Positions 1-64,000 of a stretch of 64,000 nt of DNA are shown piece after piece. The number at the start of each line of letters is the position of its first letter. Position 1 is the first letter of the stretch. The notes beneath the pieces were generated by a model, which did not search any database, had not been told where the DNA came from, and saw only the letters and a list, made by a program, of their open reading frames with translations. Source of the stretch: an uncultured Acidimicrobiales bacterium (GTDB taxonomy: Bacteria > Actinomycetota > Acidimicrobiia > Acidimicrobiales > UBA10347); NCBI GenBank assembly GCA_963925805.1, contig CAWUSE010000005.1, forward strand, positions 89,281 to 153,280. Reading direction: 5' to 3'. Both the position numbers and the translations under genes were made by a program.

Positions 1-951
1 ATCATTGGTTCCGGGCCTGCTGGGCTGACAGCAGCAATCTATGCAGCCCGAGCTCGCCTAGCCCCTCTTGTTATCGAAGGCGAACCTTCTTCGACAAGCG
101 ACCAACCTGGTGGCCAACTAATGCTGACCACCGACGTCGAGAACTACCCCGGTTTCCCCGAGGGTGTCATGGGCCCCGAGCTCATGAGCATGTTCCGTAA
201 CCAGGCAGAACGTTTTGGGGCCACCATGGTTACCCGTAAAGTCGTCAAGGTCACGTTCTCACAAACTCCTGGTACTGAACCACACAAAATTTGGATCAAT
301 GACGCAACCACCCCGGAACCGACCTACACCGCTACCGCCGTAATCATTTCAACCGGGGCCCAATCCCTCATGCTCGATTTGCCGAACGAGTCCGAGCTGA
401 TTGGTCATGGTCTCAGCACCTGCGCCACATGCGACGGTTTCTTCTTCCGCGACCAAGAAATTGCTGTCGTAGGTGGCGGCGACTCAGCTTTGGAAGAGGC
501 CATGTTCCTGACTCGCTTCGCAAGCAAGGTCTCGCTGCTAGTGCGGCGTGACGAGCTTCGCGCTTCGAAGATCATGCAAGACCGTGCGTTTGCGAACGAC
601 AAAATCGACATCGTTTGGAACACCACAGTCACTAGCTACCTCGGTGATGGCAAAATCACCGGTATTGCTACCGAGAACACCAAGACTGGCGAATCTGGCA
701 CCATGGATATCACTGGTATTTTCATCGCCATTGGTCATAAGCCATCGACGAGCCTGTTCCTCGACCAGCTCGAGGTTAAGCCAAACGGTTACCTAGTCGC
801 CGAACCCAATTCGACCGTCACGGCAATCCCTGGCGTATTTGCCTGCGGAGATGTTGTCGATGACTACTACCGCCAAGCAATCACTGCTGCTGGTTCCGGC
901 TGCCAAGCTGCGATCGATACCGAGCGCTGGCTCGAAGGCCTCCACGACTAA
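1..951 (+). CDS. trxB: thioredoxin-disulfide reductase (5' partial, continues upstream of window)
   Basis: The frame is open from base 1 (IIGSGPAGLTAAIYAARA, an FAD GxGxxG motif). It has the redox-active CATCDG and a GGGDSALEEA NADPH motif. The ATG at 121 in the ORF track is internal. Confidence 0.95.
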   Translation: MIGSGPAGLTAAIYAARARLAPLVIEGEPSSTSDQPGGQLMLTTDVENYPGFPEGVMGPELMSMFRNQAERFGATMVTRKVVKVTFSQTPGTEPHKIWINDATTPEPTYTATAVIISTGAQSLMLDLPNESELIGHGLSTCATCDGFFFRDQEIAVVGGGDSALEEAMFLTRFASKVSLLVRRDELRASKIMQDRAFANDKIDIVWNTTVTSYLGDGKITGIATENTKTGESGTMDITGIFIAIGHKPSTSLFLDQLEVKPNGYLVAEPNSTVTAIPGVFACGDVVDDYYRQAITAAGSGCQAAIDTERWLEGLHD

Positions 952-1083
952 ACCCCAGCCCTGCATTAAATAACCGTACATTGCGGAATACCAGCAGGCT
1001 TTCACGAGTTTCAGTTTTTATAAGTTCACCCCAAATGCCTTTAAGCCACTAGGTTCGGACAGCGAACCTTCAAGGAGCCCTTC

Positions 1084-1410
1084 ATGTCTGACAAAATCAC
1101 TCACCTCACCACCGAGACGTTTGATGAAATGGTGGCTGGCGCCGATGGCCCAGTCCTCGTAGACTTTTGGGCAGAGTGGTGTGGCCCGTGCAAAATGATT
1201 GCACCGATTCTCGACGAAATCGCTGAAGAACAGGGAGACAACCTCTCCATCGCCAAAGTCAATGTGGACGAAGCCGGTGAGATTGCCCAGCGCTACCAGG
1301 TCATGAGCATCCCAACTCTGCTTGTATTCAAGGATGGTGAAGTCGCTAAGCGCATGGTTGGCGCTTCAGGCAAAGCAAAGCTACTCGAAGACATCTCTGA
1401 GTTCCTCTAG
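1084..1410 (+). CDS. trxA: thioredoxin
   Basis: 108 aa with the WCGPCK active site and typical thioredoxin length. It lies directly downstream of trxB. Confidence 0.95.
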
Positions 1411-1596
1411 AGTTCTCTCAGAGGCCTCTTTCAACGCCTCATCCCCTGATTAGGGGATACAAACCTACATTCTGTAACGATCGATCCGCAAAGCTCGATC
1501 TTTGCTTTAGGCGTGCTGTATGCCCTTGTAGGCCAAAAGTTTCACACAGCTTTGTGCACATGCTGTGCAAATCGAGGAAACCCTTGACTTGCTCAA

Positions 1597-1626
1597 TGAT
1601 ATATGCCCCAAATAGGGTATATATCA
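1597..1626. other. inverted repeat TGATATATGCCC-n6-GGGTATATATCA (12-nt arms, 1 mismatch)
   Basis: Read directly in the convergent trxA/parB spacer. The arms are AT-rich and the function is unknown. Confidence 0.5.
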
Positions 1627-1664
1627 GAACCGTGTAGGCACTGCCTTGCTTGGAGACCGATGCT

Positions 1665-2609
1665 CTACTCGCCTGTCATCAAAGCATAGATACGTTCAAG
1701 ATCATCAATATCTGCAAAATCAATCGTAAGCCGGCCCCGCTTTGTGCCAAGTGTGATTCCCACTTTGGTATCGAAACGATCGCCCAGCAGCTCTTCGAGT
1801 TCCAAGAGGGCTGGTGGCTTAGTAGCTCCAACAGCACCGCCGTCCGGCGTCGCAGACAAGCCCTCCCCAGCAATGGCTGATTCGGCGCCCATAGAATCAT
1901 TGTTGTCGGGGGTCGTCCCATCAATTTCATCAACCAAGCCAGTGGCACCCCGCACAACTGACTCAAGCACCCGCACACTAAGACCTTCGGCCAATACTCG
2001 TTGTACTAACTCGTCTCTATCTTCAGCGTCGACTGAGACCAAAACTCGGCCGTGACCAGCGCTGAGTCGGCCTTCGACAATCAGACGTTGTACATCACCC
2101 GGCAATTGCAACAAGCGGATTGCATTTGCAACTGCAGGGCGGCTACGCCCAACGCGGGTTGCTACTTGTTCTTGGGTCAGCGAAAACTCATCGATGAGTT
2201 GTTGGAATGCTGCTGCCTCTTCGATGGAATTAAGTTCGGCTCGCTGAACGTTCTCGACAATTGCCTGAGCCAGTGACATCTCATTGTCAACGTCGCGCAC
2301 GATCGCCGGTATTAGATCGAGCCCCGCACGAATCGCTGCACGCCATCGTCGTTCACCAGCAATCAACTCAAACTGCGAGTCGCCGTGTTTGCGCACCAAC
2401 ACTGGTTGGAGAACGCCAACCTCTCGTACCGATGCAGTAAGCGCCACTAGAGCTTCTTCATCAAAGTCCTGCCGAGGTTGATATGTGTTGGGCACAATAT
2501 CGACCACTGGGATGTCACGCAATGGACTACTTTCCACCGGTCGAGGGGGTTCCGACGGGATCAACGCCCCAAGTCCACGCCCCAGTCCACCTTGCCTACG
2601 ATTGGCCAT
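1665..2609 (-). CDS. parB: chromosome partitioning protein ParB
   Basis: 314 aa with the ParB-box motif LIAGERRWRAA and an HTH region. It overlaps the parA stop by 14 nt, and parS sites lie nearby. Confidence 0.93.
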   Translation of the reverse strand: MANRRQGGLGRGLGALIPSEPPRPVESSPLRDIPVVDIVPNTYQPRQDFDEEALVALTASVREVGVLQPVLVRKHGDSQFELIAGERRWRAAIRAGLDLIPAIVRDVDNEMSLAQAIVENVQRAELNSIEEAAAFQQLIDEFSLTQEQVATRVGRSRPAVANAIRLLQLPGDVQRLIVEGRLSAGHGRVLVSVDAEDRDELVQRVLAEGLSVRVLESVVRGATGLVDEIDGTTPDNNDSMGAESAIAGEGLSATPDGGAVGATKPPALLELEELLGDRFDTKVGITLGTKRGRLTIDFADIDDLERIYALMTGE

Positions 2610-3846
2610 TAAGTACCTCCTGGGTAACTGCCCGATAGGCGGCAGCGCCCCGGGAGTCAGAATCGAATGTAGTTATTGGTTGACCGAACGACGGCGCCTC
2701 TGAAAGCCGTACCGTTCGTGGAATCACATTGTCGCAGACCGTCGACCCGAAGTGCGATCGAACTTCGTCAACGACCTGCCCAGACAACTTGGTGCGAGGA
2801 TCAAACATCACCAGCACAATATGGCTGATCTGTAGATCAGGGTTCAGGCTAGAGCGAATGAGATCTACGTTTCGCATGAGTTGACCCAAACCCTCAAGCG
2901 CGTAATATTCACACTGGATCGGTACCAAAACTTCATGCGCCGCTGTAAGGGCGTTAATCGTTAACAGACCCAACGACGGGGGACAATCAATCAGCACATA
3001 GTCGTAATCATCGATAACTGACTCAATAGCCAACCGAAGCCGGTGTTCACGGCTCAGAAGTGGTACTAACTCGATTTCGGCGCCAGCAAGATCAAGACTA
3101 CTTGGCAAGACGAACAGGTTTTTCACCTCAGTCGGCTCAATGCAACTGTCGACTTCTGCGTCGTGCAACATCACGTGATAAACCGAAGATTCCAACTCGC
3201 GTGGTTCAAGTCCGAGCCCAGTCGACGCATTTGCCTGAGGATCGAGGTCAACCAGAAGGGTCCGATACCCCTGTTCAGCCAAGCAAGCGGCAATATTGAC
3301 TGTAGTCGTGGTCTTTCCTACGCCACCCTTTTGATTTGCCACAGCGATAACTCGGGGGAGTGCCATCGATATCTTTCTGTCACTATCACCGACCCGATCA
3401 GCCTCTACCGGTTTATTAGGCTCGCCAGGCTTATCATTGGCAGGTTCAATCTCGTCTTTCGTTGGCATAGCCTGGTCGATTCCGCCATCTGGTCTGCCAT
3501 CGGAACTCAATTCAACTAGCAGCTCTCCCACATCTGGTTCGCTAAACACTTCCGGCTGATCAGCGGCATTCGCTGCTTCGTCCACAAGAGCCGGTGCTGA
3601 TTCATCTACGATGACCGAGCTAACCGTTGCCTCGGCCAAGGTTTCAGCCTTCTTGGCTACCTCAACCCAACCCGACCCATGCGATTCATCAATCAAATCG
3701 AAGTCATTGTTGGGATCTGTGGCCCGCTCTAGTTCGGTCCACTCTTCAGCCGTGAGTTCGCCCCTGTCCAATGGAATAGCTTCGGAAGCATCATTATTAG
3801 GAGCCTGGGCTTCTTCTTGGTCGTCGTTAGGCAGGTCACTATGCAT
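2596..3846 (-). CDS. parA: ParA/Soj chromosome partitioning ATPase with a long acidic N-terminal extension (start uncertain: ATG at 3846, 3468 or 3366)
   Basis: Deviant Walker A NQKGGVGKTTT begins about residue 172. The C-terminal 255 aa are typical Soj/ParA. The upstream 160 aa are D/E-rich. Confidence 0.88.
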   Translation of the reverse strand: MHSDLPNDDQEEAQAPNNDASEAIPLDRGELTAEEWTELERATDPNNDFDLIDESHGSGWVEVAKKAETLAEATVSSVIVDESAPALVDEAANAADQPEVFSEPDVGELLVELSSDGRPDGGIDQAMPTKDEIEPANDKPGEPNKPVEADRVGDSDRKISMALPRVIAVANQKGGVGKTTTTVNIAACLAEQGYRTLLVDLDPQANASTGLGLEPRELESSVYHVMLHDAEVDSCIEPTEVKNLFVLPSSLDLAGAEIELVPLLSREHRLRLAIESVIDDYDYVLIDCPPSLGLLTINALTAAHEVLVPIQCEYYALEGLGQLMRNVDLIRSSLNPDLQISHIVLVMFDPRTKLSGQVVDEVRSHFGSTVCDNVIPRTVRLSEAPSFGQPITTFDSDSRGAAAYRAVTQEVLNGQS

Positions 3847-3907
3847 GGCAACTTCAACTCTAGCGTCGCCCCATAACCGGTGGGCGCGCGAACTTCAGCC
3901 TCTGTGC

Positions 3908-3923
3908 TGTTTCACGTGAAACA
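3908..3923. promoter_or_regulatory. parS site (TGTTTCACGTGAAACA, perfect consensus)
   Basis: Exact 16-bp palindrome matching the canonical ParB-binding parS, located in the parA-rsmG spacer. Confidence 0.9.
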
Positions 3924-3976
3924 CCCAAACAGGAAGGCGCCAAAGCTCCTGAATGGTTGGTGGCTCTGCTATCGAT

Positions 3977-3992
3977 TGTTTCACGTGAAACA
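3977..3992. promoter_or_regulatory. parS site (TGTTTCACGTGAAACA) embedded in a 28-bp perfect palindrome 3971-3998
   Basis: This is the second exact parS copy. The flanking ATCGAT arms extend the palindrome to ATCGATTGTTTCACGTGAAACAATCGAT. Confidence 0.9.
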
Positions 3993-4014
3993 ATCGATAC
4001 GCACTGGTCCAGTA

Positions 4015-4656
4015 TTAGACCCACCCTCGGTTAGCTCGGGGCGGCAACCGGGGCACGTTCTCAGGTGTCGGCGCAATCTTGTCAAAAACCACAAACCGTG
4101 TACCTCCCACTTCAGAAAATGTGGCGGATGAGAAACCAAGAGCAGTCAGGCTCGTGGCGCTCCAGCGGCCTTCATCCTCTTCAAGAACCGACGGTGGTTC
4201 GCTCACAATCAACACGCCTCCTGTCGAAACAAGCCCGGCGGCACACTCTGCGGTCAGGCTCGACGGCCCAAAAGCTCGAGCAACCACAACGTCAAAGGAT
4301 TCTCGATACTCGGGATCATGACCCAAGTACTGAGCTTCTAGACCCTGTACTTCCGTTCGTTCATGCAACCCAAGGCGTAGAACGACGCGTTCGACCTCGT
4401 CCGCTCTAGCGGTGCGCATATCGACCAAGGTCCAGCGCATCATTGGCCACAGCGCTGCTAATGCAACGCCTGGAAGGCCCCCGCCGGTACCCAAATCACA
4501 TCCTCGTTGAGGAATCCTTCCCGCCAGAACCTCAGTTAAAACAGAAGAAAAGCTGGCGCAATGCGCCAGCTGTTCTTCAAGATCACCGCCAATGGTACCC
4601 AGGCGGTAGGGGCGCTCCAACGCGGCCAGAAGGTCGCGTTGGAGGTCGGGGGTCAT
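4015..4656 (-). CDS. rsmG: 16S rRNA (guanine527-N7)-methyltransferase RsmG/GidB
   Basis: 213 aa with the SAM-binding motif DLGTGGGLPG. It occupies the conserved position between jag and parA. Confidence 0.9.
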   Translation of the reverse strand: MTPDLQRDLLAALERPYRLGTIGGDLEEQLAHCASFSSVLTEVLAGRIPQRGCDLGTGGGLPGVALAALWPMMRWTLVDMRTARADEVERVVLRLGLHERTEVQGLEAQYLGHDPEYRESFDVVVARAFGPSSLTAECAAGLVSTGGVLIVSEPPSVLEEDEGRWSATSLTALGFSSATFSEVGGTRFVVFDKIAPTPENVPRLPPRANRGWV

Positions 4657-5696
4657 TCTTCTTCGTCGCTCGCATCGGTAGCAAGGATCACGATGTAACG
4701 GCGGGGGTCGCGGCCCTCGGAAACAGTCTCTACACCAGGAATTTCAGCAACAGCATCGTGAATAAGCTTGCGGTCAGCGGCGCCCATTGGCTCCATGGCC
4801 TTGCTTACGCCTGAGTCGACAACAGAGCCTGCCAAATCAGTTGCGAACTTGGCCAACGCTTCACGGCGTCGCCCACGGTAATTATCAACATCAACCTGGA
4901 TTCGGTGGTAGCGACGTCCTGCGGCAGCCCGATGCATAGCCGTGCGGGCCAACTCTTCGAGTGACTGCAGCGTCGAAGCCTTGGTGCCAACCAAACGACC
5001 AAGTTCAGCACCGGTAACCTGCGCCTGCAGGGTGGTGCCCTCTTCGACCAGTACAACCTTCGCCGAAGGATCAAAGCCAATAGCCACACCAGTGACGAAA
5101 GCCTCGAGTGTCTCGCGCTGCTCGTCGACCGGCATCTCTACCCGGTCTTCGTTGTCACGGCCGCCACGATCGCGATCGCGATCGTTGCGTTGATGGCCTC
5201 CGCCACGACTGCGGTTACGGCCGCCACCATCACGGCCGCCACCATCACGATTGCCGCCACGATTGTTAGAACCGCCGTTGCGACCCTCATCAGCGCCGCT
5301 GGCTACGGTTGATGCGTCATCCTTCTTCGGGGCGCGGTTGCCGCCTTGACGGTTTCCGCTCTTGTTGTTAGAACCGCCATCATTTCCGCCACGACTGCGG
5401 TTGCGGCCGCCGCCATCACGATTGCCGCCACCAGAACCGCTATTGCCCCCTCGGTTGCGATTGCGGTCGCCCCCGCCTCGGCTCGGGCGGCGTTCTTCCT
5501 TGGCAGGCGGCGCCTTTGGCTTGATGCGAGCACGCACCCGCGCCTCCGACTTCGTCCGACCAAACAGACCTGTTTTACCTTCTTCGACTACCTGAATTTC
5601 GGCGTCGACATCATCGACACCTAACAAATCAAGAGCTCGAGTCTGTGCTTCTTCGACCGTACGAGCGGTCGTAACAATCCAATCCATGGGATTCAC
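4653..5696 (-). CDS. jag: Jag/KhpB-type RNA-binding protein (Jag_N + KH + R3H) with a large RGG/RNR-rich insert
   Basis: The N-terminus matches Jag_N. The C-terminal KH/R3H region includes LIHDAVAEIPGVETVSEG. It sits in conserved synteny downstream of yidC, and an ATGA overlap joins it to rsmG. Confidence 0.85.
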   Translation of the reverse strand: MNPMDWIVTTARTVEEAQTRALDLLGVDDVDAEIQVVEEGKTGLFGRTKSEARVRARIKPKAPPAKEERRPSRGGGDRNRNRGGNSGSGGGNRDGGGRNRSRGGNDGGSNNKSGNRQGGNRAPKKDDASTVASGADEGRNGGSNNRGGNRDGGGRDGGGRNRSRGGGHQRNDRDRDRGGRDNEDRVEMPVDEQRETLEAFVTGVAIGFDPSAKVVLVEEGTTLQAQVTGAELGRLVGTKASTLQSLEELARTAMHRAAAGRRYHRIQVDVDNYRGRRREALAKFATDLAGSVVDSGVSKAMEPMGAADRKLIHDAVAEIPGVETVSEGRDPRRYIVILATDASDEEE

Positions 5697-5699
5697 TTT

Positions 5700-6947
5700 C
5701 TATTTCTTCGCGCGTCGATTAGGGCTTGAATCGCCCTTTGGAGTTACTCGACGTGAGACCGGTTTTTCCGGTGTTTCGTTCTTTTGTGGAGCAGAACGCT
5801 TAGCGCGTCCCCACCCTGAGACTTTTTTGTTCGGTTCACTTGCTGTTTTCGACGAACCACGACCCTTGCGGTTAGTTTCTTTGGCTGCTGGCTGAGCTAT
5901 TGCACCAGGTGGGCGCGTGCGCTTCTGTGCACCGGCTGCTTCGCCTGTTGGTCGGCGCGAACCGTGGCGAGCACTTGGCCCAGCTTCTTTCTTCTTTGAA
6001 GAACCACCAAACAGCGCAGCTAGTGGGTTTTCAGGCTCGTCATCGTCATCGTCATCGTCGTCGTCATCACCGTCGAACTCGATTGGTTTATTTAGCTCTT
6101 CGTTCTCATAAACAGCTCGAGTGATATAAGCCTGTTGCAAGATGCGCAGCAAGGCCGACACGATGAAATACAACACCAGACCGGCGGGCATCGTGAATGA
6201 AAAGACAGGCAACATCCACGGGATAATCCGCATGATCATTTGCTGTTGCGAGCTGACCTCACCTGTCATGCGCCCCTGGATCTGACGCTGCTGATACCAC
6301 CCCAGGAAGGCAACCAAAGCAACCATCACCAGATAAGGAAAGGCAGCTCCAATATTGTCTTGCAGGACTTCAAACGGTGTCCGGCTTAGATCTAAGCCGA
6401 TCCACTGCATCTCATTGTCTTGCACAAGATCCAGGTACATCTGTGATTCGTTGCCGATTTCACGATGCAGGTATTCGGGGTTGAAGTTGCGGGCTCCGTT
6501 CGCTGAAGCATCGGTGAACTGTTGCCAAATGCTCCCGGCATTTGAAACGTCCACGGCCTCGTAACCGAGCCCTTGGCCGGCATCAAAACCAATCTCAGAG
6601 GAACGCCGAGTAATACCTCGAAGGACACGAAACATCACGATGAAGACTGGCGACTGGATCAGAATCGGCAGACAACCACTTAATGGGCTGACATTGTGCT
6701 CTTGATAGAGCGCCATCATTTCCTGGTTCAGCTTTTCACGATCACCCTTGTGCTTCTTTTGCAGGCGTTTTACCTGTGGCTGCAACCGCCTCATCGAGAC
6801 CATCGACTTGGTGCTGCGATACGTCAGAGGCGACAGAACAAACAACACCAGAGTGGTGAGCGCAATAATTGCGAACCCATAGCTTGGCACCAACGAGTAA
6901 AACCACTCGAGCAGGCCAGCCAGCAGGTTGAAGATCGGATCAAGCAT
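5700..6947 (-). CDS. yidC: membrane protein insertase YidC with a poly-Asp run and a long basic C-terminal tail
   Basis: The short Gram-positive-type YidC core is recognisable (MMALYQEHNVSPLSGCLPILIQSPVF). Synteny with yidD, rnpA and rpmH supports the call. Confidence 0.92.
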   Translation of the reverse strand: MLDPIFNLLAGLLEWFYSLVPSYGFAIIALTTLVLFVLSPLTYRSTKSMVSMRRLQPQVKRLQKKHKGDREKLNQEMMALYQEHNVSPLSGCLPILIQSPVFIVMFRVLRGITRRSSEIGFDAGQGLGYEAVDVSNAGSIWQQFTDASANGARNFNPEYLHREIGNESQMYLDLVQDNEMQWIGLDLSRTPFEVLQDNIGAAFPYLVMVALVAFLGWYQQRQIQGRMTGEVSSQQQMIMRIIPWMLPVFSFTMPAGLVLYFIVSALLRILQQAYITRAVYENEELNKPIEFDGDDDDDDDDDDEPENPLAALFGGSSKKKEAGPSARHGSRRPTGEAAGAQKRTRPPGAIAQPAAKETNRKGRGSSKTASEPNKKVSGWGRAKRSAPQKNETPEKPVSRRVTPKGDSSPNRRAKK

Positions 6948-6961
6948 TACGGAAACGTTCC

Positions 6962-7198
6962 TTAGACATGAGACCGGGGCGTCGACTTCATCGGCGGGAC
7001 AGGGTCATAACCGCGACCCCCGAGCGGGGAGCAGCGCATCACACGGCGCGTGCCAAGACAAAAACCCTTCACAACACCATGCCCCTCGATCGCATGAAAG
7101 GTGTAGGCACTGCACGTCGGATCAAAACGACAGGCATCGGGTCGAAGGGTTCGGTACTGGCGGTACCAACCGAGCACGAAAAGAACAAGCTTCTTCAT
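6962..7198 (-). CDS. yidD: membrane protein insertion efficiency factor YidD
   Basis: 78 aa with the YidD signature CRFDPTCSAYTFHAIEGHG....RCSPLGGRGYDPVP. Confidence 0.9.
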   Translation of the reverse strand: MKKLVLFVLGWYRQYRTLRPDACRFDPTCSAYTFHAIEGHGVVKGFCLGTRRVMRCSPLGGRGYDPVPPMKSTPRSHV

Positions 7199-7210
7199 GA
7201 CAACGTCCTC

Positions 7211-7597
7211 TCAGCGGGCCGCGCGTGATGCAGCGGCCAAGGTGGTTCGCAAGTCATCATCGAGTTTGTCATGTGATATCCGTGCAGCTTGATCATTCTT
7301 GACACCAACGAGATAGATCCCTGGGGCCAAATGAGGGGCTTCGTCCACGATGATTGGGCGTAAACGACGACGAATGCGGTTCCTGACCACAGCATTCCCC
7401 ACTTTTTTGCCAATTGCATACCCAATTTGGGGGGCATTCGGCGAACACGCAGGCTCTGGTCCAACTGCTTCATCGTCACTATCAATGGATTCCATTGAGA
7501 ACGGGGCGTACCGAACCCAACACCATCGTCCCTGACGCCGTCGTCCATGCGATGAAAGCGCAGCAAACGAAGCACGAGACCGAAGCGGTTCAATCAG
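7211..7597 (-). CDS. rnpA: ribonuclease P protein component (start uncertain, probably non-canonical and overlapping the rpmH stop)
   Basis: The RNR motif [14 protein letters not shown] is present. The conserved N-terminal [10 protein letters not shown]... lies upstream of the first in-frame ATG. The ORF-track extension to 7765 overlaps rpmH and is not credible. Confidence 0.8.
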
Positions 7598-7728
7598 GCT
7601 GATAGCTTGGTCCGGCCGCGGCGGCGGCGATTTGAAAGTACGCGGCGCCCGGCCTTGGATGACATGCGCTGGCGGAAGCCATGTCGCATTGAGCGGCGGC
7701 GCACATTTGGCTGGAAAGTTCTCTTCAC
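7594..7728 (-). CDS. rpmH: 50S ribosomal protein L34 (GTG start; absent from the ORF track because it is under 60 aa)
   Basis: My manual translation gives [44 protein letters not shown] (44 aa), a canonical L34. It is divergent from dnaA. Confidence 0.95.
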
Positions 7729-8126
7729 GATTCGTCCCGATCGTTAGTGATAGGTGTCTTAGCAACGCGATGCGCTCGCTTCGAACACATCAAAGAAGCA
7801 ATGGTTGAACCATGACCCACGAATGGGAACGAGAGGGGGTTGAGGCTACGAAGGTCCCCTCTCTATGATTCAGCTCTTTACGTTAGGCCCTTCTAACAAC
7901 AGCAACAACACATCTGTGCATAAGTCGCGAAGCTCCTTGCACGCGGCAGGGTCCATGGTGATAGGTTCCCAAAAGCTGCATGGGCCAAGAACCCATTCAG
8001 TGCAAGGGATATCTTCGCCGGTCTTACCCGACGAGATAGTAATTCACAGGGACCGATGACCGCTCTGCACCGCAGTACAAGCGACCATCAAATGAAGAAA
8101 ACGATTTCACTCGTTCGGGAGAAAAC

Positions 8127-9521
8127 TTGTCTACACCAGAGACCCTCTGGGCTGCGGTTGCTGACCAACTTCGTTCACAACTTAATGACTCGGTATGGCT
8201 ATCAACCTTTGCCGGGGTGAACACGATCGCAACTCATACTGAGTCGGGGACAACTCATATTCAGCTTGAAGTACCAAGTGTCATCGCAAAGGATCGCATT
8301 AATTCTCGCTATCACGCCTTGGTCCAAGATGCCTTCAACGACGTATGTGGTCCCGGAACGGAGTTCGACGTACTCGTTCTTGTTAGCGAAGCAGATAACA
8401 CCGCTGTTGAATCGCTCCCAACACCTGACTTCACCGCACCCGCTGTATCGGGAGCAAAATCGTCTAGTCAGACTGTCACCGCTGGTTCCCGGGTAAACAA
8501 CCGCTACACCTTCGATCGCTTCGTGACAGGTTCATCGAACCGCTTCGCTCACGCTGCTGCGCTTGCCGTTGCCGAAACACCCTCGCGTTCTTACAATCCG
8601 TTATTTATTCATGGCCATGCTGGTCTGGGCAAGACACACTTGTTGCAAGCCATTGCTCATTATGTCGGCGAGAACTACCCGACCTATCGAGTCTGTTACG
8701 TCACGACCGAAACACTGCTCAGTGAATTCGTTGATGCCATTCGCAGCAATACCACCACTGAATTTAAACGTCGGTACCGCGAAAACGATGTGTTGTTGAT
8801 CGACGACATCCAGTTCCTCGAGGGCAAGGACGCTCTACAAGAAGAACTGTTCCATACCTTTAATACATTGCATCAGGCCGATCGTCAGATCGTGTTGTCT
8901 TCAGACCGCCCTCCCGACGCGATCCCAACTCTTGAAGATCGACTTCGTAGTCGCTTCAAGATGGGCTTGCTCACCGATATTCAGCCGCCGGACGTCGAGA
9001 CGCGTCTTGCTATTCTGCGCACACGCGTCGAAAACGACGCGATCACCATCGATCCTGACATCCTCGACTTCATCGCCAGCAATATCACTAACAACATCCG
9101 TGAACTCGAAGGTGCACTCATTCGTGCCACCGCTTATGCGCAGCTCACCAACGAACCACTAACCCTCGAAGTAGCCAAAAGGGTCTTGTCGGATCTCGTA
9201 CACGAGCCTGAACCACGAATGATCACACCGCCAATGATTCTGAATGAATCTGCTCGGTACTTTGATTTCTCTATTGACGAGCTCTGCGGTGCTAGTCGGC
9301 GACGCCCTTTGGTCAACGCCCGGCAGGTCGCGATGTACGTCATGCGCGAACTCACTGATATGAGCTATCCAGCAATTGCTCGGGAATTCGGTGGCCGCGA
9401 CCACACCACTGTCATTCACTCTGTCGAGAAGATCAAAAAGCTGATCGCTGAGCGCCGACAAGTCTATGACCAGGTCACCGAGCTCATCCAGGTCATCAAA
9501 ACCGGCCGGTCAGCGGCCTAA
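8127..9521 (+). CDS. dnaA: chromosomal replication initiator protein DnaA (TTG start)
   Basis: 464 aa with AAA+ Walker A GHAGLGKTHLL, Walker B LLIDDIQF, and the C-terminal DNA-binding signature RDHTTVIHS. Confidence 0.97.
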   Translation: MSTPETLWAAVADQLRSQLNDSVWLSTFAGVNTIATHTESGTTHIQLEVPSVIAKDRINSRYHALVQDAFNDVCGPGTEFDVLVLVSEADNTAVESLPTPDFTAPAVSGAKSSSQTVTAGSRVNNRYTFDRFVTGSSNRFAHAAALAVAETPSRSYNPLFIHGHAGLGKTHLLQAIAHYVGENYPTYRVCYVTTETLLSEFVDAIRSNTTTEFKRRYRENDVLLIDDIQFLEGKDALQEELFHTFNTLHQADRQIVLSSDRPPDAIPTLEDRLRSRFKMGLLTDIQPPDVETRLAILRTRVENDAITIDPDILDFIASNITNNIRELEGALIRATAYAQLTNEPLTLEVAKRVLSDLVHEPEPRMITPPMILNESARYFDFSIDELCGASRRRPLVNARQVAMYVMRELTDMSYPAIAREFGGRDHTTVIHSVEKIKKLIAERRQVYDQVTELIQVIKTGRSAA

Positions 9522-9524
9522 GCA

Positions 9525-9779
9525 TGACCACATGCAGCCCGCTACCATTCCACAGACCCCAGTGGACACCGTGTGGATGAGCTGTGTACTTCGCGGTCGA
9601 TCCAATGGGTTATCCCACTCGGGGTCAAACCATTCTGCGAAGCTGTGGATACTCCGTCAGGTTTCCCACACCCGACATTCGCATAAAGAGAACGATTTTA
9701 AGGGTTCTCCACAAATCCACAGCACTACTACTACTACTACTAGTTCATAAGAATCCGAGAGAAGAGATTAGGCGCCCCT
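9525..9779. other. candidate oriC: DnaA-box cluster plus AT-rich patch in the dnaA-dnaN spacer
   Basis: At least 7 nonamers fall within 1-2 mismatches of TTATCCACA/TGTGGATAA. Examples are TGTGGATGA 9572-9580, TGTGGATAC 9644-9652, TTCTCCACA 9705-9713 and AAATCCACA 9713-9721. An AT-rich stretch lies at 9681-9700. Confidence 0.75.
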
Positions 9780-10874
9780 GTGAAACTCCGATGTGAGAGA
9801 GACACCCTGGTCGAGGCACTCACCACTGCTGGTCGAGCGGTCTCTGGTCGAGGCGGACAATTACCTGTCCTTTCTGGCCTTTATCTTGTACTGGCTGGTG
9901 ATGAATTAGTCGTTACTGGGAGTGATCTTGAGCTAACCATTGCTCGAACACTTGAAGTCAATGGCGAGGTCGATGGTTCAGCTGTAGTTCCAGCCAAGTT
10001 ATTGATCGATGTTGTTCGATCGTTAGAGCCTGGTGCCATCGAGTTGGATCTCAATGAACTAGATCTAACCATCAGGGGAGGGCGGTCCGAGTTCTCGATA
10101 CGTACGATTCCGACCGACGAGTTCCCACAACTGGTTAGTGCCGAAGGACCTGCAGTCACGATAGAGGCGGCGTCGTTTGTCGCTGCTTTGAGACAGGTTG
10201 TTCCTGCTGCGAGTAGCGATGACTCCCGGCCGATCCTGACCGGCGTTTTGTTAACTCCAAACGAAGGTGGATTGCGTTTAGTAGCGACCGACTCGTACCG
10301 GCTCGCCGTTTCCGATATTCCTGGTGCGTCAATACTTGAGGGCGATCAGTCGGTATTGGTTCCATCTCGAGCATTGGCCGAAGTCAGCCGTGTAGTTGGC
10401 GATGCTCCTGAACTCACGCTCCGCCTAGGTGAAAGCGACGCGGCATTCGCGATTGATGGCCTGGTCGTAACGACCCGCCTGATCGATGGTGATTTTCCAA
10501 AATACGAAGGTTTGATTCCCACAGGCGAGTCAAATTCGCTCAAGGTTAATCGTGAAACCATGCTTGATGCGGTTCGTCGTGTGCGCTTGTTGGCTCAAGA
10601 ATCAACACCATTGCGATTGGTCATGAACAGCGACGGTCTCGAAATCGTTGCGATTACTCAAGATGTGGGCGAAGGCCACGAAACAGTTGACGCGTCCTAC
10701 GACGGCGATGAATTAACAGTTGCTTTCAACCCCGCCTTCTTGGTTGACGGACTTGATGTCGCTCCGGGTGAAGAGATCGCATTGCAGACAATTGATTCGC
10801 TTAAACCAGCAGTCCTGCGTACACCCGGGAATGATAATTTCTTGTACCTTTTGATGCCTGTTCGAGTTCCGTAG
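9780..10874 (+). CDS. dnaN: DNA polymerase III beta sliding clamp (GTG start)
   Basis: 364 aa with the three-domain clamp pattern and the C-terminal LYLLMPVRV motif. It follows dnaA in conserved synteny. Confidence 0.95.
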   Translation: MKLRCERDTLVEALTTAGRAVSGRGGQLPVLSGLYLVLAGDELVVTGSDLELTIARTLEVNGEVDGSAVVPAKLLIDVVRSLEPGAIELDLNELDLTIRGGRSEFSIRTIPTDEFPQLVSAEGPAVTIEAASFVAALRQVVPAASSDDSRPILTGVLLTPNEGGLRLVATDSYRLAVSDIPGASILEGDQSVLVPSRALAEVSRVVGDAPELTLRLGESDAAFAIDGLVVTTRLIDGDFPKYEGLIPTGESNSLKVNRETMLDAVRRVRLLAQESTPLRLVMNSDGLEIVAITQDVGEGHETVDASYDGDELTVAFNPAFLVDGLDVAPGEEIALQTIDSLKPAVLRTPGNDNFLYLLMPVRVP

Positions 10875-10915
10875 GGCCGCGGTAACTCAATAACAGCGCA
10901 GGATGTGGTGCCATC

Positions 10916-11998
10916 ATGCGACTTAGAAAGCTGTGGTTGAAGGACTTTCGAAGTTATTCCGAACTGGATCTCGATCTTCCTGCTGGTCTCACGTGTGTTG
11001 TTGGCGAAAATGGTATTGGAAAGACCAATTTGCTTGAGGCGATTGGTTATCTCATTCATCTCAAGTCATTTCGTGGTGCCGATAACGCGACATTGGTTTC
11101 ACTTGGCGCTGACAGAGCGATTGTTCGAGGCGAAGGCGCGAGCAAGGGGCGCGAGATGCTGATCGAAGCAGAGATTCCACGTTCGGGACGCAGCCGAGTA
11201 CAGGTCAATCGCCAACGGTTACAACGTTCTGCCGATTTGGGAGCTGCAGCTCGTATTTCGGTTTTTGCGCCTGACGATCTCGCCACGATTAAAGGGTCGC
11301 CGGGCTTACGCCGTGATTTTTTGGATGATTCGGTTGTTGCGTTATGGCCGCGTCAAGACGAAACGCGACGCACGCTTGTGCAAGTTCTTCGACAGCGAAA
11401 CGCGTTGTTGCGTCAGCGCGGTGGTCGTTTGGATGCCGATGGATCCATGATGCTTGATATTTGGGACGAGCGCTTGGCTGCTGCCGGCGAAGCAATGGGT
11501 ACCGCACGCGTGTCGCTCGTCAATGATCTGTCTCCATATGTCGATCGGGCGTACAAGCAACTCTCTCGTCGTGATGACTCAGTCAGCCTTCACTACGAAC
11601 CGTTGTGGTTTAGCCAGGGGCTGGAGGCGGCTCTGAAAGACACTCGGAAGGAAGACTTGCGTCGAGGTACGAGCCTGGTCGGTCCCCATCGCGATGATCT
11701 TGGTGTGTTGCTTAATGGGGCGCCGAGCCGCAGCCATGCATCTCAGGGGGAACAACGCACGTTGGCGTTATCGCTTCGTCTTGGTGTTCATTTGTTGTTG
11801 ACCGAACGCCATGGTGAGCCCCCACTACTGCTACTTGACGATGTTTTTAGCGAACTCGATCGTTTTCGTACGGCAGCTCTTTTTGAGGCACTTCCCGTTG
11901 GTCAGGCTCTTCTAACAACCGCAGTAGCACTGCCTGTGGGGGCAGATCCGGCGTTACTCCTTGAAGCTATTCCGGGCACGGTGAGAACACTTTCATAG
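10916..11998 (+). CDS. recF: DNA replication/repair protein RecF
   Basis: Walker A GENGIGKTNLLEA, the SMC-like signature SQGEQRTLALSLRL, and Walker B LLLLDDVFSELD. Confidence 0.93.
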   Translation: MRLRKLWLKDFRSYSELDLDLPAGLTCVVGENGIGKTNLLEAIGYLIHLKSFRGADNATLVSLGADRAIVRGEGASKGREMLIEAEIPRSGRSRVQVNRQRLQRSADLGAAARISVFAPDDLATIKGSPGLRRDFLDDSVVALWPRQDETRRTLVQVLRQRNALLRQRGGRLDADGSMMLDIWDERLAAAGEAMGTARVSLVNDLSPYVDRAYKQLSRRDDSVSLHYEPLWFSQGLEAALKDTRKEDLRRGTSLVGPHRDDLGVLLNGAPSRSHASQGEQRTLALSLRLGVHLLLTERHGEPPLLLLDDVFSELDRFRTAALFEALPVGQALLTTAVALPVGADPALLLEAIPGTVRTLS

Positions 11999-12169
11999 CG
12001 TTTGGTGCTAATGACGTTTGCCGGGAGGTGGTTGTTACCCGGCGTTTGTGTTTTTTTGCATGCTGCTAGCGTGAATAGCGTGAACGATTCACGGCCAGGC
12101 TGGCCCCCCTCTGGGAGGAAGCCCCGGGGATGGACGCCGCTGCCATCGCATAACAAGGCGCCGACACCG

Positions 12170-12439
12170 ATGAGGTCCGCTCTGGACAACCTGGCGTCGA
12201 CCTTGGGTCTTACCAATGTGGACAGCATTAATGCTCTGTTTGTTGATTGGCCGGAAATCGTCGGTGAGCAACTGGCGAAGCACTGTGTTCCGCGTTCACT
12301 TCGTGACCAGGTTTTGACGATTGAGGCCAGCGATCAGCAGTGGGCAACCGAGTTGAAGTGGATGACGTCATTACTAATTGAGCGGTGTTGTGACGCGCTA
12401 GGGCTAGACGCGGTGACCGAAGTACGAATCATTCGCTGA
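12170..12439 (+). CDS. DUF721 protein (DciA / Rv0004-like); the ORF is open from 12002 but ATG 12170 is the more likely start
   Basis: It holds the recF-gyrB position, which DUF721/DciA occupies in actinobacteria. The size and the W-rich C-terminal part fit (DQQWATELKW). Confidence 0.7.
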   Translation: MRSALDNLASTLGLTNVDSINALFVDWPEIVGEQLAKHCVPRSLRDQVLTIEASDQQWATELKWMTSLLIERCCDALGLDAVTEVRIIR

Positions 12440-12644
12440 GAACGGCTATTTTTAGCCAAAATCAGCGGTGTAACTGGTGCGGAATTGCTTGGTTGATTTG
12501 CCAGACACTGTCACAGCTAAGTGGTAGAATTACAACACTAAAATTACTCAGTTTTTGATTGGTTTTAGCTTCGCATTGTGCCAGATTCGGCACCATGCGC
12601 TTCACCCTGCGGAGTGGGGGTCATCGCGGTGAACGCCATGGTGA

Positions 12645-14741
<2,097 letters not shown>

Positions 14742-14852
14742 GGGGCGTACGTCTTTATTCGCGGCGCTTGCAAACTCTGTCGACGGTGCGCCCGTCGACG
14801 GTCCTGGCAAGTCAAGCCCTTAGCCCTGAGCCAACCCCACTGAGAGAGCCTC

Positions 14853-17519
14853 ATGAGTGACACCACCAATAACGACACACCTAATAACGACGATCCCGAA
14901 GAGCCTGGCGATGGTGACGATGGCGCCATTCGCGTCAATGTCGAACCAATCACTATCCAAAGGGAGATGGAGAATTCGTTCCTCGACTATGCCATGTCGG
15001 TCATCGTGTCTCGGGCCCTGCCCGACGTGCGCGATGGTCTAAAGCCGGTACACCGACGCATCATATGGTCGATGTCCGATAGTGGGTTCCGGCCCGATCG
15101 GTCCCACGTAAAATGTGCTCGTGTCGTGGGCGATGTCATGGGTAAGTATCACCCGCACGGGGATAGTGCTATCTATGACTCTTTGGTGCGTATGGGGCAG
15201 ACATTTTCACTGCGACATCCGCTGATTGATCCTCATGGGAACTTTGGATCACCAAATGACCCGCCGGCAGCTATGCGCTACACCGAATGTCGGTTGTCGA
15301 ACCTTGCCATGCGTCTGATCGACGGCATTGATGAGAACACCGTCGACTTCAGTGACAACTTCGATGGAACCGAAGAAGAACCATCGGTGTTACCGGCAAA
15401 ATTCCCGAATCTGTTGGTCAACGGCAGCCAAGGTATTGCTGTTGGAATGGCCACCAGCATCCCGCCGCACAATCTGGGTGAAGTTTGCGATGCCACCCTG
15501 CATCTGATTCAGAATCCCGACGCGACCGTCGAAGACATGATGCAATTCGTTAAGGCACCAGATTTTCCAACCGGTGGTCTGATTCTGGGGGCCCGCGGCA
15601 TTCATGACGCCTACACGACGGGACGCGGATCAATCCGGATGCGAGCCGTCGCTGAAATTGTCGAGAGTAAGACCGGCACGCCGTGGATCGTGGTTACCGA
15701 AATCCCGTACCAAACCAGTGTCGAAGTTATTGAAGAAAAAGCTGCCGCCATGGTGAACAGCGGCCGACTCGAAGGCATTCGTACCATCCGGAACGAATCA
15801 GCCAAGGGCAAGACTCGGCTGGTATTTGAGCTGCGACGCGATGCAGTTCCCAAGGTTGTGCTGAACAACCTATTTAAGTACACGCCACTACAGACCACAT
15901 TCAGCGTGAACATGGTTGCCCTCGACGACGGTGTGCCTCGCACACTCAACCTGCTGCAGGTGTTGCAGGCCTATGTCGCTCACCAGGTCGAGGTCATCAG
16001 TCGTCGCTCACAGTTCCGCTTGGATAAAGCTCGGGCTCGAGCTCACATTCTCGAAGGCCTGCTTAAGGCGATCGGCATGATTGACGACATCATCGCGTTG
16101 ATCCGTAGGTCCGAGAACCGCTCCGCAGCGCGCGATGCTTTGCAGGTCGCTCCATTCGAGTTTTCTGAAGTCCAAGCCACGCACATTCTTGACATGCCAC
16201 TTGGCCGCTTGACCCAACTCGGCCATGCTGATCTTCAGACCGAACTTAACGAGTTGGCGCAGACGATCGCTGATCTCGAAGATATTCTGAGCAATCCGGT
16301 TCGACTTCGCGAAGTGATCTCGTTTGAGCTGACCGAAGTACGCGACGGTTATGCCAATCCGCGTCGAACCGAACTAACCATCGATCCTGGCGAATTCGAT
16401 ATCGAAGATCTGATCGACGATGAAGAACTGATCTTCACTCTGACCGACGGCGGTTACGTTAAGACCACCCCAGCCGACGAGTTTCGCACGCAGAGTCGTG
16501 GTGGACGCGGCGTCAAGGGTGCCCAGTTAAAAGAAGGCGACTTGGTCGAGGTCATGCTGCATACAACAGCACATGCCTACATGTTGTTCTTCACGAACCT
16601 TGGACGCGTGTTCCAGCTTCGGGCGCACGAGATCCCGGTGCAGAGCCGAACCGCTCGTGGAACACCCATCGTGAACCTTTTGCAACTTGGCCCTGAAGAA
16701 ACCGTGATGGCGGTCGTTGACACGCGTGACTACGAGACCATGCGCTACCTGTTCTTCGTAACCCAAGAAGGGGTTGTCAAGAAGACCGCCTTTAGCGCCT
16801 ATGCAAATATTCGCCAGAATGGTCTGCGTGCCATCAAGATGCGCGAAGACGATCAGCTGGTACGGGTTGTGCCGATCAATGGAGAGATCGATGTGTGCTT
16901 GGTTACCAAGAACGGCCGCCTCATGCGTTTCGATCCCAACGAAGTTCGCGAGATGGGCCGTGTCGCATCCGGTGTTCGCGGCGTCAAGCTCAAAGAGGGC
17001 GACAAGGTCGTGTCGTGTTCTGTGGCTAGCGAGGATCAGGACTTGTTGCTGATTTCTAGCGAAGGATTTGGCAAACGAACTCATTTCGATGCCTTTAACT
17101 CGAAACATCGTGGAGGGCAAGGTGTGACCGCTATGAAGATGCGTGATGGCAACGGCGAAGTCGTTCGAGCTCTTGGGGTGCTTCCCGACGACGAGGCCAT
17201 GTTGATAGCGAAGAGCGGCATCATTATTCGCATCGCTATCGGCGACGTGTCGGTGCAAGGGCCACATGCCTCTGGCGTGCGAGTCATGTCGGTTCCTGAT
17301 GATGATCAAGTCGCAGCCGTGACTCTGGTTCGCGAACCTGAAGGCGACGACGAGGCCAGTCCTGGCGACGAGGTTTCTGTCGACGGGATTTCTGATGGCA
17401 CAGTCTCCAACGACACAGGTTCTGCTGTTAATGCTGATGCCGAACCAGGGGCAGTCGCTGTTGACAGTCGTGATTCGGTGACCGAAGATACTGACTCGTC
17501 ATCTGACGAGGACAAGTAG
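14853..17519 (+). CDS. gyrA: DNA gyrase subunit A with an acidic C-terminal tail
   Basis: 888 aa. The catalytic region contains AAMRYTE (active-site Tyr) and the QRDR-like [16 protein letters not shown]-terminal beta-pinwheel repeats are present. Confidence 0.97.
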
Positions 17520-17565
17520 CCACTACATCTGCTTCCCCAATGACAAGTTATGTCTCGGGGAAACA

Positions 17566-18108
17566 ATGTGTAACTCATCTGAATTAGCTACTACGGGGTC
17601 GACTGTCGGGCGTGCCGAACGTGGGCAAGCCACGATTGCACTCGTCGGTATCCTCGCGGTTGCTTGCGTTGCCATGATCGGGTTGTCGATTGTTGGGCAG
17701 GCAATCGTGCATCGCGCGCGGTCTCGCAATGCTGCTGATGCGGTCGCGTTAGCAGCAGCAATCGACCAGACCGATGCTGACGCACTCAGAGACTGGTATT
17801 TCCAACGAAATATTTTGGTCGAAGAGAACGGGGTGCAGACGATCGCGCGGAGTGGGCCGTCACAAGCCGCAGCATGGGCATCAACCCAGCGGTCAATAAC
17901 CAAACCGGCGCCAGTGCTAATCGCCATAGTTTCTCGTGCGGAACAATTAGTTGGCGCAATTTTTATGCCTGTTCAGTGGCAGGCCATGGCGGTGACGCTC
18001 TCTCACGTAGACGCAGCGAACATGCTAATTGTGGCTGGTGAATTGGGCTTGTGCGAGGGTCTCGCTATAGACACGGCGCCCGGTATGACGAGGTTCGAAT
18101 TGTGTTGA
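17566..18108 (+). CDS. hypothetical protein with a TadE-like (Rv3654c-type) N-terminal pseudopilin-like segment
   Basis: The pattern ERGQATIALVGILAVACVAMIGLSIVGQAIVHRARSRNAADAVALAAA resembles the DRGSATV...RHRA..AAD.AALAAA pattern of TadE-like proteins. This is from memory and was not searched. Confidence 0.5.
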   Translation: MCNSSELATTGSTVGRAERGQATIALVGILAVACVAMIGLSIVGQAIVHRARSRNAADAVALAAAIDQTDADALRDWYFQRNILVEENGVQTIARSGPSQAAAWASTQRSITKPAPVLIAIVSRAEQLVGAIFMPVQWQAMAVTLSHVDAANMLIVAGELGLCEGLAIDTAPGMTRFELC

Positions 18109-18151
18109 TTCCGAGGGGTGAGCCCAAAGGAGTGCGCCTCTTGTCGTAGAC

Positions 18152-18823
18152 TTGCGGGCTGTGGCAGACAATGAGCCAACGAAGACCGTTGATGATCCGA
18201 CCTCTAGCGATGGTGAATCCGTCGAAGACGGAGTCCAGTCAGCCAGTTTTTCGTATGACGAGCAGACGCTTGGACGTTCGACCAGTGTGTTTGATGCAGG
18301 AGTGGACTTCATTCCGCCAACGGTGCCGCCTGTGGCCCCTGCCTCTGGGGCGCCTGCTTCTGTGACGCCTGCGCCAACACGTGAACGGCCGATGACTGTT
18401 CGCGAGCGACGGCGCCGTGTCAAACTCCAAGCTCGACGAGTCCGACGGGTGATCCGCCACATCGAGCTGTGGTCGGTGCTCAAGTTCAGCCTGTTGTTCT
18501 ATTTTTGTCTTTGGCTAATCTTTGTGCTCGCTGGCGTGTTGTTGTGGAGTTTCGCTGAGAGCTCAGGAACCCTCCAAAGCATCGAAGATTTGGTTGAGAG
18601 CTTGTTTGCACTTGACGAGGCTGAAAACTTCTGGAGCGGCGGCACGATATTTCGTGCGTATGGCGTCATGACATTGGCCCTTTCGATTGCCGGTGTGACC
18701 TTTAATGTGTTGCTGGCTGCGCTGTACAACCTGATCAGTGACCTGACTGGTGGCATTCGCATCACGGTGATCGAAGAAGAGTCGGCACGCTTCACTCCGC
18801 CAAAGCGGCGCCAACGCCGGTAA
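18152..18823 (+). CDS. DUF3566 membrane protein (Rv0007-like, conserved downstream of gyrA)
   Basis: A Pro/Ala-rich N-terminus is followed by an R-rich segment and two TM helices (WSVLKFSLLFYFCLWLIFVLAGVLLW). Its position after gyrA matches actinobacterial synteny. Confidence 0.8.
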   Translation: MRAVADNEPTKTVDDPTSSDGESVEDGVQSASFSYDEQTLGRSTSVFDAGVDFIPPTVPPVAPASGAPASVTPAPTRERPMTVRERRRRVKLQARRVRRVIRHIELWSVLKFSLLFYFCLWLIFVLAGVLLWSFAESSGTLQSIEDLVESLFALDEAENFWSGGTIFRAYGVMTLALSIAGVTFNVLLAALYNLISDLTGGIRITVIEEESARFTPPKRRQRR

Positions 18824-18929
18824 CGGGTAGTGAAGGGTTTTGTCTCATTCTCCGACAAGAACCTGTCCGAGCTGAGAGCCTAATGCTTGGGGCAGCTGGG
18901 GGTTTAAGGCTTCGCGAGGTCCGTCGTCA

Positions 18930-18982
18930 AAACTAAATAAGGAGCCTGATGCCCCAGATGGGTGCATCACGCTCCTAATTTT
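18930..18982. terminator. bidirectional intrinsic terminator candidate between the DUF3566 gene (+) and tRNA-Ile (-)
   Basis: Long hairpin AGGAGCcTGATGC...GCATCAcGCTCCT at 18940-18976. It is flanked by an A-rich run (AAAACTAAATA) on the left and AATTTT on the right. Confidence 0.5.
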
Positions 18983-18994
18983 CAGCGCTGTTCG

Positions 18995-19068
<74 letters not shown>

Positions 19069-19140
19069 GAACAGTGCGGCGTCATCGTAGCGGGATCAAT
19101 CCGCTCGACCACCCTGTTTTTAGGCGAGTAGCCTTACGAC

Positions 19141-19296
19141 ATGTTTATGATGTTTCGACGAGCTGTTTTTGGCGCTGCGATTGCTGCGATGACGGCGGCA
19201 ATTTTGCGTATATTTGGTGGTGACGGTGCGCCGCCCCAACGCGGTGGTTGGCGTGAGGTTGACCCGAGCGAACTTCAACCGATCAAGATCAACTGA
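19141..19296 (+). CDS. possible small membrane protein (51 aa)
   Basis: My manual translation gives MFMMFRRAVFGAAIAAMTAAILRIFGGDGAPPQRGGWREVDPSELQPIKIN. It has one hydrophobic helix. It is below the ORF-track cutoff and I recognise no homology. Confidence 0.3.
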   Translation: MFMMFRRAVFGAAIAAMTAAILRIFGGDGAPPQRGGWREVDPSELQPIKIN

Positions 19297-19307
19297 GTAG
19301 TCTTCTC

Positions 19308-20384
19308 GTGCAGATTGCTGTCGTCGGAGCGGGTTTGGTTGGACGGCGAACTGCCATGGCGCTTGTGGCCCACGGTTTTAACAATGTTGCCTTGCTATCG
19401 CAAACTCGCGAAGCCAAGACCTGTGATGGTGTCATCGTTGGACAAGGATGGCCGCACCCGGCTGCCCAAGATGCTGACATCGTCGTGTTGGCGACAGAGT
19501 CGGCCCGTCAGCCTGCGATGGCTATTCAGTTAGTGAAATCTGGAATCCATGTTGTTACCACGGCAGACAACCCGGCTGACATCGAAAGGCTGTGGGCGTT
19601 AGATGACATCGCAACCGAAGCAGGCGTCACTCTCGTGATTGGTGCTGCCTACTCGCCTGGCCTATCGACACTGTTGGCGAGTTATCTTGTTCGGACCTTA
19701 GACACGGTGGACACCATCAGTACTGCGCAGTTCGGCACCGGTGGCCCAGCGTGCGCTCACGAGCATCATCGAGCGATGGGGAGTTCCGCACGTGAAGTTC
19801 ACGAGGGTGTCCTTCGAACCTCGCGCGGGGGTTCAGGACGTGAACTGGTGTGGTTTCCTGATCCTGTAGGAGCCGCAGACTGTTATCGGGCTGGTTTGGC
19901 CGATCCATTTTTGTTGCACCAGGCCTTCCCGACTGTGCGCCGGATTGAGTCGCGCCAAGCGGCGACTCGCCGAGATCGACTGACATCGCGTCTCTTCATG
20001 TTGCGCCCGCCTCACGTCGAGGGCTTGCTTGGCGCTGTTTGGGCCGAAGTGCGTGGCCATGTTGATGGGCGCGCCGAACATCGGGCAATGGCCGTGACGG
20101 CGCCACAAGCAACAGGTGCCGCAGCTATGGCTGCAGCATTTTGTAAAGAACTAGCAGGTCAACTGTCTCGCGAGGATGGCGAGCGATCGATTCGGGTGGG
20201 TTCTCAATCAGCCGCTTCTAGCGGGAATCTAATCTCACTAATCAAACTTGTATCCAATGATGTTCGTCTTTGGACGTATGACGGAACACAGATACTGACT
20301 ACTTCGGGTGAAACAGGGCCTATACAGGCTGCCCGAAAGTGGAGAATTCCAGGAGAAAACGGCGTAATACCGAGGTTGCTATGA
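19308..20384 (+). CDS. NAD(P)-binding Rossmann-fold protein, saccharopine dehydrogenase-like (GTG start)
   Basis: N-terminal IAVVGAGLVGRR dinucleotide-binding motif. The overall length and composition resemble saccharopine dehydrogenase-family proteins. Confidence 0.5.
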   Translation: MQIAVVGAGLVGRRTAMALVAHGFNNVALLSQTREAKTCDGVIVGQGWPHPAAQDADIVVLATESARQPAMAIQLVKSGIHVVTTADNPADIERLWALDDIATEAGVTLVIGAAYSPGLSTLLASYLVRTLDTVDTISTAQFGTGGPACAHEHHRAMGSSAREVHEGVLRTSRGGSGRELVWFPDPVGAADCYRAGLADPFLLHQAFPTVRRIESRQAATRRDRLTSRLFMLRPPHVEGLLGAVWAEVRGHVDGRAEHRAMAVTAPQATGAAAMAAAFCKELAGQLSREDGERSIRVGSQSAASSGNLISLIKLVSNDVRLWTYDGTQILTTSGETGPIQAARKWRIPGENGVIPRLL

Positions 20385-20492
20385 CAATTCATTGCGCGAA
20401 AAGGTAGTTTTTCTTCAAGGAGTAGGCCATTTAGCCAATTACTTACCTCGCGTGGAGGCTCATACGAATACAGTATTGAGCCACGGGATGCC

Positions 20493-21431
20493 ATGTACGA
20501 AGGGACGAGCCACGTGAGCACCGCGGACGAAGCAGAAGTACTGGTAGATAGCGAAGATGACGAGCCGGTCGGCAACACAATGACGCCGGCTGAAATCAAT
20601 GCGCTAATCGAGGAACACGTACCCTTGGTGAAACATATTGTTTTCCAGGTCGCTGTTCATTTCCCTCGCCACGTCGAACGCGAAGAGCTCGCGCGAGCAG
20701 GTGCACTTGGTTTGGTTGAAGCCGCACAGAGGTACAGCCCTGAGCGTGGCATCCCATTTCAACGTTTCGCTGCGCGCCGAGTACGGGGTGCAATGATTGA
20801 CTCTGTTCGTGCTGCTGACTGGGCGCCTCGTTCGGTCCGCCGCCTGTCCCGCCGCTTTGACGCTATGGAACAACAGCTCGCTAGCGAGCTCGGTCGTGCG
20901 CCTCAGACCAAGGAAACAGCGGAAGCACTGGGCATGAAACCCGAGGAGGTCTCCAAACTCCGTTCGCAGCTTTACCGATCAGTTGTTCTTGCCCTAGAGC
21001 ATGATGTTGGTGGCGAAAGTGGAGAAGATCTTAATCTGTTAGACATCCTGCCTGATCGGGCCAACCTCGAGCCAGATGAGCAGCTCGAAGGACGTGAGCT
21101 TTACGCTTACTTGCAGGATGCAATCTCGCTCCTTCCTGAACGGCATCGCCTCGTTATTGTGGGTTACTTTCTGGAAGAGAAGACCTCGGCCGAACTGGCC
21201 CGCTTCTTGGGTGTTACCGAGTCACGAGTTTCTCAGCTTCGGTCTGATGCCGTTGAAATGTTGCGTCAGGGAATCACCTCGCAGTACGAAGATGTAGAAG
21301 CCGATTCAGAGACAGGCCTTCGCGCTGAGCGCCGCAAGAAGTACGCAAACGCAATTGGTGAAGCCAGTGACTGGCGCGACCGCCTCGACGAGGGCGCGGA
21401 ACTGAGCACCGACATCCGCACTGTTCTCTAG
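20493..21431 (+). CDS. FliA/WhiG-family RNA polymerase sigma factor
   Basis: Regions 2-4 are recognisable. The motif RVRGAMIDSVRAADWAPRSVRR is close to the WhiG/FliA pattern R.RGAMIDELR..DW.PRSVR. Region 4.2 HTH: TSAELARFLGVTESRVSQLR. Confidence 0.85.
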   Translation: MYEGTSHVSTADEAEVLVDSEDDEPVGNTMTPAEINALIEEHVPLVKHIVFQVAVHFPRHVEREELARAGALGLVEAAQRYSPERGIPFQRFAARRVRGAMIDSVRAADWAPRSVRRLSRRFDAMEQQLASELGRAPQTKETAEALGMKPEEVSKLRSQLYRSVVLALEHDVGGESGEDLNLLDILPDRANLEPDEQLEGRELYAYLQDAISLLPERHRLVIVGYFLEEKTSAELARFLGVTESRVSQLRSDAVEMLRQGITSQYEDVEADSETGLRAERRKKYANAIGEASDWRDRLDEGAELSTDIRTVL

Positions 21432-21820
21432 CTAGCGGTTTGAATATCTTCAGAACAAGGAATTTCCACGGTTTAACCTAGGAAATTTTGTATCAGCAAT
21501 CCTGAGCGCTGTTTCTTGTCCTCTACGCTTGGCCATTCGAGTGCGTCAAGTATTGATAAGGCTAACTAGTTCTGGCGAACAGGCTGCCAACAGATTCGTT
21601 CAGAGGTCGTGGGTGCAGCGAGGCTGGTTGATCTGGCGAGTGGAGCGTTCTATCACGGGTCCGGGCTTTGGTATCAAGGGCTTTATCTGGGGCGACGAAG
21701 CTGACAACATTAGAGGCTGGCCAAACGGCTGACGTATCGATCCAGGACATCCCGCTAGGCTCTGGCGCAGGCTGTGGGCGGCACCTCAGTGGCACACAAG
21801 CATTAGATGATGGGATCCAC

Positions 21821-22465
21821 ATGCACTGGCGCCAGCGACTCAAGGATGTACATCCTCGACTGGTAGAGGCGGTCCTGGCACGAACAGTCGAGCGTAGTTA
21901 TAGCGCCGATATGGTTTTGTGCCACGAGGGCGATGCCCCTGACGGCATGTATTTATTGGAGCAAGGACGTGTTCTTGTTCAGTCATCGACGGTCGATGGG
22001 GCCGCGGTTGGTTTAAGTGTTGTCGACGAGGGGGATGTCGTAGGCGAACAGGCCTTGTTGGCTCAGACCTCTCGCAGCGCAACTGTAATTGCAGTGCAAG
22101 CGACGATGGTTCGCCTACTTCGACCAACACAGTTTCGCGAACTTCGCCTTGAGCGGCCTGAGATCGACCAATTCCTCGTTTCGGTCCTCGACGGTCGACT
22201 GCGCGAGATGTCGAGACGGTTAACCGAGGCGGCTCATTCAACCGCCGAGGAGCGGGTTTGTCGACGGGTATTGGCACTCGGTTCGGCCTTCAACGGAACG
22301 ATTCAACTTAGCCAATCGACGCTGGCTTCATTGGCAGGGACAACACGGCCTACCGTGAATCGCGTGCTTCAAGATCTTGTTCGAGAAGAATCAATTCGGT
22401 TGCGTCGTTCTCGCATTGAGGTCATTAATCCCGAAGCGCTTGCGGCAAGAATTCCTGATTTGTAA
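21821..22465 (+). CDS. Crp/Fnr family transcriptional regulator (ORF open from 21668; ATG 21821 preferred)
   Basis: An N-terminal cNMP-binding beta-barrel (GDAPDGMYLLEQGRVLV...GEQALL) is paired with a C-terminal HTH (QSTLASLAGTTRPTVNRVLQDL). Confidence 0.8.
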   Translation: MHWRQRLKDVHPRLVEAVLARTVERSYSADMVLCHEGDAPDGMYLLEQGRVLVQSSTVDGAAVGLSVVDEGDVVGEQALLAQTSRSATVIAVQATMVRLLRPTQFRELRLERPEIDQFLVSVLDGRLREMSRRLTEAAHSTAEERVCRRVLALGSAFNGTIQLSQSTLASLAGTTRPTVNRVLQDLVREESIRLRRSRIEVINPEALAARIPDL

Positions 22466-22491
22466 CGGGAATATCGTCACGAGCAGGTATG

Positions 22492-23193
22492 TCAATCTGT
22501 GAGTTGTCCCAGTTCATCCAAGACGATGTGCCAGCTTGGGTGGTCAGGATCGATGACGTCGAAATGGTCAACATTGTTTAGTACCTCGAGACGGTCAGCG
22601 TGGCTGGCAATGGCATAGGACTGCGCAAGGGGTACCGAGTCATCATTGTCACCATGGATCAGAACAACACGTCCGGTGAACGCCGCCGGTAGCGGTTGCC
22701 CACTTGCGTAGTTTTCTGGTACCTGGGCGACCGTGCCTCCAAAGAAGTTTGTGGTGGCGTCGACACCAACGGCGTTGATGTTGGCTGCTATCACATCAGC
22801 GACTGGAGCCAAGCCGATGGTGAGATCGGGGCGAACCAGAGCGTCGGTACGGCTGGCGTTCCACAATGCTAAATGCCCTCCAGCAGAATGGCCGATTACC
22901 ACTGTCGCTGGCCAATTTTTGGTCACGTGATGGTCGATTGCGGCGGCCACATCGTGCAAGGTTGTTGGATAGCCGCCACCTGTTGGCCCGACCCGTCGGT
23001 ACTCGATGTTCCATGATGCATAGCCTCGGTCGTACAACGCATTGGCTAGTGGGTGCATCAGATCGCAGTGATACTGGTCACGCCAGAAGCCTCCATGTAT
23101 CAAGATGACTAATGGCCGCAAGCTTGCCCCTTCAGGAACGCGAAGCTCGCCGTATTGGTCGGGTAATTCGCCATAGTCCACTCGTTCACTCAC
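22492..23193 (-). CDS. alpha/beta hydrolase (esterase/arylformamidase-like)
   Basis: HGGFW oxyanion motif, the GHSAGGHLA nucleophile elbow, and a distal HGDNDD..V motif. Confidence 0.75.
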   Translation of the reverse strand: MSERVDYGELPDQYGELRVPEGASLRPLVILIHGGFWRDQYHCDLMHPLANALYDRGYASWNIEYRRVGPTGGGYPTTLHDVAAAIDHHVTKNWPATVVIGHSAGGHLALWNASRTDALVRPDLTIGLAPVADVIAANINAVGVDATTNFFGGTVAQVPENYASGQPLPAAFTGRVVLIHGDNDDSVPLAQSYAIASHADRLEVLNNVDHFDVIDPDHPSWHIVLDELGQLTD

Positions 23194-23214
23194 GGTGGGC
23201 AGTCTGACACCTCA

Positions 23215-24093
23215 ATGCCGGCGATGTCCCCGGCTACGGTGTCCTGTATGGAAGATTTTGGTCCACTTGTTTCGGCAGAGTGGTTGGCAGACAACCTTGA
23301 CTCCGTGCACCTTTTTGACTCGCGGTCCTATCTCGATGGGCGTTCAGCACCCGAAGCATTTCTGCAAGGACACCTGCCCGGTGCCATCTTTGTCAGTCTT
23401 GACGATGACCTGTCTGCGATTGCATCACAGCCGGGTGGGCGACATCCGTTCCCAACTCCAACGGCGTTCGCCGAAGCGATGGGACGACTTGGTTATGCAG
23501 GGGCGCGACCTGCGGTGATCTACGACGATGTTGGTGGTGGGATGGCTGCCCGGCTGTGGTTCATGTTGACGTTGCTGGATATTCCCGCAGCAGTGCTCGA
23601 TGGCGGTATGCATGCATGGCATGGCGAACTCGAGTCTGGTCTGGTTTCACCAGTGCCAGCAATCTTTGAGGAGGAACCATGGCCGTCTGATCGCTTGATC
23701 AACGCAGACGAGGTTGCCGACCGGATTGAAGCAGGTGGTGTTGTCCTCGATGCGCGAAATACATCACGCTTTATGGGCAAACCCAACCGGATTGATCCTC
23801 GGTTTGGTCATGTACCTGGTGCCATCAATCTGGCGTGGGAAGACAACATCGACGATCTGACGGGCCTAATGTTGTCTGTCGAGGAGCTCCGCCATCGATT
23901 CGTCGAAGTACTTGAGAGCCCCAATGGTGGACCACAACCCGCGGCCTATTGCGGGTCAGGAGTCACGGCCTGTCACGATCTGCTTGCTTTGAGGATGCTT
24001 GGCGTCGAGGCGGACTTGTATGTGGGTTCTTGGAGCGAGTGGGGAGCTGACGAATCTCGTCCTATCGAGGCGGACGTCAGCGACAATGCGTAA
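23215..24093 (+). CDS. sseA: thiosulfate/3-mercaptopyruvate sulfurtransferase (tandem rhodanese)
   Basis: Two rhodanese domains. The active-site loop CGSGVTAC is typical of 3-MST/SseA. Confidence 0.85.
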   Translation: MPAMSPATVSCMEDFGPLVSAEWLADNLDSVHLFDSRSYLDGRSAPEAFLQGHLPGAIFVSLDDDLSAIASQPGGRHPFPTPTAFAEAMGRLGYAGARPAVIYDDVGGGMAARLWFMLTLLDIPAAVLDGGMHAWHGELESGLVSPVPAIFEEEPWPSDRLINADEVADRIEAGGVVLDARNTSRFMGKPNRIDPRFGHVPGAINLAWEDNIDDLTGLMLSVEELRHRFVEVLESPNGGPQPAAYCGSGVTACHDLLALRMLGVEADLYVGSWSEWGADESRPIEADVSDNA

Positions 24094-24126
24094 AACCCCC
24101 GCGTAAAACCCCCGCGTAAAACCCCC
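24088..24126. repeat. perfect 3x tandem repeat of the 13-mer GCGTAAAACCCCC
   Basis: Read directly. The first copy contains the sseA TAA stop (24091-24093). It lies in the convergent spacer. Confidence 0.95.
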
Positions 24127-24224
24127 CTGAGTCGCCTCGTCGAGCTCGTTGTGACTGCGACAACCAGTGCAGGTAGTACTGGTTGCCAACGTGGTTTAGG
24201 CCGCGTAGCAAGCAAACAAAAGCA

Positions 24225-25004
24225 TTAGAGAATCTGGGAGAGGAAGAGCTTGGTGCGCTCTTCGGTGGGGTTGGTGAAGAAGTGCTCGGGTGTGCCGACC
24301 TCAACGATTTCGCCACTCTCCATGAAGATGATTCGGTCGGCGACTTCGCGTGCGAAACCCATCTCGTGGGTTACGACCATCATGGTCATGCCCGAACGAG
24401 CGAGCTCTTTCATAACGTCAAGGACTTCCTTGATCATCTCGGGGTCGAGGGCCGAGGTGGGCTCGTCGAACAACATGATGCGTGGTTCCATTGCAAGGGC
24501 TCGGGCAATAGCGACACGCTGTTGCTGACCACCGGAGAGCTGGCCAGGGAACTTGTCGGCCTGTTCGGGTATCCCCACACGTTCGAGAAGATCGGTAGCG
24601 AGTTGCTCAACTTCGCCGCGAGGCTTTTTGCGAACCCACAACGGGGCGAGCGTAATGTTGTCGCGCACGGTCAGATGGGGAAACAAGTTGAACCCTTGAA
24701 ACACCATGCCAACTTCACTGCGAATCTTTTCGACGTTTCGGGTGTCGTTGGTGAGTTCTATACCGTCGACAATAATTCGTCCATTTTGGTGCTGTTCAAG
24801 GCGGTTGATACACCGGATCCACGTCGACTTTCCTGAACCCGATGGGCCCAGGACTACGACGACTTCGCGTTCTTTGATAGTCGCAGAGACATCCTTGAGT
24901 GCTTGAAAGTCGCCATACCATTTGTCGACACCATCGCAAACAATCATGTCATCGCGAGAGCCCAGTTCTTCATTGATGGCAACGGTTGCATCAGTGTTGG
25001 TCAT
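24225..25004 (-). CDS. amino acid ABC transporter ATP-binding protein (GlnQ/AapP-like)
   Basis: Walker [10 protein letters not shown], the signature [15 protein letters not shown], Walker [12 protein letters not shown], and the H-loop. Confidence 0.93.
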
Positions 25005-25116
25005 GGCTAGTGGTTCTCCTTTGTAGTCACAGGGAACAGCAGCTGCTCTGCGGATTGGATTTGGAACGAGTGAGGGGCGGGTCGGTCAGTGACCCAACGG
25101 AGCGGTCCGGCCGATG

Positions 25117-27048
25117 TCATCGTTCGCCTACTCCCAGTTGTTTCTCGAGGCGTTGGCTGTATTTAGACATCGAGTAGGCGCCGATCCAATAGATCAGGGA
25201 GATGAACAGCAGGCCTTCGCGTTTGACGCCGACAAACTCGGTTTGGCCGGGAATGGAACTATTTGCTACTCGAGTGAAGTCGATGATTCCCACGATTGAA
25301 AGTAACGAGGTTTCTTTGAAGGTACCGATGGCGCCGCCAACGAGAGGCGGAATCGAAACTTGTAGGGCCTGAGGCAACACGATAAAGCTGGTTCGTTGCA
25401 CCGTGGTGAGTCCGAGCGCATCGCTGGCTTCGTATTGACCGCGTTGTATTGCTTGAAGACCGCCACGGACGTTTTCTGCCAAATATGCAGCTCCGAATAG
25501 CGAGAAGCCGATACCAGCGGCGGCCAATTTGGCGAGCTCCATTCCTTCGGGCAAGAAGAAGTTCACAAACACGGCGAAGAAAAACAGGATGGTAATGAAG
25601 GGGATGCCGCGTACGAGCTCGATGTAGGTCGTTGACAATATCCGGAACAGGGGCATCGTCGAGGTGCGACCGAGTGCCAACATCACACCAAGTGGTAGCG
25701 AGAAGGTCATTGTGAATGCTGCTATGTACAACGTGACCACGAAGCCGCCAGCGAATTCGCCATTCACCTCAAGGGTGGATGCGGTATTGATCATGGTGGC
25801 CAGGTAATGGACAATGACCATCAGGCCAACCCAACCCCAGACCATGCGAGACCGTTGGCGCGCATCGCCGGCAAAGTTGTGTGCCGACGCCCCCGCCAAA
25901 CCCAGTAACAAGAAACTGATGCGAGCTTTTTGCAGCATTGGATACCAGCCGAAGAACCCCGCGACCCAGTGGAACAAGGCCAGCGTGATCAAGACGATGG
26001 CGATGAGCCTGCCGATCTCGCCGATGTTGGGATTGGTTAGGGCCCATAGCACGAGTCCGCCGCCGATGATGAAGGCTAGTGCCATTGGTATGTGTGTCGA
26101 CCATACGTGAGACCAGTCAAGAGCGGGATCACGCAAGATTACGAAGAAGGTCATGAAGGGAGCCAACAGCCATGCGAGCCCTAGCGATGCCCTAGCGGTC
26201 GCGGCTCGTTTAGTCGTGAAGACTGCCCGACCCGCTATGTAAGCAAACACGAGCACGAACCACATCACGGTCCACGGGCCCTTGGTGGTCGCAGCGACCG
26301 TGCGACCTGGTTCGATGATGATGTCGCCCGCTGTGTTGGTTCCGTAGTGACCCCATTTGAACCACCACACAGTTGAGATAAACATCCCAATAAAGCCAAG
26401 GGTCAGGGGGATAGCAGCGATGAAGGTGGTGCGTCGACGAAGCTCGCCGAATCCAAACCAAAGGCCCAGGCCAATGCCCAGTGCGACTAGCCCACCCAGC
26501 CACCACCAAACTCGGTCGCCCATTGCTGCGCTAAAGCTCTCGCGGATGACCTGCAGGTTTTCGTCGAGTACTGGTGTTCCGTCAGTGTGTTTGAGCACTG
26601 ATGGTTCGCGAAGTATTAGACCGCCGATGATGGCGCTGCCGGAACTAAGGAACCACATACTGATGCGTTTGATCGAAAACCCTTGACCGATTGACTTCAT
26701 GAGGCCCATTGAGAGCCCGGTCAGCATCAGAACAATGCCCAGTGTGACCCAGATTCTGATGTACTGAGATTCGGGGTAGGCGAAGGTGAATAAAGCCCGC
26801 AGGTTCACTCGGATTGCATCCCATCGACGCTCTTCACTGAAGATGAAGTTGAGGACACCTCGATAGGCGAAAATGGAAATTGCCGCGAACACGACGGTCA
26901 AGATGACGCTTGAAATCGATGAAAACAGGTTTTTCCGCATCCATGGGCGAAGCGACAAGCTTGGTTCGTCAGGTCGAACAGCGTCGGCGGCCTTGGTGGC
27001 CGCGAGGAGGTCCTTGGCTGCAGCTTCGAGTTGGGCTTCTACCGACAT
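25117..27048 (-). CDS. amino acid ABC transporter permease (AapM-like core with a large N-terminal multi-TM extension)
   Basis: The HisM/Q-type permease core is in the C-terminal part (ELVRGIPFITILFF, EAA-loop region ASDALGLTTVQRTSFIVLPQAL). About 430 extra N-terminal residues carry many hydrophobic helices. Confidence 0.85.
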   Translation of the reverse strand: MSVEAQLEAAAKDLLAATKAADAVRPDEPSLSLRPWMRKNLFSSISSVILTVVFAAISIFAYRGVLNFIFSEERRWDAIRVNLRALFTFAYPESQYIRIWVTLGIVLMLTGLSMGLMKSIGQGFSIKRISMWFLSSGSAIIGGLILREPSVLKHTDGTPVLDENLQVIRESFSAAMGDRVWWWLGGLVALGIGLGLWFGFGELRRRTTFIAAIPLTLGFIGMFISTVWWFKWGHYGTNTAGDIIIEPGRTVAATTKGPWTVMWFVLVFAYIAGRAVFTTKRAATARASLGLAWLLAPFMTFFVILRDPALDWSHVWSTHIPMALAFIIGGGLVLWALTNPNIGEIGRLIAIVLITLALFHWVAGFFGWYPMLQKARISFLLLGLAGASAHNFAGDARQRSRMVWGWVGLMVIVHYLATMINTASTLEVNGEFAGGFVVTLYIAAFTMTFSLPLGVMLALGRTSTMPLFRILSTTYIELVRGIPFITILFFFAVFVNFFLPEGMELAKLAAAGIGFSLFGAAYLAENVRGGLQAIQRGQYEASDALGLTTVQRTSFIVLPQALQVSIPPLVGGAIGTFKETSLLSIVGIIDFTRVANSSIPGQTEFVGVKREGLLFISLIYWIGAYSMSKYSQRLEKQLGVGER

Positions 27049-27049
27049 C

Positions 27050-28627
27050 TCAGCGCTCCACGATTAGTAGACGGACATTGAAGAAGTTGACGACCGCGCT
27101 GATGGCCAACGAACACGCAACATAGAACAGCATCCAAATGGCGAATACCTCGAGGGATCTGCCGGTTTGGTTGAAAATCGTCTGACCAATCTGCACAACG
27201 TCGCTGTAGCCAACAGCTATGGCGAGTGATGTGTTCTTGGTCAGGTTCAGGTACTGATTGCCAAGTGGAGGCAAACTGACCCGGAACGCCTGGGGCAGAA
27301 CTACCAGCCGCAGCATGGTCGAACGTTTGAGACCAACTGCTTGGGCAGCTTCAGTTTGACCTTTAGGGACTGCCAAGATTCCACCACGCACGATTTCGGC
27401 AATGAATGCCGAGGTGTAGAGCACGACACCAAAGAACACCGCCGCAAAGCCTTGGCTGAAGTTGAGCCCAGCAGGTCCGGGGTTAGCGAAGTTGCCCCGT
27501 TTGGAGATGTCGGGTCGGGCGGCGTCGATTGGCCAGTCTTCGCGCCAGTTCCCGCGGCCATCGCCAAACTTGTCGGTTGCAACCTCGAAGAAGTCGCGGC
27601 TTGAGTTGATTATCCAACTCGACAGGCCGGGCCAGATTACGAGAAACACGACGCCAGCAATGACGGCTGCGGCGCCGGCAAAGATCATGCGGAACCAGTC
27701 GTCGTCGGTGAGCCTGGCTAGCCCTGCTGGAGTGCGGCGGCTAGTAAGGAAGCGTTGGATCCAAAGCGATGCCATCACCAAGGCGAGAGCCGTCAGAGCC
27801 AACTGGACCGCGATCTGGGGAATGTTGGGAATTAGACGTGATATCGGGCCAAAGATTGCGTCGCCGAGCCAACCAAAGAACGGATGCAAGAACCAGCCGA
27901 TGAACCCAAACAATGCCAGTACACCCAGAAAACTGAGTACTGGGTAAGTTTCGGCGCCGGTGCCATCACGAGCAGCGGTGCGCTTGTTCATTACCCAACG
28001 CCCAACAATGGCGCCAATGATTAAGAAGACGGCCCATTGGTAAAAGCCGTCAGAAATATGTATTCGGGGTACTGACAGGCCCTTGTTTGATATATGGATC
28101 CACCCGTTAATGGGCCCTTGCTCGAGCTTGCCGGTGACCTCGTTGATCTCTTTTCCGAAGTCGCCGAGCTGGCCTAACGTGAAAAAGATCAACAATATGT
28201 GAACAAGCAGGGGGATGTTACGCATGTATTCGATGAATGCGCTGGCGACTTTGGCCACGATCCAGTTGTTCGATAACCGTGAAACACCAACCAGGATGCC
28301 CAGTATGGTCGCGGCAAGAATGCCGGCGAGCGACATCCGAATGGTGTTGACCATGCCGACCCACAACGCTCGCCCGCCAGTGTTGGGAGCGGTGTCAATG
28401 CCGTCACTTATGGCAAAGCTAGGGTTGACGCTCAGAAAGTCGAAGCCGGTGTTGATGTCTCTGGCTTTGAGATTGTCGCCCGCTTGTTTACTTAAAAAGT
28501 ACAGAGCGAAGATGACAACCACGAGCGTAAATACCTGGACAATCCACTTGATGATGGTGGTGTCTCGATAGAACGGCGGCTTACCGGATGCAGTTGTGAG
28601 TAATGATGTGTCTGCGGTGTCTGTCAC
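27050..28627 (-). CDS. amino acid ABC transporter permease (AapQ-like, extended)
   Basis: C-terminal permease core (IVRGGILAVPKGQTEAAQAVGLKRSTMLRLVVLPQA) with multiple TM helices. It abuts the next permease gene. Confidence 0.85.
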   Translation of the reverse strand: MTDTADTSLLTTASGKPPFYRDTTIIKWIVQVFTLVVVIFALYFLSKQAGDNLKARDINTGFDFLSVNPSFAISDGIDTAPNTGGRALWVGMVNTIRMSLAGILAATILGILVGVSRLSNNWIVAKVASAFIEYMRNIPLLVHILLIFFTLGQLGDFGKEINEVTGKLEQGPINGWIHISNKGLSVPRIHISDGFYQWAVFLIIGAIVGRWVMNKRTAARDGTGAETYPVLSFLGVLALFGFIGWFLHPFFGWLGDAIFGPISRLIPNIPQIAVQLALTALALVMASLWIQRFLTSRRTPAGLARLTDDDWFRMIFAGAAAVIAGVVFLVIWPGLSSWIINSSRDFFEVATDKFGDGRGNWREDWPIDAARPDISKRGNFANPGPAGLNFSQGFAAVFFGVVLYTSAFIAEIVRGGILAVPKGQTEAAQAVGLKRSTMLRLVVLPQAFRVSLPPLGNQYLNLTKNTSLAIAVGYSDVVQIGQTIFNQTGRSLEVFAIWMLFYVACSLAISAVVNFFNVRLLIVER

Positions 28628-28666
28628 CAGTACTTCTCCCCAAGAATTACGTAGAGACGGTGGCAG

Positions 28667-28701
28667 GAAGGCTGAAATCTGTTAAAGAGACTTCAGCCTT
28701 C
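28667..28701 (-). other. intercistronic stem-loop (10-bp stem) between the binding-protein and permease genes
   Basis: GAAGGCTGAA / TTCAGCCTTC with a 15-nt loop, read directly. There is no U-tract on the transcribed strand. Confidence 0.5.
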
Positions 28702-28754
28702 GAGTCACCGACCCGGACCGATTACCTGATCCCGGACGATGGTGTGGGTTTTAT

Positions 28755-29876
28755 TTAGCGTGCTGGCGGTGGGTACATGAGACCGCCGTTGGTCCATAGA
28801 TCATTGGCTGATCCTTCAAGTTGCAGACCAAGTGGCGCCAGGTGACGTTTCCACAAATCACTGTAGCTACCCATCTGGCTGATCGCCTGGTAGAACGCAT
28901 CGGCATTAAGACCCATTGCTGTTTGAACTTCGCCTTCGCCACCAAGTAGGCGACCAAGCTCAGCTTCAGCGCCGAGGAAGTCATCAACGTTGTCCTGGTT
29001 CACGCCGTACTCGTCGGCGATCAGCATCGCGTAGACCGTCCAGTTGACGGCGTCTGCGAAGCGTGACTGGTTCTGGCCATATGTTGGACCGAGAGGCTCT
29101 TTGGAGATTGGTTGACCGGGGAAGATCGCCCATTCTTGGTCCGCAGGTTGCTGCTCAGCCTTGCGACCAACCAAACCTGAACCGTCGGTGGTGATGACGT
29201 CGCAACCACCATCGATGAAGTTCTGGGTCACGATGTCAAAGTCTTCGAAGGTGTTCAGCGTGATTTCAACGCCCGCAAGAATAGCGGCTTCAGCGATGTT
29301 CTTTTCGGTAGTGGTACCGGCGTTGGTACAGATCACAGCGCCGTCAAGATCAGCCACGCCGCTATTGGGTGTGAAGCCGTCGCCCACGCGAGCCATGAGC
29401 TGCTGGCCATCGAAGTATGTGGTTGGACCAAAGTCCATACCGACGTCGCTGTCGCGACTTTGGGTCCATGTGGTGTTGCGGTGAAGCAGGTCAACTTCGC
29501 CGGTCTGCACAGCGGTGAAACGTTCTGCCGCTGTAAGAGGAACGATGTTTACTGCGTTTGCGTCGCCGAGAATGGCGGCAGCGGTTGCTCGACACCAGTC
29601 AGCGTCAAAGCCTTGGAAGACGCCGTTTGAGTCGGCAACGGCGAAGCCGATTGAAACGCTTGCGACGCCGCAGTTGAGCGTGCCTCGAGCAATGATCTGT
29701 TCGAGAAGATCATCGCCTTGGGTCAGTTCAACGTCGTCGTTGTCCTCTTCGGATGCATTGTCGGCTGCTGGCGCTGCGGTGCTTTCGCCGTCACTGCTGC
29801 TACCACATGAGGTAGCAAGAAGTGTGAAAGCGAACAGGAGCGCGAGCAGCTTTGTGAGCTTGCTCTTGGTATTCAT
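28755..29876 (-). CDS. amino acid ABC transporter substrate-binding lipoprotein (AapJ-like)
   Basis: Signal peptide with lipobox LLATSCGS, followed by a periplasmic-binding-protein type 3 pattern. It is the first gene of the ABC operon. Confidence 0.85.
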   Translation of the reverse strand: MNTKSKLTKLLALLFAFTLLATSCGSSSDGESTAAPAADNASEEDNDDVELTQGDDLLEQIIARGTLNCGVASVSIGFAVADSNGVFQGFDADWCRATAAAILGDANAVNIVPLTAAERFTAVQTGEVDLLHRNTTWTQSRDSDVGMDFGPTTYFDGQQLMARVGDGFTPNSGVADLDGAVICTNAGTTTEKNIAEAAILAGVEITLNTFEDFDIVTQNFIDGGCDVITTDGSGLVGRKAEQQPADQEWAIFPGQPISKEPLGPTYGQNQSRFADAVNWTVYAMLIADEYGVNQDNVDDFLGAEAELGRLLGGEGEVQTAMGLNADAFYQAISQMGSYSDLWKRHLAPLGLQLEGSANDLWTNGGLMYPPPAR

Positions 29877-30233
29877 GAATCTCTCCAGATAACTCTGCCT
29901 CGGCGTGAGCCGAGGGCTTCGGGTTTTGTAGTCCCTTCGACCCTAACGGCAATCCAGTAGTCGTGCTCGCGCAGTGCGTAGCAGATAGTGATCAGGCAAA
30001 AATAATAGGTTTTACTAAGAGATGTCACAGCTGGGCGCTGAGGATGAGAAGGATGCAGATGGAACGGCGTCAGAATAAGGTCCCGGTAGCCACTGGCGGT
30101 TCCTATTTGGCGTTTGATATCGCCGACGACGCAGCACTTTCGAATCGGCTCGAATGGGTGGCGAACGTGGATACTCGCGAAGGCGCCAACGCTGACACGG
30201 CAGGAATGCTCGAAGCCCGCTGCGCGAGAAAGG

Positions 30234-31727
30234 CTATTGAGGGGTGGCCTTGTTTGAACGCAAGAGGTTCTTCTGGACCTTACCCATGGCGTTGCGTGGT
30301 AATTCGGCGATCACGTGTACCGATTTCGGATGCTTGAAGCGGGCAAGTGAGGTCAGCGGGGTTTCTAGGTCAAGAGCGCTGAGTGACGTGCCAGATTCGA
30401 GCACAAGATAGGCAGTTACCACTTCGCCGAAGTCTTCGTGAGGGTGGCCAACAACGGCAGATTCGACGATGCCGTCGACCTCGTCGATGACCATCTCGAT
30501 TTCTTTTGGATAGATGTTTAGGCCACCGGAAATGATCATGTCGCTGGAGCGACCTTCGAGCGTGAGTCGCTCGGTCGCATCGAGGGAACCAACGTCACCC
30601 GTCGAGAACCATCCGTCGAGAGTGCGGGATTCAGCGTCGGCGTCAGGACGATTCCAATAACCCGTGCACAAGCTTGGGCCTCGGACTTCGACGGTGCCGG
30701 TCTCGCCGGCAGTGAGCACATTACCGCTATTGTCGACGATGCGGATCTCGTACCCCGGCAGTGCATGACCGACCGAACCGGCCAGAACGTTGTCGATACG
30801 GTTTGAGGCGATGATGCTGGCCTCGCTCATGCCGTAGCGCTCGACGATCTGGCGGCCTGTCCGTTTGGTGAATTCACCATGGGTGAGTTCAGTCATCGGT
30901 GCTGACCCTGATGTAAAGAGCCGCATCGATTTACATGCCGCCGGGTCGAAGCGGTCATTGCTCAGCAGACGGTGGTAGTAGGTGGGTACACCCATAAAAA
31001 TGGTGGCGCCTGCAAGTGCATCGATCACTGAGTCAGGTTCAAAGCGGGGAAGGAAGCGGACCTGGGCACCGCTCAACATGGTGGGGTGTAGTGCGATGAA
31101 TAGGCCGTGTACATGGAAGATAGGCAACGAATGAACCAGGATGTCGTCGCCGTGGTAATGCCAAACCTGCACTAGGGCTTGGGCGTTGTCGAGCAGGCAG
31201 CCATGGGTCAAGGTGGCACCCTTGGGTTGTCCAGTGGTGCCAGACGTGTAGACCAGCGCAGCAGGCGTGGCATCATCGACATCGGCAACGTTGACAGGGG
31301 CGAGTGTCGTTGACGATGACACCAGGTCCGCGATCGCCACAGTAGAAAGGCCAAGATTGGTGGTGACCGTCGCTAGGGCAGTGGGGTCATCAACAACGAG
31401 CAGGGATGCCCCTGCATCACTGCAGAAGTACGAAATCTCGTCGGGGGTATATGCCGTGTTTGTGGGCACATAGACGACACCGGCGGCGAGGCATCCGAGC
31501 CATAGTGCGAACCCGTCGGCCGACTTATTGGTCTGGGCCACTAGTCGGTCGCCAGCGGAGAGACCATGTGCCAGAACTGCCGCACCGAGGCGCAGTGCGT
31601 GCCTGCGGTAGGCACCGTAGGTGTGAGTGTGGTCGCCTTCGATTAGAAACGGTCGCTCGGTATCAGCAATAAACAGGTCGTGGAACAGATTAGACACGAG
31701 CACAAGCATGCCGGATGGGTGCGTCAA
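30234..31727 (-). CDS. AMP-dependent acyl-CoA synthetase (malonyl-/medium-chain-CoA synthetase-like)
   Basis: AMP-binding motif LVYTSGTTGQPKGATLTH, a later GWFSTGD, and C-terminal LPRNAMGKVQK. Confidence 0.85.
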   Translation of the reverse strand: MTHPSGMLVLVSNLFHDLFIADTERPFLIEGDHTHTYGAYRRHALRLGAAVLAHGLSAGDRLVAQTNKSADGFALWLGCLAAGVVYVPTNTAYTPDEISYFCSDAGASLLVVDDPTALATVTTNLGLSTVAIADLVSSSTTLAPVNVADVDDATPAALVYTSGTTGQPKGATLTHGCLLDNAQALVQVWHYHGDDILVHSLPIFHVHGLFIALHPTMLSGAQVRFLPRFEPDSVIDALAGATIFMGVPTYYHRLLSNDRFDPAACKSMRLFTSGSAPMTELTHGEFTKRTGRQIVERYGMSEASIIASNRIDNVLAGSVGHALPGYEIRIVDNSGNVLTAGETGTVEVRGPSLCTGYWNRPDADAESRTLDGWFSTGDVGSLDATERLTLEGRSSDMIISGGLNIYPKEIEMVIDEVDGIVESAVVGHPHEDFGEVVTAYLVLESGTSLSALDLETPLTSLARFKHPKSVHVIAELPRNAMGKVQKNLLRSNKATPQ

Positions 31728-31926
31728 GGCGAAAGTTCATTTGTTGCACAGACGTTCGAGTGATGGGAGGTGGCACGCCAGTAACGCTGCTGCTTGCCAT
31801 GACTGGCCTCGTCACCGAGCGGGCAAATATTCGCTGCATTCTCCAATCGTGCACCGAACTCACCAAAGAAGCGGTGCAGCCCATTGCGTCACTGTTGGGC
31901 CAATAACGAGGTGAATATGAAGGGGG

Positions 31927-33162
31927 TTGCAGGACTACGCTGACACCGTGCAATCGGAGATATCGAACCCGCATCAGACTTTCCTGATCCAGGTCGACGG
32001 ACCAGATAAGGAAGGGATCACAACCCATGTGCTGAGCACGTTGGCAGGTGCTGGCGCTTCCATCGAGGACGTCGAGCAGATTGTGATTCGCAATCACATC
32101 TCGCTCAATATCGTTGCCCGTATTCCCGATGGGAGGGACCTGCTCAAAGAGCTCCTACTTGTTGGTTATGAACGTGGGTTGAGCATTGAATTTGAGCCAG
32201 TCGAAGCAACACCAACACGCAAACCGACCGGCACGATCGTGACCGTGCTTGGTCAAACACTAGAAGCAGCGGAACTTGCTGCTGTTACCGGCGTGGTCAC
32301 GGCTACGGGTGGCAATATTGACAGGCTGGAACGGCTCTCGAAATATCCAGCCTGGAGCTATCAGCTGTCAGTGACGGGTGGGGATACTCAAGCTCTCCGC
32401 GAAGAGCTCGTTCGCCTGCGCCATGACTTTCCAGCCATGGATGTGGCTATCCAGCCCAAAGGCTTACCACGCCGGGCTTTACGCGTGATGGTGCTCGATG
32501 TCGACCGTACCCTCGTCCAAAACGAGATGATTGACGAGTTGGCTGATCTAGCCGGCGTTGGTAGCCAGGTTGCCGAACTGACCGAACGTGCCATGCAAGG
32601 TGAGCTCGATTTTGAAGAGGCGCTGCGAGCACGGGTGCGACTGTTGGCAGGCCAACCCGAGTCCATTCTTGATCGAGGATGGGATCGGCTTCGACTCACG
32701 CCCGGCGCGAAAACTTTCATTGCCACGCTGCGTCATCTTGGCTTCAAGATCGCCATTGTGAGTGGCGGCTTCACTTCGATCACCGAGCGACTCAAGAACG
32801 AACTCGGCCTTGACTACGCGTTCGCGAATACCTTGGAAGTCGTTGATGGGATCCTGACCGGCCGTGTTGAAGGACCGATTGTTGATCGTAAGCGTAAGGC
32901 GCAACTGCTGCACATGATCGCGGCCAAAGAAGGTCTTGCTGTGCGCCAGATTGTTGCTGTGGGCGATGGTGCAAATGATATCGATATGCTTGAAACAGCA
33001 GGTCTTGGTATTGCTTTCAACGCCAAGAGCGGCGTGGCCAGCGCGGCTGACGCCGAGTTGAATTTGCCGTATTTGGATGCCGTGTTGTTCTTGCTGGGTG
33101 TGCGCCGCGAGGACATCGAGAGCGAAGGCTCCTTGACGCAACAGACACCTCCACCGGTCTGA
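31927..33162 (+). CDS. serB: phosphoserine phosphatase SerB (ACT-ACT-HAD architecture, TTG start)
   Basis: HAD motif I VLDVDRTLVQNEMIDELA and motif IV VGDGANDIDML. The N-terminal ACT-like domains match mycobacterial SerB2. A GGGGG-type RBS precedes the start. Confidence 0.88.
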   Translation: MQDYADTVQSEISNPHQTFLIQVDGPDKEGITTHVLSTLAGAGASIEDVEQIVIRNHISLNIVARIPDGRDLLKELLLVGYERGLSIEFEPVEATPTRKPTGTIVTVLGQTLEAAELAAVTGVVTATGGNIDRLERLSKYPAWSYQLSVTGGDTQALREELVRLRHDFPAMDVAIQPKGLPRRALRVMVLDVDRTLVQNEMIDELADLAGVGSQVAELTERAMQGELDFEEALRARVRLLAGQPESILDRGWDRLRLTPGAKTFIATLRHLGFKIAIVSGGFTSITERLKNELGLDYAFANTLEVVDGILTGRVEGPIVDRKRKAQLLHMIAAKEGLAVRQIVAVGDGANDIDMLETAGLGIAFNAKSGVASAADAELNLPYLDAVLFLLGVRREDIESEGSLTQQTPPPV

Positions 33163-33725
33163 AAAGGCGCGGGCCCGGGCGTGATTGTTTCGTCGACCGT
33201 GTCGGGGGCACTGCGCCACATCTCGATGAAGGCCTCCTAGGTGAGTCCTTCGGTGCTAGTTGAGTTGTGGGCAACCCTCAGGGTTATGCCGAAGACAACC
33301 AATGACAACTGGTTAGAGATGGGGCCGACCCTTTACACATCGCCACGACGCACGGGCTGCATGAGAGAAGTGAGATTGGCGAGAACGACATTGTTGACTG
33401 GCTGGGTCAATCCTAGGTTTGCCTCGTTGAGAATGTCATTGAGCTGGGGAAGGCGCCATGCCATCTATTCGAACTTGTCTATCGCATGGTCGGGAACTCT
33501 GAACAAACCGCTAAGGCCGGTGCGATTTGTATATCGAGATGTTCAGTGCCGGATGGCGATGACGGCAGTAGGAAGCTGGCCGTGGTTCAAGCCAGTGGAA
33601 CACCCAAGACCGATTCAAGCGGGCGGTCTTGGTGAGGTGTTCTCGGTGGGAGTGCCGACGGTTATCTGGTCAAAATCAATGGAACCGTCTTCGTTGTCAA
33701 ACGCCTGTGCAGCTGCGTTGCTTCG

Positions 33726-34025
33726 TCAGGATCGCTTTTTCTTGGCCCGACGTGAGTAGACGCCAGCAAACTCCCAGATGAACACGCCAGCAGCAGCCGA
33801 AAACAACATCATCAGAAACTGATTGAGTTGGAAACTCCAACTCAGGAAATCGATGGTCACACTTTCAGTGTTCTGCGCTGCGAATAAAATGAACAAAACG
33901 AGGATCGTTGCCGCAGTGCCCAAACGTGCCATCAGGCCCTTGTCGAGTGGCTTCTTGGCTTTGGCAGCAAGCGAGCGTTGCAGGTTCTCGGCATCGTTGT
34001 TGTCCACACCCTGACTATCGCACAC
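33726..34025 (-). CDS. small LapA/DUF1049-like membrane protein
   Basis: 99 aa with two TM helices flanking VTIDFLSW and a basic C-terminus (RRAKKKRS). Confidence 0.55.
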   Translation of the reverse strand: MCDSQGVDNNDAENLQRSLAAKAKKPLDKGLMARLGTAATILVLFILFAAQNTESVTIDFLSWSFQLNQFLMMLFSAAAGVFIWEFAGVYSRRAKKKRS

Positions 34026-34031
34026 CGATGA

Positions 34032-34679
34032 CTACTCGGCTTGCTCAGCTTCAGATTGTGCCAGTCGTTCGAGTAATGCGTCACGGACCGAGACACCCGC
34101 TTCACGAGCTTTTGTCTCGGCGATCCGCCAGCCATGGCGTGATGAATAGACCAACGGCGGTTCACCCAAGCGTCCTTCGCCAACAGCGGTGACCCGAGCA
34201 AAGAAGAGGACATGGTCCAGGCCTTCTATGCGGTCTGGCTCGACCCGATCGAAGATCTCGCACTTGAGCCATGAGATGCAGTTCACCACGATGGGCAGAC
34301 CATCGACCATCTCGATGTATTCGGATGCGATGTAGTCGAACTTACGACCGGGGTAAGAGAAATACTGACCCTCGGCGACCTGATCACCAGCCAGGATCGA
34401 TACCGAAAACTCGCCAGATGCCTCCATCAGGGGGAACGTGTCGTGCTTCGGTGACACCGAACACATCATGATCGGCTCTTCGAAAGATATTTGGCTGACC
34501 CAGTGGGAACAATACGCTCGAGTCACACCATTGTGGGTCGCACCTACAACCTGCACACCCTTGGCCATCTGCCCCAGGCAACGTTTAACGTCTCGATTGA
34601 TCACTGTGCTGGTGCTCGCTTTTGACTGCTCTTGGTATTGGCCAGATTCGAAGTTGTGTTCATGCCCCGCACCAATCAA
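34032..34679 (-). CDS. flavin reductase family protein
   Basis: Split-barrel flavin reductase pattern (KGVQVVGATHNGVTRAYCSHWVSQISFEEPIMMCSVS). Confidence 0.75.
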   Translation of the reverse strand: MIGAGHEHNFESGQYQEQSKASTSTVINRDVKRCLGQMAKGVQVVGATHNGVTRAYCSHWVSQISFEEPIMMCSVSPKHDTFPLMEASGEFSVSILAGDQVAEGQYFSYPGRKFDYIASEYIEMVDGLPIVVNCISWLKCEIFDRVEPDRIEGLDHVLFFARVTAVGEGRLGEPPLVYSSRHGWRIAETKAREAGVSVRDALLERLAQSEAEQAE

Positions 34680-34721
34680 GCGCAGCAGGGCCCGACGAAG
34701 GGCGCTGTGAGTGCAGTGAAC

Positions 34722-35966
34722 CTAATCTGATTGCGTGCCGACCCTGAGTTCGTTGAAGGGAATGCCCTTGTCGATCGAGACATCTCGGGGCAGGCCCAGA
34801 ACGCGGTCGCCAATGATGTTCTTCTGGATCTCGTCGGTGCCGCCGGCTATTGATGACATGAACGATTGAAGCGCCATACGGTTCCAGCTTTCGCCGTTGC
34901 TGTCGAAGCCGTCGCCGTCCTTGGTCCACGCAACCATCTGTGGGCCTACAAATTCGTGCAACATCTCGCGGACGTCCCACATGATGTTCGAACCGTGGAG
35001 CTTGCCTAGCGAACCACCTGGACCGGGGGCCTTGCCGGCCTTCATCTCGGCGCGGGTCGGCATGGCAACGAGCGACTTAGCTGTCTCGTTCGAATAGATC
35101 TTCATCAGCTTCTGGCGAACGATGGGATTCTGGATTAGGCCTAGCTTGGTGGCCTCATTGCTCAGCCGGTTGTAGAACGGTGTGCTGATACCACTCTTGG
35201 AGCCTGTGCCGATAGCGACGCGTTCGTACATGAGCATCGCTGTGGCTTGATTCCAGCCGTTGTTTAGCTCACCGAGTAGCCAGGTCGTCGGGATGTGTAG
35301 ATCGGTGAAAAAGACCTCGTTGAAGTGCTTGCCCCCGTCGATCTGATGGATTGGACGGATCTCGATAGCCGGGTCGCGCATGTCGACCATAAACATGGAG
35401 ATTCCGGCGTGCTTGGAGACATTGGGATTGGTACGGGCGACCAGAATGCCGTACTCACTGTGGTGGGCTAGCGTGGTCCAAACTTTTTGGCCATTGATTA
35501 CCCATTGATCACCATCGCGTTCGGCTTTGGTCTGCAAGCTGGCGACGTCACTGCCAGCGCCAGGTTCTGAGAACATTTGGCACCAGATATCTTCGCCGGC
35601 AATGCCGCGGGGCATGAATTCTTGTTTCAGTTCATCGGACCCAAAGTCGTTCATGACTGGCATACACATGCCATGGCTGATGGTCAGGTCACCCGTGCAC
35701 TCAGGGAACCGGGCGTACTCTTCGCGCCAGGTTCGTTCATGGGTTTTGGTCAGGCCTTGGCCACCAAACTCTTGGGCATAGGTCAGACCAGCTAGGCCAG
35801 CGTCGTACAACTTTTTCTGGAAGGCTCGCGAGTGAGCAACCGATTGGTCACTGCGAGGGTCAGGGCCATCCAGTACTAACTGTTTGGCGTTCTTTTCGAG
35901 AAAGGTGCGACAACGTTGACGGAAGGCGTCCATGTCGGCGTCGGGCGTGGTGTCTATAGCAGTCAT
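34722..35966 (-). CDS. acyl-CoA dehydrogenase
   Basis: ACAD middle-domain motif CQMFSEPGAGSD and the C-terminal GGTDEIQKNIIGDRVLGLP. Confidence 0.88.
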   Translation of the reverse strand: MTAIDTTPDADMDAFRQRCRTFLEKNAKQLVLDGPDPRSDQSVAHSRAFQKKLYDAGLAGLTYAQEFGGQGLTKTHERTWREEYARFPECTGDLTISHGMCMPVMNDFGSDELKQEFMPRGIAGEDIWCQMFSEPGAGSDVASLQTKAERDGDQWVINGQKVWTTLAHHSEYGILVARTNPNVSKHAGISMFMVDMRDPAIEIRPIHQIDGGKHFNEVFFTDLHIPTTWLLGELNNGWNQATAMLMYERVAIGTGSKSGISTPFYNRLSNEATKLGLIQNPIVRQKLMKIYSNETAKSLVAMPTRAEMKAGKAPGPGGSLGKLHGSNIMWDVREMLHEFVGPQMVAWTKDGDGFDSNGESWNRMALQSFMSSIAGGTDEIQKNIIGDRVLGLPRDVSIDKGIPFNELRVGTQSD

Positions 35967-36299
35967 TGGTCAGATCCTCCGTGAAAGAAGCTAGCGCCCC
36001 CGACGTCACTAGAAGAAGCTGGGACCACGTTCACCAACTATGGAGTAGAAGACGAGTGGTAGTTCTGCGTCCGAGATTCGATTGAGCGACGTAGAACGTG
36101 ACTGTGTCATCGTCACTCGTCAACGCTCGTGCTGCTGACTTCGAAGAGTAGGTACCGTTTGACAGCGGACGTACTTCAGACACCTAGTTAGGCTCGGCAA
36201 AAATTCAAACACTGCCTGGCGCTGCGTCAAGATGGCGAGGGGGACAATCCAATTAGGTGTAGTGGTAAGCCACATGATGGGTGGCGCCTAGTGACCGCA

Positions 36300-37907
36300 C
36301 TACACCCGCCGACCGAATGAGTCGACGGCCTCGTCGGCCATGAGTCGTTCCAGTGTTGCTTCGGGCTTGTCCTCGGAGACCTGGCGGACTCGGAATGCAG
36401 ATTCGAAGAGCACCCAGATTGAGCCATCGGATCGTTCGACAATCTCGACACCGCGGAGTCCGCGAAGGAGAGGTACAGATTCGTCATCGGTCAGTCGGGC
36501 AACCGAGTAGCTGGTAGGCGATAGTTCGACCGGGGCGTTGAATTCGTTTTCGAGACGATGCTTGGCGACCTCGAACTGCAGTGGGCCAACCGCTGCGAAG
36601 ATTGGTGCTTGGTCGCCGACGCCAGGGATTCGCAGAACCTGCACGACACCTTCTTCGTCGAGCTGGGCGACACCAGAACGGAACTGCTTGAACTTACCGG
36701 TGTCCTTGGCTCGGGCGATCATGAAGTGGGTCGGAGCGAACGCCGGCATTGGGCGCCACTGGACTGGCTCGTCTACGTAGACCGCGTCGCCAGGACGAAA
36801 GCCATTGGCATTGATCAGCCCGATCACGTCGCCCGGAAAGGCTTCGTCGAGGGTTTCTCGATCGGACCCTTGAACCGAGTGCACATACTTGGTTGTGACC
36901 GAACGCTTGCTTGGGCCGTGGGTGATCGTCATGCCACGTTCGAATCGACCTGATGCGACTCGCAAGAAAGCGATGCGATCTCGATGGTTCTTATCGGTGT
37001 TGGCTTGCACCTTGAACACATGTCCGCTGAAGGGTGAGTCGATGGGGCGAGGATCATCGTTGATGTCGGTTCGGGCTGGCGGTGATGGCACCAGGTCGAC
37101 AACAGCGTCGAGCAGGTGTCCGACGCCAAAGTTGGTAAGAGCGGAACCAAAGAAGACAGGTGATAGCTCGCCAGCTTCGAACTTTTCACGATTGAAGACT
37201 CGGTCCACCCCATCGAGCAACTCGACGTCTTCAAGCGCTGCGGCAGCGAGCTCAGAATTCATCAATACAGGACTGTCGATCGGGCTTACTTTCTCGGGAG
37301 CCATGGTCGATCCGTGGGCGACGCGAGTGAACTGTACATACTCGTTACGTAGCCGATCGATGACGCCATCGAATGTTGTCGATTCGCCGACAGGCCACGT
37401 GATTGGCGCTGGTTCCAGGATCAGGTCTCGTTCGATTTCGTCGAGCAGGTCCCATGGGTCGCGGCCGGGGCGATCCCATTTATTGATGAACGTCACGATG
37501 GGCACGTCGCGCTCGCGGCATACCTCGAACAGTCGGCGGGTCTGTGGCTCGATGCCTTTGGCTGCGTCGAGAACCATGATGGCTGCATCGGTTGCAGCCA
37601 ATACGCGGAACGTGTCTTCGCTGAAGTCCTTGTGGCCGGGGGTGTCGAGAAGGTTCAGCAAGCAATCGCGATACGGGAAACGCATGACTGTTGAGCTGAT
37701 CGAGATACCGCGCTGTTGTTCGATCTCTTGCCAGTCGCTGGCGGCTGCCTTACCGCCACGGCGAGCGGCGACCGAACCAGCACCAGCGGTGAGAACGCCC
37801 GAGTACAACAGAAACTTCTCGGTCAGTGTGGTCTTGCCAGCATCGGGGTGCGAGATGATGGCGAAGGTCCGCCGTCGGGCGGTTTCTTCGATGATCTGAT
37901 TGCTCAT
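36300..37907 (-). CDS. prfC: peptide chain release factor 3 (start at ATG 37907; the ORF-track extension to 38054 overlaps selO)
   Basis: MSNQIIEETARRRTFAIISHPDAGKTTLTEK (G1), DTPGHKDF (G3), and NKWDR (G4). Confidence 0.93.
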   Translation of the reverse strand: MSNQIIEETARRRTFAIISHPDAGKTTLTEKFLLYSGVLTAGAGSVAARRGGKAAASDWQEIEQQRGISISSTVMRFPYRDCLLNLLDTPGHKDFSEDTFRVLAATDAAIMVLDAAKGIEPQTRRLFEVCRERDVPIVTFINKWDRPGRDPWDLLDEIERDLILEPAPITWPVGESTTFDGVIDRLRNEYVQFTRVAHGSTMAPEKVSPIDSPVLMNSELAAAALEDVELLDGVDRVFNREKFEAGELSPVFFGSALTNFGVGHLLDAVVDLVPSPPARTDINDDPRPIDSPFSGHVFKVQANTDKNHRDRIAFLRVASGRFERGMTITHGPSKRSVTTKYVHSVQGSDRETLDEAFPGDVIGLINANGFRPGDAVYVDEPVQWRPMPAFAPTHFMIARAKDTGKFKQFRSGVAQLDEEGVVQVLRIPGVGDQAPIFAAVGPLQFEVAKHRLENEFNAPVELSPTSYSVARLTDDESVPLLRGLRGVEIVERSDGSIWVLFESAFRVRQVSEDKPEATLERLMADEAVDSFGRRV

Positions 37908-37938
37908 GAGCGTGCGTTTCTTGGGGTCGAATGCCCAG

Positions 37939-39573
37939 CTAGGAACTGCAGGACAACATGGAACAGCCTGCCCGTTCTCGCGCCCATTCCGGGCGCTTGG
38001 TGAAGAACTCGACTTCGTGTTCTGGTTGTTCATCGTAGGGATAACGCAGCACATCGAGCAGTTGATTTACTGCTGAGAAGTCGCCCTGGTCGACCTTGTC
38101 GATGGCCAACTGTGCCATCCAGTTCCGAAGCACGTACTTGGGGTTCACGGCATCCATGGCCAGCTTGCGTTCTTCGGTGGAGCGGCCGTCAACGCCACAC
38201 CGGTCAGCCCATGCACGAAGCCACTCACTCATTTCTTCGACCACACGCGCGGTCGGCTGGGCATACCAGGCGTCGGCAACTGGTTGCACCAGGTCGTAGT
38301 CGCTGAGATCTTCGGCGTTCTCGACGTCGACCTGGGCCAGGTTTCGGTGAAAGATAGTCATGTCAGTTTCGACGATCTGCAGCACCCGGCCCAGCTCGCC
38401 GAACAGAGCATTGTCGTCGTCTCCAGCAAAGCCGATAAAACCGAGGCGCTCTGCCATCATCGCGTTCCAGCCGTTGCCGAACTCGTCGGCATAGGAGTCG
38501 AGTGCCTCTTGTAATGGTTCGACGTTGTCGCCATAAAGCGGAGCGATTGCATTCGCAAGTTGCACGAGATTCCAATGTGCCATCGAAGGCTGATTTCCAT
38601 AGCGGTAACGACGGGCTTCGGCATCTGTGGTGTTGGGCGTCCAGTCAGGGTCGAACCCTTCAAGCCAGCCGTATGGTCCGTAATCAATGGTCAGGCCCAG
38701 AATCGACATGTTGTCGGTGTTCATCACCCCGTGAACAAAACCGATGCGCATCCATTCGACGATCATCTCTGCGGTGGTGCGAACGATTTCAGCAAACCAG
38801 TCAGTCACAACGTCGAGGGGCTGGTCGTCATCGCCTTCGACCAGGTCGGGGAAATCGGTACGTATCGTCCAACTGACGAGTTGGGCTAACTGATCCAACT
38901 CATCTCGTGATGCAAACAGCTCGAAGTTTCCGAAGCGGACAAAGGACGGGCTGACTCGACAGACGACGGCGCCGAGCTCGTCGGCAGGGTTACCGTCGTA
39001 GAACATGTCGCGCATGACCTGGTCGCCGGTCAGTGTGAGGCTCAGCGCTCGGGTTGTTGGGACGCCTAGATGGAACATGGCTTCGCTGCACAAGAATTCG
39101 CGCACAGAGGACCGCATCACGGCGTATCCGTCGCCGCGACGTGAATACGGTGTTGGTCCCGAACCTTTGAGTTGCAGTGTTTGGTGGCCGTTGTCGGTGG
39201 TCAGGACCTCGCCAAGGGCAATAGCTCGCCCATCGCCGAGCTGGCCGGCCCAGTTGCCGAACTGATGCCCGCCGTAACACATCGCATAGGGATCCATATC
39301 CGGGGTGATCAGATTGCCGGTCACCAGATGAGCGAACGCGGGGGTCTCTGCTTGCTCGTCGTCGATACCTAGCATTTCAGCCACCTCGGTCGAGTACACA
39401 ACGAGCTGGGGTGTGGTCGCACGTGTGGGCATGACGCGACTGAAACATGCGCCTGTTACATGGCGGCGGACATTGTCAATCTGAGTGTCGGCAGGAAGAT
39501 CACGGGTGAATCGATTGGTGAATACGAGACCAAATAGGTTGTCAGCAGTGTTGTCCACAGTTTCTCTGTCCAC
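37939..39573 (-). CDS. selO: protein adenylyl/UMPyl-transferase SelO/YdiU
   Basis: UPF0061/SelO signatures: YGGHQFGNWAGQLGDGRA and the pseudokinase-fold motifs HGVMNTDNMSILGLTIDYGP. The C-terminus ends in Cys-Ser-Ser. Confidence 0.9.
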   Translation of the reverse strand: MDRETVDNTADNLFGLVFTNRFTRDLPADTQIDNVRRHVTGACFSRVMPTRATTPQLVVYSTEVAEMLGIDDEQAETPAFAHLVTGNLITPDMDPYAMCYGGHQFGNWAGQLGDGRAIALGEVLTTDNGHQTLQLKGSGPTPYSRRGDGYAVMRSSVREFLCSEAMFHLGVPTTRALSLTLTGDQVMRDMFYDGNPADELGAVVCRVSPSFVRFGNFELFASRDELDQLAQLVSWTIRTDFPDLVEGDDDQPLDVVTDWFAEIVRTTAEMIVEWMRIGFVHGVMNTDNMSILGLTIDYGPYGWLEGFDPDWTPNTTDAEARRYRYGNQPSMAHWNLVQLANAIAPLYGDNVEPLQEALDSYADEFGNGWNAMMAERLGFIGFAGDDDNALFGELGRVLQIVETDMTIFHRNLAQVDVENAEDLSDYDLVQPVADAWYAQPTARVVEEMSEWLRAWADRCGVDGRSTEERKLAMDAVNPKYVLRNWMAQLAIDKVDQGDFSAVNQLLDVLRYPYDEQPEHEVEFFTKRPEWARERAGCSMLSCSS

Positions 39574-39614
39574 CTAGTGTTTCTATCAGCACGATCTGAT
39601 GCCGATATGTTTGC

Positions 39615-40604
39615 GTGGTGACGGATGGTCTAGGGCAAGCATCGGCAGGGTGGTACGACGACCCGCACTCGCCAGAGCGCATGCGATATTTCGATGGCGA
39701 GATGTGGACGAACCACTTTCATGAGCCGGGGAAGTTGCCCGATATAGGAAGCTGGCTCAGCAGCACGTTTTCTGTTTTTGGGAACTGTTGGCGGGGCGCT
39801 GCCATCCTGGGTTTTATTGTGAATCTCGCCGGAGGCCTGGTGTTCTGGGTTGGCTTGCGGTTCGTGATCCGCGACGTGGAGGTCATTAACGAAAATTTCG
39901 TGAACTTCACCGCTGCGACTGGGGCACTTACCGCTGTGCTCGCGGTCTGGCTCGTTCTATCGCTGGCCTTTGGTTGGCTCGCCATGAGTCGGTACTTTCA
40001 TCGAGCACATTTCCAAGCGGACCCGAGTTTGGCTGATGCCTTTATGCATGCCCTGAAGCGGTTACCACGATTATTGGTGACCATTTTGGTATTCATGCTG
40101 GCCGCAAGCGTGGCCATGACGCTGCTGATTGGCCTGACGCTTGTGGTCCCGCCCATTGGTGTATTTCTGATTTTTATAGCGATACCACTGGTCGTATGGG
40201 TGGTAGTCAAGCTTGCGTTTATCATCAATGCTGTTGCCATTGCTCCTGCAGAGATGTCGGTGATGCGGGCCTCAGCAGGAGTTTCCGCTGGTCGTTTTTG
40301 GCCAGTGTTTAGTCGCTTGTTCCTTTTCACGATGGTGCTCGGTATCACGGCAAACATCGCCTCCGCAGCGCTTGGCCAGTTCGCTCAAATTATTGATCCT
40401 GATGTGATTTCACAGATCCTTCAAGTACGTAACGACGTGGTAATTGTGCGTGATTTTTCGTTAATCGACTTGTTCCCTTCCAACGGTGAATTCATCATCG
40501 CGATTGTGATCGGCAGCGTGATCCAAGCGGCGAGCGGACTGATCAGCACGTCAGCGTTTGTGCGTCTCTATCTCGACAGTGGAGCACCATCAGAAGCGCT
40601 CTAG
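39615..40604 (+). CDS. DUF2510-domain membrane protein (GTG start)
   Basis: N-terminal GWYDDPHSPERMRYFDGEMWT (DUF2510-type motif) followed by about 6 TM helices. Confidence 0.65.
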   Translation: MVTDGLGQASAGWYDDPHSPERMRYFDGEMWTNHFHEPGKLPDIGSWLSSTFSVFGNCWRGAAILGFIVNLAGGLVFWVGLRFVIRDVEVINENFVNFTAATGALTAVLAVWLVLSLAFGWLAMSRYFHRAHFQADPSLADAFMHALKRLPRLLVTILVFMLAASVAMTLLIGLTLVVPPIGVFLIFIAIPLVVWVVVKLAFIINAVAIAPAEMSVMRASAGVSAGRFWPVFSRLFLFTMVLGITANIASAALGQFAQIIDPDVISQILQVRNDVVIVRDFSLIDLFPSNGEFIIAIVIGSVIQAASGLISTSAFVRLYLDSGAPSEAL

Positions 40605-40902
40605 AGGCAGTCACTCAGTTTGGTGATTGATAGATGTCGATAATGAGAGTCAGGTCCAGAGGGCTGCATACCGCAGGATTATGACGTCAGACCCCAGGCC
40701 GATCTGACTTTGGGTTTGCTGAGCAGACTCGTGGAGTTACCCGGTAGCCGTTGCTTGTAACTATTGGTCGGTAATCGACTGATCGATCGCGTCGATTTCG
40801 AGCAGGTTTGTGATCTTCAGCAGCGTGGCCAACACGTAGCCATCGACAGAGGTAAACCCAGCTCTAGAAACAGAGGGGTGGGTAAGGACGCCACGCTGGA
40901 TA

Positions 40903-41388
40903 TTACGGGTGAAGGAGGACTTCGGCTTCGATCTCGACTGGCATACCAAATGGCAACGAACTCATGCCCACGGCGGAGCGTGAATGGCGTCCAACGTCGG
41001 GCCCGAACAGCTCAAGGATCAGGTCACTGAAGCCATTGATGACGGCTGGTTGTTGTCCGAAGTTGGGACCGCAACGAATCATGCCGAGTGCCTTGACCCA
41101 GTGGCTGATGCGATCGAGTGTGCCGAGTTCTCGCTGAAGTGATCCGAGCATGGACAACGCCACTAACCGGGCAGACTCGTAGGCCTGTTCAACAGTGACA
41201 TCGTGGCCCACGACGCCGAACGGCTCAGCAACCTTGCCGTCGGGGCCTTGCGGGCCGTGACCTGATGCGATTGCTCGATCGCCGCACACGTTGACGAATG
41301 CGAACGGCAACTTGACACCTGGGGGAACGACTATCTCGGGGGGCAGCGTTAGCCCCATTGCAGTAAGTCGGTCCTCAATTTGTCCCAT
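40903..41388 (-). CDS. RidA/YjgF family protein
   Basis: 161 aa with a YjgF-like fold pattern. The C-terminal GMPVEIEAEV is typical of RidA-family ends. Confidence 0.75.
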   Translation of the reverse strand: MGQIEDRLTAMGLTLPPEIVVPPGVKLPFAFVNVCGDRAIASGHGPQGPDGKVAEPFGVVGHDVTVEQAYESARLVALSMLGSLQRELGTLDRISHWVKALGMIRCGPNFGQQPAVINGFSDLILELFGPDVGRHSRSAVGMSSLPFGMPVEIEAEVLLHP

Positions 41389-41534
41389 CGCTCAACCCTA
41401 GTACCGCAACTGGCAACGTTTCCATGGGTGTGAGCGACACTCTGGTGCTACTGCCCTGGTTAGATGCTACTGCCCTCGTTCAGATCGCTCACTGTTACTG
41501 GCTGCAGCACTTCTCCCATGATGGCGGGTGAGGG

Positions 41535-42521
41535 TCAGCGAGACCCGCGGCTGATCATGGCTGCGCCACACAATATCAATGCCGTGCCGATGAGCTCGGT
41601 AGTACCGACTGATTCGTCGCGGATGAGAACACCCAGCACGATGGCCATGATCGGAACCAGATAACCGACTAGCGAGCTTCGAGGTGCGCCAACACGACCG
41701 GTCAAGGTCGCGAACAAGGATCGAGCAATGCCCGTGCAGAACACGCCGAGAACCACAATCGCAAGCGCGGGGCGCCATTCGAACGTAGATCGGGTGAGTC
41801 CCCACAAGCCCCAGGGCGCAAGCAGCACAGAACTAATGATCATTGCTCGCACCATCACCGCAGCGCCGCCATAAGCCTGGGCGAGGGGCGGCAGGAAGTT
41901 ATTGGAGATCGAATAGCCGGTTATGGCACACAAGACGAATAACAGGCCAAGTGGCTGGGCGTCGGAACCAGCCAGATTCGCGGCTGCAATGGTGATTGCA
42001 CCGCACAGACCGATGCCAAGGCCAACGATCTGGTTTCGTTCTGGTGCTTTGCGGAGCATGGCGACGGACATGAACAGCACCAGGATCGGCCCGACTGAGT
42101 TCAACATGCCAGCGACCGACGATTCGACTCGCTGCTGAGCAAGGGGGAAGAAGATGGCTGGTGCGGCGTTTCCGGCGATGGCGACAACCAAAAGCGCTGG
42201 CCATGTCGATCGAGGCATAGGTTGACGCGATGCTGGGACGAAGAGGAGAACGAGTGCGCCGAAGACCACACGAAATAAGGCGATGGATGCGGGATGAAAT
42301 GAGTCGAGGCCAATCGCGATCCAAAGAAATGACGATCCCCAGATGAGCGAGATGGTCAGTAGGAAGGCCCAGTCGGTCTGGCTGAAGTTCCCCTGGTTTG
42401 CACCCTGCGATGTAAATCGACTCGAAGCAGGCGCAGACACGAATAGGACGCTAACCAGTGCGTTCTGAAGATGGGTCCTATTGCTGAACATGGGTCGTAT
42501 TGCTAGTTGGTTTATCACCAC
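41535..42521 (-). CDS. DMT (EamA) family transporter; the start may be internal
   Basis: About 10 hydrophobic helices arranged as two EamA-like halves. Confidence 0.78.
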   Translation of the reverse strand: MVINQLAIRPMFSNRTHLQNALVSVLFVSAPASSRFTSQGANQGNFSQTDWAFLLTISLIWGSSFLWIAIGLDSFHPASIALFRVVFGALVLLFVPASRQPMPRSTWPALLVVAIAGNAAPAIFFPLAQQRVESSVAGMLNSVGPILVLFMSVAMLRKAPERNQIVGLGIGLCGAITIAAANLAGSDAQPLGLLFVLCAITGYSISNNFLPPLAQAYGGAAVMVRAMIISSVLLAPWGLWGLTRSTFEWRPALAIVVLGVFCTGIARSLFATLTGRVGAPRSSLVGYLVPIMAIVLGVLIRDESVGTTELIGTALILCGAAMISRGSR

Positions 42522-42683
42522 TGTCTTGCTGATGAACAGCGGTTCGCGCGGTCAGCCAACGTTGATATTCCGGATGCGGCTACCGCCGTTATCACCGAAG
42601 TCCAGTGTGAGTTCAACGGATGGAGTGGCGAACGTTTCGAACGCATCCTGGGCCGCTAAACCCAACTTATGGGGGAGGAGTTA

Positions 42684-44300
42684 TTATTTGCCGAGGAGTT
42701 CGGTGGCGAGGGCTCGTAGTTCGGGTTTGCGAACTTTGTTCGATGCCGTTAGCGGAAGATCATCGACGATAAACACATGGCGAGGAACCTTGTAGTTGGC
42801 CATGCACTCGCGGCACCACGCGATGAGTTCGTCAGGATCGGGGGCTCCTTGGGGGCTCGGCACGATGAACGCCGTGCCGACTTCACCCATACGATCGTCA
42901 GGCACACCGATTACCGCAGCCATACCCACTAACGGGTGCTCGATCAGCATGCGTTCGATTTCGGCGGGGTAGGCGTTGAAGCCGCCCATTATGAACATGT
43001 CTTTCATCCGGTCGGTGATGTCGATGTACCCCTGCTCGTCCATCACCGCAATATCACCGGTGTGTAGCCATCCATCGGCATCGATCGCTTCGGCTGTCTG
43101 TTCGGGTGCGTCCAGATAACCGGGGGTTACTTGGAAGCCGCGAACCCACAGTTCGCCTTCGACTCCTGGGGCGACGTCAACTCCCGATGGGTCGACAATA
43201 CGAAGCTCCACACCTGCCGCAGCACAGCCTGAGGTTGACGCAATGAGTTCTGGCGGGTCGCCTGGCCGGGTATAGGTAGCCAGGCCCGAGGTTTCGGTCA
43301 TGCCATAGGCCGTCACGATGGTTTCGAAGCCCAGGCGATCTCGCATTTCAATAATCATCTCGACTGGGATTGAGGCGGCGCCGGTCACACATGACCGCAG
43401 CGACGACACGTCGAATCGGGTTAGGTCCGGATGGTTAAGTAAGCCCTGGAACAATGCCGGTGGACCGGGGAACACAGCTACTTTTTCGCGCTCAATCGTA
43501 GCTAGTACGTCGCCGGCTTCATAGATCGCTACCGGCAGATTCACCGCGCCAAACATCAGGCACACGATCACACCAGAGTTGTAGCCGAAGGCGTGGAAAT
43601 ATGGATTCACCAGCAGATATGGGTCTCCTGGTTGCACCCCAAGTGCTTCGCCATAGGGGTAGAACACCCGGATGATGGCTCCACCCACTACCTGGACACC
43701 TTTGGGATGGCCAGTGGTGCCTGACGTGAACATGATCGCACCGACGTCGTCAGATTGGAACGCGTCGGTGCGGCGTTCAACTTCGATCTGATATTCAGCT
43801 GCGTTGGGACCATCGCCGAGCGTCAGGAAGTCATCAAAGTTAGTGGTTCCCAACGCTCCGCCGTTGCTCAAGTCGACCGTGACGTTCAGCTGTGGAACAT
43901 CTTGATTGGACAGCGAGTCGCTGTAGCTAGTGTCGAGGAAACCGTCGACCACAAACAGCATCTTCACCGAGGCTGCATTCAGCACATAGGCGGCCTCGTT
44001 TCCCTTAAACCGTGTGTTGATTGGCACCAGCACTGCGCCAGCTCGTGACACGGCAAGCCCAGCGACGACCCACTGCCAACAGTTTGGCGCCCATACGGCA
44101 ATCGTGTCGCCGGCCTGGATTCCTGATGCCACGAACGCCCGAGCGGCCTGGTCAATGCGGTCGCCGAGTTGTTGGTAGGTGAGGGTGACGGCGCCATCAC
44201 GAATGGCGTCGCGATCTGCGAAGTGAGTGGTTGACGCTCGAATTAGTTTTGGGATCGAAGCATTGTCTGGATCGAACCCCGGAATATCACTTTTGCCCAT
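42684..44300 (-). CDS. fatty-acid--CoA ligase (FadD-type); start at ATG 44300, not 44900
   Basis: MGKSDIPGFD... N-terminus, AMP-binding motif IMFTSGTTGHPKGV, GWLHTGD, and C-terminal NKVRK. The 200-codon upstream extension overlaps the convergent hydrolase gene and looks non-protein-like. Confidence 0.85.
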   Translation of the reverse strand: MGKSDIPGFDPDNASIPKLIRASTTHFADRDAIRDGAVTLTYQQLGDRIDQAARAFVASGIQAGDTIAVWAPNCWQWVVAGLAVSRAGAVLVPINTRFKGNEAAYVLNAASVKMLFVVDGFLDTSYSDSLSNQDVPQLNVTVDLSNGGALGTTNFDDFLTLGDGPNAAEYQIEVERRTDAFQSDDVGAIMFTSGTTGHPKGVQVVGGAIIRVFYPYGEALGVQPGDPYLLVNPYFHAFGYNSGVIVCLMFGAVNLPVAIYEAGDVLATIEREKVAVFPGPPALFQGLLNHPDLTRFDVSSLRSCVTGAASIPVEMIIEMRDRLGFETIVTAYGMTETSGLATYTRPGDPPELIASTSGCAAAGVELRIVDPSGVDVAPGVEGELWVRGFQVTPGYLDAPEQTAEAIDADGWLHTGDIAVMDEQGYIDITDRMKDMFIMGGFNAYPAEIERMLIEHPLVGMAAVIGVPDDRMGEVGTAFIVPSPQGAPDPDELIAWCRECMANYKVPRHVFIVDDLPLTASNKVRKPELRALATELLGK

Positions 44301-44366
44301 GCGGACGACACTAGAACGCCGGGCTTGGCCACCGCTAGAAGACCTGGGCACTACTAAGGTCGGTAC

Positions 44367-45155
44367 ATGGCAACAGTGACGGTGAACAACACACCCATCC
44401 GCTATGAAGACAGTGGCGGAGATGGGCCAGTGATCTTGTTCAGCCATGGGTTCTTGATGGACCACACTATGTTCGATGCCCAGGTCGCAGCCCTGGCAAG
44501 TGACTACCGATGTATTCGTTGGGACGAGCGAGGTTTTGGTGATACGCCATCTACTGGTGAGTTCAGTTACTGGGACTCGGCTGATGATGCGGTCGCCGTG
44601 CTCGACGCTTGTGGCGTTGACAAGGCAGTATTTGTTGGAATGAGTCAGGGTGGGTTCCTCTCTATCCGGGCAACGCTGACTCATCCTGGTCGGGTTCGAG
44701 CCTTGGTGTTGATTGATTCGTGTGCCGACGTCGACGATGCCGAAACAATCGAGGGTTATCACGGCATGCTGGCCGGTTTCACCGGCGGTGATCCAGCCAC
44801 GCAGCAAGCTGTAGCCGAAGGTGTTTCGAGACTGATCCTGGGCGATGAGACCCTGGCAGCCGAATGGATACCTCGGTGGCTCGCCAACCTTAAAAAACAT
44901 GATTTAAACGTGGCGGGTACAGCCTTGTTATCACGCGACGATGTGCAACCCCGCGCCGCTGAGATTACCTGCCCAGTGCTTGTGATTCATGGTGGTGACG
45001 ATCAGGCGATATCGGTCGATCGAGCCCACCTGTTTGCTGATGCCGTTGCCGACAGCCGCGGTGTAGTTGTCGTAGATGGTGCTGCCCATGCGCCGAACAT
45101 GAGCCATCCCGACATCGTGAACGACGCCCTCGCCGCTTTCTTGCAGACGGTCTGA
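44367..45155 (+). CDS. alpha/beta hydrolase
   Basis: HGFLMD oxyanion region, GMSQGG nucleophile elbow, and a C-terminal His (AAHAPN). Confidence 0.8.
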   Translation: MATVTVNNTPIRYEDSGGDGPVILFSHGFLMDHTMFDAQVAALASDYRCIRWDERGFGDTPSTGEFSYWDSADDAVAVLDACGVDKAVFVGMSQGGFLSIRATLTHPGRVRALVLIDSCADVDDAETIEGYHGMLAGFTGGDPATQQAVAEGVSRLILGDETLAAEWIPRWLANLKKHDLNVAGTALLSRDDVQPRAAEITCPVLVIHGGDDQAISVDRAHLFADAVADSRGVVVVDGAAHAPNMSHPDIVNDALAAFLQTV

Positions 45156-45159
45156 AGCT

Positions 45160-46557
45160 GTGATTCCTGAACCGATGGATGTAGTGGTCCGTAATGGCAT
45201 GGTGGTGACCGGTGGGTCAGAGGCCGTGACCGACGTCGGTATTCGAGACGGTGTCATCGTGCAGCTTGGGGGCGAGATGACTGGCACGACTGAACTCGAC
45301 GCGACCGATCGCTACGTCTTACCTGGTGGCATCGACGCGCACGTCCACCTGACGGCACCAGGCACGGGGCCCGATAGCTGGCGGTGGGTCGATGACTTCG
45401 AGGTCGGGACTCGGGCGGCTGCTGCTGGCGGGGTAACGACGGTTGGCAATATGTCGTTCCCACAGCCAGGTGAGCAGATGAAGGCTGGGCTCGAACGCGA
45501 TAACGCTGATGCTGATGCCAACGCGATCGTTGACTATTTCCAGCACACGGTTTTGTTGACACCCGACGACGAGGGCATCGCCCAGATCGAAGAGCTTGCC
45601 GCTGCGGGCCACCCGAGCATCAAGATATTTATGTCCTTCCGCCGCTTCGACCGTCACCTCGATGGGTACCTGCGAGCTATGCAGGCCGCGGCCGCGTCCG
45701 GAACCGTGGTGCTTGTGCATTGTGAAGATCCAGCGGTCATGAACTGCTGTGGGCATGCGCTCGACGAGGCTGGCCACACAGAGGCGGTCCACTTCCCGAA
45801 GTCTCGACCTGTCGAGGCTGAACGTATCGCGACCGAACGTGCAGTTGGTTACTGCGCTACAACAGGAGCCACAACCTACGTTGTTCACCTGTCGAGCGCA
45901 GCGGCACTCGAGGCATGCCGCAAGGCTCGGGCTCGCGGTCTGCCTGTGCATGTTGAGACACGTCCGATCTATCTGCACCTGAACGAGTCACGCTTCAGCG
46001 AACCTGACGGAGCCAAATACGCAGGAGCACCGCCGCTTCGCAGCGATGCCGACCGCGATGCACTGTGGGCAGGACTGAACGATGGCACGGTGAGCACGGT
46101 GTGTACCGACCATGCACCGTGGACACTTGATGAGAAACTGGATCCGACATTGACTGCTAGCGATCTCCGACATGGCATGGCCGAGCTCGAGACCCTGATG
46201 CCAGTGCTGTGGAGCGAAGGCGTAGCGACGGGCAGGATTTCGGTAGCCACGTTCGTGGAAGTCACCAGCACGACCGCGGCACGGCTCTTCGGCCTGTATC
46301 CCCGCAAGGGCACTATCGCTCCCGGCTCTGACGCCGACATCGTGATCTGGAACCCGAACGACACGCGCACGATCGACGGTTCAACCATGCATTCGAACGC
46401 TGGTTATTCGCCCTATGACGGCTGGCAGGTAACTGGCTGGCCCGAACTGACGATCAGCCGCGGCGAGATTATTGCCCGTGCCACCGAGACCGGCATTGAT
46501 GTGCTGGGCGCACCTGGCCGAGGCCGACTTGCCGAACGTAAGCGATTGGTCAGGTAG
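45160..46557 (+). CDS. dihydropyrimidinase / D-hydantoinase-type cyclic amidohydrolase
   Basis: Metal-binding motif PGGIDAHVHL, a later VHCED, and the amidohydrolase-fold TDHAP motif. Confidence 0.85.
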   Translation: MIPEPMDVVVRNGMVVTGGSEAVTDVGIRDGVIVQLGGEMTGTTELDATDRYVLPGGIDAHVHLTAPGTGPDSWRWVDDFEVGTRAAAAGGVTTVGNMSFPQPGEQMKAGLERDNADADANAIVDYFQHTVLLTPDDEGIAQIEELAAAGHPSIKIFMSFRRFDRHLDGYLRAMQAAAASGTVVLVHCEDPAVMNCCGHALDEAGHTEAVHFPKSRPVEAERIATERAVGYCATTGATTYVVHLSSAAALEACRKARARGLPVHVETRPIYLHLNESRFSEPDGAKYAGAPPLRSDADRDALWAGLNDGTVSTVCTDHAPWTLDEKLDPTLTASDLRHGMAELETLMPVLWSEGVATGRISVATFVEVTSTTAARLFGLYPRKGTIAPGSDADIVIWNPNDTRTIDGSTMHSNAGYSPYDGWQVTGWPELTISRGEIIARATETGIDVLGAPGRGRLAERKRLVR

Positions 46558-46727
46558 CGACCGCTGCGAGTAGCGCCACGAAATCAGGGTTAAATCCTCG
46601 CCTTCAGGTCGACTATTCCAGCGCGTAAACCAGGTCGACGTTTGCCCGAAACTTGACTATTTCGCAGGCATTCGAAGGCGTGCTTCCAACGGAGCCGCAA
46701 CACTTTTACAGTTGCCAGACGTTGCCT

Positions 46728-48392
<1,665 letters not shown>

Positions 48393-48577
48393 CAGACGTC
48401 GTTAGATCCGGGGAATAGGGGTTTAGAGAACAAAGGGTCAGAGGAAAATTCTGGCCTAGGTGTCCTCGACTACTCCTGGCATGTGCCGAGGATTCTCTGA
48501 TTTCAATTCTCATCGTCGAGTTTGCTGCCGGATGGGGCAGCTGAGCTCACATGGCGTTGTTGTTAGCCAACAGTGAC

Positions 48578-49279
48578 TCAGGTAAGGGCCAACAGGATTG
48601 TTGCTAGCTCTTCGGGCCGGTTCATTGGCACCATGTGATTGGTGGCAATCTCGTGATAGTTCCACGCAGGTGACGCGGCGGCGTATCGAGCTGCATTCCA
48701 GAAGGCGGAATTCTCAGCTTCGTCAGGATCATCACTGGCCTTAATGAATGTACGGGTGAAGTCCCAGTCTTCGAGGGGCTTGGACAACGCCGCCGGTTCG
48801 GTGAATGTGCCGATTGGTTGGTTGACGCGTCGAGCGTTTGACCAGGCGGTGGCTTCGGGCGTGTCGAGGTTACGAGGAATTGGGGGGATGGCCCAGCCGT
48901 CAACAGCGTTGCTAAGTAGCCCACCGACGGGCCCGCTGATGTCGACGATGCTCTGGCCGTCGGCAGGTACGAACGCGTCGAGGTAGACCAGATGGCGGAC
49001 CTTGTCGCCGATCTCGTCGAGTAGACCAGTGACAACCATGCCGCCGTAACTGAAACCAAGCAGGATGACGTCGTGGAGGTCTTCGCAGAAGATTGTGTTG
49101 CGTACGTCTTGCATGTGCAGGCTGAGCGTGACCTCGGGCCCCGCAAGATGGGAGCGCTCACCGATGCCGGTCAGACTCGGGGTGAAGACCTCGTGCCCGG
49201 CTGCTGCCAGAAGTGGACGGACTTTACGAAATCCATAGGATCCACCCCACGCACCATGAACCAAGACGATTTTTGCCAT
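48578..49279 (-). CDS. alpha/beta hydrolase (methylesterase-like)
   Basis: N-terminal VLVHGAWGG, a GFSYGG nucleophile elbow, and a C-terminal His (ATNHM). Confidence 0.75.
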   Translation of the reverse strand: MAKIVLVHGAWGGSYGFRKVRPLLAAAGHEVFTPSLTGIGERSHLAGPEVTLSLHMQDVRNTIFCEDLHDVILLGFSYGGMVVTGLLDEIGDKVRHLVYLDAFVPADGQSIVDISGPVGGLLSNAVDGWAIPPIPRNLDTPEATAWSNARRVNQPIGTFTEPAALSKPLEDWDFTRTFIKASDDPDEAENSAFWNAARYAAASPAWNYHEIATNHMVPMNRPEELATILLALT

Positions 49280-49386
49280 AAGGCTGAGGTTACTTCTAGA
49301 GCGGGGGTAAATTTGGTGTGGTTCGCGTGTGCGAAATTGTCCCGCGTGTACGCATTAGCTGGGTCGATGTAAGGAGATAGTGGCAG

Positions 49387-49953
49387 ATGCTCGGTTTGAT
49401 CCTAAATGTGGTGGAAGAAGTAATAGTTGATTTGTTCGACGAAGACGCGTGGGATGATGTCATCGAGAACGCAGGTGTTTCAGGCGCATACACGGCGGTC
49501 GGATATTACGACGACGCGGATGTATGGGCGATTATTGGGGCTGTAGGGGTACTGCTCGGTCTAGATGGGTCAGAGACGTTGCGAGTTGCCGGAAGGCATA
49601 TGTTGCCAAGGCTTGCAACGCGTATACCCAAGACCGTGGAGCGCTTCACAACAGCCAGTGATTTCCTTACCTCGATAAACAGCATCATTCACCCTGAAGT
49701 GGAACTGTTGTACCCGAATTCGGTGCCACCTGTTTTTGGCTTTGAGGAAGATGAGGGTTGGATTCTGGTTCGTTATCGGTCTCATCGAGGTTTTTCTTAC
49801 CTGGCCGAAGGCTTCATCTTGGGATGCGCAGATCTTTTTGGGGAGGAAGTCGAGTTGCACGTTGTTGCCGGTTCTGTGGCGACCGACGCTCAATTCCGTG
49901 TCCAATTTTCAACTCCTCGGGCTCAGGAGTTACCGAAGGGCGGGACGGGGTGA
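49387..49953 (+). CDS. H-NOX (haem NO/O2-binding, HNOB) sensor protein
   Basis: 188 aa. Proximal-His motif SIIHPEV (His102), YP (Pro110) and Y-x-S-x-R (RYRSHR, residues 130-134) sit at H-NOX positions. A good AAGGAGA RBS lies 9 nt upstream. Confidence 0.85.
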   Translation: MLGLILNVVEEVIVDLFDEDAWDDVIENAGVSGAYTAVGYYDDADVWAIIGAVGVLLGLDGSETLRVAGRHMLPRLATRIPKTVERFTTASDFLTSINSIIHPEVELLYPNSVPPVFGFEEDEGWILVRYRSHRGFSYLAEGFILGCADLFGEEVELHVVAGSVATDAQFRVQFSTPRAQELPKGGTG

Positions 49954-52898
49954 GTGAGAGACCTTTGGAAAGAGACGTGACCAGCGAAGAACAGATCGCA
50001 CGACTCAAGCGGAGGGCCCACCGTGAGAAGACTGCGCGGCTCGAGGCAGAGAAAATTGCTAACACGAAAATAGTTGAACTAGCCGATGTCAACCGGAACT
50101 TAGGAAAGCGAGTTGCAAGCCAAGCAGCGGAACTCAGCTTGAAACGAGCAGAGGCGTTAGCGAAACTAGATGAGGTCAATCATCAGATAATTTGGGAGAT
50201 TGGCGATGAGTTGGCCGCAGGGACCAACTCAGACGTCGAGGTAGTACTTCTTTCCGTGCTCGAAGCGCTTGGTCGTGCTGTCGGAGCAAGGGCGACGGCC
50301 ATCTGGGAGCTATCGCAAGCCAATCTGACTGCACGGAGCATCGCTCGATGGTTTGACGGAGAAGAAAGAGTGGAGAACGCCGAGTCTCTGCCCACTGTCG
50401 ATGTGGCGACCATTTTGAATACGTTTGGTGACGGTTTTGTTCCGGGCCTGACCGCCGAATTACCAATTGAACAAATCTCTGACTTTGATTTAACGCAGGC
50501 CCCTGGCACGATGATCCTTGCTGGTGTCATCGAACAGACGGGCCCCTTGGTACAGATCCTGACCATCGATTACTTGAGTTCTGAGATTGAGTCAAACTCG
50601 TCAGATACAAACCTGTTGCGTGGGGTGATGATCCTTCTCAGGCAGTACTACAACCGGCTGAAACTCCAAAAAGAGCTAAGTGAAACATCTCAAGAGCAAC
50701 AATTTGCTCATGACTGTTTGATAAGGAACGGGGCGGCTTTGATTGAAAGCACCCCTGCAAATCGTGAAGAGACTTACAATTCTACATTACGAGAAGTCGG
50801 TCTGTTGCTCGATGTCTCAGCCGTTGTTGATTGGCAAATCGACTACGAGAAAGAGTGTTACCTGCGTCGCCGCTTTTGGCAACATCCTGACGATAAGGGG
50901 GGGGAAGTTCCAACTGAAATAAATTTCGGTTCGCGTTTTATGGACAGTATGCGTAGTTCAGAAACGGCTCAGACGTTTCATTCATCGGAACCGACGTTCA
51001 AGATTCCTAACCAGCTTGGCGTAGCGAGAGCTGCAGCTGGAACGAGACCTTCAGCGCTCTTGAGTGTGAGGGGTCTCGTCGCTGGGCCGTGGAAGGCCAG
51101 CGAAGTCTCTTTTGTGGAAAAAATTAGTGCAACCATTCTGTCGGTTGAGAATTGCTGGGCAGCTGAAGAGATGGCCGCAGTAGCGCTTCAGTCCTCTCCG
51201 GTTTGCACGTCGGTTTATAAGAAGAAAGACAGGCTTAAACCTTTCTCTCCTCTTAACCTCGACTTCGTCGAAGGGAATGCAGCATTTCACGATCTTTTTG
51301 GGATCACCAGTGAATACCTTCTCGGTACGGAAGCTGACGCCTATCGTTACAACAGTATCGATGATGTCCCCCAAGAGCTTCGATCGTCCTATGAATGGAT
51401 GTTTGACGAAGTTGGCGTGAATAGCATGGACGAAGGGTTCGCTAATGATGCAGGGACAGCTGTAATCACTATGGTTATGAAGGCCTTAGACGGAAGGCCG
51501 ATGTTGCTTGAGTGCCACAATGTTGCGGTGACGCCGTTAAGCCGCGATCCCTTCCTTCTCGTTCATTTGGAAGATATTACAGAACGTCGTCAAGATGAGC
51601 GATTCAAAGAGTTTCTTGTAAATCACGATCAACTTACTGGTCTGCTGAACCGCCGAGGCTTCATCAAGGCAGCCGAAGAGGGGCAAATAGCGTCAGCCAA
51701 TAATTCGGTGGCGCTTATTGATTTAGACAGGTTCAAAAACGTCAATGATTCACTTGGACACGACTTTGGAGACGAATTTCTTAAAGTGGTGGCTGAACGG
51801 CTCGCCGAGAATCTTGATGTTGGAAATATCGTCGCAAGGCTGGGCGGCGACGAATTTGCAGTTTTCCTTAGAGGCCCAATCGAAGAAGCTGAGGCAGGTA
51901 GAGCTGTCCAGAAGTTGATCGACAAGGTTGGCGAGATTGCGACGATTGGAAGCCATCGGGTTTATCCCGCGATGAGTGTCGGGATCTCGTTTGGCCAGAC
52001 CGACACGGATGTCGCCACAGCACTGACGCAAGCAGACGCAGCAATGTACAAAGCGAAACGAGCGGGCGGAAGACGCTTCGAATTGTTTGACAGTGGACTG
52101 AAGGCAGAGATCGATTCTCGAAGGAAGCTTGAGACCGAACTCCGCGATGCACTCATTGCTGATCAACTCGAGGTCTATTACCAACCGGAGGTGTCGTTAA
52201 AAACTGGCAAGATTCTTGGGGCAGAAGCACTTGTTCGTTGGCAACATCCAACACGAGGGTTCCTTGCAGCCGGCCAGTTTATAGAACTTGCAGAGGAGAC
52301 CGGGTTGGCAACCGAAATCAGTCGTCTAGTTCTGCGAGAAGCCTGCGCACAGGCAGCAACTTGGCCTCGGAAGCTACGAAAACGTATAGTGCGAGTCAAC
52401 TTGACGGCGGACCAGGTTTGCGAAGATGTCGGGCTTGAGCAAGAAGTAGTCGAGGTTCTTCAGGGCGTTGCTCTTGAGGCTGAAAATCTTTGTCTGGAGA
52501 TCACCGAGTCTGCTCTGATTAAGAATCCTGAAAGGGCAATTGACACTCTCGCTCGGCTACGAGACCTTGGCGTGAGTATTGCCCTAGATGACTTTGGAAC
52601 GGGGTACAGCTCGCTGTCTTACCTCAAACGTTTCGAAGTCGACTCATTAAAGATTGATAGGTCATTCGTGAGCGATTTGAGCACTGACCCAGAAAGCGCC
52701 CATTTCATAAGGGTAATCTTAGGATTAGCTGAGGGATTGAACCTGACGGTCGTTGCTGAGGGGATTGAGATTGATCAGGAGGCGAGTATTCTGAAGGGTC
52801 TTGGGTGTGAACGAGCCCAAGGATTCTATTACTACAGGCCAATGCCAGCTGCGGAACTCCGTGGACTCCTTGAAGCCGAGGACAACGAAGTCTCCTAA
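49950..52898 (+). CDS. GGDEF-EAL diguanylate cyclase/phosphodiesterase with a 557-aa N-terminal coiled-coil/sensor region (GTG 49950 start overlapping the H-NOX stop)
   Basis: The GGDEF domain has RLGGDEFAVF and DRFKNVNDSLGHDFGDEFL. EAL motifs are EALVRW, EITES, DDFGTGYSSLSYL, KIDRSF, VAEGIE and QGFYY. The ORF-track start at 49758 overlaps the H-NOX gene. Confidence 0.9.
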   Translation: MSERPLERDVTSEEQIARLKRRAHREKTARLEAEKIANTKIVELADVNRNLGKRVASQAAELSLKRAEALAKLDEVNHQIIWEIGDELAAGTNSDVEVVLLSVLEALGRAVGARATAIWELSQANLTARSIARWFDGEERVENAESLPTVDVATILNTFGDGFVPGLTAELPIEQISDFDLTQAPGTMILAGVIEQTGPLVQILTIDYLSSEIESNSSDTNLLRGVMILLRQYYNRLKLQKELSETSQEQQFAHDCLIRNGAALIESTPANREETYNSTLREVGLLLDVSAVVDWQIDYEKECYLRRRFWQHPDDKGGEVPTEINFGSRFMDSMRSSETAQTFHSSEPTFKIPNQLGVARAAAGTRPSALLSVRGLVAGPWKASEVSFVEKISATILSVENCWAAEEMAAVALQSSPVCTSVYKKKDRLKPFSPLNLDFVEGNAAFHDLFGITSEYLLGTEADAYRYNSIDDVPQELRSSYEWMFDEVGVNSMDEGFANDAGTAVITMVMKALDGRPMLLECHNVAVTPLSRDPFLLVHLEDITERRQDERFKEFLVNHDQLTGLLNRRGFIKAAEEGQIASANNSVALIDLDRFKNVNDSLGHDFGDEFLKVVAERLAENLDVGNIVARLGGDEFAVFLRGPIEEAEAGRAVQKLIDKVGEIATIGSHRVYPAMSVGISFGQTDTDVATALTQADAAMYKAKRAGGRRFELFDSGLKAEIDSRRKLETELRDALIADQLEVYYQPEVSLKTGKILGAEALVRWQHPTRGFLAAGQFIELAEETGLATEISRLVLREACAQAATWPRKLRKRIVRVNLTADQVCEDVGLEQEVVEVLQGVALEAENLCLEITESALIKNPERAIDTLARLRDLGVSIALDDFGTGYSSLSYLKRFEVDSLKIDRSFVSDLSTDPESAHFIRVILGLAEGLNLTVVAEGIEIDQEASILKGLGCERAQGFYYYRPMPAAELRGLLEAEDNEVS

Positions 52899-53325
52899 CC
52901 ATCTGGTGATCCGGAATGGGTTTATGGACTTAGGACGCGAAAGGGTCGACCAGCAGATAGTCACTGTTATGCGCATCGACGAGTCCGGCGGATCTATTCG
53001 CTGATCTGCTAGTGCCTAACGTGCAGGGCTTTCCAGCGAGGCCATGTTTCTTCGTTTTTGGCATGACGTCTAAGGGCTAATTCTGGTCTTGGTCGCTAGA
53101 GAGCCGGAGGTTACGAAACCGAATCTTTCCCGTGCGCATGGAGCGAAGGGGCTATCTTCGATCTGGCCCTCGACTTGTACCACGGTGGCCAATCATTTTG
53201 CCCACCTAACTCGATCACAGCTCGGATCTGCGGGCCGCGTAAGCACTGGAATCGTAGGCAAGACTTTATAAACGTTTGGACCAATCAACTTGTCACATAC
53301 CGCGTTGAGGTCCCTGCGGTTGCAG

Positions 53326-53354
53326 CAAAAAACCGGCCTAATCGGCCGGTTTTC
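53326..53354 (-). terminator. intrinsic terminator downstream of tRNA-Gly
   Basis: 8-bp stem AACCGGCC/GGCCGGTT with a 5-nt loop. On the minus strand it is followed by TTTTTT, immediately 3' of the tRNA. Confidence 0.65.
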
Positions 53355-53359
53355 AACAG

Positions 53360-53430
53360 AGCGGGTGAGGGTAATCGAAACCCCGTATTCAGCTTGGGAA
53401 GCTGATGTTCTACCATTGAACTACACCCGC
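53360..53430 (-). tRNA. tRNA-Gly (anticodon CCC)
   Basis: I folded a 71-nt cloverleaf by hand. Acceptor GCGGGTG/CACCCGC, anticodon loop TTCCCAA, T-loop TTCGATT. No encoded CCA. Confidence 0.88.
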
Positions 53431-53718
53431 TGGTGGCAGTGATCTTACGTGCAGATCAGCACTTCGGCCACTCGGGTAGCGGGATCAGTAGGTGAGGGTC
53501 TGGACTGGAACTATGAAACTCACATCAAACTGTTCGATGGCCACCGGTTCCTCGTTGTTGCCGAAGCATTCGACACCCTGCAGGTTTACTTAACCGATGC
53601 CGATAGTGGTCTTCCGTAGACCCGGTGTGGCCTACAGGACTCCAAGTCGTTGTAATTGCAGTGGTTCTCATCGCGGTTCTTCAGCCTGGCAAGCTGAATG
53701 CGGGGTTTGGGTCACTCT

Positions 53719-54684
53719 CTATGGAGCCTTTTCGCCTGCGCCCTCACCTGTTGCGTTCGAGTAGTTTCGGTTGAGGAACCACCTTTGGTAGTCGCCATAG
53801 GTAATCGGTTCGTGACGGGCCAGGTTCTTGTGGCTGATGCACGTCGGTAGCGCCTCAATTAGTGCGTCGTCGCGGGCCCCGAAGAAAAACGGGATCGCAT
53901 AACGGTCAACCTTGGCTCCGTTGCGTGCCCGATGGGCCGTCGAGCGGAAACGGCCGTTGGTCCACCGCTTCAACATGTCACCGCTGTTGATCAGGAACGA
54001 ACCAGGCAACTGCGGCGGCACGACCCAATCGTGCCCGGCTGGGCGTATCTCGAGGCCTGGTACATCATTTTCTGGAAGCAGCGTGATGATCGTCGAGTCG
54101 GTGTGCGGGGCCAAACCCCAATCGTGTTCGCCGTAGTCGACCACTGGGTAGTGCGAAAGCCGCAGCGAACATGACGGTACATCGAAGTGCGGGTCGAAGT
54201 AGTTGGGCGGCAGGTCGAGCGACACGGCCAACACCGGTAATAGCCTGCGGCTGAGCTCGGTGACGGAGTCGATGTAGCTTTCGACCACCGGCTTGAAGTC
54301 GGGCAGGTCGGGCCAGTGGTTGCCGAGCCGGTATCCGCCGCGATGTACGAAGAAGGCCGCGTTCAGATTCGGGGTTCGCACCTTGCCGGCGATGTCGGAC
54401 GCGTACGACGTGCCCCCTGCGTAACCGAGGTAGCCACCGTGGTCACGATCCATCAGACAGTTCTCGAACCGCTCAGGGGGTTGTTGGTGCAGGATTTGAG
54501 CGTGGTCGTATACCTGCTGGACCAGGTCCCAGGGAACACCGTGGTTGGTGATGAAGAAAAAGCCAACGTCTTCGAGCGCCCGTCGCAGTTGATGGCCGAG
54601 TGCCGCGATCGCATCGGGATCGCCGGCCGTCAGGTCCGAGAGATCGAGTACCGGGATGAGTTCGGTGTCGGTCACAGTGGTCAA
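53719..54684 (-). CDS. 2-oxoglutarate/Fe(II)-dependent oxygenase (isopenicillin N synthase family)
   Basis: H-x-D facial triad in APHTDSTIITLL, distal His and RxS in FRSTAHRA, and an N-terminal DIOX_N-like region. Confidence 0.85.
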   Translation of the reverse strand: MTTVTDTELIPVLDLSDLTAGDPDAIAALGHQLRRALEDVGFFFITNHGVPWDLVQQVYDHAQILHQQPPERFENCLMDRDHGGYLGYAGGTSYASDIAGKVRTPNLNAAFFVHRGGYRLGNHWPDLPDFKPVVESYIDSVTELSRRLLPVLAVSLDLPPNYFDPHFDVPSCSLRLSHYPVVDYGEHDWGLAPHTDSTIITLLPENDVPGLEIRPAGHDWVVPPQLPGSFLINSGDMLKRWTNGRFRSTAHRARNGAKVDRYAIPFFFGARDDALIEALPTCISHKNLARHEPITYGDYQRWFLNRNYSNATGEGAGEKAP

Positions 54685-55036
54685 GGCGTGCTCCTCTGTT
54701 CATGCTCAGGTCACTCGAAAGTGTGTCACAGCTTTCGTCATACAGCCCTATCGCTGGTCCGAGTGTCAGATCGTCCAACAGGACGATTAAGTTCTTGAAA
54801 CCTCAGGACCACACGCATGCTGCAGCAACGATCTCTACCGCTGTTCCTCTAGCCCTGTTCGCCAGGTTCCGAAGCTGAACGCCGGAGTCCGGTTCTGCGT
54901 GCCTGCTCTGTTGAACAACCCAAAACGGTTCTGAGCTCATTGGGTCTGTGATGATCGAACTGGCAAACTGGTCGACGATGGTACCGAGCAGCGCCGGGTC
55001 GATTTAGCGGCGTGGACATGACATCAGGAGAAAACA

Positions 55037-56242
55037 ATGAGTGCTGCACCACTGGCCGGCCTGCGGGTACTCGACGTGTCGAGTGTGATTTCAGGGCCTT
55101 TGACGGCGATGTTGCTTGCCGACATGGGTGCTGACGTAATAAAGGTAGAGAATCCTTCGGCTCCGGACTTCACCCGAGCGACCGGGAACAGCCGCGGCGG
55201 GATGACCGCTTTTTATTACAACCTGAATCGGGGGAAGCGTTCGCTGGCCGTCGATGGCCGTCAACAGAAAGGACAGGACATCCTGCGGGCATTGGCTGAT
55301 CAGTCTGATGTGCTGATCGAGAACATGCGGCCTGGCAAGGCTGCAAGGATTGGCCTTGACCCTGATGAGTGTCTGGAGCGTAATCCGTCGCTGATTTACG
55401 CCAGCATCACTGGTTATGGCTCAACCGGTCCAGCGGCGGGCGAACCGGTTTATGACTACGTGATTCAGGCCGTCTCGGGCATGGTCGATCTCCAACGCGA
55501 CGCGGCAACGGGCAAAGCTGACCTGACCCGGCACTTTCTCGCGGACAAGCTCAGTTCTCACGCTGCTAGTGAGGCGATCTTGGCAGCTTTGTTCGCTCGC
55601 GAACGGGATTCGCAACGACGAGGCCAGCATGTCGAGATCAGTATGCACGAAGCCAATCTGGCCTTCCTCTGGCCCGATGGGATGATGAAGCAGACCATCG
55701 TTGGCCAAGCCGACGTCGAAGCGATCTACCCAGGCGACTACTACCGCGTGTACCCAACAACCGACGGTGAGATTGTGGTCATGCCCTTCATGGGCCCAGT
55801 CGAAGGAGTGTGCCGGGCCATGGGACATCCTGAATGGTTTGATGGCTGGCCCGACAGAAGTGTCGTTCCTGACATGTATGCCCTCCAGGATCTAGTGGCC
55901 GCCAAAGTCGGCACGATGAACACCAGGGAGGCGTTAGCTGCTTTCGCCAGTCACGACGTCCCAGCTGGACCCGTTGTTGCACTAGACAAGGTGCACGAAC
56001 ATCCCCAAGCTCAGTACCGCCAGTCGGTTTTGGAACATGATGTAGAACCCTTGGGCCGGGTTCGTAACCCCCGCCCGCCTTGGCGCTTTGGTTTGACCCC
56101 GGAGGTTGTGCATTCCCAGGCCGCTGTGATGGGAGAGCACACCGCTGAGATCCTGAACGAACTCGGCTATGACAACAGCACAATTGCGGCCCTGAGTGAA
56201 GCTGGTGTGATTGTCGAAGCCGAGAGTGGCTTCGCCGACTAG
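55037..56242 (+). CDS. CaiB/BaiF family III CoA-transferase
   Basis: N-terminal LAGLRVLDVSSVISGPLTAMLLADMGADVIKVE and a later conserved Asp region. Confidence 0.88.
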   Translation: MSAAPLAGLRVLDVSSVISGPLTAMLLADMGADVIKVENPSAPDFTRATGNSRGGMTAFYYNLNRGKRSLAVDGRQQKGQDILRALADQSDVLIENMRPGKAARIGLDPDECLERNPSLIYASITGYGSTGPAAGEPVYDYVIQAVSGMVDLQRDAATGKADLTRHFLADKLSSHAASEAILAALFARERDSQRRGQHVEISMHEANLAFLWPDGMMKQTIVGQADVEAIYPGDYYRVYPTTDGEIVVMPFMGPVEGVCRAMGHPEWFDGWPDRSVVPDMYALQDLVAAKVGTMNTREALAAFASHDVPAGPVVALDKVHEHPQAQYRQSVLEHDVEPLGRVRNPRPPWRFGLTPEVVHSQAAVMGEHTAEILNELGYDNSTIAALSEAGVIVEAESGFAD

Positions 56243-56375
56243 CGACGGCTCTACGGTTGGTCGAGCGCAGCGCTGGTGGAGCGTTAAGACACTGCGCCCA
56301 AAGAGATGTCGTACTGTCTTAACGGGCGATGCTGCCGCTTGCTATGTTTCAAGTATTCCGATCTCGGGGGTAAAC

Positions 56376-57368
56376 ATGATTTTGGCTGGAACGAGTCGAG
56401 GGGTTTTTGCGATCGATCACGACGGCGCCCACTCGGTGCTCGAGAGTCGCGGTGTGCGTGACCTGATCGATATCAACGGCCGGATATTTGCTGGCACAGG
56501 TGCTGGGCTCTTCGTGTCCGACAACGGGGGCGATACCTGGTCCTGTGTTGGGCTCGCTGAGTACGAGGTGTGGCAGGTACGGGCTGCACCGGACGGCACG
56601 CTCTACGCCGGCACCCAACCCGCCAGTTTGTTTCGCAGTACCGATGGCGGTGATAGCTGGACCGAAATTGAATCGTTCGCGAAGGTGCCCGAAGCCTCGA
56701 CCTGGGGAATCCCGCTTGATCCACCCTTGCCAGGTAGAGCTCGTGCCATCGTGGTCGACCGCGAAGACCCCAACAAGATTTGGGTCGGTGTCGAAGTTGG
56801 CGGCATCATGCGCACCACCGATGGCGGAGTGACCTGGACGCTTGATCGGCCAGGCGACAACCCTGATCTACACATGATGTATGCCCATCCCGCCGAGCCC
56901 GCCATGTTGTTCGCGTCGACCGGCTACGGGCGTGAGGATCACATCGCCGAGGAAGCTGAGGGAAATGCAGGTGTTTTCCGTAGCGACGACCACGGCCAGA
57001 CCTGGAACTATGCCTGGTCTGGCGTTACGCCCCGTTATTCACGGCCGATGTGCATCGAGGTTCGCGAACCTTTTAGCCTGACTGTCGCTAGCGCTCCCAC
57101 CGCATTTAGTAACTTCGCCGATGATGGTGGGGCCCAAGCCATGCTCTTTCGCAGCGATGATCACGGCGCAAGTTGGCGGTCGTTATGTGACCAGGCCCAC
57201 TCGCCGAGCGCGGCCAATATTCATGGTCTCATGGTCGACCCCGACGAAGTGGGCGGCGTGATCGTGGGCACCGATACCGGCGAGGTATGGCGCGTTAGCA
57301 ACGACGCGGTGTGGACCGAGGTCGTGACTGGTTTGCCGGCTGTGTTGTCGCTTAGCGCCACCCAGTAG
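56376..57368 (+). CDS. BNR/Asp-box repeat beta-propeller protein (start ATG 56376)
   Basis: Five S-x-D-x-G-x-T-W Asp-boxes: SDNGGDTWS, STDGGDSWT, TTDGGVTWT, SDDHGQTWN and SDDHGASWR. I see no obvious signal peptide. Confidence 0.7.
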   Translation: MILAGTSRGVFAIDHDGAHSVLESRGVRDLIDINGRIFAGTGAGLFVSDNGGDTWSCVGLAEYEVWQVRAAPDGTLYAGTQPASLFRSTDGGDSWTEIESFAKVPEASTWGIPLDPPLPGRARAIVVDREDPNKIWVGVEVGGIMRTTDGGVTWTLDRPGDNPDLHMMYAHPAEPAMLFASTGYGREDHIAEEAEGNAGVFRSDDHGQTWNYAWSGVTPRYSRPMCIEVREPFSLTVASAPTAFSNFADDGGAQAMLFRSDDHGASWRSLCDQAHSPSAANIHGLMVDPDEVGGVIVGTDTGEVWRVSNDAVWTEVVTGLPAVLSLSATQ

Positions 57369-57371
57369 CGT

Positions 57372-58124
57372 CTAGATCTGGATGCCGGTGGTGGCACCGC
57401 CGTCGACAAGCACGTTCGAACCGGTCATGAAGCTAGCGCGGGTGCTGGCCACGAAGGCAACCACGTCTGCGATCTCCTCGGGTTCACCAAGGCGGCGGAA
57501 GGGGTTCTCGCGCAGAATCGTGTTCCAGAGCTTGCCATCTTCGATGCGGGCCTGATCCCAGGAGCCTCCTGGAAAGATGATGTCCCCAGGTGAGACCACG
57601 TTGGCGCGGATACCTCGGCGGGCTATCTCGCGTGACAACGACTTGATCATGCTGACCGTTGCGGCCTTGACTGCGGCATAGGCCGGAATACGCGGCGCGC
57701 CGGTGCTGGCGGCCCGCGATCCAATGCAGATGATGTTGGCGCCGGTGTCGTCCTGCATGTGACCAAGAGCAGAGCGAATCAGTGCATCGGTGCCGACGAG
57801 GTCGACCGCGCATGATGCTTCCCAGTCAGGCCCAGCCATGGCCGACACATTGGACACGAGCACATCGAGACCGCCGAGCGTGTCGACCGCCCAGTCGACC
57901 AGCGCCGCGGGTTCACCGACCACACCAATGTCGGCCGGGCGGTGATGGACCTCACCGAACGCGCCCAGCTCTGCGGCAGCTGCGACGAGGCCAGTCTGGT
58001 CTCGGGCACAGATCGCGACGCGAGCGCCCTCGTTCAGGAAGGCCTTGGTTATGGCCAGACCAATACCCCGGCTTCCTCCGGTAATGAGTACCCGTTTGCC
58101 CGTGAGTTCAAGATCCATTGTCAT
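57372..58124 (-). CDS. SDR family oxidoreductase (start ATG 58124)
   Basis: TGGSRGIG cofactor motif and a YAAVKAA catalytic Y-x-x-x-K. The upstream ORF-track extension overlaps the neighbouring gene. Confidence 0.85.
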   Translation of the reverse strand: MTMDLELTGKRVLITGGSRGIGLAITKAFLNEGARVAICARDQTGLVAAAAELGAFGEVHHRPADIGVVGEPAALVDWAVDTLGGLDVLVSNVSAMAGPDWEASCAVDLVGTDALIRSALGHMQDDTGANIICIGSRAASTGAPRIPAYAAVKAATVSMIKSLSREIARRGIRANVVSPGDIIFPGGSWDQARIEDGKLWNTILRENPFRRLGEPEEIADVVAFVASTRASFMTGSNVLVDGGATTGIQI

Positions 58125-59094
58125 GTTCTTTCTTCGTATGGTCTTTTTCCTCGAATACGATGACGCAACGGCCTCGAGTGCCGCCGGCTTCGAGCCGGGC
58201 GTGGGCCTCAGAGGCTTGAGCAGCTGGGTAGATCTGGGCGACACGCAAGGTGACTTCGCCCGCCTCGACCTGTTCACGGAGCTGATCAAGCTTCGCGTGC
58301 TCTTTTGCGTAGCTGGTTACCCAGGTGGCGGTAAATGTGATGTCTCGCTGGGGTTTTCCCTCGTATCCACGAATGGAGGTAAAGGCACCGCCATCGGCTA
58401 TCGCTCCTATGACCTCGTCGTTCTGCACGCTGCCGTCAGCCAAGCCGTCAACACCGTTCGCGTAGTGCCTGCGCACCTCGGCGGCGAAGTCAGCGCCACG
58501 AGGCACGACAATGTCCGCGCCGAGCGAGGCGACCAGTTCGGTGTCGGCGTCGGTTGCGTCGGCAATGACGGTCAGGCCATCGGCTTTAGCGAGCTGCACC
58601 ATGTAGCCGCCGTAACATCCCGCAGCGCCAGTGACCGCTATTGTCTGCCCTGGTTGCAGCCCGAGCAGGTCCAGCGAGAGGCGAGCTGTCAGTCCGTTCA
58701 TCGGCAGAGTCGACGCTTCGGCGTGGCTCGTTCCCTGGGGCGCACGAGTAACTGACTCGGCCGGGAGAACCAGACTCTCTCGATACGCTCCGTGGGTGCC
58801 TTTGGGTACAACGATGGCCATTGCTCGGTCTCCGACGGCGATGCCGGTTGTTACACCGTCGCCGACTTCATCGACGATGCCGGCAGCATCCATGCCTGGC
58901 ACGTAGGGGCCAGGGTCGGCCTGTTGTGCTTTGGCCCGATCACCGTTTCTCACATAGGTATCGGTCGGGTTGACTGTGGCGGCGTAGACGCTCAGTCGGA
59001 CCTCGCCTGGTCCGGCATGAACCTCGGGCAAATCGACGAGTTCGAGGGCTTCGGGCCCACCGTATGTAGTGACTGCAACAGCTTTCATGCCCAA
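58108..59094 (-). CDS. NADPH:quinone oxidoreductase / MDR-family zinc-type alcohol dehydrogenase-like protein
   Basis: N-terminal GroES-like domain and an [11 protein letters not shown] Rossmann motif. Length is 328 aa. Confidence 0.85.
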
Positions 59095-59147
59095 GGTTAG
59101 ACCGCCGCGACCAGCGCGGTTTCAACTCGAACGGCGGATTACCCGAA

Positions 59148-59945
59148 CTAGCGCATATTTTTGGGTCGAGGGTCAGCAAGCCGTCCAAGCGGTGAACGCG
59201 AGTGCAGTCCACCATCAACAACAAGGTGTTCGCCTGTCACGAACGATGACTCATCTGAAGCGAGCCAGACTGCTGCGGCTGCTATCTCTTCTGGTTGACC
59301 TAGGCGACCCAGGCTGTGTGCAGCCAGGTTGATCTGCAGCGCGGCTTCGTCCTGCATCATGCGCTTTACCGGTGGTGTCTCAATCGTGCCTGGGCAGATC
59401 GCATTTACACGAATTCCTTCGGCGGCGTGATCGGTCGACATAGCCCGGGTCAGGTTGATAACCGCCGCTTTGCTTGCCGCGTACACGACCGCTCCACCGT
59501 CGCCATGTAAGCCCGAGATCGAAGCGGTGTTGATGATGGAACCTCCGCCGCGCTCACGCATAGCTGGTACCGCAAACTTGGCACCCAAAAAGACCGACCG
59601 TACATTTACCGCCATGACAAGGTCCCAGTCTTCGATGCTTAACTCGACCGCGGTGCCTAGCCGGATGGTGCCCGCATTCGAGAACAGCACATCGAGGCCG
59701 CCGAGTCGCTTGACGGTCTCATCGACCATTGCTGCTACGTCGTCTGCCTCGGAAACATTCGCTCCCAGTGAGATCGCGTGCCCACCGGCCTCGGTGATGG
59801 CCTCGGCCACCTCGGCCGCCTTGCCAGCGCGGATGTCGACCGCTACAACGGCAGCTCCTTCGGCAGCAAACCGGTGAGCACTCGCCTCGCCGATTCCTGA
59901 ACCGGCGCCAGTTACGATCGCCACCTTGTTCTCAAGCAGGCCCAT
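59148..59945 (-). CDS. SDR family oxidoreductase (FabG-like)
   Basis: TGAGSGIG, NNAG-type SNAG, and catalytic YAASKAAV. Confidence 0.88.
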   Translation of the reverse strand: MGLLENKVAIVTGAGSGIGEASAHRFAAEGAAVVAVDIRAGKAAEVAEAITEAGGHAISLGANVSEADDVAAMVDETVKRLGGLDVLFSNAGTIRLGTAVELSIEDWDLVMAVNVRSVFLGAKFAVPAMRERGGGSIINTASISGLHGDGGAVVYAASKAAVINLTRAMSTDHAAEGIRVNAICPGTIETPPVKRMMQDEAALQINLAAHSLGRLGQPEEIAAAAVWLASDESSFVTGEHLVVDGGLHSRSPLGRLADPRPKNMR

Positions 59946-60036
59946 GGGTCGCCTTCCCTAGTTTTATTGGTCATCACTTGTCTAGCAGGACGGACTCGGA
60001 TCGGCGATTCCGCCGGTTGGATGTCAGGATGGGCTC

Positions 60037-61125
60037 ATGACTGACACCATGAGTGGCCCTGCTGAGTTTGACAAGACCCGCGCCAAGCTCTTTCAGGCGA
60101 ACATCGTTGGAATTATGAACGGCGGGGCGTTGGCGCTGATGATCAGTTTGGGCCACAAGACAGGGCTCTTCGATTCGATGGACGGCAAGCCGGCTCGCAC
60201 TGCCGCTGAGATTGCCACCGACGCGGGATTGCATGAGCGTTATGTGCGCGAGTGGCTTAGTGCTATGGCGTGCGGTGCCATTGTTGACTACGACGTCGAT
60301 GCGCAGACTTTTGCTCTACCGGTCGAACATGCCGGGCTACTCACCCGCCGAGCTGGGCCGCTCAACCTGAGTACGCAGTGCCAGTACGTGGCGTTGCTTG
60401 GCGAGGTCGAAGATGAGATCGTCGAAGCTTTTCGTAGCGGAGGAGGCGTGCCCTATGACCGCTACCCCCGTTTCCAAGCGCTCATGGCTGAGTCGAGTGG
60501 TCAGCGGTATGAACGAACGTTGATCGCTCAGGTCGTGCCGATTTTGCCGGTGGCCCAAGCACTGGAAGCTGGCATTGATGTTGGCGACGTTGGTTGTGGC
60601 AGTGGCAAAGCGATGCGTATCTTCGCAGCAGCGTTTCCAGCTAGTCGATTCGTCGGCTTCGACATCAGCGAGGATGCCATTGCGGTTGCCAGGGCGGAAG
60701 CAGCGGCGGCCGGCCTGACGAATCTCAGCTTCGAGGTGGCCGATGCTGCGGCACTCGATCAGGTAGACCGTTTTGACTTCCTGACGACGTTCGATGCAAT
60801 TCATGACCAGGCTCAGCCCGACACCGTGTTGGCCGGTATCTACCGTATGTTGCGACCCGGTGGGACGTATCTGTGTGTCGAGCCGAAGTCATCGAGTGAA
60901 CTGGCCGACAACATCGACGAGCCAATGTCAGCGTTTATGTACAGCGTGTCAACGATGCACTGCATGACAGTATCGATGGCCTACGGCGGCGAAGGGCTTG
61001 GCACTGCATGGGGCCACCAGACCGCGGTGGAACGGCTGACGCTTGCTGGCTTCGCTGACATCGAGGTGACCGGTGTGCGCGATGACCGCAGCAACAGCTA
61101 CTTCCTATCTACCAAACCCGGCTGA
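60037..61125 (+). CDS. class I SAM-dependent methyltransferase with an N-terminal winged-helix-like domain (Rv2258c-like)
   Basis: SAM motif I DVGCGSGKA with acidic motif II GFDIS. The N-terminal roughly 150 aa resemble the dimerisation/wHTH domain of Rv2258c-type methyltransferases. Confidence 0.8.
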   Translation: MTDTMSGPAEFDKTRAKLFQANIVGIMNGGALALMISLGHKTGLFDSMDGKPARTAAEIATDAGLHERYVREWLSAMACGAIVDYDVDAQTFALPVEHAGLLTRRAGPLNLSTQCQYVALLGEVEDEIVEAFRSGGGVPYDRYPRFQALMAESSGQRYERTLIAQVVPILPVAQALEAGIDVGDVGCGSGKAMRIFAAAFPASRFVGFDISEDAIAVARAEAAAAGLTNLSFEVADAAALDQVDRFDFLTTFDAIHDQAQPDTVLAGIYRMLRPGGTYLCVEPKSSSELADNIDEPMSAFMYSVSTMHCMTVSMAYGGEGLGTAWGHQTAVERLTLAGFADIEVTGVRDDRSNSYFLSTKPG

Positions 61126-61400
61126 GGGCTAGTCATCAAATGGTGTAGACCAACTCGGAATGGCCTCGAACTCGATCAAAACGTTGGCTACCACCCTCGT
61201 GGTGTGGTGGGTTCGCTCAACGCCACGGCTCCAGCCCATGAGCACATCGCTGATTCCGTCCTTGTCAGCCAGTGCTCTCAGCCGAGCTTCGGTGTCTCGA
61301 TCTACCGTCTGTTTTCTCGGGGATCTCGCTGGGCGGCCCGGCGGATTCGACCGCCGTCGTCCAAGTCGCTACTGTCGAGATAACGAAGCTTGGGGGAGCG

Positions 61401-62285
61401 ATGAGCGCACCTGTTCGATATATCGACCGTACTCGCGACTATTATTTGGGTCAGGGGTACGACAAACCGTACGAGTGGGCGCATCACGACGACGCTCCGT
61501 TTACCCCCTTGATTAAGCCGCTGGCCGAGTCTCGGGTTGCGATTGTGTCGACGTCTGACATCGCAATTAAAAAGCCGAATGGGGATCGCGATCGCGACAA
61601 CGATTTCGCCGTTGGCAATGTCTATTCACTTCCGTCTGATACACCAATCGATCTGCTCTATTCGCGCCAAGAACACTATGACCAGCATGCGACGACTCTC
61701 GACGACGTGAATGCGTACTACCCGGTGAGTCGACTAGGTGAACTCGTGGAACGGGGCCGGATCGGTGAGCTTGCCCCACGGTTTCATGGCGTATACACGG
61801 GCTATTCGAAACGTAAGACAGCCGAGGTAGACGCACCCGAAGTCCTGCGACGATGTATCGAAGACGAGGTCGACGTGGCGGTGATGACGCCGGTTTGACC
61901 GGTCTGTCACCAGACCGTGAGTCTGGTTGCACGTCATCTCGAAGCGAACGGCATTCCCACCGTCATGTTCGGCACGGCCAAGGACATCGTTGAGCATTGT
62001 GGAGTTGCCCGGTTCGTCTTCCTTGACTTTCCGCTCGGCAATTCGTGCGGTCGTAGCTTTGACGCCGACCATCAGCATCAGACCTTGGAACTCGGCATGC
62101 ACCTACTAGAGAACGCAACGGCGCCGCGCACCACCGTGCAGGCCAACGATATCTGGAGTGATGACGACGATTGGAAACGGCTGATCTTCACCGACGATCA
62201 GCCCTTCCTCAGCGGCGAGGCGCTCGAAAATTGGATGGCCGCCAAACAGCGCTACCGCGACAAGAAGGCTGCTGGAGAACTGTGA
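61401..62285 (+). CDS. GrdB-family (glycine/sarcosine/betaine/D-proline reductase B-like) putative selenoprotein; in-frame TGA at 61896-61898 read as Sec
   Basis: ORF-track ORFs 61272-61898 and 61917-62285 share one frame and are separated only by the TGA. The junction reads VAVMTPV-U-PVCHQTVSLVARHLEANGIPTV (U-x-x-C), resembling the GrdB Sec region as I recall it. A hairpin lies at SECIS distance. The second ORF has no independent RBS or ATG. Confidence 0.65.
61899..61926 (+). promoter_or_regulatory. candidate bacterial SECIS stem-loop(s) directly 3' of the in-frame TGA
   Basis: There are two mutually exclusive hairpins. The first is CGGTCTG-tcac-CAGACCG (61900-61917). The second is CCAGAC-cgtga-GTCTGG (61910-61926), which starts 11 nt after the UGA and has G and U in its loop. 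Confidence 0.45.
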
Positions 62286-62533
62286 ACGACGACGTAACAT
62301 CTCGAACTCTGACGGTCTTCTCGTCGCCGCTCTGTGGGCCGTGCGAGCAAATGAAGGCGTGGCTCAGGGAACGTGGCTATTCGTTCATCGTGCGAGATGT
62401 GATGATGGACGAAGAGGCTGGTGAGCTCTTGGAGTCGCACGGCATTCGCACGACGCCTGCCCTACAGGTTGGCGATCGTTTTGTCGTTGGATTAGACCTT
62501 GCGGCGATGGAAGAGGCTCTGGCCGACTGGTAG
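62282..62533 (+). CDS. glutaredoxin/NrdH-like small redox protein with a CGPC active site (GTG start overlapping the upstream stop)
   Basis: 83 aa with LTVFSSPLCGPCEQMK, a cis-Pro motif TTPAL, and GLDL. A GTGA overlap joins it to the GrdB-like gene. The ORF-track start at 62171 lies inside the upstream gene. Confidence 0.75.
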   Translation: MNDDVTSRTLTVFSSPLCGPCEQMKAWLRERGYSFIVRDVMMDEEAGELLESHGIRTTPALQVGDRFVVGLDLAAMEEALADW

Positions 62534-62539
62534 CACCGC

Positions 62540-63661
62540 TCATGACTCAACCCGCGAGTCAGGCGTTATTTCTCTGATGGTGAAGACTGCTGCTGCGGCA
62601 CCGAGCATCAGGCCTGAGCTGACTAGTCCGAGCGCCATGGTTCCAGAGTTGTCCAGCAGCAGGCCTCCGATGAGAGGCCCCGCGACTCGTCCAATCGCCA
62701 TCATTGCTTGAGCATCGCCTGCCCGTTCTTCGGGGTAGACAGACGCTTGCGCTAACACTTCGAAGACGCCCGGTATTGCCATCCAATAGAAGAAGCCCCA
62801 CGCAGTCACTGCGATGAAGAACAAGACGCTGGTAAACGCAGTAGCCACAAAGAATGCGCAGAGTGCTGCCAGCGCCATCCATGGGCTGGGGATAGTACGG
62901 CGACCAGTCCAGCCTGCGGCAGGGATGCTGACGATGGCGTTCGCTGTATAGCCAATGGCTACCGCCGAGGCTGTGAGCCCAAGCTCGCGAGCTGCAATCG
63001 TCACGCCGAACTGAATTACGGCCGAGCCACCGAGACTGAACATGGTCAGTGCAAGCAAGACAATTCGTGCTTGGATCACTGCGCCGTGGCGTGACTTCGG
63101 CTGCTGCTTCACACCGAGTGGAACACCACGAGCGAACATCAATGGGATCAGAGGCAAGAGCGCCAACAGCACGAATAGACCAGCCATGCCGAACGCATTG
63201 ATGACTATGGCGACAGTGGGTGTGGCGCCAACAGCGATGACCGGGCCTACGACCGCGACTCGGGCCATGGTGTTCTTTTGGCCGAACGCGTTTGCCCACG
63301 CGAACCAGGTGATTGTGCCGATGGCTAGGCCACTGCCAAAACGCAACCCAAGCAATAGTGGGATGGGTGGCAGTAACGCCGATAACGCGTTGACAACAAT
63401 AGCGAGGACCAGAGCACTCACTAACACGCGGCGACTCGCTTGCAGGAACCTGCCAGCTGCCCATGACGCAATTGCGAAACCGCCGAGCTGACACATGCCA
63501 ATCAATGATGCGACAGCTAAACCAACGTCATAGTCGTTGGCAACCTCGGGGATCAAAAACGGTGTGCTGACCAGGACAACTGTCGAAAAGCCGAGTGCCA
63601 GCAGCATCCCAGCCGAACGACGTATGTCGAGAGTGTTGCCCAGTCGAAACGGAATCTGCAT
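62540..63661 (-). CDS. MFS transporter
   Basis: 373 aa with about 11-12 TM helices and an MFS-like loop GRFLQASRRV between TM2 and TM3. Confidence 0.78.
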   Translation of the reverse strand: MQIPFRLGNTLDIRRSAGMLLALGFSTVVLVSTPFLIPEVANDYDVGLAVASLIGMCQLGGFAIASWAAGRFLQASRRVLVSALVLAIVVNALSALLPPIPLLLGLRFGSGLAIGTITWFAWANAFGQKNTMARVAVVGPVIAVGATPTVAIVINAFGMAGLFVLLALLPLIPLMFARGVPLGVKQQPKSRHGAVIQARIVLLALTMFSLGGSAVIQFGVTIAARELGLTASAVAIGYTANAIVSIPAAGWTGRRTIPSPWMALAALCAFFVATAFTSVLFFIAVTAWGFFYWMAIPGVFEVLAQASVYPEERAGDAQAMMAIGRVAGPLIGGLLLDNSGTMALGLVSSGLMLGAAAAVFTIREITPDSRVES

Positions 63662-63700
63662 TAGGAAGCGACACTACCGAATGTGACGCGGCGTTGGTTG

Positions 63701-64000
63701 CTAGTTGGCGCGGCGGGTTTCGTTCCAGGGGCCTTCATCGGCTCGGGGTTCCTTGGGAAGCCCCAGCACTCGTTCCCCGACAATATTGCGCTGGATTTCG
63801 TTGGACCCTGAATAAATTGATGCTGGGCGAGCCCCGAGAAAATGGTCGGCCATGGCCTTAGATGAGCGGGGGTCACCCTTGGTTTCGGTGAATACCGGTG
63901 ACAGGGGAGCTTCCCCGCTGGGGGCCATGCCGGCAGATCCGTAGAGATGCAGCCCAATCTCGGTCATGCGCTGGAACAGTTCGCTCCACAGCAGTTTGTT
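63701..64000 (-). CDS. acyl-CoA dehydrogenase (3' portion only; the gene continues beyond the window end)
   Basis: C-terminal ACAD signature SGSNEIQRNIVGERVLGLPKEP. The frame stays open through base 64000. Confidence 0.8.
   Translation of the reverse strand, partial: NKLLWSELFQRMTEIGLHLYGSAGMAPSGEAPLSPVFTETKGDPRSSKAMADHFLGARPASIYSGSNEIQRNIVGERVLGLPKEPRADEGPWNETRRAN

Follow-up and report, generated by a model that had tools for sequence, protein, structure and literature searches.

The analyzed stretch of 64 kb (the window) contains a chromosomal two-gene module from an uncultured marine Acidimicrobiales bacterium. The gene order dnaA-dnaN-recF-gyrB-gyrA-DUF3566-tRNA-Ile in the same window supports an actinobacterial genome. 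The first gene of the module codes for a heme sensor of the H-NOX type, and the second codes for a long enzyme of cyclic di-GMP (c-di-GMP) metabolism. The features, all on the forward (+) strand, are as follows.

49280..49386 (+): intergenic region 5' of the H-NOX gene, presumed promoter region; Shine-Dalgarno AAGGAG at 49373-49378, from sequence
49387..49953 (+): H-NOX (HNOB) heme sensor, 188 aa; Pfam PF07700, PDB matches, family alignment, Tt alignment
49950..52898 (+): H-NOX-associated c-di-GMP enzyme, 982 aa from GTG 49950 (alternative GTG 49977); helix-GAF-GAF-PAS-GGDEF-EAL
49989..50084 (+): N-terminal "H-NOX-partner signature helix", residues ~14-45, IARLKRRAHREKTARLEAEKIA...; proposed docking element; motif HMM, AF2
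50172..50744 (+): GAF-like domain A and connecting helix, residues ~75-265; hhalign, Pfam GAF of relatives, AF2, Foldseek
50763..51194 (+): GAF-like domain B and connecting helix, residues ~272-415; hhalign, repeat of A, AF2, Foldseek
51204..51584 (+): PAS domain, residues ~419-545; weak PAS_4, Pfam matches of orthologues, AF2 pattern
51621..52073 (+): GGDEF diguanylate cyclase domain, residues 558-708; Pfam E=5.9e-37, alignment to PA0575/MorA
52137..52841 (+): EAL phosphodiesterase domain, residues 730-964; Pfam E=6.5e-70, alignments, motif table

The H-NOX ORF starts with an ATG, with AAGGAG 8 nt upstream. The preceding gene (alpha/beta hydrolase) is encoded on the opposite strand, and a sigma-70 consensus scan ahead of the H-NOX gene gave nothing above chance. 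The ORF of the partner enzyme is open from 49758 to 52898. The earlier note had placed its start at 49950, where the H-NOX stop codon TGA overlaps a GTG (GTGA, 49950-49953). The overlap is present. A second GTG in the same frame, at 49977, lines up exactly with the start ATG of the orthologue L005. Translation could start at 49950 (4-nt overlap) or at 49977 (23-nt gap), and linkage is tight in both cases. In four metagenome contigs, independently called genes form the same pair of 188 aa and 982 aa with a 4-nt overlap. The H-NOX/partner pairing is kept in L005 and in the third lineage (L089/L090), and both share the 4-nt overlap with the window. From this arrangement, the two genes are predicted to be co-transcribed, and they are probably also translationally coupled.

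Domain architecture of the partner enzyme

The earlier note had listed an intact RLGGDEF motif, a missing RxxD I-site and a complete set of EAL motifs, all of which were found again by Pfam searches (PF00990, E=5.9e-37; PF00563, E=6.5e-70) and alignments. The GGDEF and EAL domains align end to end with those of PA0575 (5m3c) and MorA (4rnh), with every catalytic motif present. In the cyclase domain, these are the DxLT start, the Mg-binding Asp, the guanine-reading Asn and Asp, RLGGDEF and KxxxR; in the EAL domain, they are EALVRW, VNL, EITES, DDFGTGYSS, KID, EGIE and QG. Both catalytic domains of this soluble 982-aa enzyme thus have intact active-site motifs. The I-site position reads DVGN. 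According to the motif table, an I-site is also absent from 28 of the 39 proteins of the clade that were compared, so that its absence is typical of the clade and does not distinguish the window enzyme.

In vivo, the enzyme might act as a phosphodiesterase only, with the GGDEF domain serving as a GTP-sensing regulatory domain, so that H-NOX would gate only c-di-GMP degradation. Net phosphodiesterase activity is indeed common among GGDEF-EAL proteins whose motifs are intact, and the nearest NCBIfam similarities of the window enzyme are to phosphodiesterases (DibA, PdeR-like, DosP), all of them under the equivalog cut-offs. We consider this option rather unlikely, given that all cyclase residues are intact and that the HaCE enzyme of Shewanella woodyi is truly bifunctional (PMC8738867). 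A partner with both activities remains our preferred reading.

The N-terminal region was previously unannotated. It has no Pfam GAF match even at E<=1, and a plain HMM of partner GAF domains also fails. When hhalign is used against the Pfam-verified GAF domain of typical partners, domain A is matched with a probability of 89.9% (E=1.7e-6) and domain B, which is a repeat of domain A, with 91.6% (E=8.1e-7). In relatives, the homologous copies of this repeat are Pfam GAF domains. The PAS domain has a weak, sub-threshold match to PAS_4 (E=0.024; 15.3 bits vs 23.1), whereas domains at the same position in two orthologues are above the Pfam cut-offs (L005, PAS_8, 8.3e-6; P0076, PAS_9, 3.4e-7). In an AlphaFold model of the N-terminus (pLDDT 79.5), a helix precedes two GAF-like domains and a PAS domain, the latter (around residues 419-545) with a PAS-type strand/helix pattern. 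Confidence is mostly 85-97 in GAF-B and low at residues ~157-186 in the GAF-A region. The inter-domain helices are modelled as 33-48 residues long. With the modelled residues 75-557 as query, the best Foldseek matches are tandem-GAF and phytochrome arrays (E 2e-16 to 1e-8), among them CyaB2 adenylyl cyclase, the tandem GAF domains of PDE2A/5/6 and the PAS-GAF-PHY array of phytochromes. In these, long signalling helices join the domains in the same manner. Unlike them, the window partner has no identified cNMP-binding or bilin-binding signature, and sequence similarity to them is not detectable. Profile comparison and model together support a helix-GAF-GAF-PAS array, with the two GAF domains assigned at the fold level.

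The partner had been called unusually large, which is borne out: it has 982 aa, compared to about 620-730 aa for other GGDEF-EAL partners. Typical partners of the clade (helix-GAF-GGDEF-EAL, ~620-730 aa, or helix-GAF-kinase) have the same signature helix and then a GAF domain, directly after hnox; the window partner differs by the insertion of a second GAF domain and a PAS domain. Just three lineages were found to have this long form, namely the window, L005/L001 and P0076. An exhaustive search of 1.84 billion representatives matched the N-terminal region to 19 proteins at E<=1e-3 and gave P0076 as the only full-length relative.

Heme pocket and lost zinc site of the H-NOX protein

The 188-aa ORF had been proposed to be an H-NOX protein, and a search with PF07700 agrees (HNOB, E=3.8e-30, residues 3-158, 105 bits vs a cut-off of 25.5), with the heme ligands in register. 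The match is near full length (model positions 2-162 of 163). In the 90%-identity cluster to which the protein belongs, NCBI auto-annotation labels a 188-aa member as "heme NO-binding domain-containing protein". The top PDB matches are H-NOX proteins from S. woodyi and S. oneidensis, the best one for the single sequence being that of S. woodyi (6ocv, E=2.8e-17). With the family profile, E is 1e-44 for S. oneidensis H-NOX and 8.5e-18 for the Thermoanaerobacter protein (Tt H-NOX). For the latter, we aligned what we take to be the sequence of PDB 1U55.

His102 is in register with the heme His of both Shewanella proteins and with Tt His102. Tyr130, Ser132 and Arg134 match Tt Tyr131, Ser133 and Arg135, the heme propionate-binding Y-x-S-x-R motif. 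The earlier note had thus picked the correct heme-pocket residues, except for the conserved proline: it had named Pro110 ("YP"), which is less conserved, while the family-invariant one is Pro115 ("VPP"), which aligns with the heme-distorting Tt Pro115. All five residues (His102, Pro115, Tyr130, Ser132, Arg134) are invariant in the family alignment of 19 sequences. Among 83 clade members, all five are near-invariant; His102 never varies, and Tyr130/Ser132/Arg134 show two single-residue exceptions (His130 in L047, Lys134 in L053).

The distal tyrosine had been reported as missing by simple offset, and the alignment places Leu139 at the position of Tt Tyr140. The complete distal triad of Tt H-NOX (Trp9/Asn74/Tyr140) is replaced by Val9/Met72/Leu139, leaving an apolar pocket. 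Position 139 is Leu or Phe throughout the clade. The 188-aa protein is, as judged from its sequence, a stand-alone H-NOX with a complete set of heme-binding residues and a fully apolar distal pocket. It is predicted to be of the type that binds NO but forms no stable complex with O2.

The zinc-containing, redox-responsive H-NOX proteins (S. oneidensis, Vibrio cholerae and Caulobacter; "groups 2-4") belong to the same sequence neighbourhood. Of the 83 clade members, 77 carry a Cys-Cys-Cys triad. The window protein does not, and the relatives from L005/L001 and L089 also lack the three cysteines. In S. oneidensis, zinc is bound by Cys139, His161, Cys164 and Cys172 (PMC7108781), and all four are replaced in the window protein (Ser137/Val159/Gly162/Phe170). 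The window protein is therefore predicted to fall outside the zinc/3-Cys redox-sensing proteins (groups 2-4 of PMC7108781). Furthermore, its partner is a c-di-GMP enzyme and not a kinase. As the zinc/3-Cys site is lost, the protein should sense via heme only and not via cysteine oxidation. This makes it a clean test case for heme-only signalling, because it is free of the zinc/cysteine site, which makes results on other H-NOX proteins harder to interpret.

The host is an aerobic marine bacterium. Steady-state levels of NO are very low in the oxic seawater that it inhabits, and NO-producing or NO-consuming genes were not found within the 64-kb window. The protein might thus report redox state or O2 through oxidation of its heme iron from Fe(II) to Fe(III), and the module would then tie c-di-GMP to oxidative stress or oxygen tension. 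In Vibrio and Shewanella, partner kinases are inhibited by ferric H-NOX just as well as by NO-bound H-NOX (PMC12329717, PMC7108781). Nevertheless, we regard this as unlikely: the dedicated redox element of the clade, the 3-Cys zinc site, is specifically lost in the window protein, the distal pocket has no H-bond donor that could stabilize O2, and the nearest solved relatives are NO sensors.

A signature helix at the N-terminus of H-NOX partners

The N-terminus of the partner matches a motif HMM (E=2.2e-13) for a helix with the motif RLxRRxxRERxARxEAExIAE (longer form, ~35 residues: RLxRRxxRERxARxEAExIAExxLRxLY). In a single-sequence AF2 model, a helix extends across residues 12-90. Within the 9,733 ORFs (897 kb) that were searched, the motif occurs in the H-NOX-adjacent ORF of essentially all of the ~80 loci and nowhere else. 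It begins 5-100 nt past the H-NOX stop codon in about 80 loci. The proteins that carry it have diverse outputs (kinase, GGDEF-EAL, GGDEF only, and a short protein of ~310 aa). Paralogues of the GAF-PAS-GGDEF-EAL family that lack the helix have no H-NOX neighbour (3/3). No description of this motif was found in the literature searched. The loci of the clade were collected by means of two peptide patterns, both taken from the H-NOX subfamily of the window, so that the motif rule may not cover all H-NOX groups.

Based on this co-occurrence, we give even odds to the motif being a portable H-NOX docking helix, a dedicated adaptor that would join one small heme sensor to any output. The outputs would comprise histidine kinase, GGDEF-EAL, GGDEF alone, a short DHp-only protein and the long GAF-GAF-PAS enzyme, and on the side of the partner, H-NOX specificity would be determined by the motif. 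The combination of a Cys-less H-NOX protein with a long partner would then mean that redox input has moved from the zinc site to the added GAF and PAS domains. If the helix is the docking site, H-NOX partners could be identified from sequence alone, and recognition and regulation of different partners by H-NOX could be tested by short deletions, peptide binding and complex prediction. It is very improbable that adjacency reflects shared transcription only, with the H-NOX protein making no contact and the motif being a generic dimerizing coiled coil: it is rich in Arg, Glu and Ala, as are many coiled coils, but it matches only H-NOX-adjacent ORFs even though further kinases and sensors are encoded in these loci, the HMM was built without about 40 of the loci that it matches, the helix-less paralogues lack an H-NOX neighbour, and characterized H-NOX proteins bind their neighbours directly (PMC8738867).

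Proposed signalling, comparison with known systems and distribution

The most probable function, to which we assign a probability of about 0.7, is a two-gene signalling module in which an NO-sensing H-NOX protein regulates the helix-GAF-GAF-PAS-GGDEF-EAL enzyme. H-NOX would dock non-covalently onto the conserved N-terminal helix and the adjacent GAF-A domain of its partner. Binding of NO to the ferrous heme would break the bond between Fe and His102, and the resulting conformational change would be relayed, in a dimer, along the long helices that join GAF-A, GAF-B, PAS and GGDEF. As a result, synthesis of c-di-GMP may gain or lose weight against its hydrolysis. Judging by S. woodyi and Legionella, NO most likely lowers the cyclase output and/or raises the phosphodiesterase output, so that c-di-GMP would fall and the cell would give up attachment for a free-living state. 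Further inputs probably enter through the additional GAF and PAS domains. For the window pair, we infer that the H-NOX protein binds heme, is selective for NO and forms a complex with its partner, and we also infer in which direction it regulates the enzyme. This direction is not safely transferable between systems, since the H-NOX/DGC logic is inverted in Paracoccus (PMC8738867). Neither c-di-GMP effectors nor riboswitches were found within the 64-kb window.

The module is of a known kind, H-NOX/HaCE, and the longer sensor array represents a new architecture. As in S. woodyi (Swoo_2751/Swoo_2750), a stand-alone H-NOX is encoded beside a GGDEF-EAL enzyme, which is bifunctional in S. woodyi and predicted to be so in the window. 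In the window, the partner gene directly adjoins hnox in the same orientation, and its product carries the GGDEF and EAL catalytic motifs. The two H-NOX proteins share the proximal His, the YxSxR motif and the conserved Pro, and both lack the distal Tyr. In S. woodyi, the NO-bound form lowers c-di-GMP (PMC8738867). Unlike that system, the window H-NOX (only about 30% identical) comes from an uncultured marine actinobacterium, and its much longer partner (982 aa) has the helix-GAF-GAF-PAS array ahead of GGDEF. In Legionella pneumophila, Hnox1 (Lpg1056) also adjoins a GGDEF-EAL protein (Lpg1057), and NO-bound H-NOX inhibits the cyclase (PMC8738867). The EAL domain of Lpg1057 is reportedly probably inactive, whereas all EAL catalytic motifs are intact in the window. 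The reading frames of hnox and its partner overlap in Caulobacter as well (PMC12329717).

H-NOX/c-di-GMP switches set biofilm versus free-living growth in several Proteobacteria; to our knowledge, none has been studied in any Gram-positive phylum. The earlier note's view of the locus as an H-NOX/HaCE-type pair in an actinobacterial genome holds at the sequence level, based on domain hits, motifs, conserved pairing and synteny. Its statement that H-NOX genes are rare and uncharacterized in Actinobacteria holds in part. They are not rare: a scan of one genome per species found 278 relatives, and Actinomycetota MAGs or genomes account for 36 of the 80 top loci (Mycobacteriales, Acidimicrobiales, Ilumatobacter, Thermoleophilaceae, Frankiaceae and others). 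A GGDEF-EAL partner is encoded in nine of these 36. "Uncharacterized" agrees with a 2022 review, which applies this term to the homologues in Acidimicrobiaceae, Nocardioidaceae, Micrococcaceae and Mycobacteriaceae (PMC8738867). The exact protein occurs in 78 blocks of a metagenome collection, TARA samples among them. Coming from an abundant uncultured ocean actinobacterium, the pair would be a natural first actinobacterial system to express.

The gene pair and its predicted haem sensor

The two genes described in the earlier note are real, as judged by their ORFs, the GTGA overlap, gene calls from metagenomes and their Pfam domains:

49387-49953, + strand: H-NOX ORF (188 aa), ATG start with AAGGAG upstream
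49950-52898, + strand: partner ORF (982 aa from the GTG at 49950; GTG 49977 is a possible alternative start), in another frame than the H-NOX

The TGA of the H-NOX gene shares bases with the GTG of the partner gene (GTGA). Gene callers agree on a 188-aa and a 982-aa product and on the 4-nt overlap in four of four independent metagenome contigs. The H-NOX is unchanged on all four, and the partner is identical on one and differs by 2-3 residues on the other three. All three Pfam domains proposed for the pair were matched, HNOB in the H-NOX (E = 3.8e-30, full model length) and both GGDEF (E = 5.9e-37, residues 558-708) and EAL (E = 6.5e-70, residues 730-964) in the partner. The dN/dS between the window and the metagenome copies is uninformative because these are near-clonal (0-3 differences in 2.9 kb). 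The 95% variant, L002, has 13 nt changes, the quality of which is doubtful.

Among solved structures, the H-NOX is closest to two NO sensors, one from Shewanella woodyi (6ocv) and one from S. oneidensis (2kii, 4u9b). With a profile built from 19 homologues, the Shewanella structures are matched at E = 1e-44 to 6e-36, and the Thermoanaerobacter (Tt) H-NOX at about 1e-17. His102, Pro103, Pro115, Tyr130, Ser132 and Arg134 are invariant columns in the family alignment. When tabulated in 83 clade members, His102, Pro115 and the YxSxR motif are constant except for His130 in L047 and Lys134 in L053. The profile alignment with Tt H-NOX, the sequence of which we take to be that of PDB 1U55, pairs His102 with His102, Pro114-Pro115 with Pro114-Pro115, and Tyr130/Ser132/Arg134 with Tyr131/Ser133/Arg135. 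The haem-pocket reading of the earlier note is therefore right, except that the proline that matters structurally is Pro115 instead of Pro110. In the same profile alignment, the O2-stabilising triad of Tt (Trp9/Asn74/Tyr140) corresponds to Val9/Met72/Leu139. An apolar distal pocket marks H-NOX proteins of facultative anaerobes, which bind NO and not O2 (PMC12329717).

The zinc ligands of S. oneidensis H-NOX are Cys139, His161, Cys164 and Cys172 (PMC7108781), and a three-cysteine motif is typical of H-NOX groups 2-4 (PMC8738867). In V. cholerae and Caulobacter, the zinc site is a redox sensor independent of haem (PMC7108781; PMC12329717). Cysteines occupy all three positions in 77 of the 83 recovered clade proteins. 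The window H-NOX has Ser137, Gly162 and Phe170 there, and Val159 at the position of the fourth ligand. Its closest relatives, L005 and L001, share the three replacements, and in L089, the H-NOX from a third lineage, the triad is missing in a by-eye alignment. The lineages with a Cys-less H-NOX coincide with those that have the long form of the partner, three in each case. Judged from its sequence, the window H-NOX is predicted to be haem-competent, of the NO type and without the zinc site. The alternative of a sensor that reads the ferric state or redox is to be weighed against this NO-type pocket and the lost zinc ligands.

Architecture of the partner enzyme

The last 440 residues of the partner align over their whole length with the GGDEF-EAL part of PA0575 (5m3c, E = 7e-96), MorA and DosP. 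The cyclase motifs are all there (DxLTGL, DLDRFKxxND, RLGGDEF, KAKxxGxR), and the phosphodiesterase motifs are complete (EALVRW, VNL, EITES, DDFGTGYSS, KID, EGIE, QG). An enzyme that acts as a phosphodiesterase only is a second alternative, against which the intact cyclase motifs count. The missing RxxD I-site was rejected as a distinguishing feature, as it is absent in 28 of the 39 H-NOX-linked GGDEF proteins. The L005 orthologue retains it (RPGD, around residue 632), five residues before GGDEF, and the window partner has DVGN at this position (around residue 623); thus, product inhibition of the cyclase may differ between these lineages.

Residues 1-557 have no Pfam match and no PDB sequence match. 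When 1.84 billion representative proteins were searched exhaustively with HMMER, no more than 19 relatives came up at E<=1e-3, of which only P0076, the long partner of the third lineage, is full-length. More distant relatives are GAF(n)-PAS-GGDEF-EAL proteins. According to an iterative search among the relatives, a domain of ~165 aa occurs twice in the window partner, at residues ~75-250 and ~250-440. It is present in 3-5 copies in long relatives, and Pfam calls some of those copies GAF. With a simple HMM built from partner GAF domains, no GAF was detected in the window partner, so the search was taken further by profile-profile comparison and a structure model. With hhalign, the two segments matched the Pfam-verified GAF domains of ordinary partners with 90% and 92% probability (E about 1e-6, ~160 columns).

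AlphaFold in single-sequence mode reached a pLDDT of 42 for residues 1-557 and is usable for the N-terminal helix only; with a 15-row alignment, the mean pLDDT for residues 75-557 was 79.5. The latter model consists of two alpha/beta modules and a PAS-like module, with connecting helices of 33-48 residues. Its top Foldseek matches are the PAS-GAF-PHY arrays of bacteriophytochromes (E = 2e-16), followed by the tandem GAF of CyaB2 and the GAF-A/B pairs of PDE2A, PDE5 and PDE6. At the position of the PAS-like module, L005 and P0076 have above-threshold Pfam matches to PAS. Taken together, the repeat searches, hhalign, AlphaFold, Foldseek and the PAS matches of the orthologues lead to a predicted architecture of helix-GAF-GAF-PAS-GGDEF-EAL. 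The helix-GAF-GAF-PAS array accounts for the size of the partner, correctly described as unusually large (982 aa, compared to about 620-730 aa in other GGDEF-EAL partners).

A signature helix on H-NOX partners and its putative role

The most interesting outcome of this follow-up reaches well beyond the window locus. Residues ~12-90 of the window partner match the very start of nearly all proteins whose genes follow H-NOX (80 genome loci), independent of the output: kinases, GGDEF-EAL, GGDEF-only and short proteins of ~310 aa. The conserved core is IARLxRRxxRERxARxEAExIAExxLRxLY; its invariant Arg and Glu include Arg25, Arg30 and Glu34 of the window partner.

49989-50084: signature motif, N-terminus of the window partner, with counterparts in L003-L084

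An HMM of the motif (41 sequences) was searched against 9,733 ORFs of at least 50 aa from 897 kb of loci and the window. All matches with E<1e-3 are in an ORF beginning 5-100 nt past the H-NOX stop codon. The motif is present in the H-NOX-adjacent ORF of essentially all of the roughly 80 loci (about 40 of them outside the HMM training), and its sole match beyond such ORFs in the 897 kb has E = 0.07. A control agrees with this: the helix is present in P0076, which is encoded directly behind an HNOB gene with a 4-nt overlap, and the motif is missing from the multi-GAF paralogues P0078, P0081 and P0084, whose loci contain no H-NOX-like ORF. Thus, the helix follows H-NOX adjacency and not the enzyme family. 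Judged by co-occurrence only, it is likely an H-NOX docking element; a third alternative, that the pair is merely co-transcribed, has to face this distribution. No description of the helix was found in the H-NOX papers that can be searched outside subscription journals. Its matches in a large database are contig-end fragments of 47-70 aa, which are uninformative on H-NOX-helix fusions and on the range of outputs.

The assignment to the systems of H-NOX and H-NOX-associated c-di-GMP processing enzyme (HaCE) holds. The pair is a member of this known type, from which it departs in its phylum, in the enzyme's long sensor array and in the loss of the zinc site by the sensor. On sequence evidence, a tightly linked, putatively bifunctional c-di-GMP enzyme lies beside the H-NOX; its partner-specific N-terminal helix is conserved, and a helical spine would pass through GAF-GAF-PAS into GGDEF. 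We propose that the H-NOX docks on the signature helix and GAF-A, that NO breaks the Fe-His102 bond and that the resulting change runs along the spine. The c-di-GMP output would then drop, a direction borrowed from S. woodyi and Legionella (PMC8738867). The sign of the response can differ from theirs, as in Paracoccus.

A few loci deserve mention. The partner ORFs of L011, L031, L037 and L067 (some Actinomycetota/Ilumatobacter loci) have only ~300-320 aa. Their signature helix is followed directly by a HisKA-like H-box (…FLANLSHEV…), without an intervening GAF; H-NOX may thus dock beside the DHp helix. L070 (PXUB01000013.1, "Thermoplasmatales archaeon SW_10_69_26") has an H-NOX and a helix-bearing 584-aa partner on a contig binned as archaeal; this could be a genuine archaeal H-NOX or a mis-binned bacterial contig. 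In L065 (a Frankiaceae MAG), a 1,313-aa protein (ORF 4279-8220) is encoded downstream of H-NOX, with a match to the signature helix just upstream of the called start; GGDEF, EAL and kinase probes all gave no match to it.

Distribution and chromosomal setting

The earlier note considered H-NOX genes rare and uncharacterised in Actinobacteria. A scan of one genome per species recovered 278 H-NOX relatives, and Actinomycetota account for 36 of the best 80 loci; the argument for novelty from rarity therefore fails. The partners at these 36 loci include 18 of the kinase type, 9 GGDEF-EAL and 1 GGDEF-only. A 2022 review reports homologues in Acidimicrobiaceae, Nocardioidaceae, Micrococcaceae and Mycobacteriaceae, and states that no Gram-positive H-NOX was characterised (PMC8738867). 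No later characterisation was found in the literature, so that this part of the claim stands. The window pair is uncharacterised, and its architecture is uncommon.

The exact H-NOX sequence occurs in 78 metagenome-collection blocks, including TARA ocean samples, as near-clonal copies. Among GTDB representatives, which do not include the window species, the best match is the Actinomycetota MAG L005 (51% identity). A 188-aa member of the H-NOX 90% cluster is auto-annotated as "heme NO-binding domain-containing protein", and the 90%-identity clusters of two flanking proteins hold MAG proteins of 233 aa and 401 aa from "[Acidimicrobiales bacterium]".

1-19100: replication-origin region, parB to tRNA-Ile, in an order typical of Actinobacteria

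The gene order is parB-parA-rsmG-jag-yidC, then dnaA-dnaN-recF-gyrB-gyrA-DUF3566-tRNA-Ile. Because the window holds this classic actinobacterial origin region, the H-NOX pair must lie on the chromosome, with dnaA about 40 kb away. Horizontal transfer is unsupported, given the origin-proximal location and the lack of mobile-element genes nearby. The GC content of the pair shows a small dip (53%, compared to 55-58% in the flanks).

The 64-kb window revealed neither genes of NO metabolism nor c-di-GMP effectors or riboswitches. Promoter and terminator scans gave nothing above chance, and the Rfam scan returned two tRNAs only and no c-di-GMP riboswitch. Downstream of the GGDEF-EAL gene, ~820 bp (52899-53718) are devoid of ORFs of at least 80 aa and contain a single Rfam family:

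53359-53430, - strand: tRNA-Gly(CCC)

The gap of ~1.2 kb between yidC and dnaA (6948-8126) probably contains rnpA/rpmH and oriC. At 20493-22462, a sigma-70 family sigma factor (312 aa) adjoins a CRP/FNR-type regulator (cNMP-binding and HTH_Crp_2); this is ~27 kb upstream of the H-NOX pair, with no link established. Some of the mechanically listed ORFs share hundreds of bases: one that resembles an acyl-CoA synthetase, as judged from sequence, with an alpha/beta-hydrolase-like one (42684-44900, - strand; 44367-45155, + strand). RF3 also overlaps SelO (36300-38054 and 37939-39573, both - strand). The longer ORFs probably start further downstream than listed.

Follow-up and report, generated by a model that had tools for sequence, protein, structure and literature searches.

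A predicted PrdB-like selenoprotein gene with an in-frame TGA, followed directly by a gene for a small glutaredoxin (Grx)-like protein, was identified in the 64-kb stretch of DNA analyzed here (the window). Taken as a whole, the evidence makes it likely that the gene encodes a stand-alone PrdB-like selenoprotein that acts as a reductase and is recycled by the Grx-like protein. Coordinates of the features discussed are listed in Table 1.

Table 1. Features at the selenoprotein locus, in window coordinates
Feature	Position	Strand	Evidence or remark
SAM-dependent methyltransferase, Rv2258c-like winged-HTH N-domain	60037..61125	+	Pfam
GGGGGAG, possible ribosome-binding site	61392..61398	+	2 nt 5' of ATG 61401; read from sequence
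Predicted PrdB-like (GrdB/PrdB superfamily) selenoprotein CDS	61401..62285	+	294 residues; ATG 61401 to TGA stop 62283-62285; codon 166 TGA read through
In-frame TGA, predicted selenocysteine U166	61896..61898	+	TGA/Cys-codon pattern in homologous loci; alignment with PrdB Sec151
TGT, Cys169, presumed resolving Cys of U-P-V-C	61905..61907	+	Invariant in 95 aligned sequences
SECIS-like hairpin	61909..61927	+	Arms 61909-61915 (ACCAGAC) and 61921-61927 (GUCUGGU); loop CGUGA, 61916-61920
Glutaredoxin-like redoxin, C-G-P-C, 83 aa	62282..62533	+	Pfam Glutaredoxin, E = 1.1e-12
MFS transporter, convergent	62540..63661	-	Pfam MFS_1

A single reading frame continues through an in-frame TGA

The 495 nt from ATG 61401 to the TGA at 61896-61898 make up 165 codons in one frame, and beyond this TGA the frame stays open as far as the TGA stop at 62283-62285. 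The first-pass annotation had read the two open reading frames called here as one frame split by the TGA, and translation yields such a frame, of 294 codons. Its further observations also agree with our results: six sense codons (CCG GTC TGT CAC CAG ACC) separate the TGA from the nominal GTG start at 61917, this GTG (61917-61919) falls in the loop CGUGA of a hairpin, and the N-termini of relatives match a true start at the ATG that follows GGGGGAG. Because the spacing of GGGGGAG is short, the start is supported chiefly by these N-termini. Since the gene itself terminates with TGA, this codon serves as an ordinary stop in the source genome. On read-through, the junction would be DVAVMTPV-U-PVCHQTVSLVARHLEANGIPTVMFGT with the immediate motif MTPV-U-PVCHQT; the predicted Sec-spanning peptide is MTPV-U-PVCHQTVSLVAR, and the extended motif is MTPVuPVCHQTVSLVARHLEANGIPTV...DFPLGN.

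The closest relatives are 81-95% identical, and their gene-called proteins stop at the same codon as the window TGA. These products have 165 aa, begin with MS..VRYIDRTRDYY, and end with ..TPV. Full-length Cys homologues have 293-294 aa and are 55-66% identical to the window protein across 99-100% of the length.

Codon 166 alternates between TGA and cysteine codons

A peptide scan of a collection holding one genome per species gave at least about 600 matching stretches. Among 80 homologous genome loci, codon 166 is TGA in 70 and TGC or TGT in 10. The loci that conserve the TGA span Acidimicrobiia, Alpha-, Beta-, and Deltaproteobacteria, Methylomirabilota/Rokubacteria, and Chloroflexi; the nearest one (L001) belongs to an Acidimicrobiales MAG (CAVQRR01) and encodes a protein 87% identical to that of the window. 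Carriers of the gene also include Bordetella bronchiseptica, Haematobacter massiliensis, and Roseomonas haemaphysalidis. Judged by sequence comparison, a TGA at the same codon in so many loci of several phyla is far beyond chance. This codon pattern and the conserved hairpin described below agree with the earlier proposal of a U-x-x-C selenocysteine enzyme. Alignment with Cys- and Sec-containing homologues, which had been suggested as a check on that proposal, places Cys and not a gap at position 166: the column aligned with U166 is an invariant Cys in 94 Cys-form homologues. Across the 95 aligned sequences, 32 residues are invariant, including C/U166, P167, C169, H170, Q171, R178, E181, and the DFPLG motif.

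Substitutions 3' of the TGA favor the third codon position, as they do in the 5' part. For L001, counts at the three codon positions are 10/4/36 downstream of the TGA and 5/4/32 upstream. The family stop codon is kept 128-131 codons past the Sec position. Positions 61401-62285 thus very probably encode one Sec-containing polypeptide.

Genes for Sec insertion were sought in the same material. ARAGORN and Rfam found no tRNA-Sec in the 64-kb window, only tRNA-Ile and tRNA-Gly, and tblastn with E. coli queries found no SelA or SelD homologue there, a result that carries little weight at 64 kb. When E. coli SelA, SelB, and SelD were searched against the window and all loci, only translational GTPases were returned; the SelB-like match in the window was rejected, as NCBIfam identifies it as prfC (RF3). 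A GC3-based scan for further in-frame-TGA genes in the window failed to recover the known gene because the window is only 56% G+C, and a list of window TGAs with a nearby Cys codon was mostly noise.

A hairpin downstream of the TGA is conserved in the TGA forms

The hairpin has a 7-bp stem that begins 10 nt 3' of the UGA and is present in the minimum free energy fold. Over 71 TGA-form sequences, the paired positions are complementary in 97.8% of cells, compared with 14-30% in slid controls, and compensatory changes occur at two pairs (C-G to U-A in 11 sequences and G-C to A-U in 2). Third-position entropy is 0-0.25 bits within the hairpin and 0.7-1.9 bits in the flanking sequence, and near-frozen synonymous sites are confined to the hairpin and to TGA forms. 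In the Cys forms, ATC AGC disrupts the stem and the hairpin is lost. The single-sequence fold of the SECIS region has z = -0.9, a stability that is not unusual; because this fold energy is not significant, the case for the hairpin rests on comparative evidence. In Rfam, neither a SECIS model nor any other matches the hairpin, whether the gathering threshold or E <= 10 is applied, and a promoter and terminator scan gave nothing above chance.

The protein belongs to the GrdB/PrdB superfamily and is nearest to PrdB

The first-pass annotation had assigned the protein to the GrdB family. Membership in the superfamily is supported by Pfam GRDB (PF07355), although marginally (23.6 bits against a gathering cut-off of 22, residues 17-163 on positions 199-345 of the 347-position model), and PrdB proved to be nearer than GrdB. 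The best NCBIfam model is PrdB (TIGR04483; 89.9 bits, E = 1.7e-25), whose equivalog cut-off of 300 is not reached. Among the models for glycine/sarcosine/betaine reductase protein B (TIGR01917, NF040794, NF040795, and TIGR01918), scores are 34-44 bits, short of cut-offs of 602-800, and the broad subfamily model gives 36.2 bits against a cut-off of 65.45. The PrdB, GrdF, GrdH, and GrdB models each produce one continuous match that spans residue 166. For the GrdB-type models, only the C-terminal half is matched, by residues 13-216 of the 294-residue protein.

A parallel to the Sec region of clostridial GrdB, drawn in the first-pass annotation, is real. In a MAFFT alignment, U166 of the window protein occupies the same column as Sec151 of the RefSeq-annotated PrdB of P. 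acidaminophilum, and the aligned motifs (FTAG-U-GTCH in PrdB, MTPV-U-PVCH in the window protein) are both followed by E..GIPT[VI].

An AF2 model of a Cys homologue (P0001, 66% identical to the window protein) has a pLDDT of 89; in it, helix 166-181 starts with the motif, straight after strand 158-162. We infer that Sec166 and Cys169 (U-P-V-C-H-Q) would form a redox-active center at the helix N-terminus. PDB sequence searches with the single protein and with the 95-sequence profile returned only chance-level matches (DegV, E = 0.013; arenavirus glycoprotein, E = 0.38). A Foldseek search of the P0001 model against the PDB returned no match with E < 0.01 or TM > 0.35; the model shows only a vague Rossmann- or flavodoxin-like resemblance.

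A glutaredoxin-like gene is the conserved neighbor

The open reading frames between positions 57000 and 64000 encode SDRs, a quinone oxidoreductase, the methyltransferase, the Grx-like protein, the MFS transporter, and the end of an acyl-CoA dehydrogenase. Neighborhoods of the 80 loci were compared after overlapping open reading frames had been resolved by conservation score, and the three immediate neighbors in the window were searched for with blast and tblastn. The identities that the first-pass annotation had given these three neighbors are all supported by Pfam; only the Grx-like gene is a conserved partner of the PrdB-like gene. The methyltransferase and the MFS transporter were rejected as functional partners: in none of the 80 loci does a homologue of the former lie within 5.5 kb of the gene, and the latter has no homologue in these loci. 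Even the 87%-identical L001 is without both. Remaining neighbors differ by locus and include CoA-transferase III, a luciferase-like monooxygenase, an O-methyltransferase, TauD, and acyl-CoA dehydrogenase.

The GTG start of the window's Grx-like gene overlaps the selenoprotein stop (GTGA), and a 4-nt overlap of this kind is often found in the family loci. The best NCBIfam match of the protein is YruB-type and lies under its cut-off. A same-strand Grx-like homologue is located directly 3' of the gene in 39 of the 80 loci, among them that of Bordetella bronchiseptica and every one of the 10 Cys-form loci, and four extra loci (L081, L083, L087, and L088) also have an adjoining downstream Grx-like gene. 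In B. bronchiseptica, the two genes form an operon with a CoA-transferase gene. In four Methylomirabilota/Rokubacteria loci (L046, L047, L053, and L054), the Grx itself has UxxC: its first Cys codon is replaced by TGA, and a conserved hairpin lies after it. The partner is missing from 41 of the 80 loci, the more distant L060-L080 without exception, and is therefore not obligatory family-wide.

We searched for the genes that accompany canonical reductases, using PrdA, PrdD, PrdE, and the racemase of the L. salivarius cluster, in which prdA-prdB-prdD-prdE-racemase is seen, as tblastn queries. Neither the 64-kb window nor the family loci, about 88 in number, yielded a PrdA, PrdD, PrdE, or proline racemase (E <= 0.01). 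No GRDA or Gly_reductase family occurs in six Pfam-labelled homologous contexts, and no grdA, grdC, grdD, or grdE is present among the open reading frames that adjoin the window gene. The absence of adjacent grd genes, already remarked on in the first-pass annotation, is thus borne out by the ORF and Pfam labels and extends to the prd queries. With no grd or prd partner nearby, the gene would not encode a classical glycine or proline reductase; on the grounds of sequence, the window protein is not a canonical D-proline or glycine reductase.

The family was described in marine metagenomes

A selenoprotein family named proline reductase PrdB was reported from the Sargasso Sea in 2005 (Zhang, Fomenko and Gladyshev, PMC1088965) and from the GOS metagenomes in 2008 (Zhang and Gladyshev, PMC2398784). 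Its published motif is LVP[SLN]uPVCHQTVSLVARHLE.N.IPTV...DFPLGN (compare uPVCHQTVSLVARHLE), and the entries for the family give a UxxC motif and pfam07355 (PMC1088965, PMC2398784). The family counts of the GOS survey list 235 Sec forms and 110 Cys forms (PMC2398784), and in the Sargasso Sea data the family ranks third in abundance among selenoprotein families. In their grouping of selenoproteins, Zhang and Gladyshev place it among the thiol-dependent redox selenoproteins. Under "Proline reductase," the GOS supplement contains uPVCHQ 86 times and the Sargasso supplement 14 times, and one published read of the same family is labelled GrdB. After the TGA, the published AACY01202822 reads TGACCCGTCTGCCACCAGACCGTGAGTCTGGTTGCC and the window reads TGACCGGTCTGTCACCAGACCGTGAGTCTGGTTGCA, with the same SECIS-forming DNA. 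Because the same sequences and SECIS were published in 2005 and 2008, the window gene is a further member of a known family and not a new one. The surveys' family counts and their one-line description of D-proline reductase make no mention of a Grx partner or of the absence of PrdA.

Proposed mechanism

On the comparative evidence, the ribosome would decode UGA 61896 as selenocysteine, with a SelB-type factor bound to the predicted hairpin at 61909-61927. By analogy with PrdB, GrdB, and GrdH, Sec166 would then attack an electrophilic atom of a small-molecule substrate, and Cys169 would resolve the selenium adduct, freeing the reduced product and leaving a Se-S bond. Gene linkage suggests that this bond is reduced by the downstream, translationally coupled CGPC Grx-like protein, which may itself be recharged by a cellular NADPH-dependent reductase. 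That the enzyme is a reductase recycled by its Grx-like partner seems reasonably probable; that the reaction is a pyruvoyl-independent cleavage of a C-X bond is a more tentative proposal.

With no PrdA/GrdE-type pyruvoyl subunit beside the gene, neither D-proline nor glycine is a probable substrate. The substrate more likely has a good leaving group already or is an oxidized sulfur or selenium compound. In betaine reductase GrdH, trimethylamine serves as the leaving group as it stands, so that no pyruvoyl group is needed, and the enzyme provides a precedent for the pyruvoyl-free chemistry proposed here. Speculatively, the PrdB-like protein and its coupled Grx may form a self-contained two-component selenoenzyme for pyruvoyl-independent C-N+, C-S+, or similar cleavage of a carboxylate or CoA-thioester metabolite, with Sec used in both partners in some lineages. 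If so, the label "proline reductase" has been attached for about 20 years to a widespread system of aerobic soil and marine bacteria that carries out another reaction.

Alternative explanations

Two alternatives concern the decoding of the TGA. The locus could be a pseudogene, or a split gene with two products (61401-61898 and 61917-62285), as the gene callers have it when they divide the window gene and its relatives at the TGA, and Sec machinery is absent from the 64-kb window. This is barely credible given the same-codon TGA in 70 of 80 loci across phyla, the same-frame coding evolution, and a hairpin that co-varies with the TGA and is lost in Cys forms; moreover, the sole start codons of the downstream part lie inside the hairpin, and PVCHQT, which would go untranslated if the gene were split, is the family's most conserved motif. 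Downstream hairpins can in general stimulate read-through, and the UGA might be read without selenium, by Cys or Trp insertion or by programmed suppression, with the hairpin as stimulator. This would also fit with no Sec machinery having been seen for the source genome in the 64 kb searched. We regard it as very improbable, since UGA/Cys exchange at a catalytic UxxC site whose counterpart in PrdB is an experimentally established Sec counts as a classical selenoprotein signature, the spacing and size of the hairpin suit what is generally known of bacterial SECIS elements such as that of fdhF, and the same published sequences passed bSECIS-based selenoprotein screens.

The other alternatives accept selenocysteine and differ over function. 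The protein could be a genuine B subunit of D-proline (or glycine, sarcosine, or betaine) reductase, partnered by a PrdA/GrdE-type pyruvoyl proprotein from another part of the source genome. Its homology to PrdB extends over about 205 residues with the Sec, Cys, and His of UxxCH in register, and databases and the family entries of the 2005 and 2008 surveys name it PrdB. Identity to true PrdB is only about 29%, however, the score of 89.9 bits is far from the cut-off of 300 and those with GrdB, GrdF, and GrdH are also far off, and there are extra conserved segments at both termini. The lack of PrdA, PrdD, PrdE, and racemase extends from the window to about 88 loci of many phyla, most carriers belong to aerobic lineages, and a Grx, not PrdC, is the partner that is conserved, all of which make this improbable. 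A general thiol/selenol-disulfide oxidoreductase or peroxidase-like antioxidant, in which UxxC and Grx exchange electrons and no C-X bond of a metabolite is cleaved, is rather unlikely, although several observations favor it. The modelled UxxC sits at a helix N-terminus, as it does in redox proteins with a thioredoxin fold, the conserved Grx partner has UxxC itself in some loci, the other neighbors vary as expected of a self-contained redox or detoxification module, and the grouping by Zhang and Gladyshev points the same way. The predicted fold, however, is that of the PrdB/GrdB family and not thioredoxin, with no PDB match at E < 0.01. Invariant residues Y7, Y15, Y24, D94, D102, D144, R178, E181, D195, R204, D209, W252, and W258 lie outside the motif, and such polar and aromatic positions suggest a specific substrate pocket. 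To our knowledge, the characterized relatives PrdB, GrdB, GrdF, and GrdH are all C-N-cleaving reductases, which also argues against an antioxidant.

Implications

The window gene should be annotated as one Sec-containing CDS (61401-62285, transl_except at 61896) instead of two open reading frames. D-proline reductase is an unsuitable name for it, and the family name "proline reductase" is probably wrong. By the survey counts, the family is among the more abundant selenoprotein families in surface-ocean metagenomes. The conserved Grx partner offers a concrete two-protein system for reconstitution, and culturable bacteria with Cys-form copies, Bordetella bronchiseptica among them, open the family to genetics.

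Comparison with known systems

The SECIS of the E. coli fdhF type is a stem-loop inside the coding sequence, about 10-11 nt past the UGA, with a short apical loop containing G and U. The window hairpin also lies within the coding sequence, and its position and size fit; here it is conserved in UGA forms only, and its sequence is family-specific and matches no Rfam model.

Thioredoxin-system genes lie inside grd operons, and trxA and trxB reduce GrdA. The window pair resembles this arrangement in that a small CxxC redoxin is encoded beside the selenoprotein and, by inference, a selenide-sulfide would be re-reduced at every turnover. It differs in that the redoxin of the window family has a glutaredoxin fold with thioredoxin-like CGPC or CAPC, would act straight on the B-type protein without a GrdA-like carrier, and has no linked reductase gene. 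The marine family of 2005 and 2008 shares uPVCHQ[TS], VSLVARHLE..GIPTV, and DFPLGN with the window protein; published members are marine surface reads, whereas the window copy comes from an Acidimicrobiia-like genome.

GrdB, GrdF, and GrdH share the UxxC Sec motif, and the C-terminal half of these 430-residue proteins is homologous to the window protein, which is without the N-terminal 200 residues of GrdB. A 2026 review gives the GrdB motif as UxxCxxC, as opposed to UxxCHQ with no third Cys in the window protein. The core shared with PrdB (TIGR04483; Clostridium/Acetoanaerobium sticklandii, C. difficile, and Peptoclostridium acidaminophilum) is about 29% identical over about 215 residues; U151 and C154 align with U166 and C169, the next residue is His, and an E..GIPT[VI] helix-strand follows. 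Unlike PrdB, the window protein is extended at the N-terminus by a conserved segment (VRYIDRTRDYYL.QGY.KPY.WA) and at the C-terminus by a tail of about 50 residues, and in place of nearby PrdA, PrdC, PrdD, PrdE, and racemase, its gene has a Grx partner.

Reading frame and in-frame TGA

The ORF list divides the PrdB-like gene into two pieces in the same frame, separated by a TGA and six sense codons, and the read-through junction is DVAVMTPV-U-PVCHQTVSLVARHLEANGIPTV. The first-pass annotation had joined these pieces into one frame with an in-frame TGA, started it at ATG 61401, and noted that the second piece's nominal GTG falls within a hairpin. Every detail of the frame was verified in the sequence, and the GTG maps to the hairpin loop. 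The nearest relatives in protein searches (81–95% identity) are annotated as 165-aa proteins that start with MS..VRYIDRTRDYY and end exactly at ..TPV, and their N-termini support the ATG start.

In a protein search, the read-through product matched 6320 relatives at E <= 0.001; a second group of these is full-length (293–294 aa, 55–66% identity) with Cys at the aligned position (PVCPVCHQT). A genome scan using one genome per species yielded at least 597 matching stretches, and the best 80 loci (L001–L080) were retained. The aligned codon is TGA in 70 of these 80 and TGC or TGT in 10. Within this set, TGA forms occur in Acidimicrobiia, Alpha-, Beta-, Gamma-, and Deltaproteobacteria, Methylomirabilota/Rokubacteria, Chloroflexi, and others, the closest being from Acidimicrobiia (87% identical). 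When the window was compared to nine relatives, differences 3' of the TGA were as strongly concentrated at third codon positions as those 5' of it (for L001, 10/4/36 by codon position downstream and 5/4/32 upstream), and the stop codon was kept 128–131 codons past the Sec codon, indicating that the downstream part is translated in the same frame. TGA also ends the gene itself and hence acts as an ordinary stop elsewhere in the genome. The earlier assignment of selenocysteine in a U-x-x-C motif therefore holds, given the exchange of Cys and TGA at one column and a hairpin coupled to TGA; the suggested alignment with homologs placed Cys or Sec at this position. Comparison shows a single polypeptide whose gene includes a Sec codon and a UGA-coupled SECIS, a PrdB-homologous UxxC motif, and a genetically linked glutaredoxin.

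Two PrdB-like paralogs are found on one Rokuibacteriota contig (SuPICHQT and VuPVCHQT), both with the TGA and the same hairpin. No SelA or SelD homolog and no tRNA-Sec were found in the 64-kb window, whose two tRNA genes are tRNA-Ile(GAT) and tRNA-Gly(CCC). The only SelB-like match in the window, a weak tblastn match, is explained by prfC (peptide chain release factor 3).

Locations of features in the window and in homologous loci
Feature	Location	Strand	Remarks
PrdB-like CDS	61401-62285	+	Single 294-codon frame; only break TGA 61896-61898; stop TGA 62283-62285
Pieces in ORF list	61272-61898; 61917-62285	+	Second has nominal GTG start at 61917
SECIS-like hairpin arms	61909-61915; 61921-61927	+
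Glutaredoxin-like gene	62282-62533	+	Overlap GTGA 62282-62285
Methyltransferase	60037-61125	+	Rv2258c-like winged-HTH and class I SAM methyltransferase domain
Terminator-like hairpin	61290-61307	+	Weak; followed by T-rich tail
prfC (609 bits) adjoining YdiU/SelO-family protein adenylyltransferase gene (557 bits)	36300-38054; 37939-39573	-
tRNA-Ile(GAT)	18994-19068	-
tRNA-Gly(CCC)	53359-53430	-
Glutaredoxin-like gene with in-frame TGA	L046:5743-5980; L047:6725-6965; L053:6876-7120; L054:6881-7110		Downstream of PrdB-like gene
PrdB-like paralogs	L051:1140; L051:6484
Bordetella bronchiseptica operon	L083/L084, 8001-10365
CoA-transferase family III	~11 loci		Adjacent, co-directional; includes the B. 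bronchiseptica operon
Luciferase-like monooxygenase	~7 loci
O-methyltransferase	5 loci

A conserved hairpin downstream of the TGA

All TGA forms contain CACCAGACCGTGAGTCTGGT or a close variant, which forms a 7-bp stem (A14-U32 to C20-G26, numbered from the U of UGA) with a CGUGA loop. In a 71-sequence alignment of TGA forms, standard pairs occupy 97.8% of stem cells; the C15-G31 pair becomes U-A in 11 sequences and U-G in three, and A-U takes the place of G18-C28 in two. Shifting the 3' partners by 1–3 columns reduced pairing to 14%–30%. Third-codon-position entropy is 0–0.25 bits in the five hairpin-building codons versus 0.7–1.9 bits in flanking codons. The same positions are variable in the 10 Cys forms, where ACC ATC AGC CTG abolishes the stem. 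Such coupling of hairpin and TGA is the signature of a bacterial SECIS. Its 10-nt spacing from the UGA and G/U-containing loop fit the Escherichia coli fdhF element. The evidence is comparative, since the single-sequence folding energy of the region is unexceptional (z = -0.9) and no Rfam family matches the hairpin. The present analysis adds a SECIS for this family that is documented with covariation.

Genomic neighborhood

No homolog of the window methyltransferase or MFS transporter lies near any of the 80 loci. In 39 of the 80, which all belong to the nearer relatives (L001–L059) and include every one of the 10 Cys-form loci, a co-directional glutaredoxin-like homolog lies directly 3'; it also occurs in the extra family loci L081, L083/L084 (B. 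bronchiseptica), L087, and L088. In many cases, as in the window, its start and the selenoprotein stop share 4 nt. The glutaredoxin active site reads C-[AGVP..]-P-C. The downstream glutaredoxin is the conserved partner of the PrdB-like gene. In four Methylomirabilota/Rokubacteria loci the first active-site Cys codon of the glutaredoxin is TGA (U-G-P-C or U-R-P-C), with a conserved hairpin, CCUGCGGUCCGCAGG, about 29 nt after it. The partner in these loci is predicted to be a UxxC selenoprotein itself, and the arrangement looks like a two-selenoprotein operon.

Other genes recur beside the pair, none consistently (Table), including a TauD-type dioxygenase, acyl-CoA dehydrogenase, enoyl-CoA hydratase, and AMP-ligase. 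In B. bronchiseptica, a Cys-form prdB-like gene, grx, and CoA-transferase III form an overlapping operon, with one TctC-family gene between it and the pertussis toxin (ptx)/ptl type IV secretion locus, and more TctC, CoA-transferase, rhodanese, and IclR genes downstream. Six marine Alphaproteobacteria/Rhodospirillaceae loci (L012, L019, L023, L025, L026, and L028) have the PrdB-like gene without glutaredoxin, and the next gene is a TauD-family dioxygenase or an amidohydrolase (D-aminoacylase-like) with a D-serine-dehydratase/alanine-racemase-fold gene. Such neighbors hint at a tie to D-amino-acid or amino-acid-derivative metabolism.

The window methyltransferase has weak, sub-threshold NCBIfam matches to methyltransferase selenoprotein families (MTase/UXPK-star, ArsM-AhpD UU), which reflect the shared methyltransferase domain only. 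The terminator-like hairpin in the 275-nt gap between it and the selenoprotein gene fits separate transcription units, yet is no better than chance in shuffles.

Relationship to known selenoproteins and proposed mechanism

In metagenomic surveys, "proline reductase PrdB" (UxxC, pfam07355) ranks third in abundance among the selenoprotein families of the Sargasso Sea data (42 genes; PMC1088965) and has 235 Sec and 110 Cys sequences in GOS (PMC2398784). Both supplements hold the same DNA after the TGA as the window gene, and the string uPVCHQ occurs 14 and 86 times in them, respectively. The sole Sargasso sequence labeled "glycine reductase selenoprotein B" (AACY01202822) reads LVPNuPVCHQTVSLVARHLEANKIPTV, and belongs to the same stand-alone PrdB-like family, not to true GrdB. 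Reviews published in 2022 and 2026 still name just D-proline reductase (TIGR04483) and GrdB, with no separate entry for the stand-alone form, and our literature search found no paper characterizing it. The window gene adds an Acidimicrobiia-like member to a selenoprotein family that was already known in 2005; the family itself is not new.

The protein marginally passes Pfam GRDB (23.6 bits, cut-off 22). The best NCBIfam match is PrdB (89.9 bits, cut-off 300), followed by GrdF, GrdH, GrdB, and broad selenoprotein-B models, each under its cut-off and each matching one stretch that spans residue 166. RefSeq-annotated true prdB genes are ~29% identical (tblastn, plasmid records). The parallel to the clostridial GrdB Sec region, drawn in the first-pass annotation, is real, because U166 and U151 of Peptoclostridium acidaminophilum PrdB share a column in the MAFFT alignment (VDVAVMTPV-U-PVCHQT...LEANGIPTV versus VDAAVFTAG-U-GTCHRS...LEESGIPTI). 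Ligilactobacillus salivarius PrdA, PrdD, PrdE, and racemase had zero tblastn matches in the window or any family locus, and six Pfam-labeled homologous contexts contain no GRDA or Gly_reductase families. These absences and the sub-cut-off scores indicate a PrdB and GrdB homolog outside the D-proline reductase and glycine reductase equivalogs; "proline reductase" is probably the wrong name for the family. The finding was real and its interpretation correct, including that this is not a classical glycine reductase.

No solved structure was detectable by sequence or profile search. In an AF2 model of a Cys homolog 66% identical to the window protein (pLDDT 89, pTM 0.89), the C/U-x-x-C motif lies at the N-terminus of helix 166–181, right after strand 158–162, a predicted placement typical of redox-active CxxC centers. 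Foldseek of this model against the PDB gave no match at E < 0.01. Thirty-two residues are invariant in 95 sequences, including U/C166, P167, C169, H170, Q171, R178, E181, D195, R204, D209-P-L-G213, W252, and W258, which argues for a defined substrate pocket, not a generic redoxin.

In the mechanism we propose, Sec166 would act as the nucleophile and Cys169 would resolve the Se-adduct, leaving a Se-S bond that the glutaredoxin-like CGPC protein could reduce before being recharged by a cellular NADPH-dependent system. Thioredoxin genes have a similar role in grd operons. As no pyruvoyl subunit is linked, a substrate without need for imine activation seems more likely, with the betaine reductase GrdH as a precedent; alternatively, it may be an oxidized sulfur or selenium compound. 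The canonical prd cluster of L. salivarius comprises prdA, a small ORF, prdB, prdD, prdE, and proline racemase; selB lies close by. Compared to PrdB, the window protein is extended by a conserved segment at the N-terminus and a tail of ~50 residues at the C-terminus.
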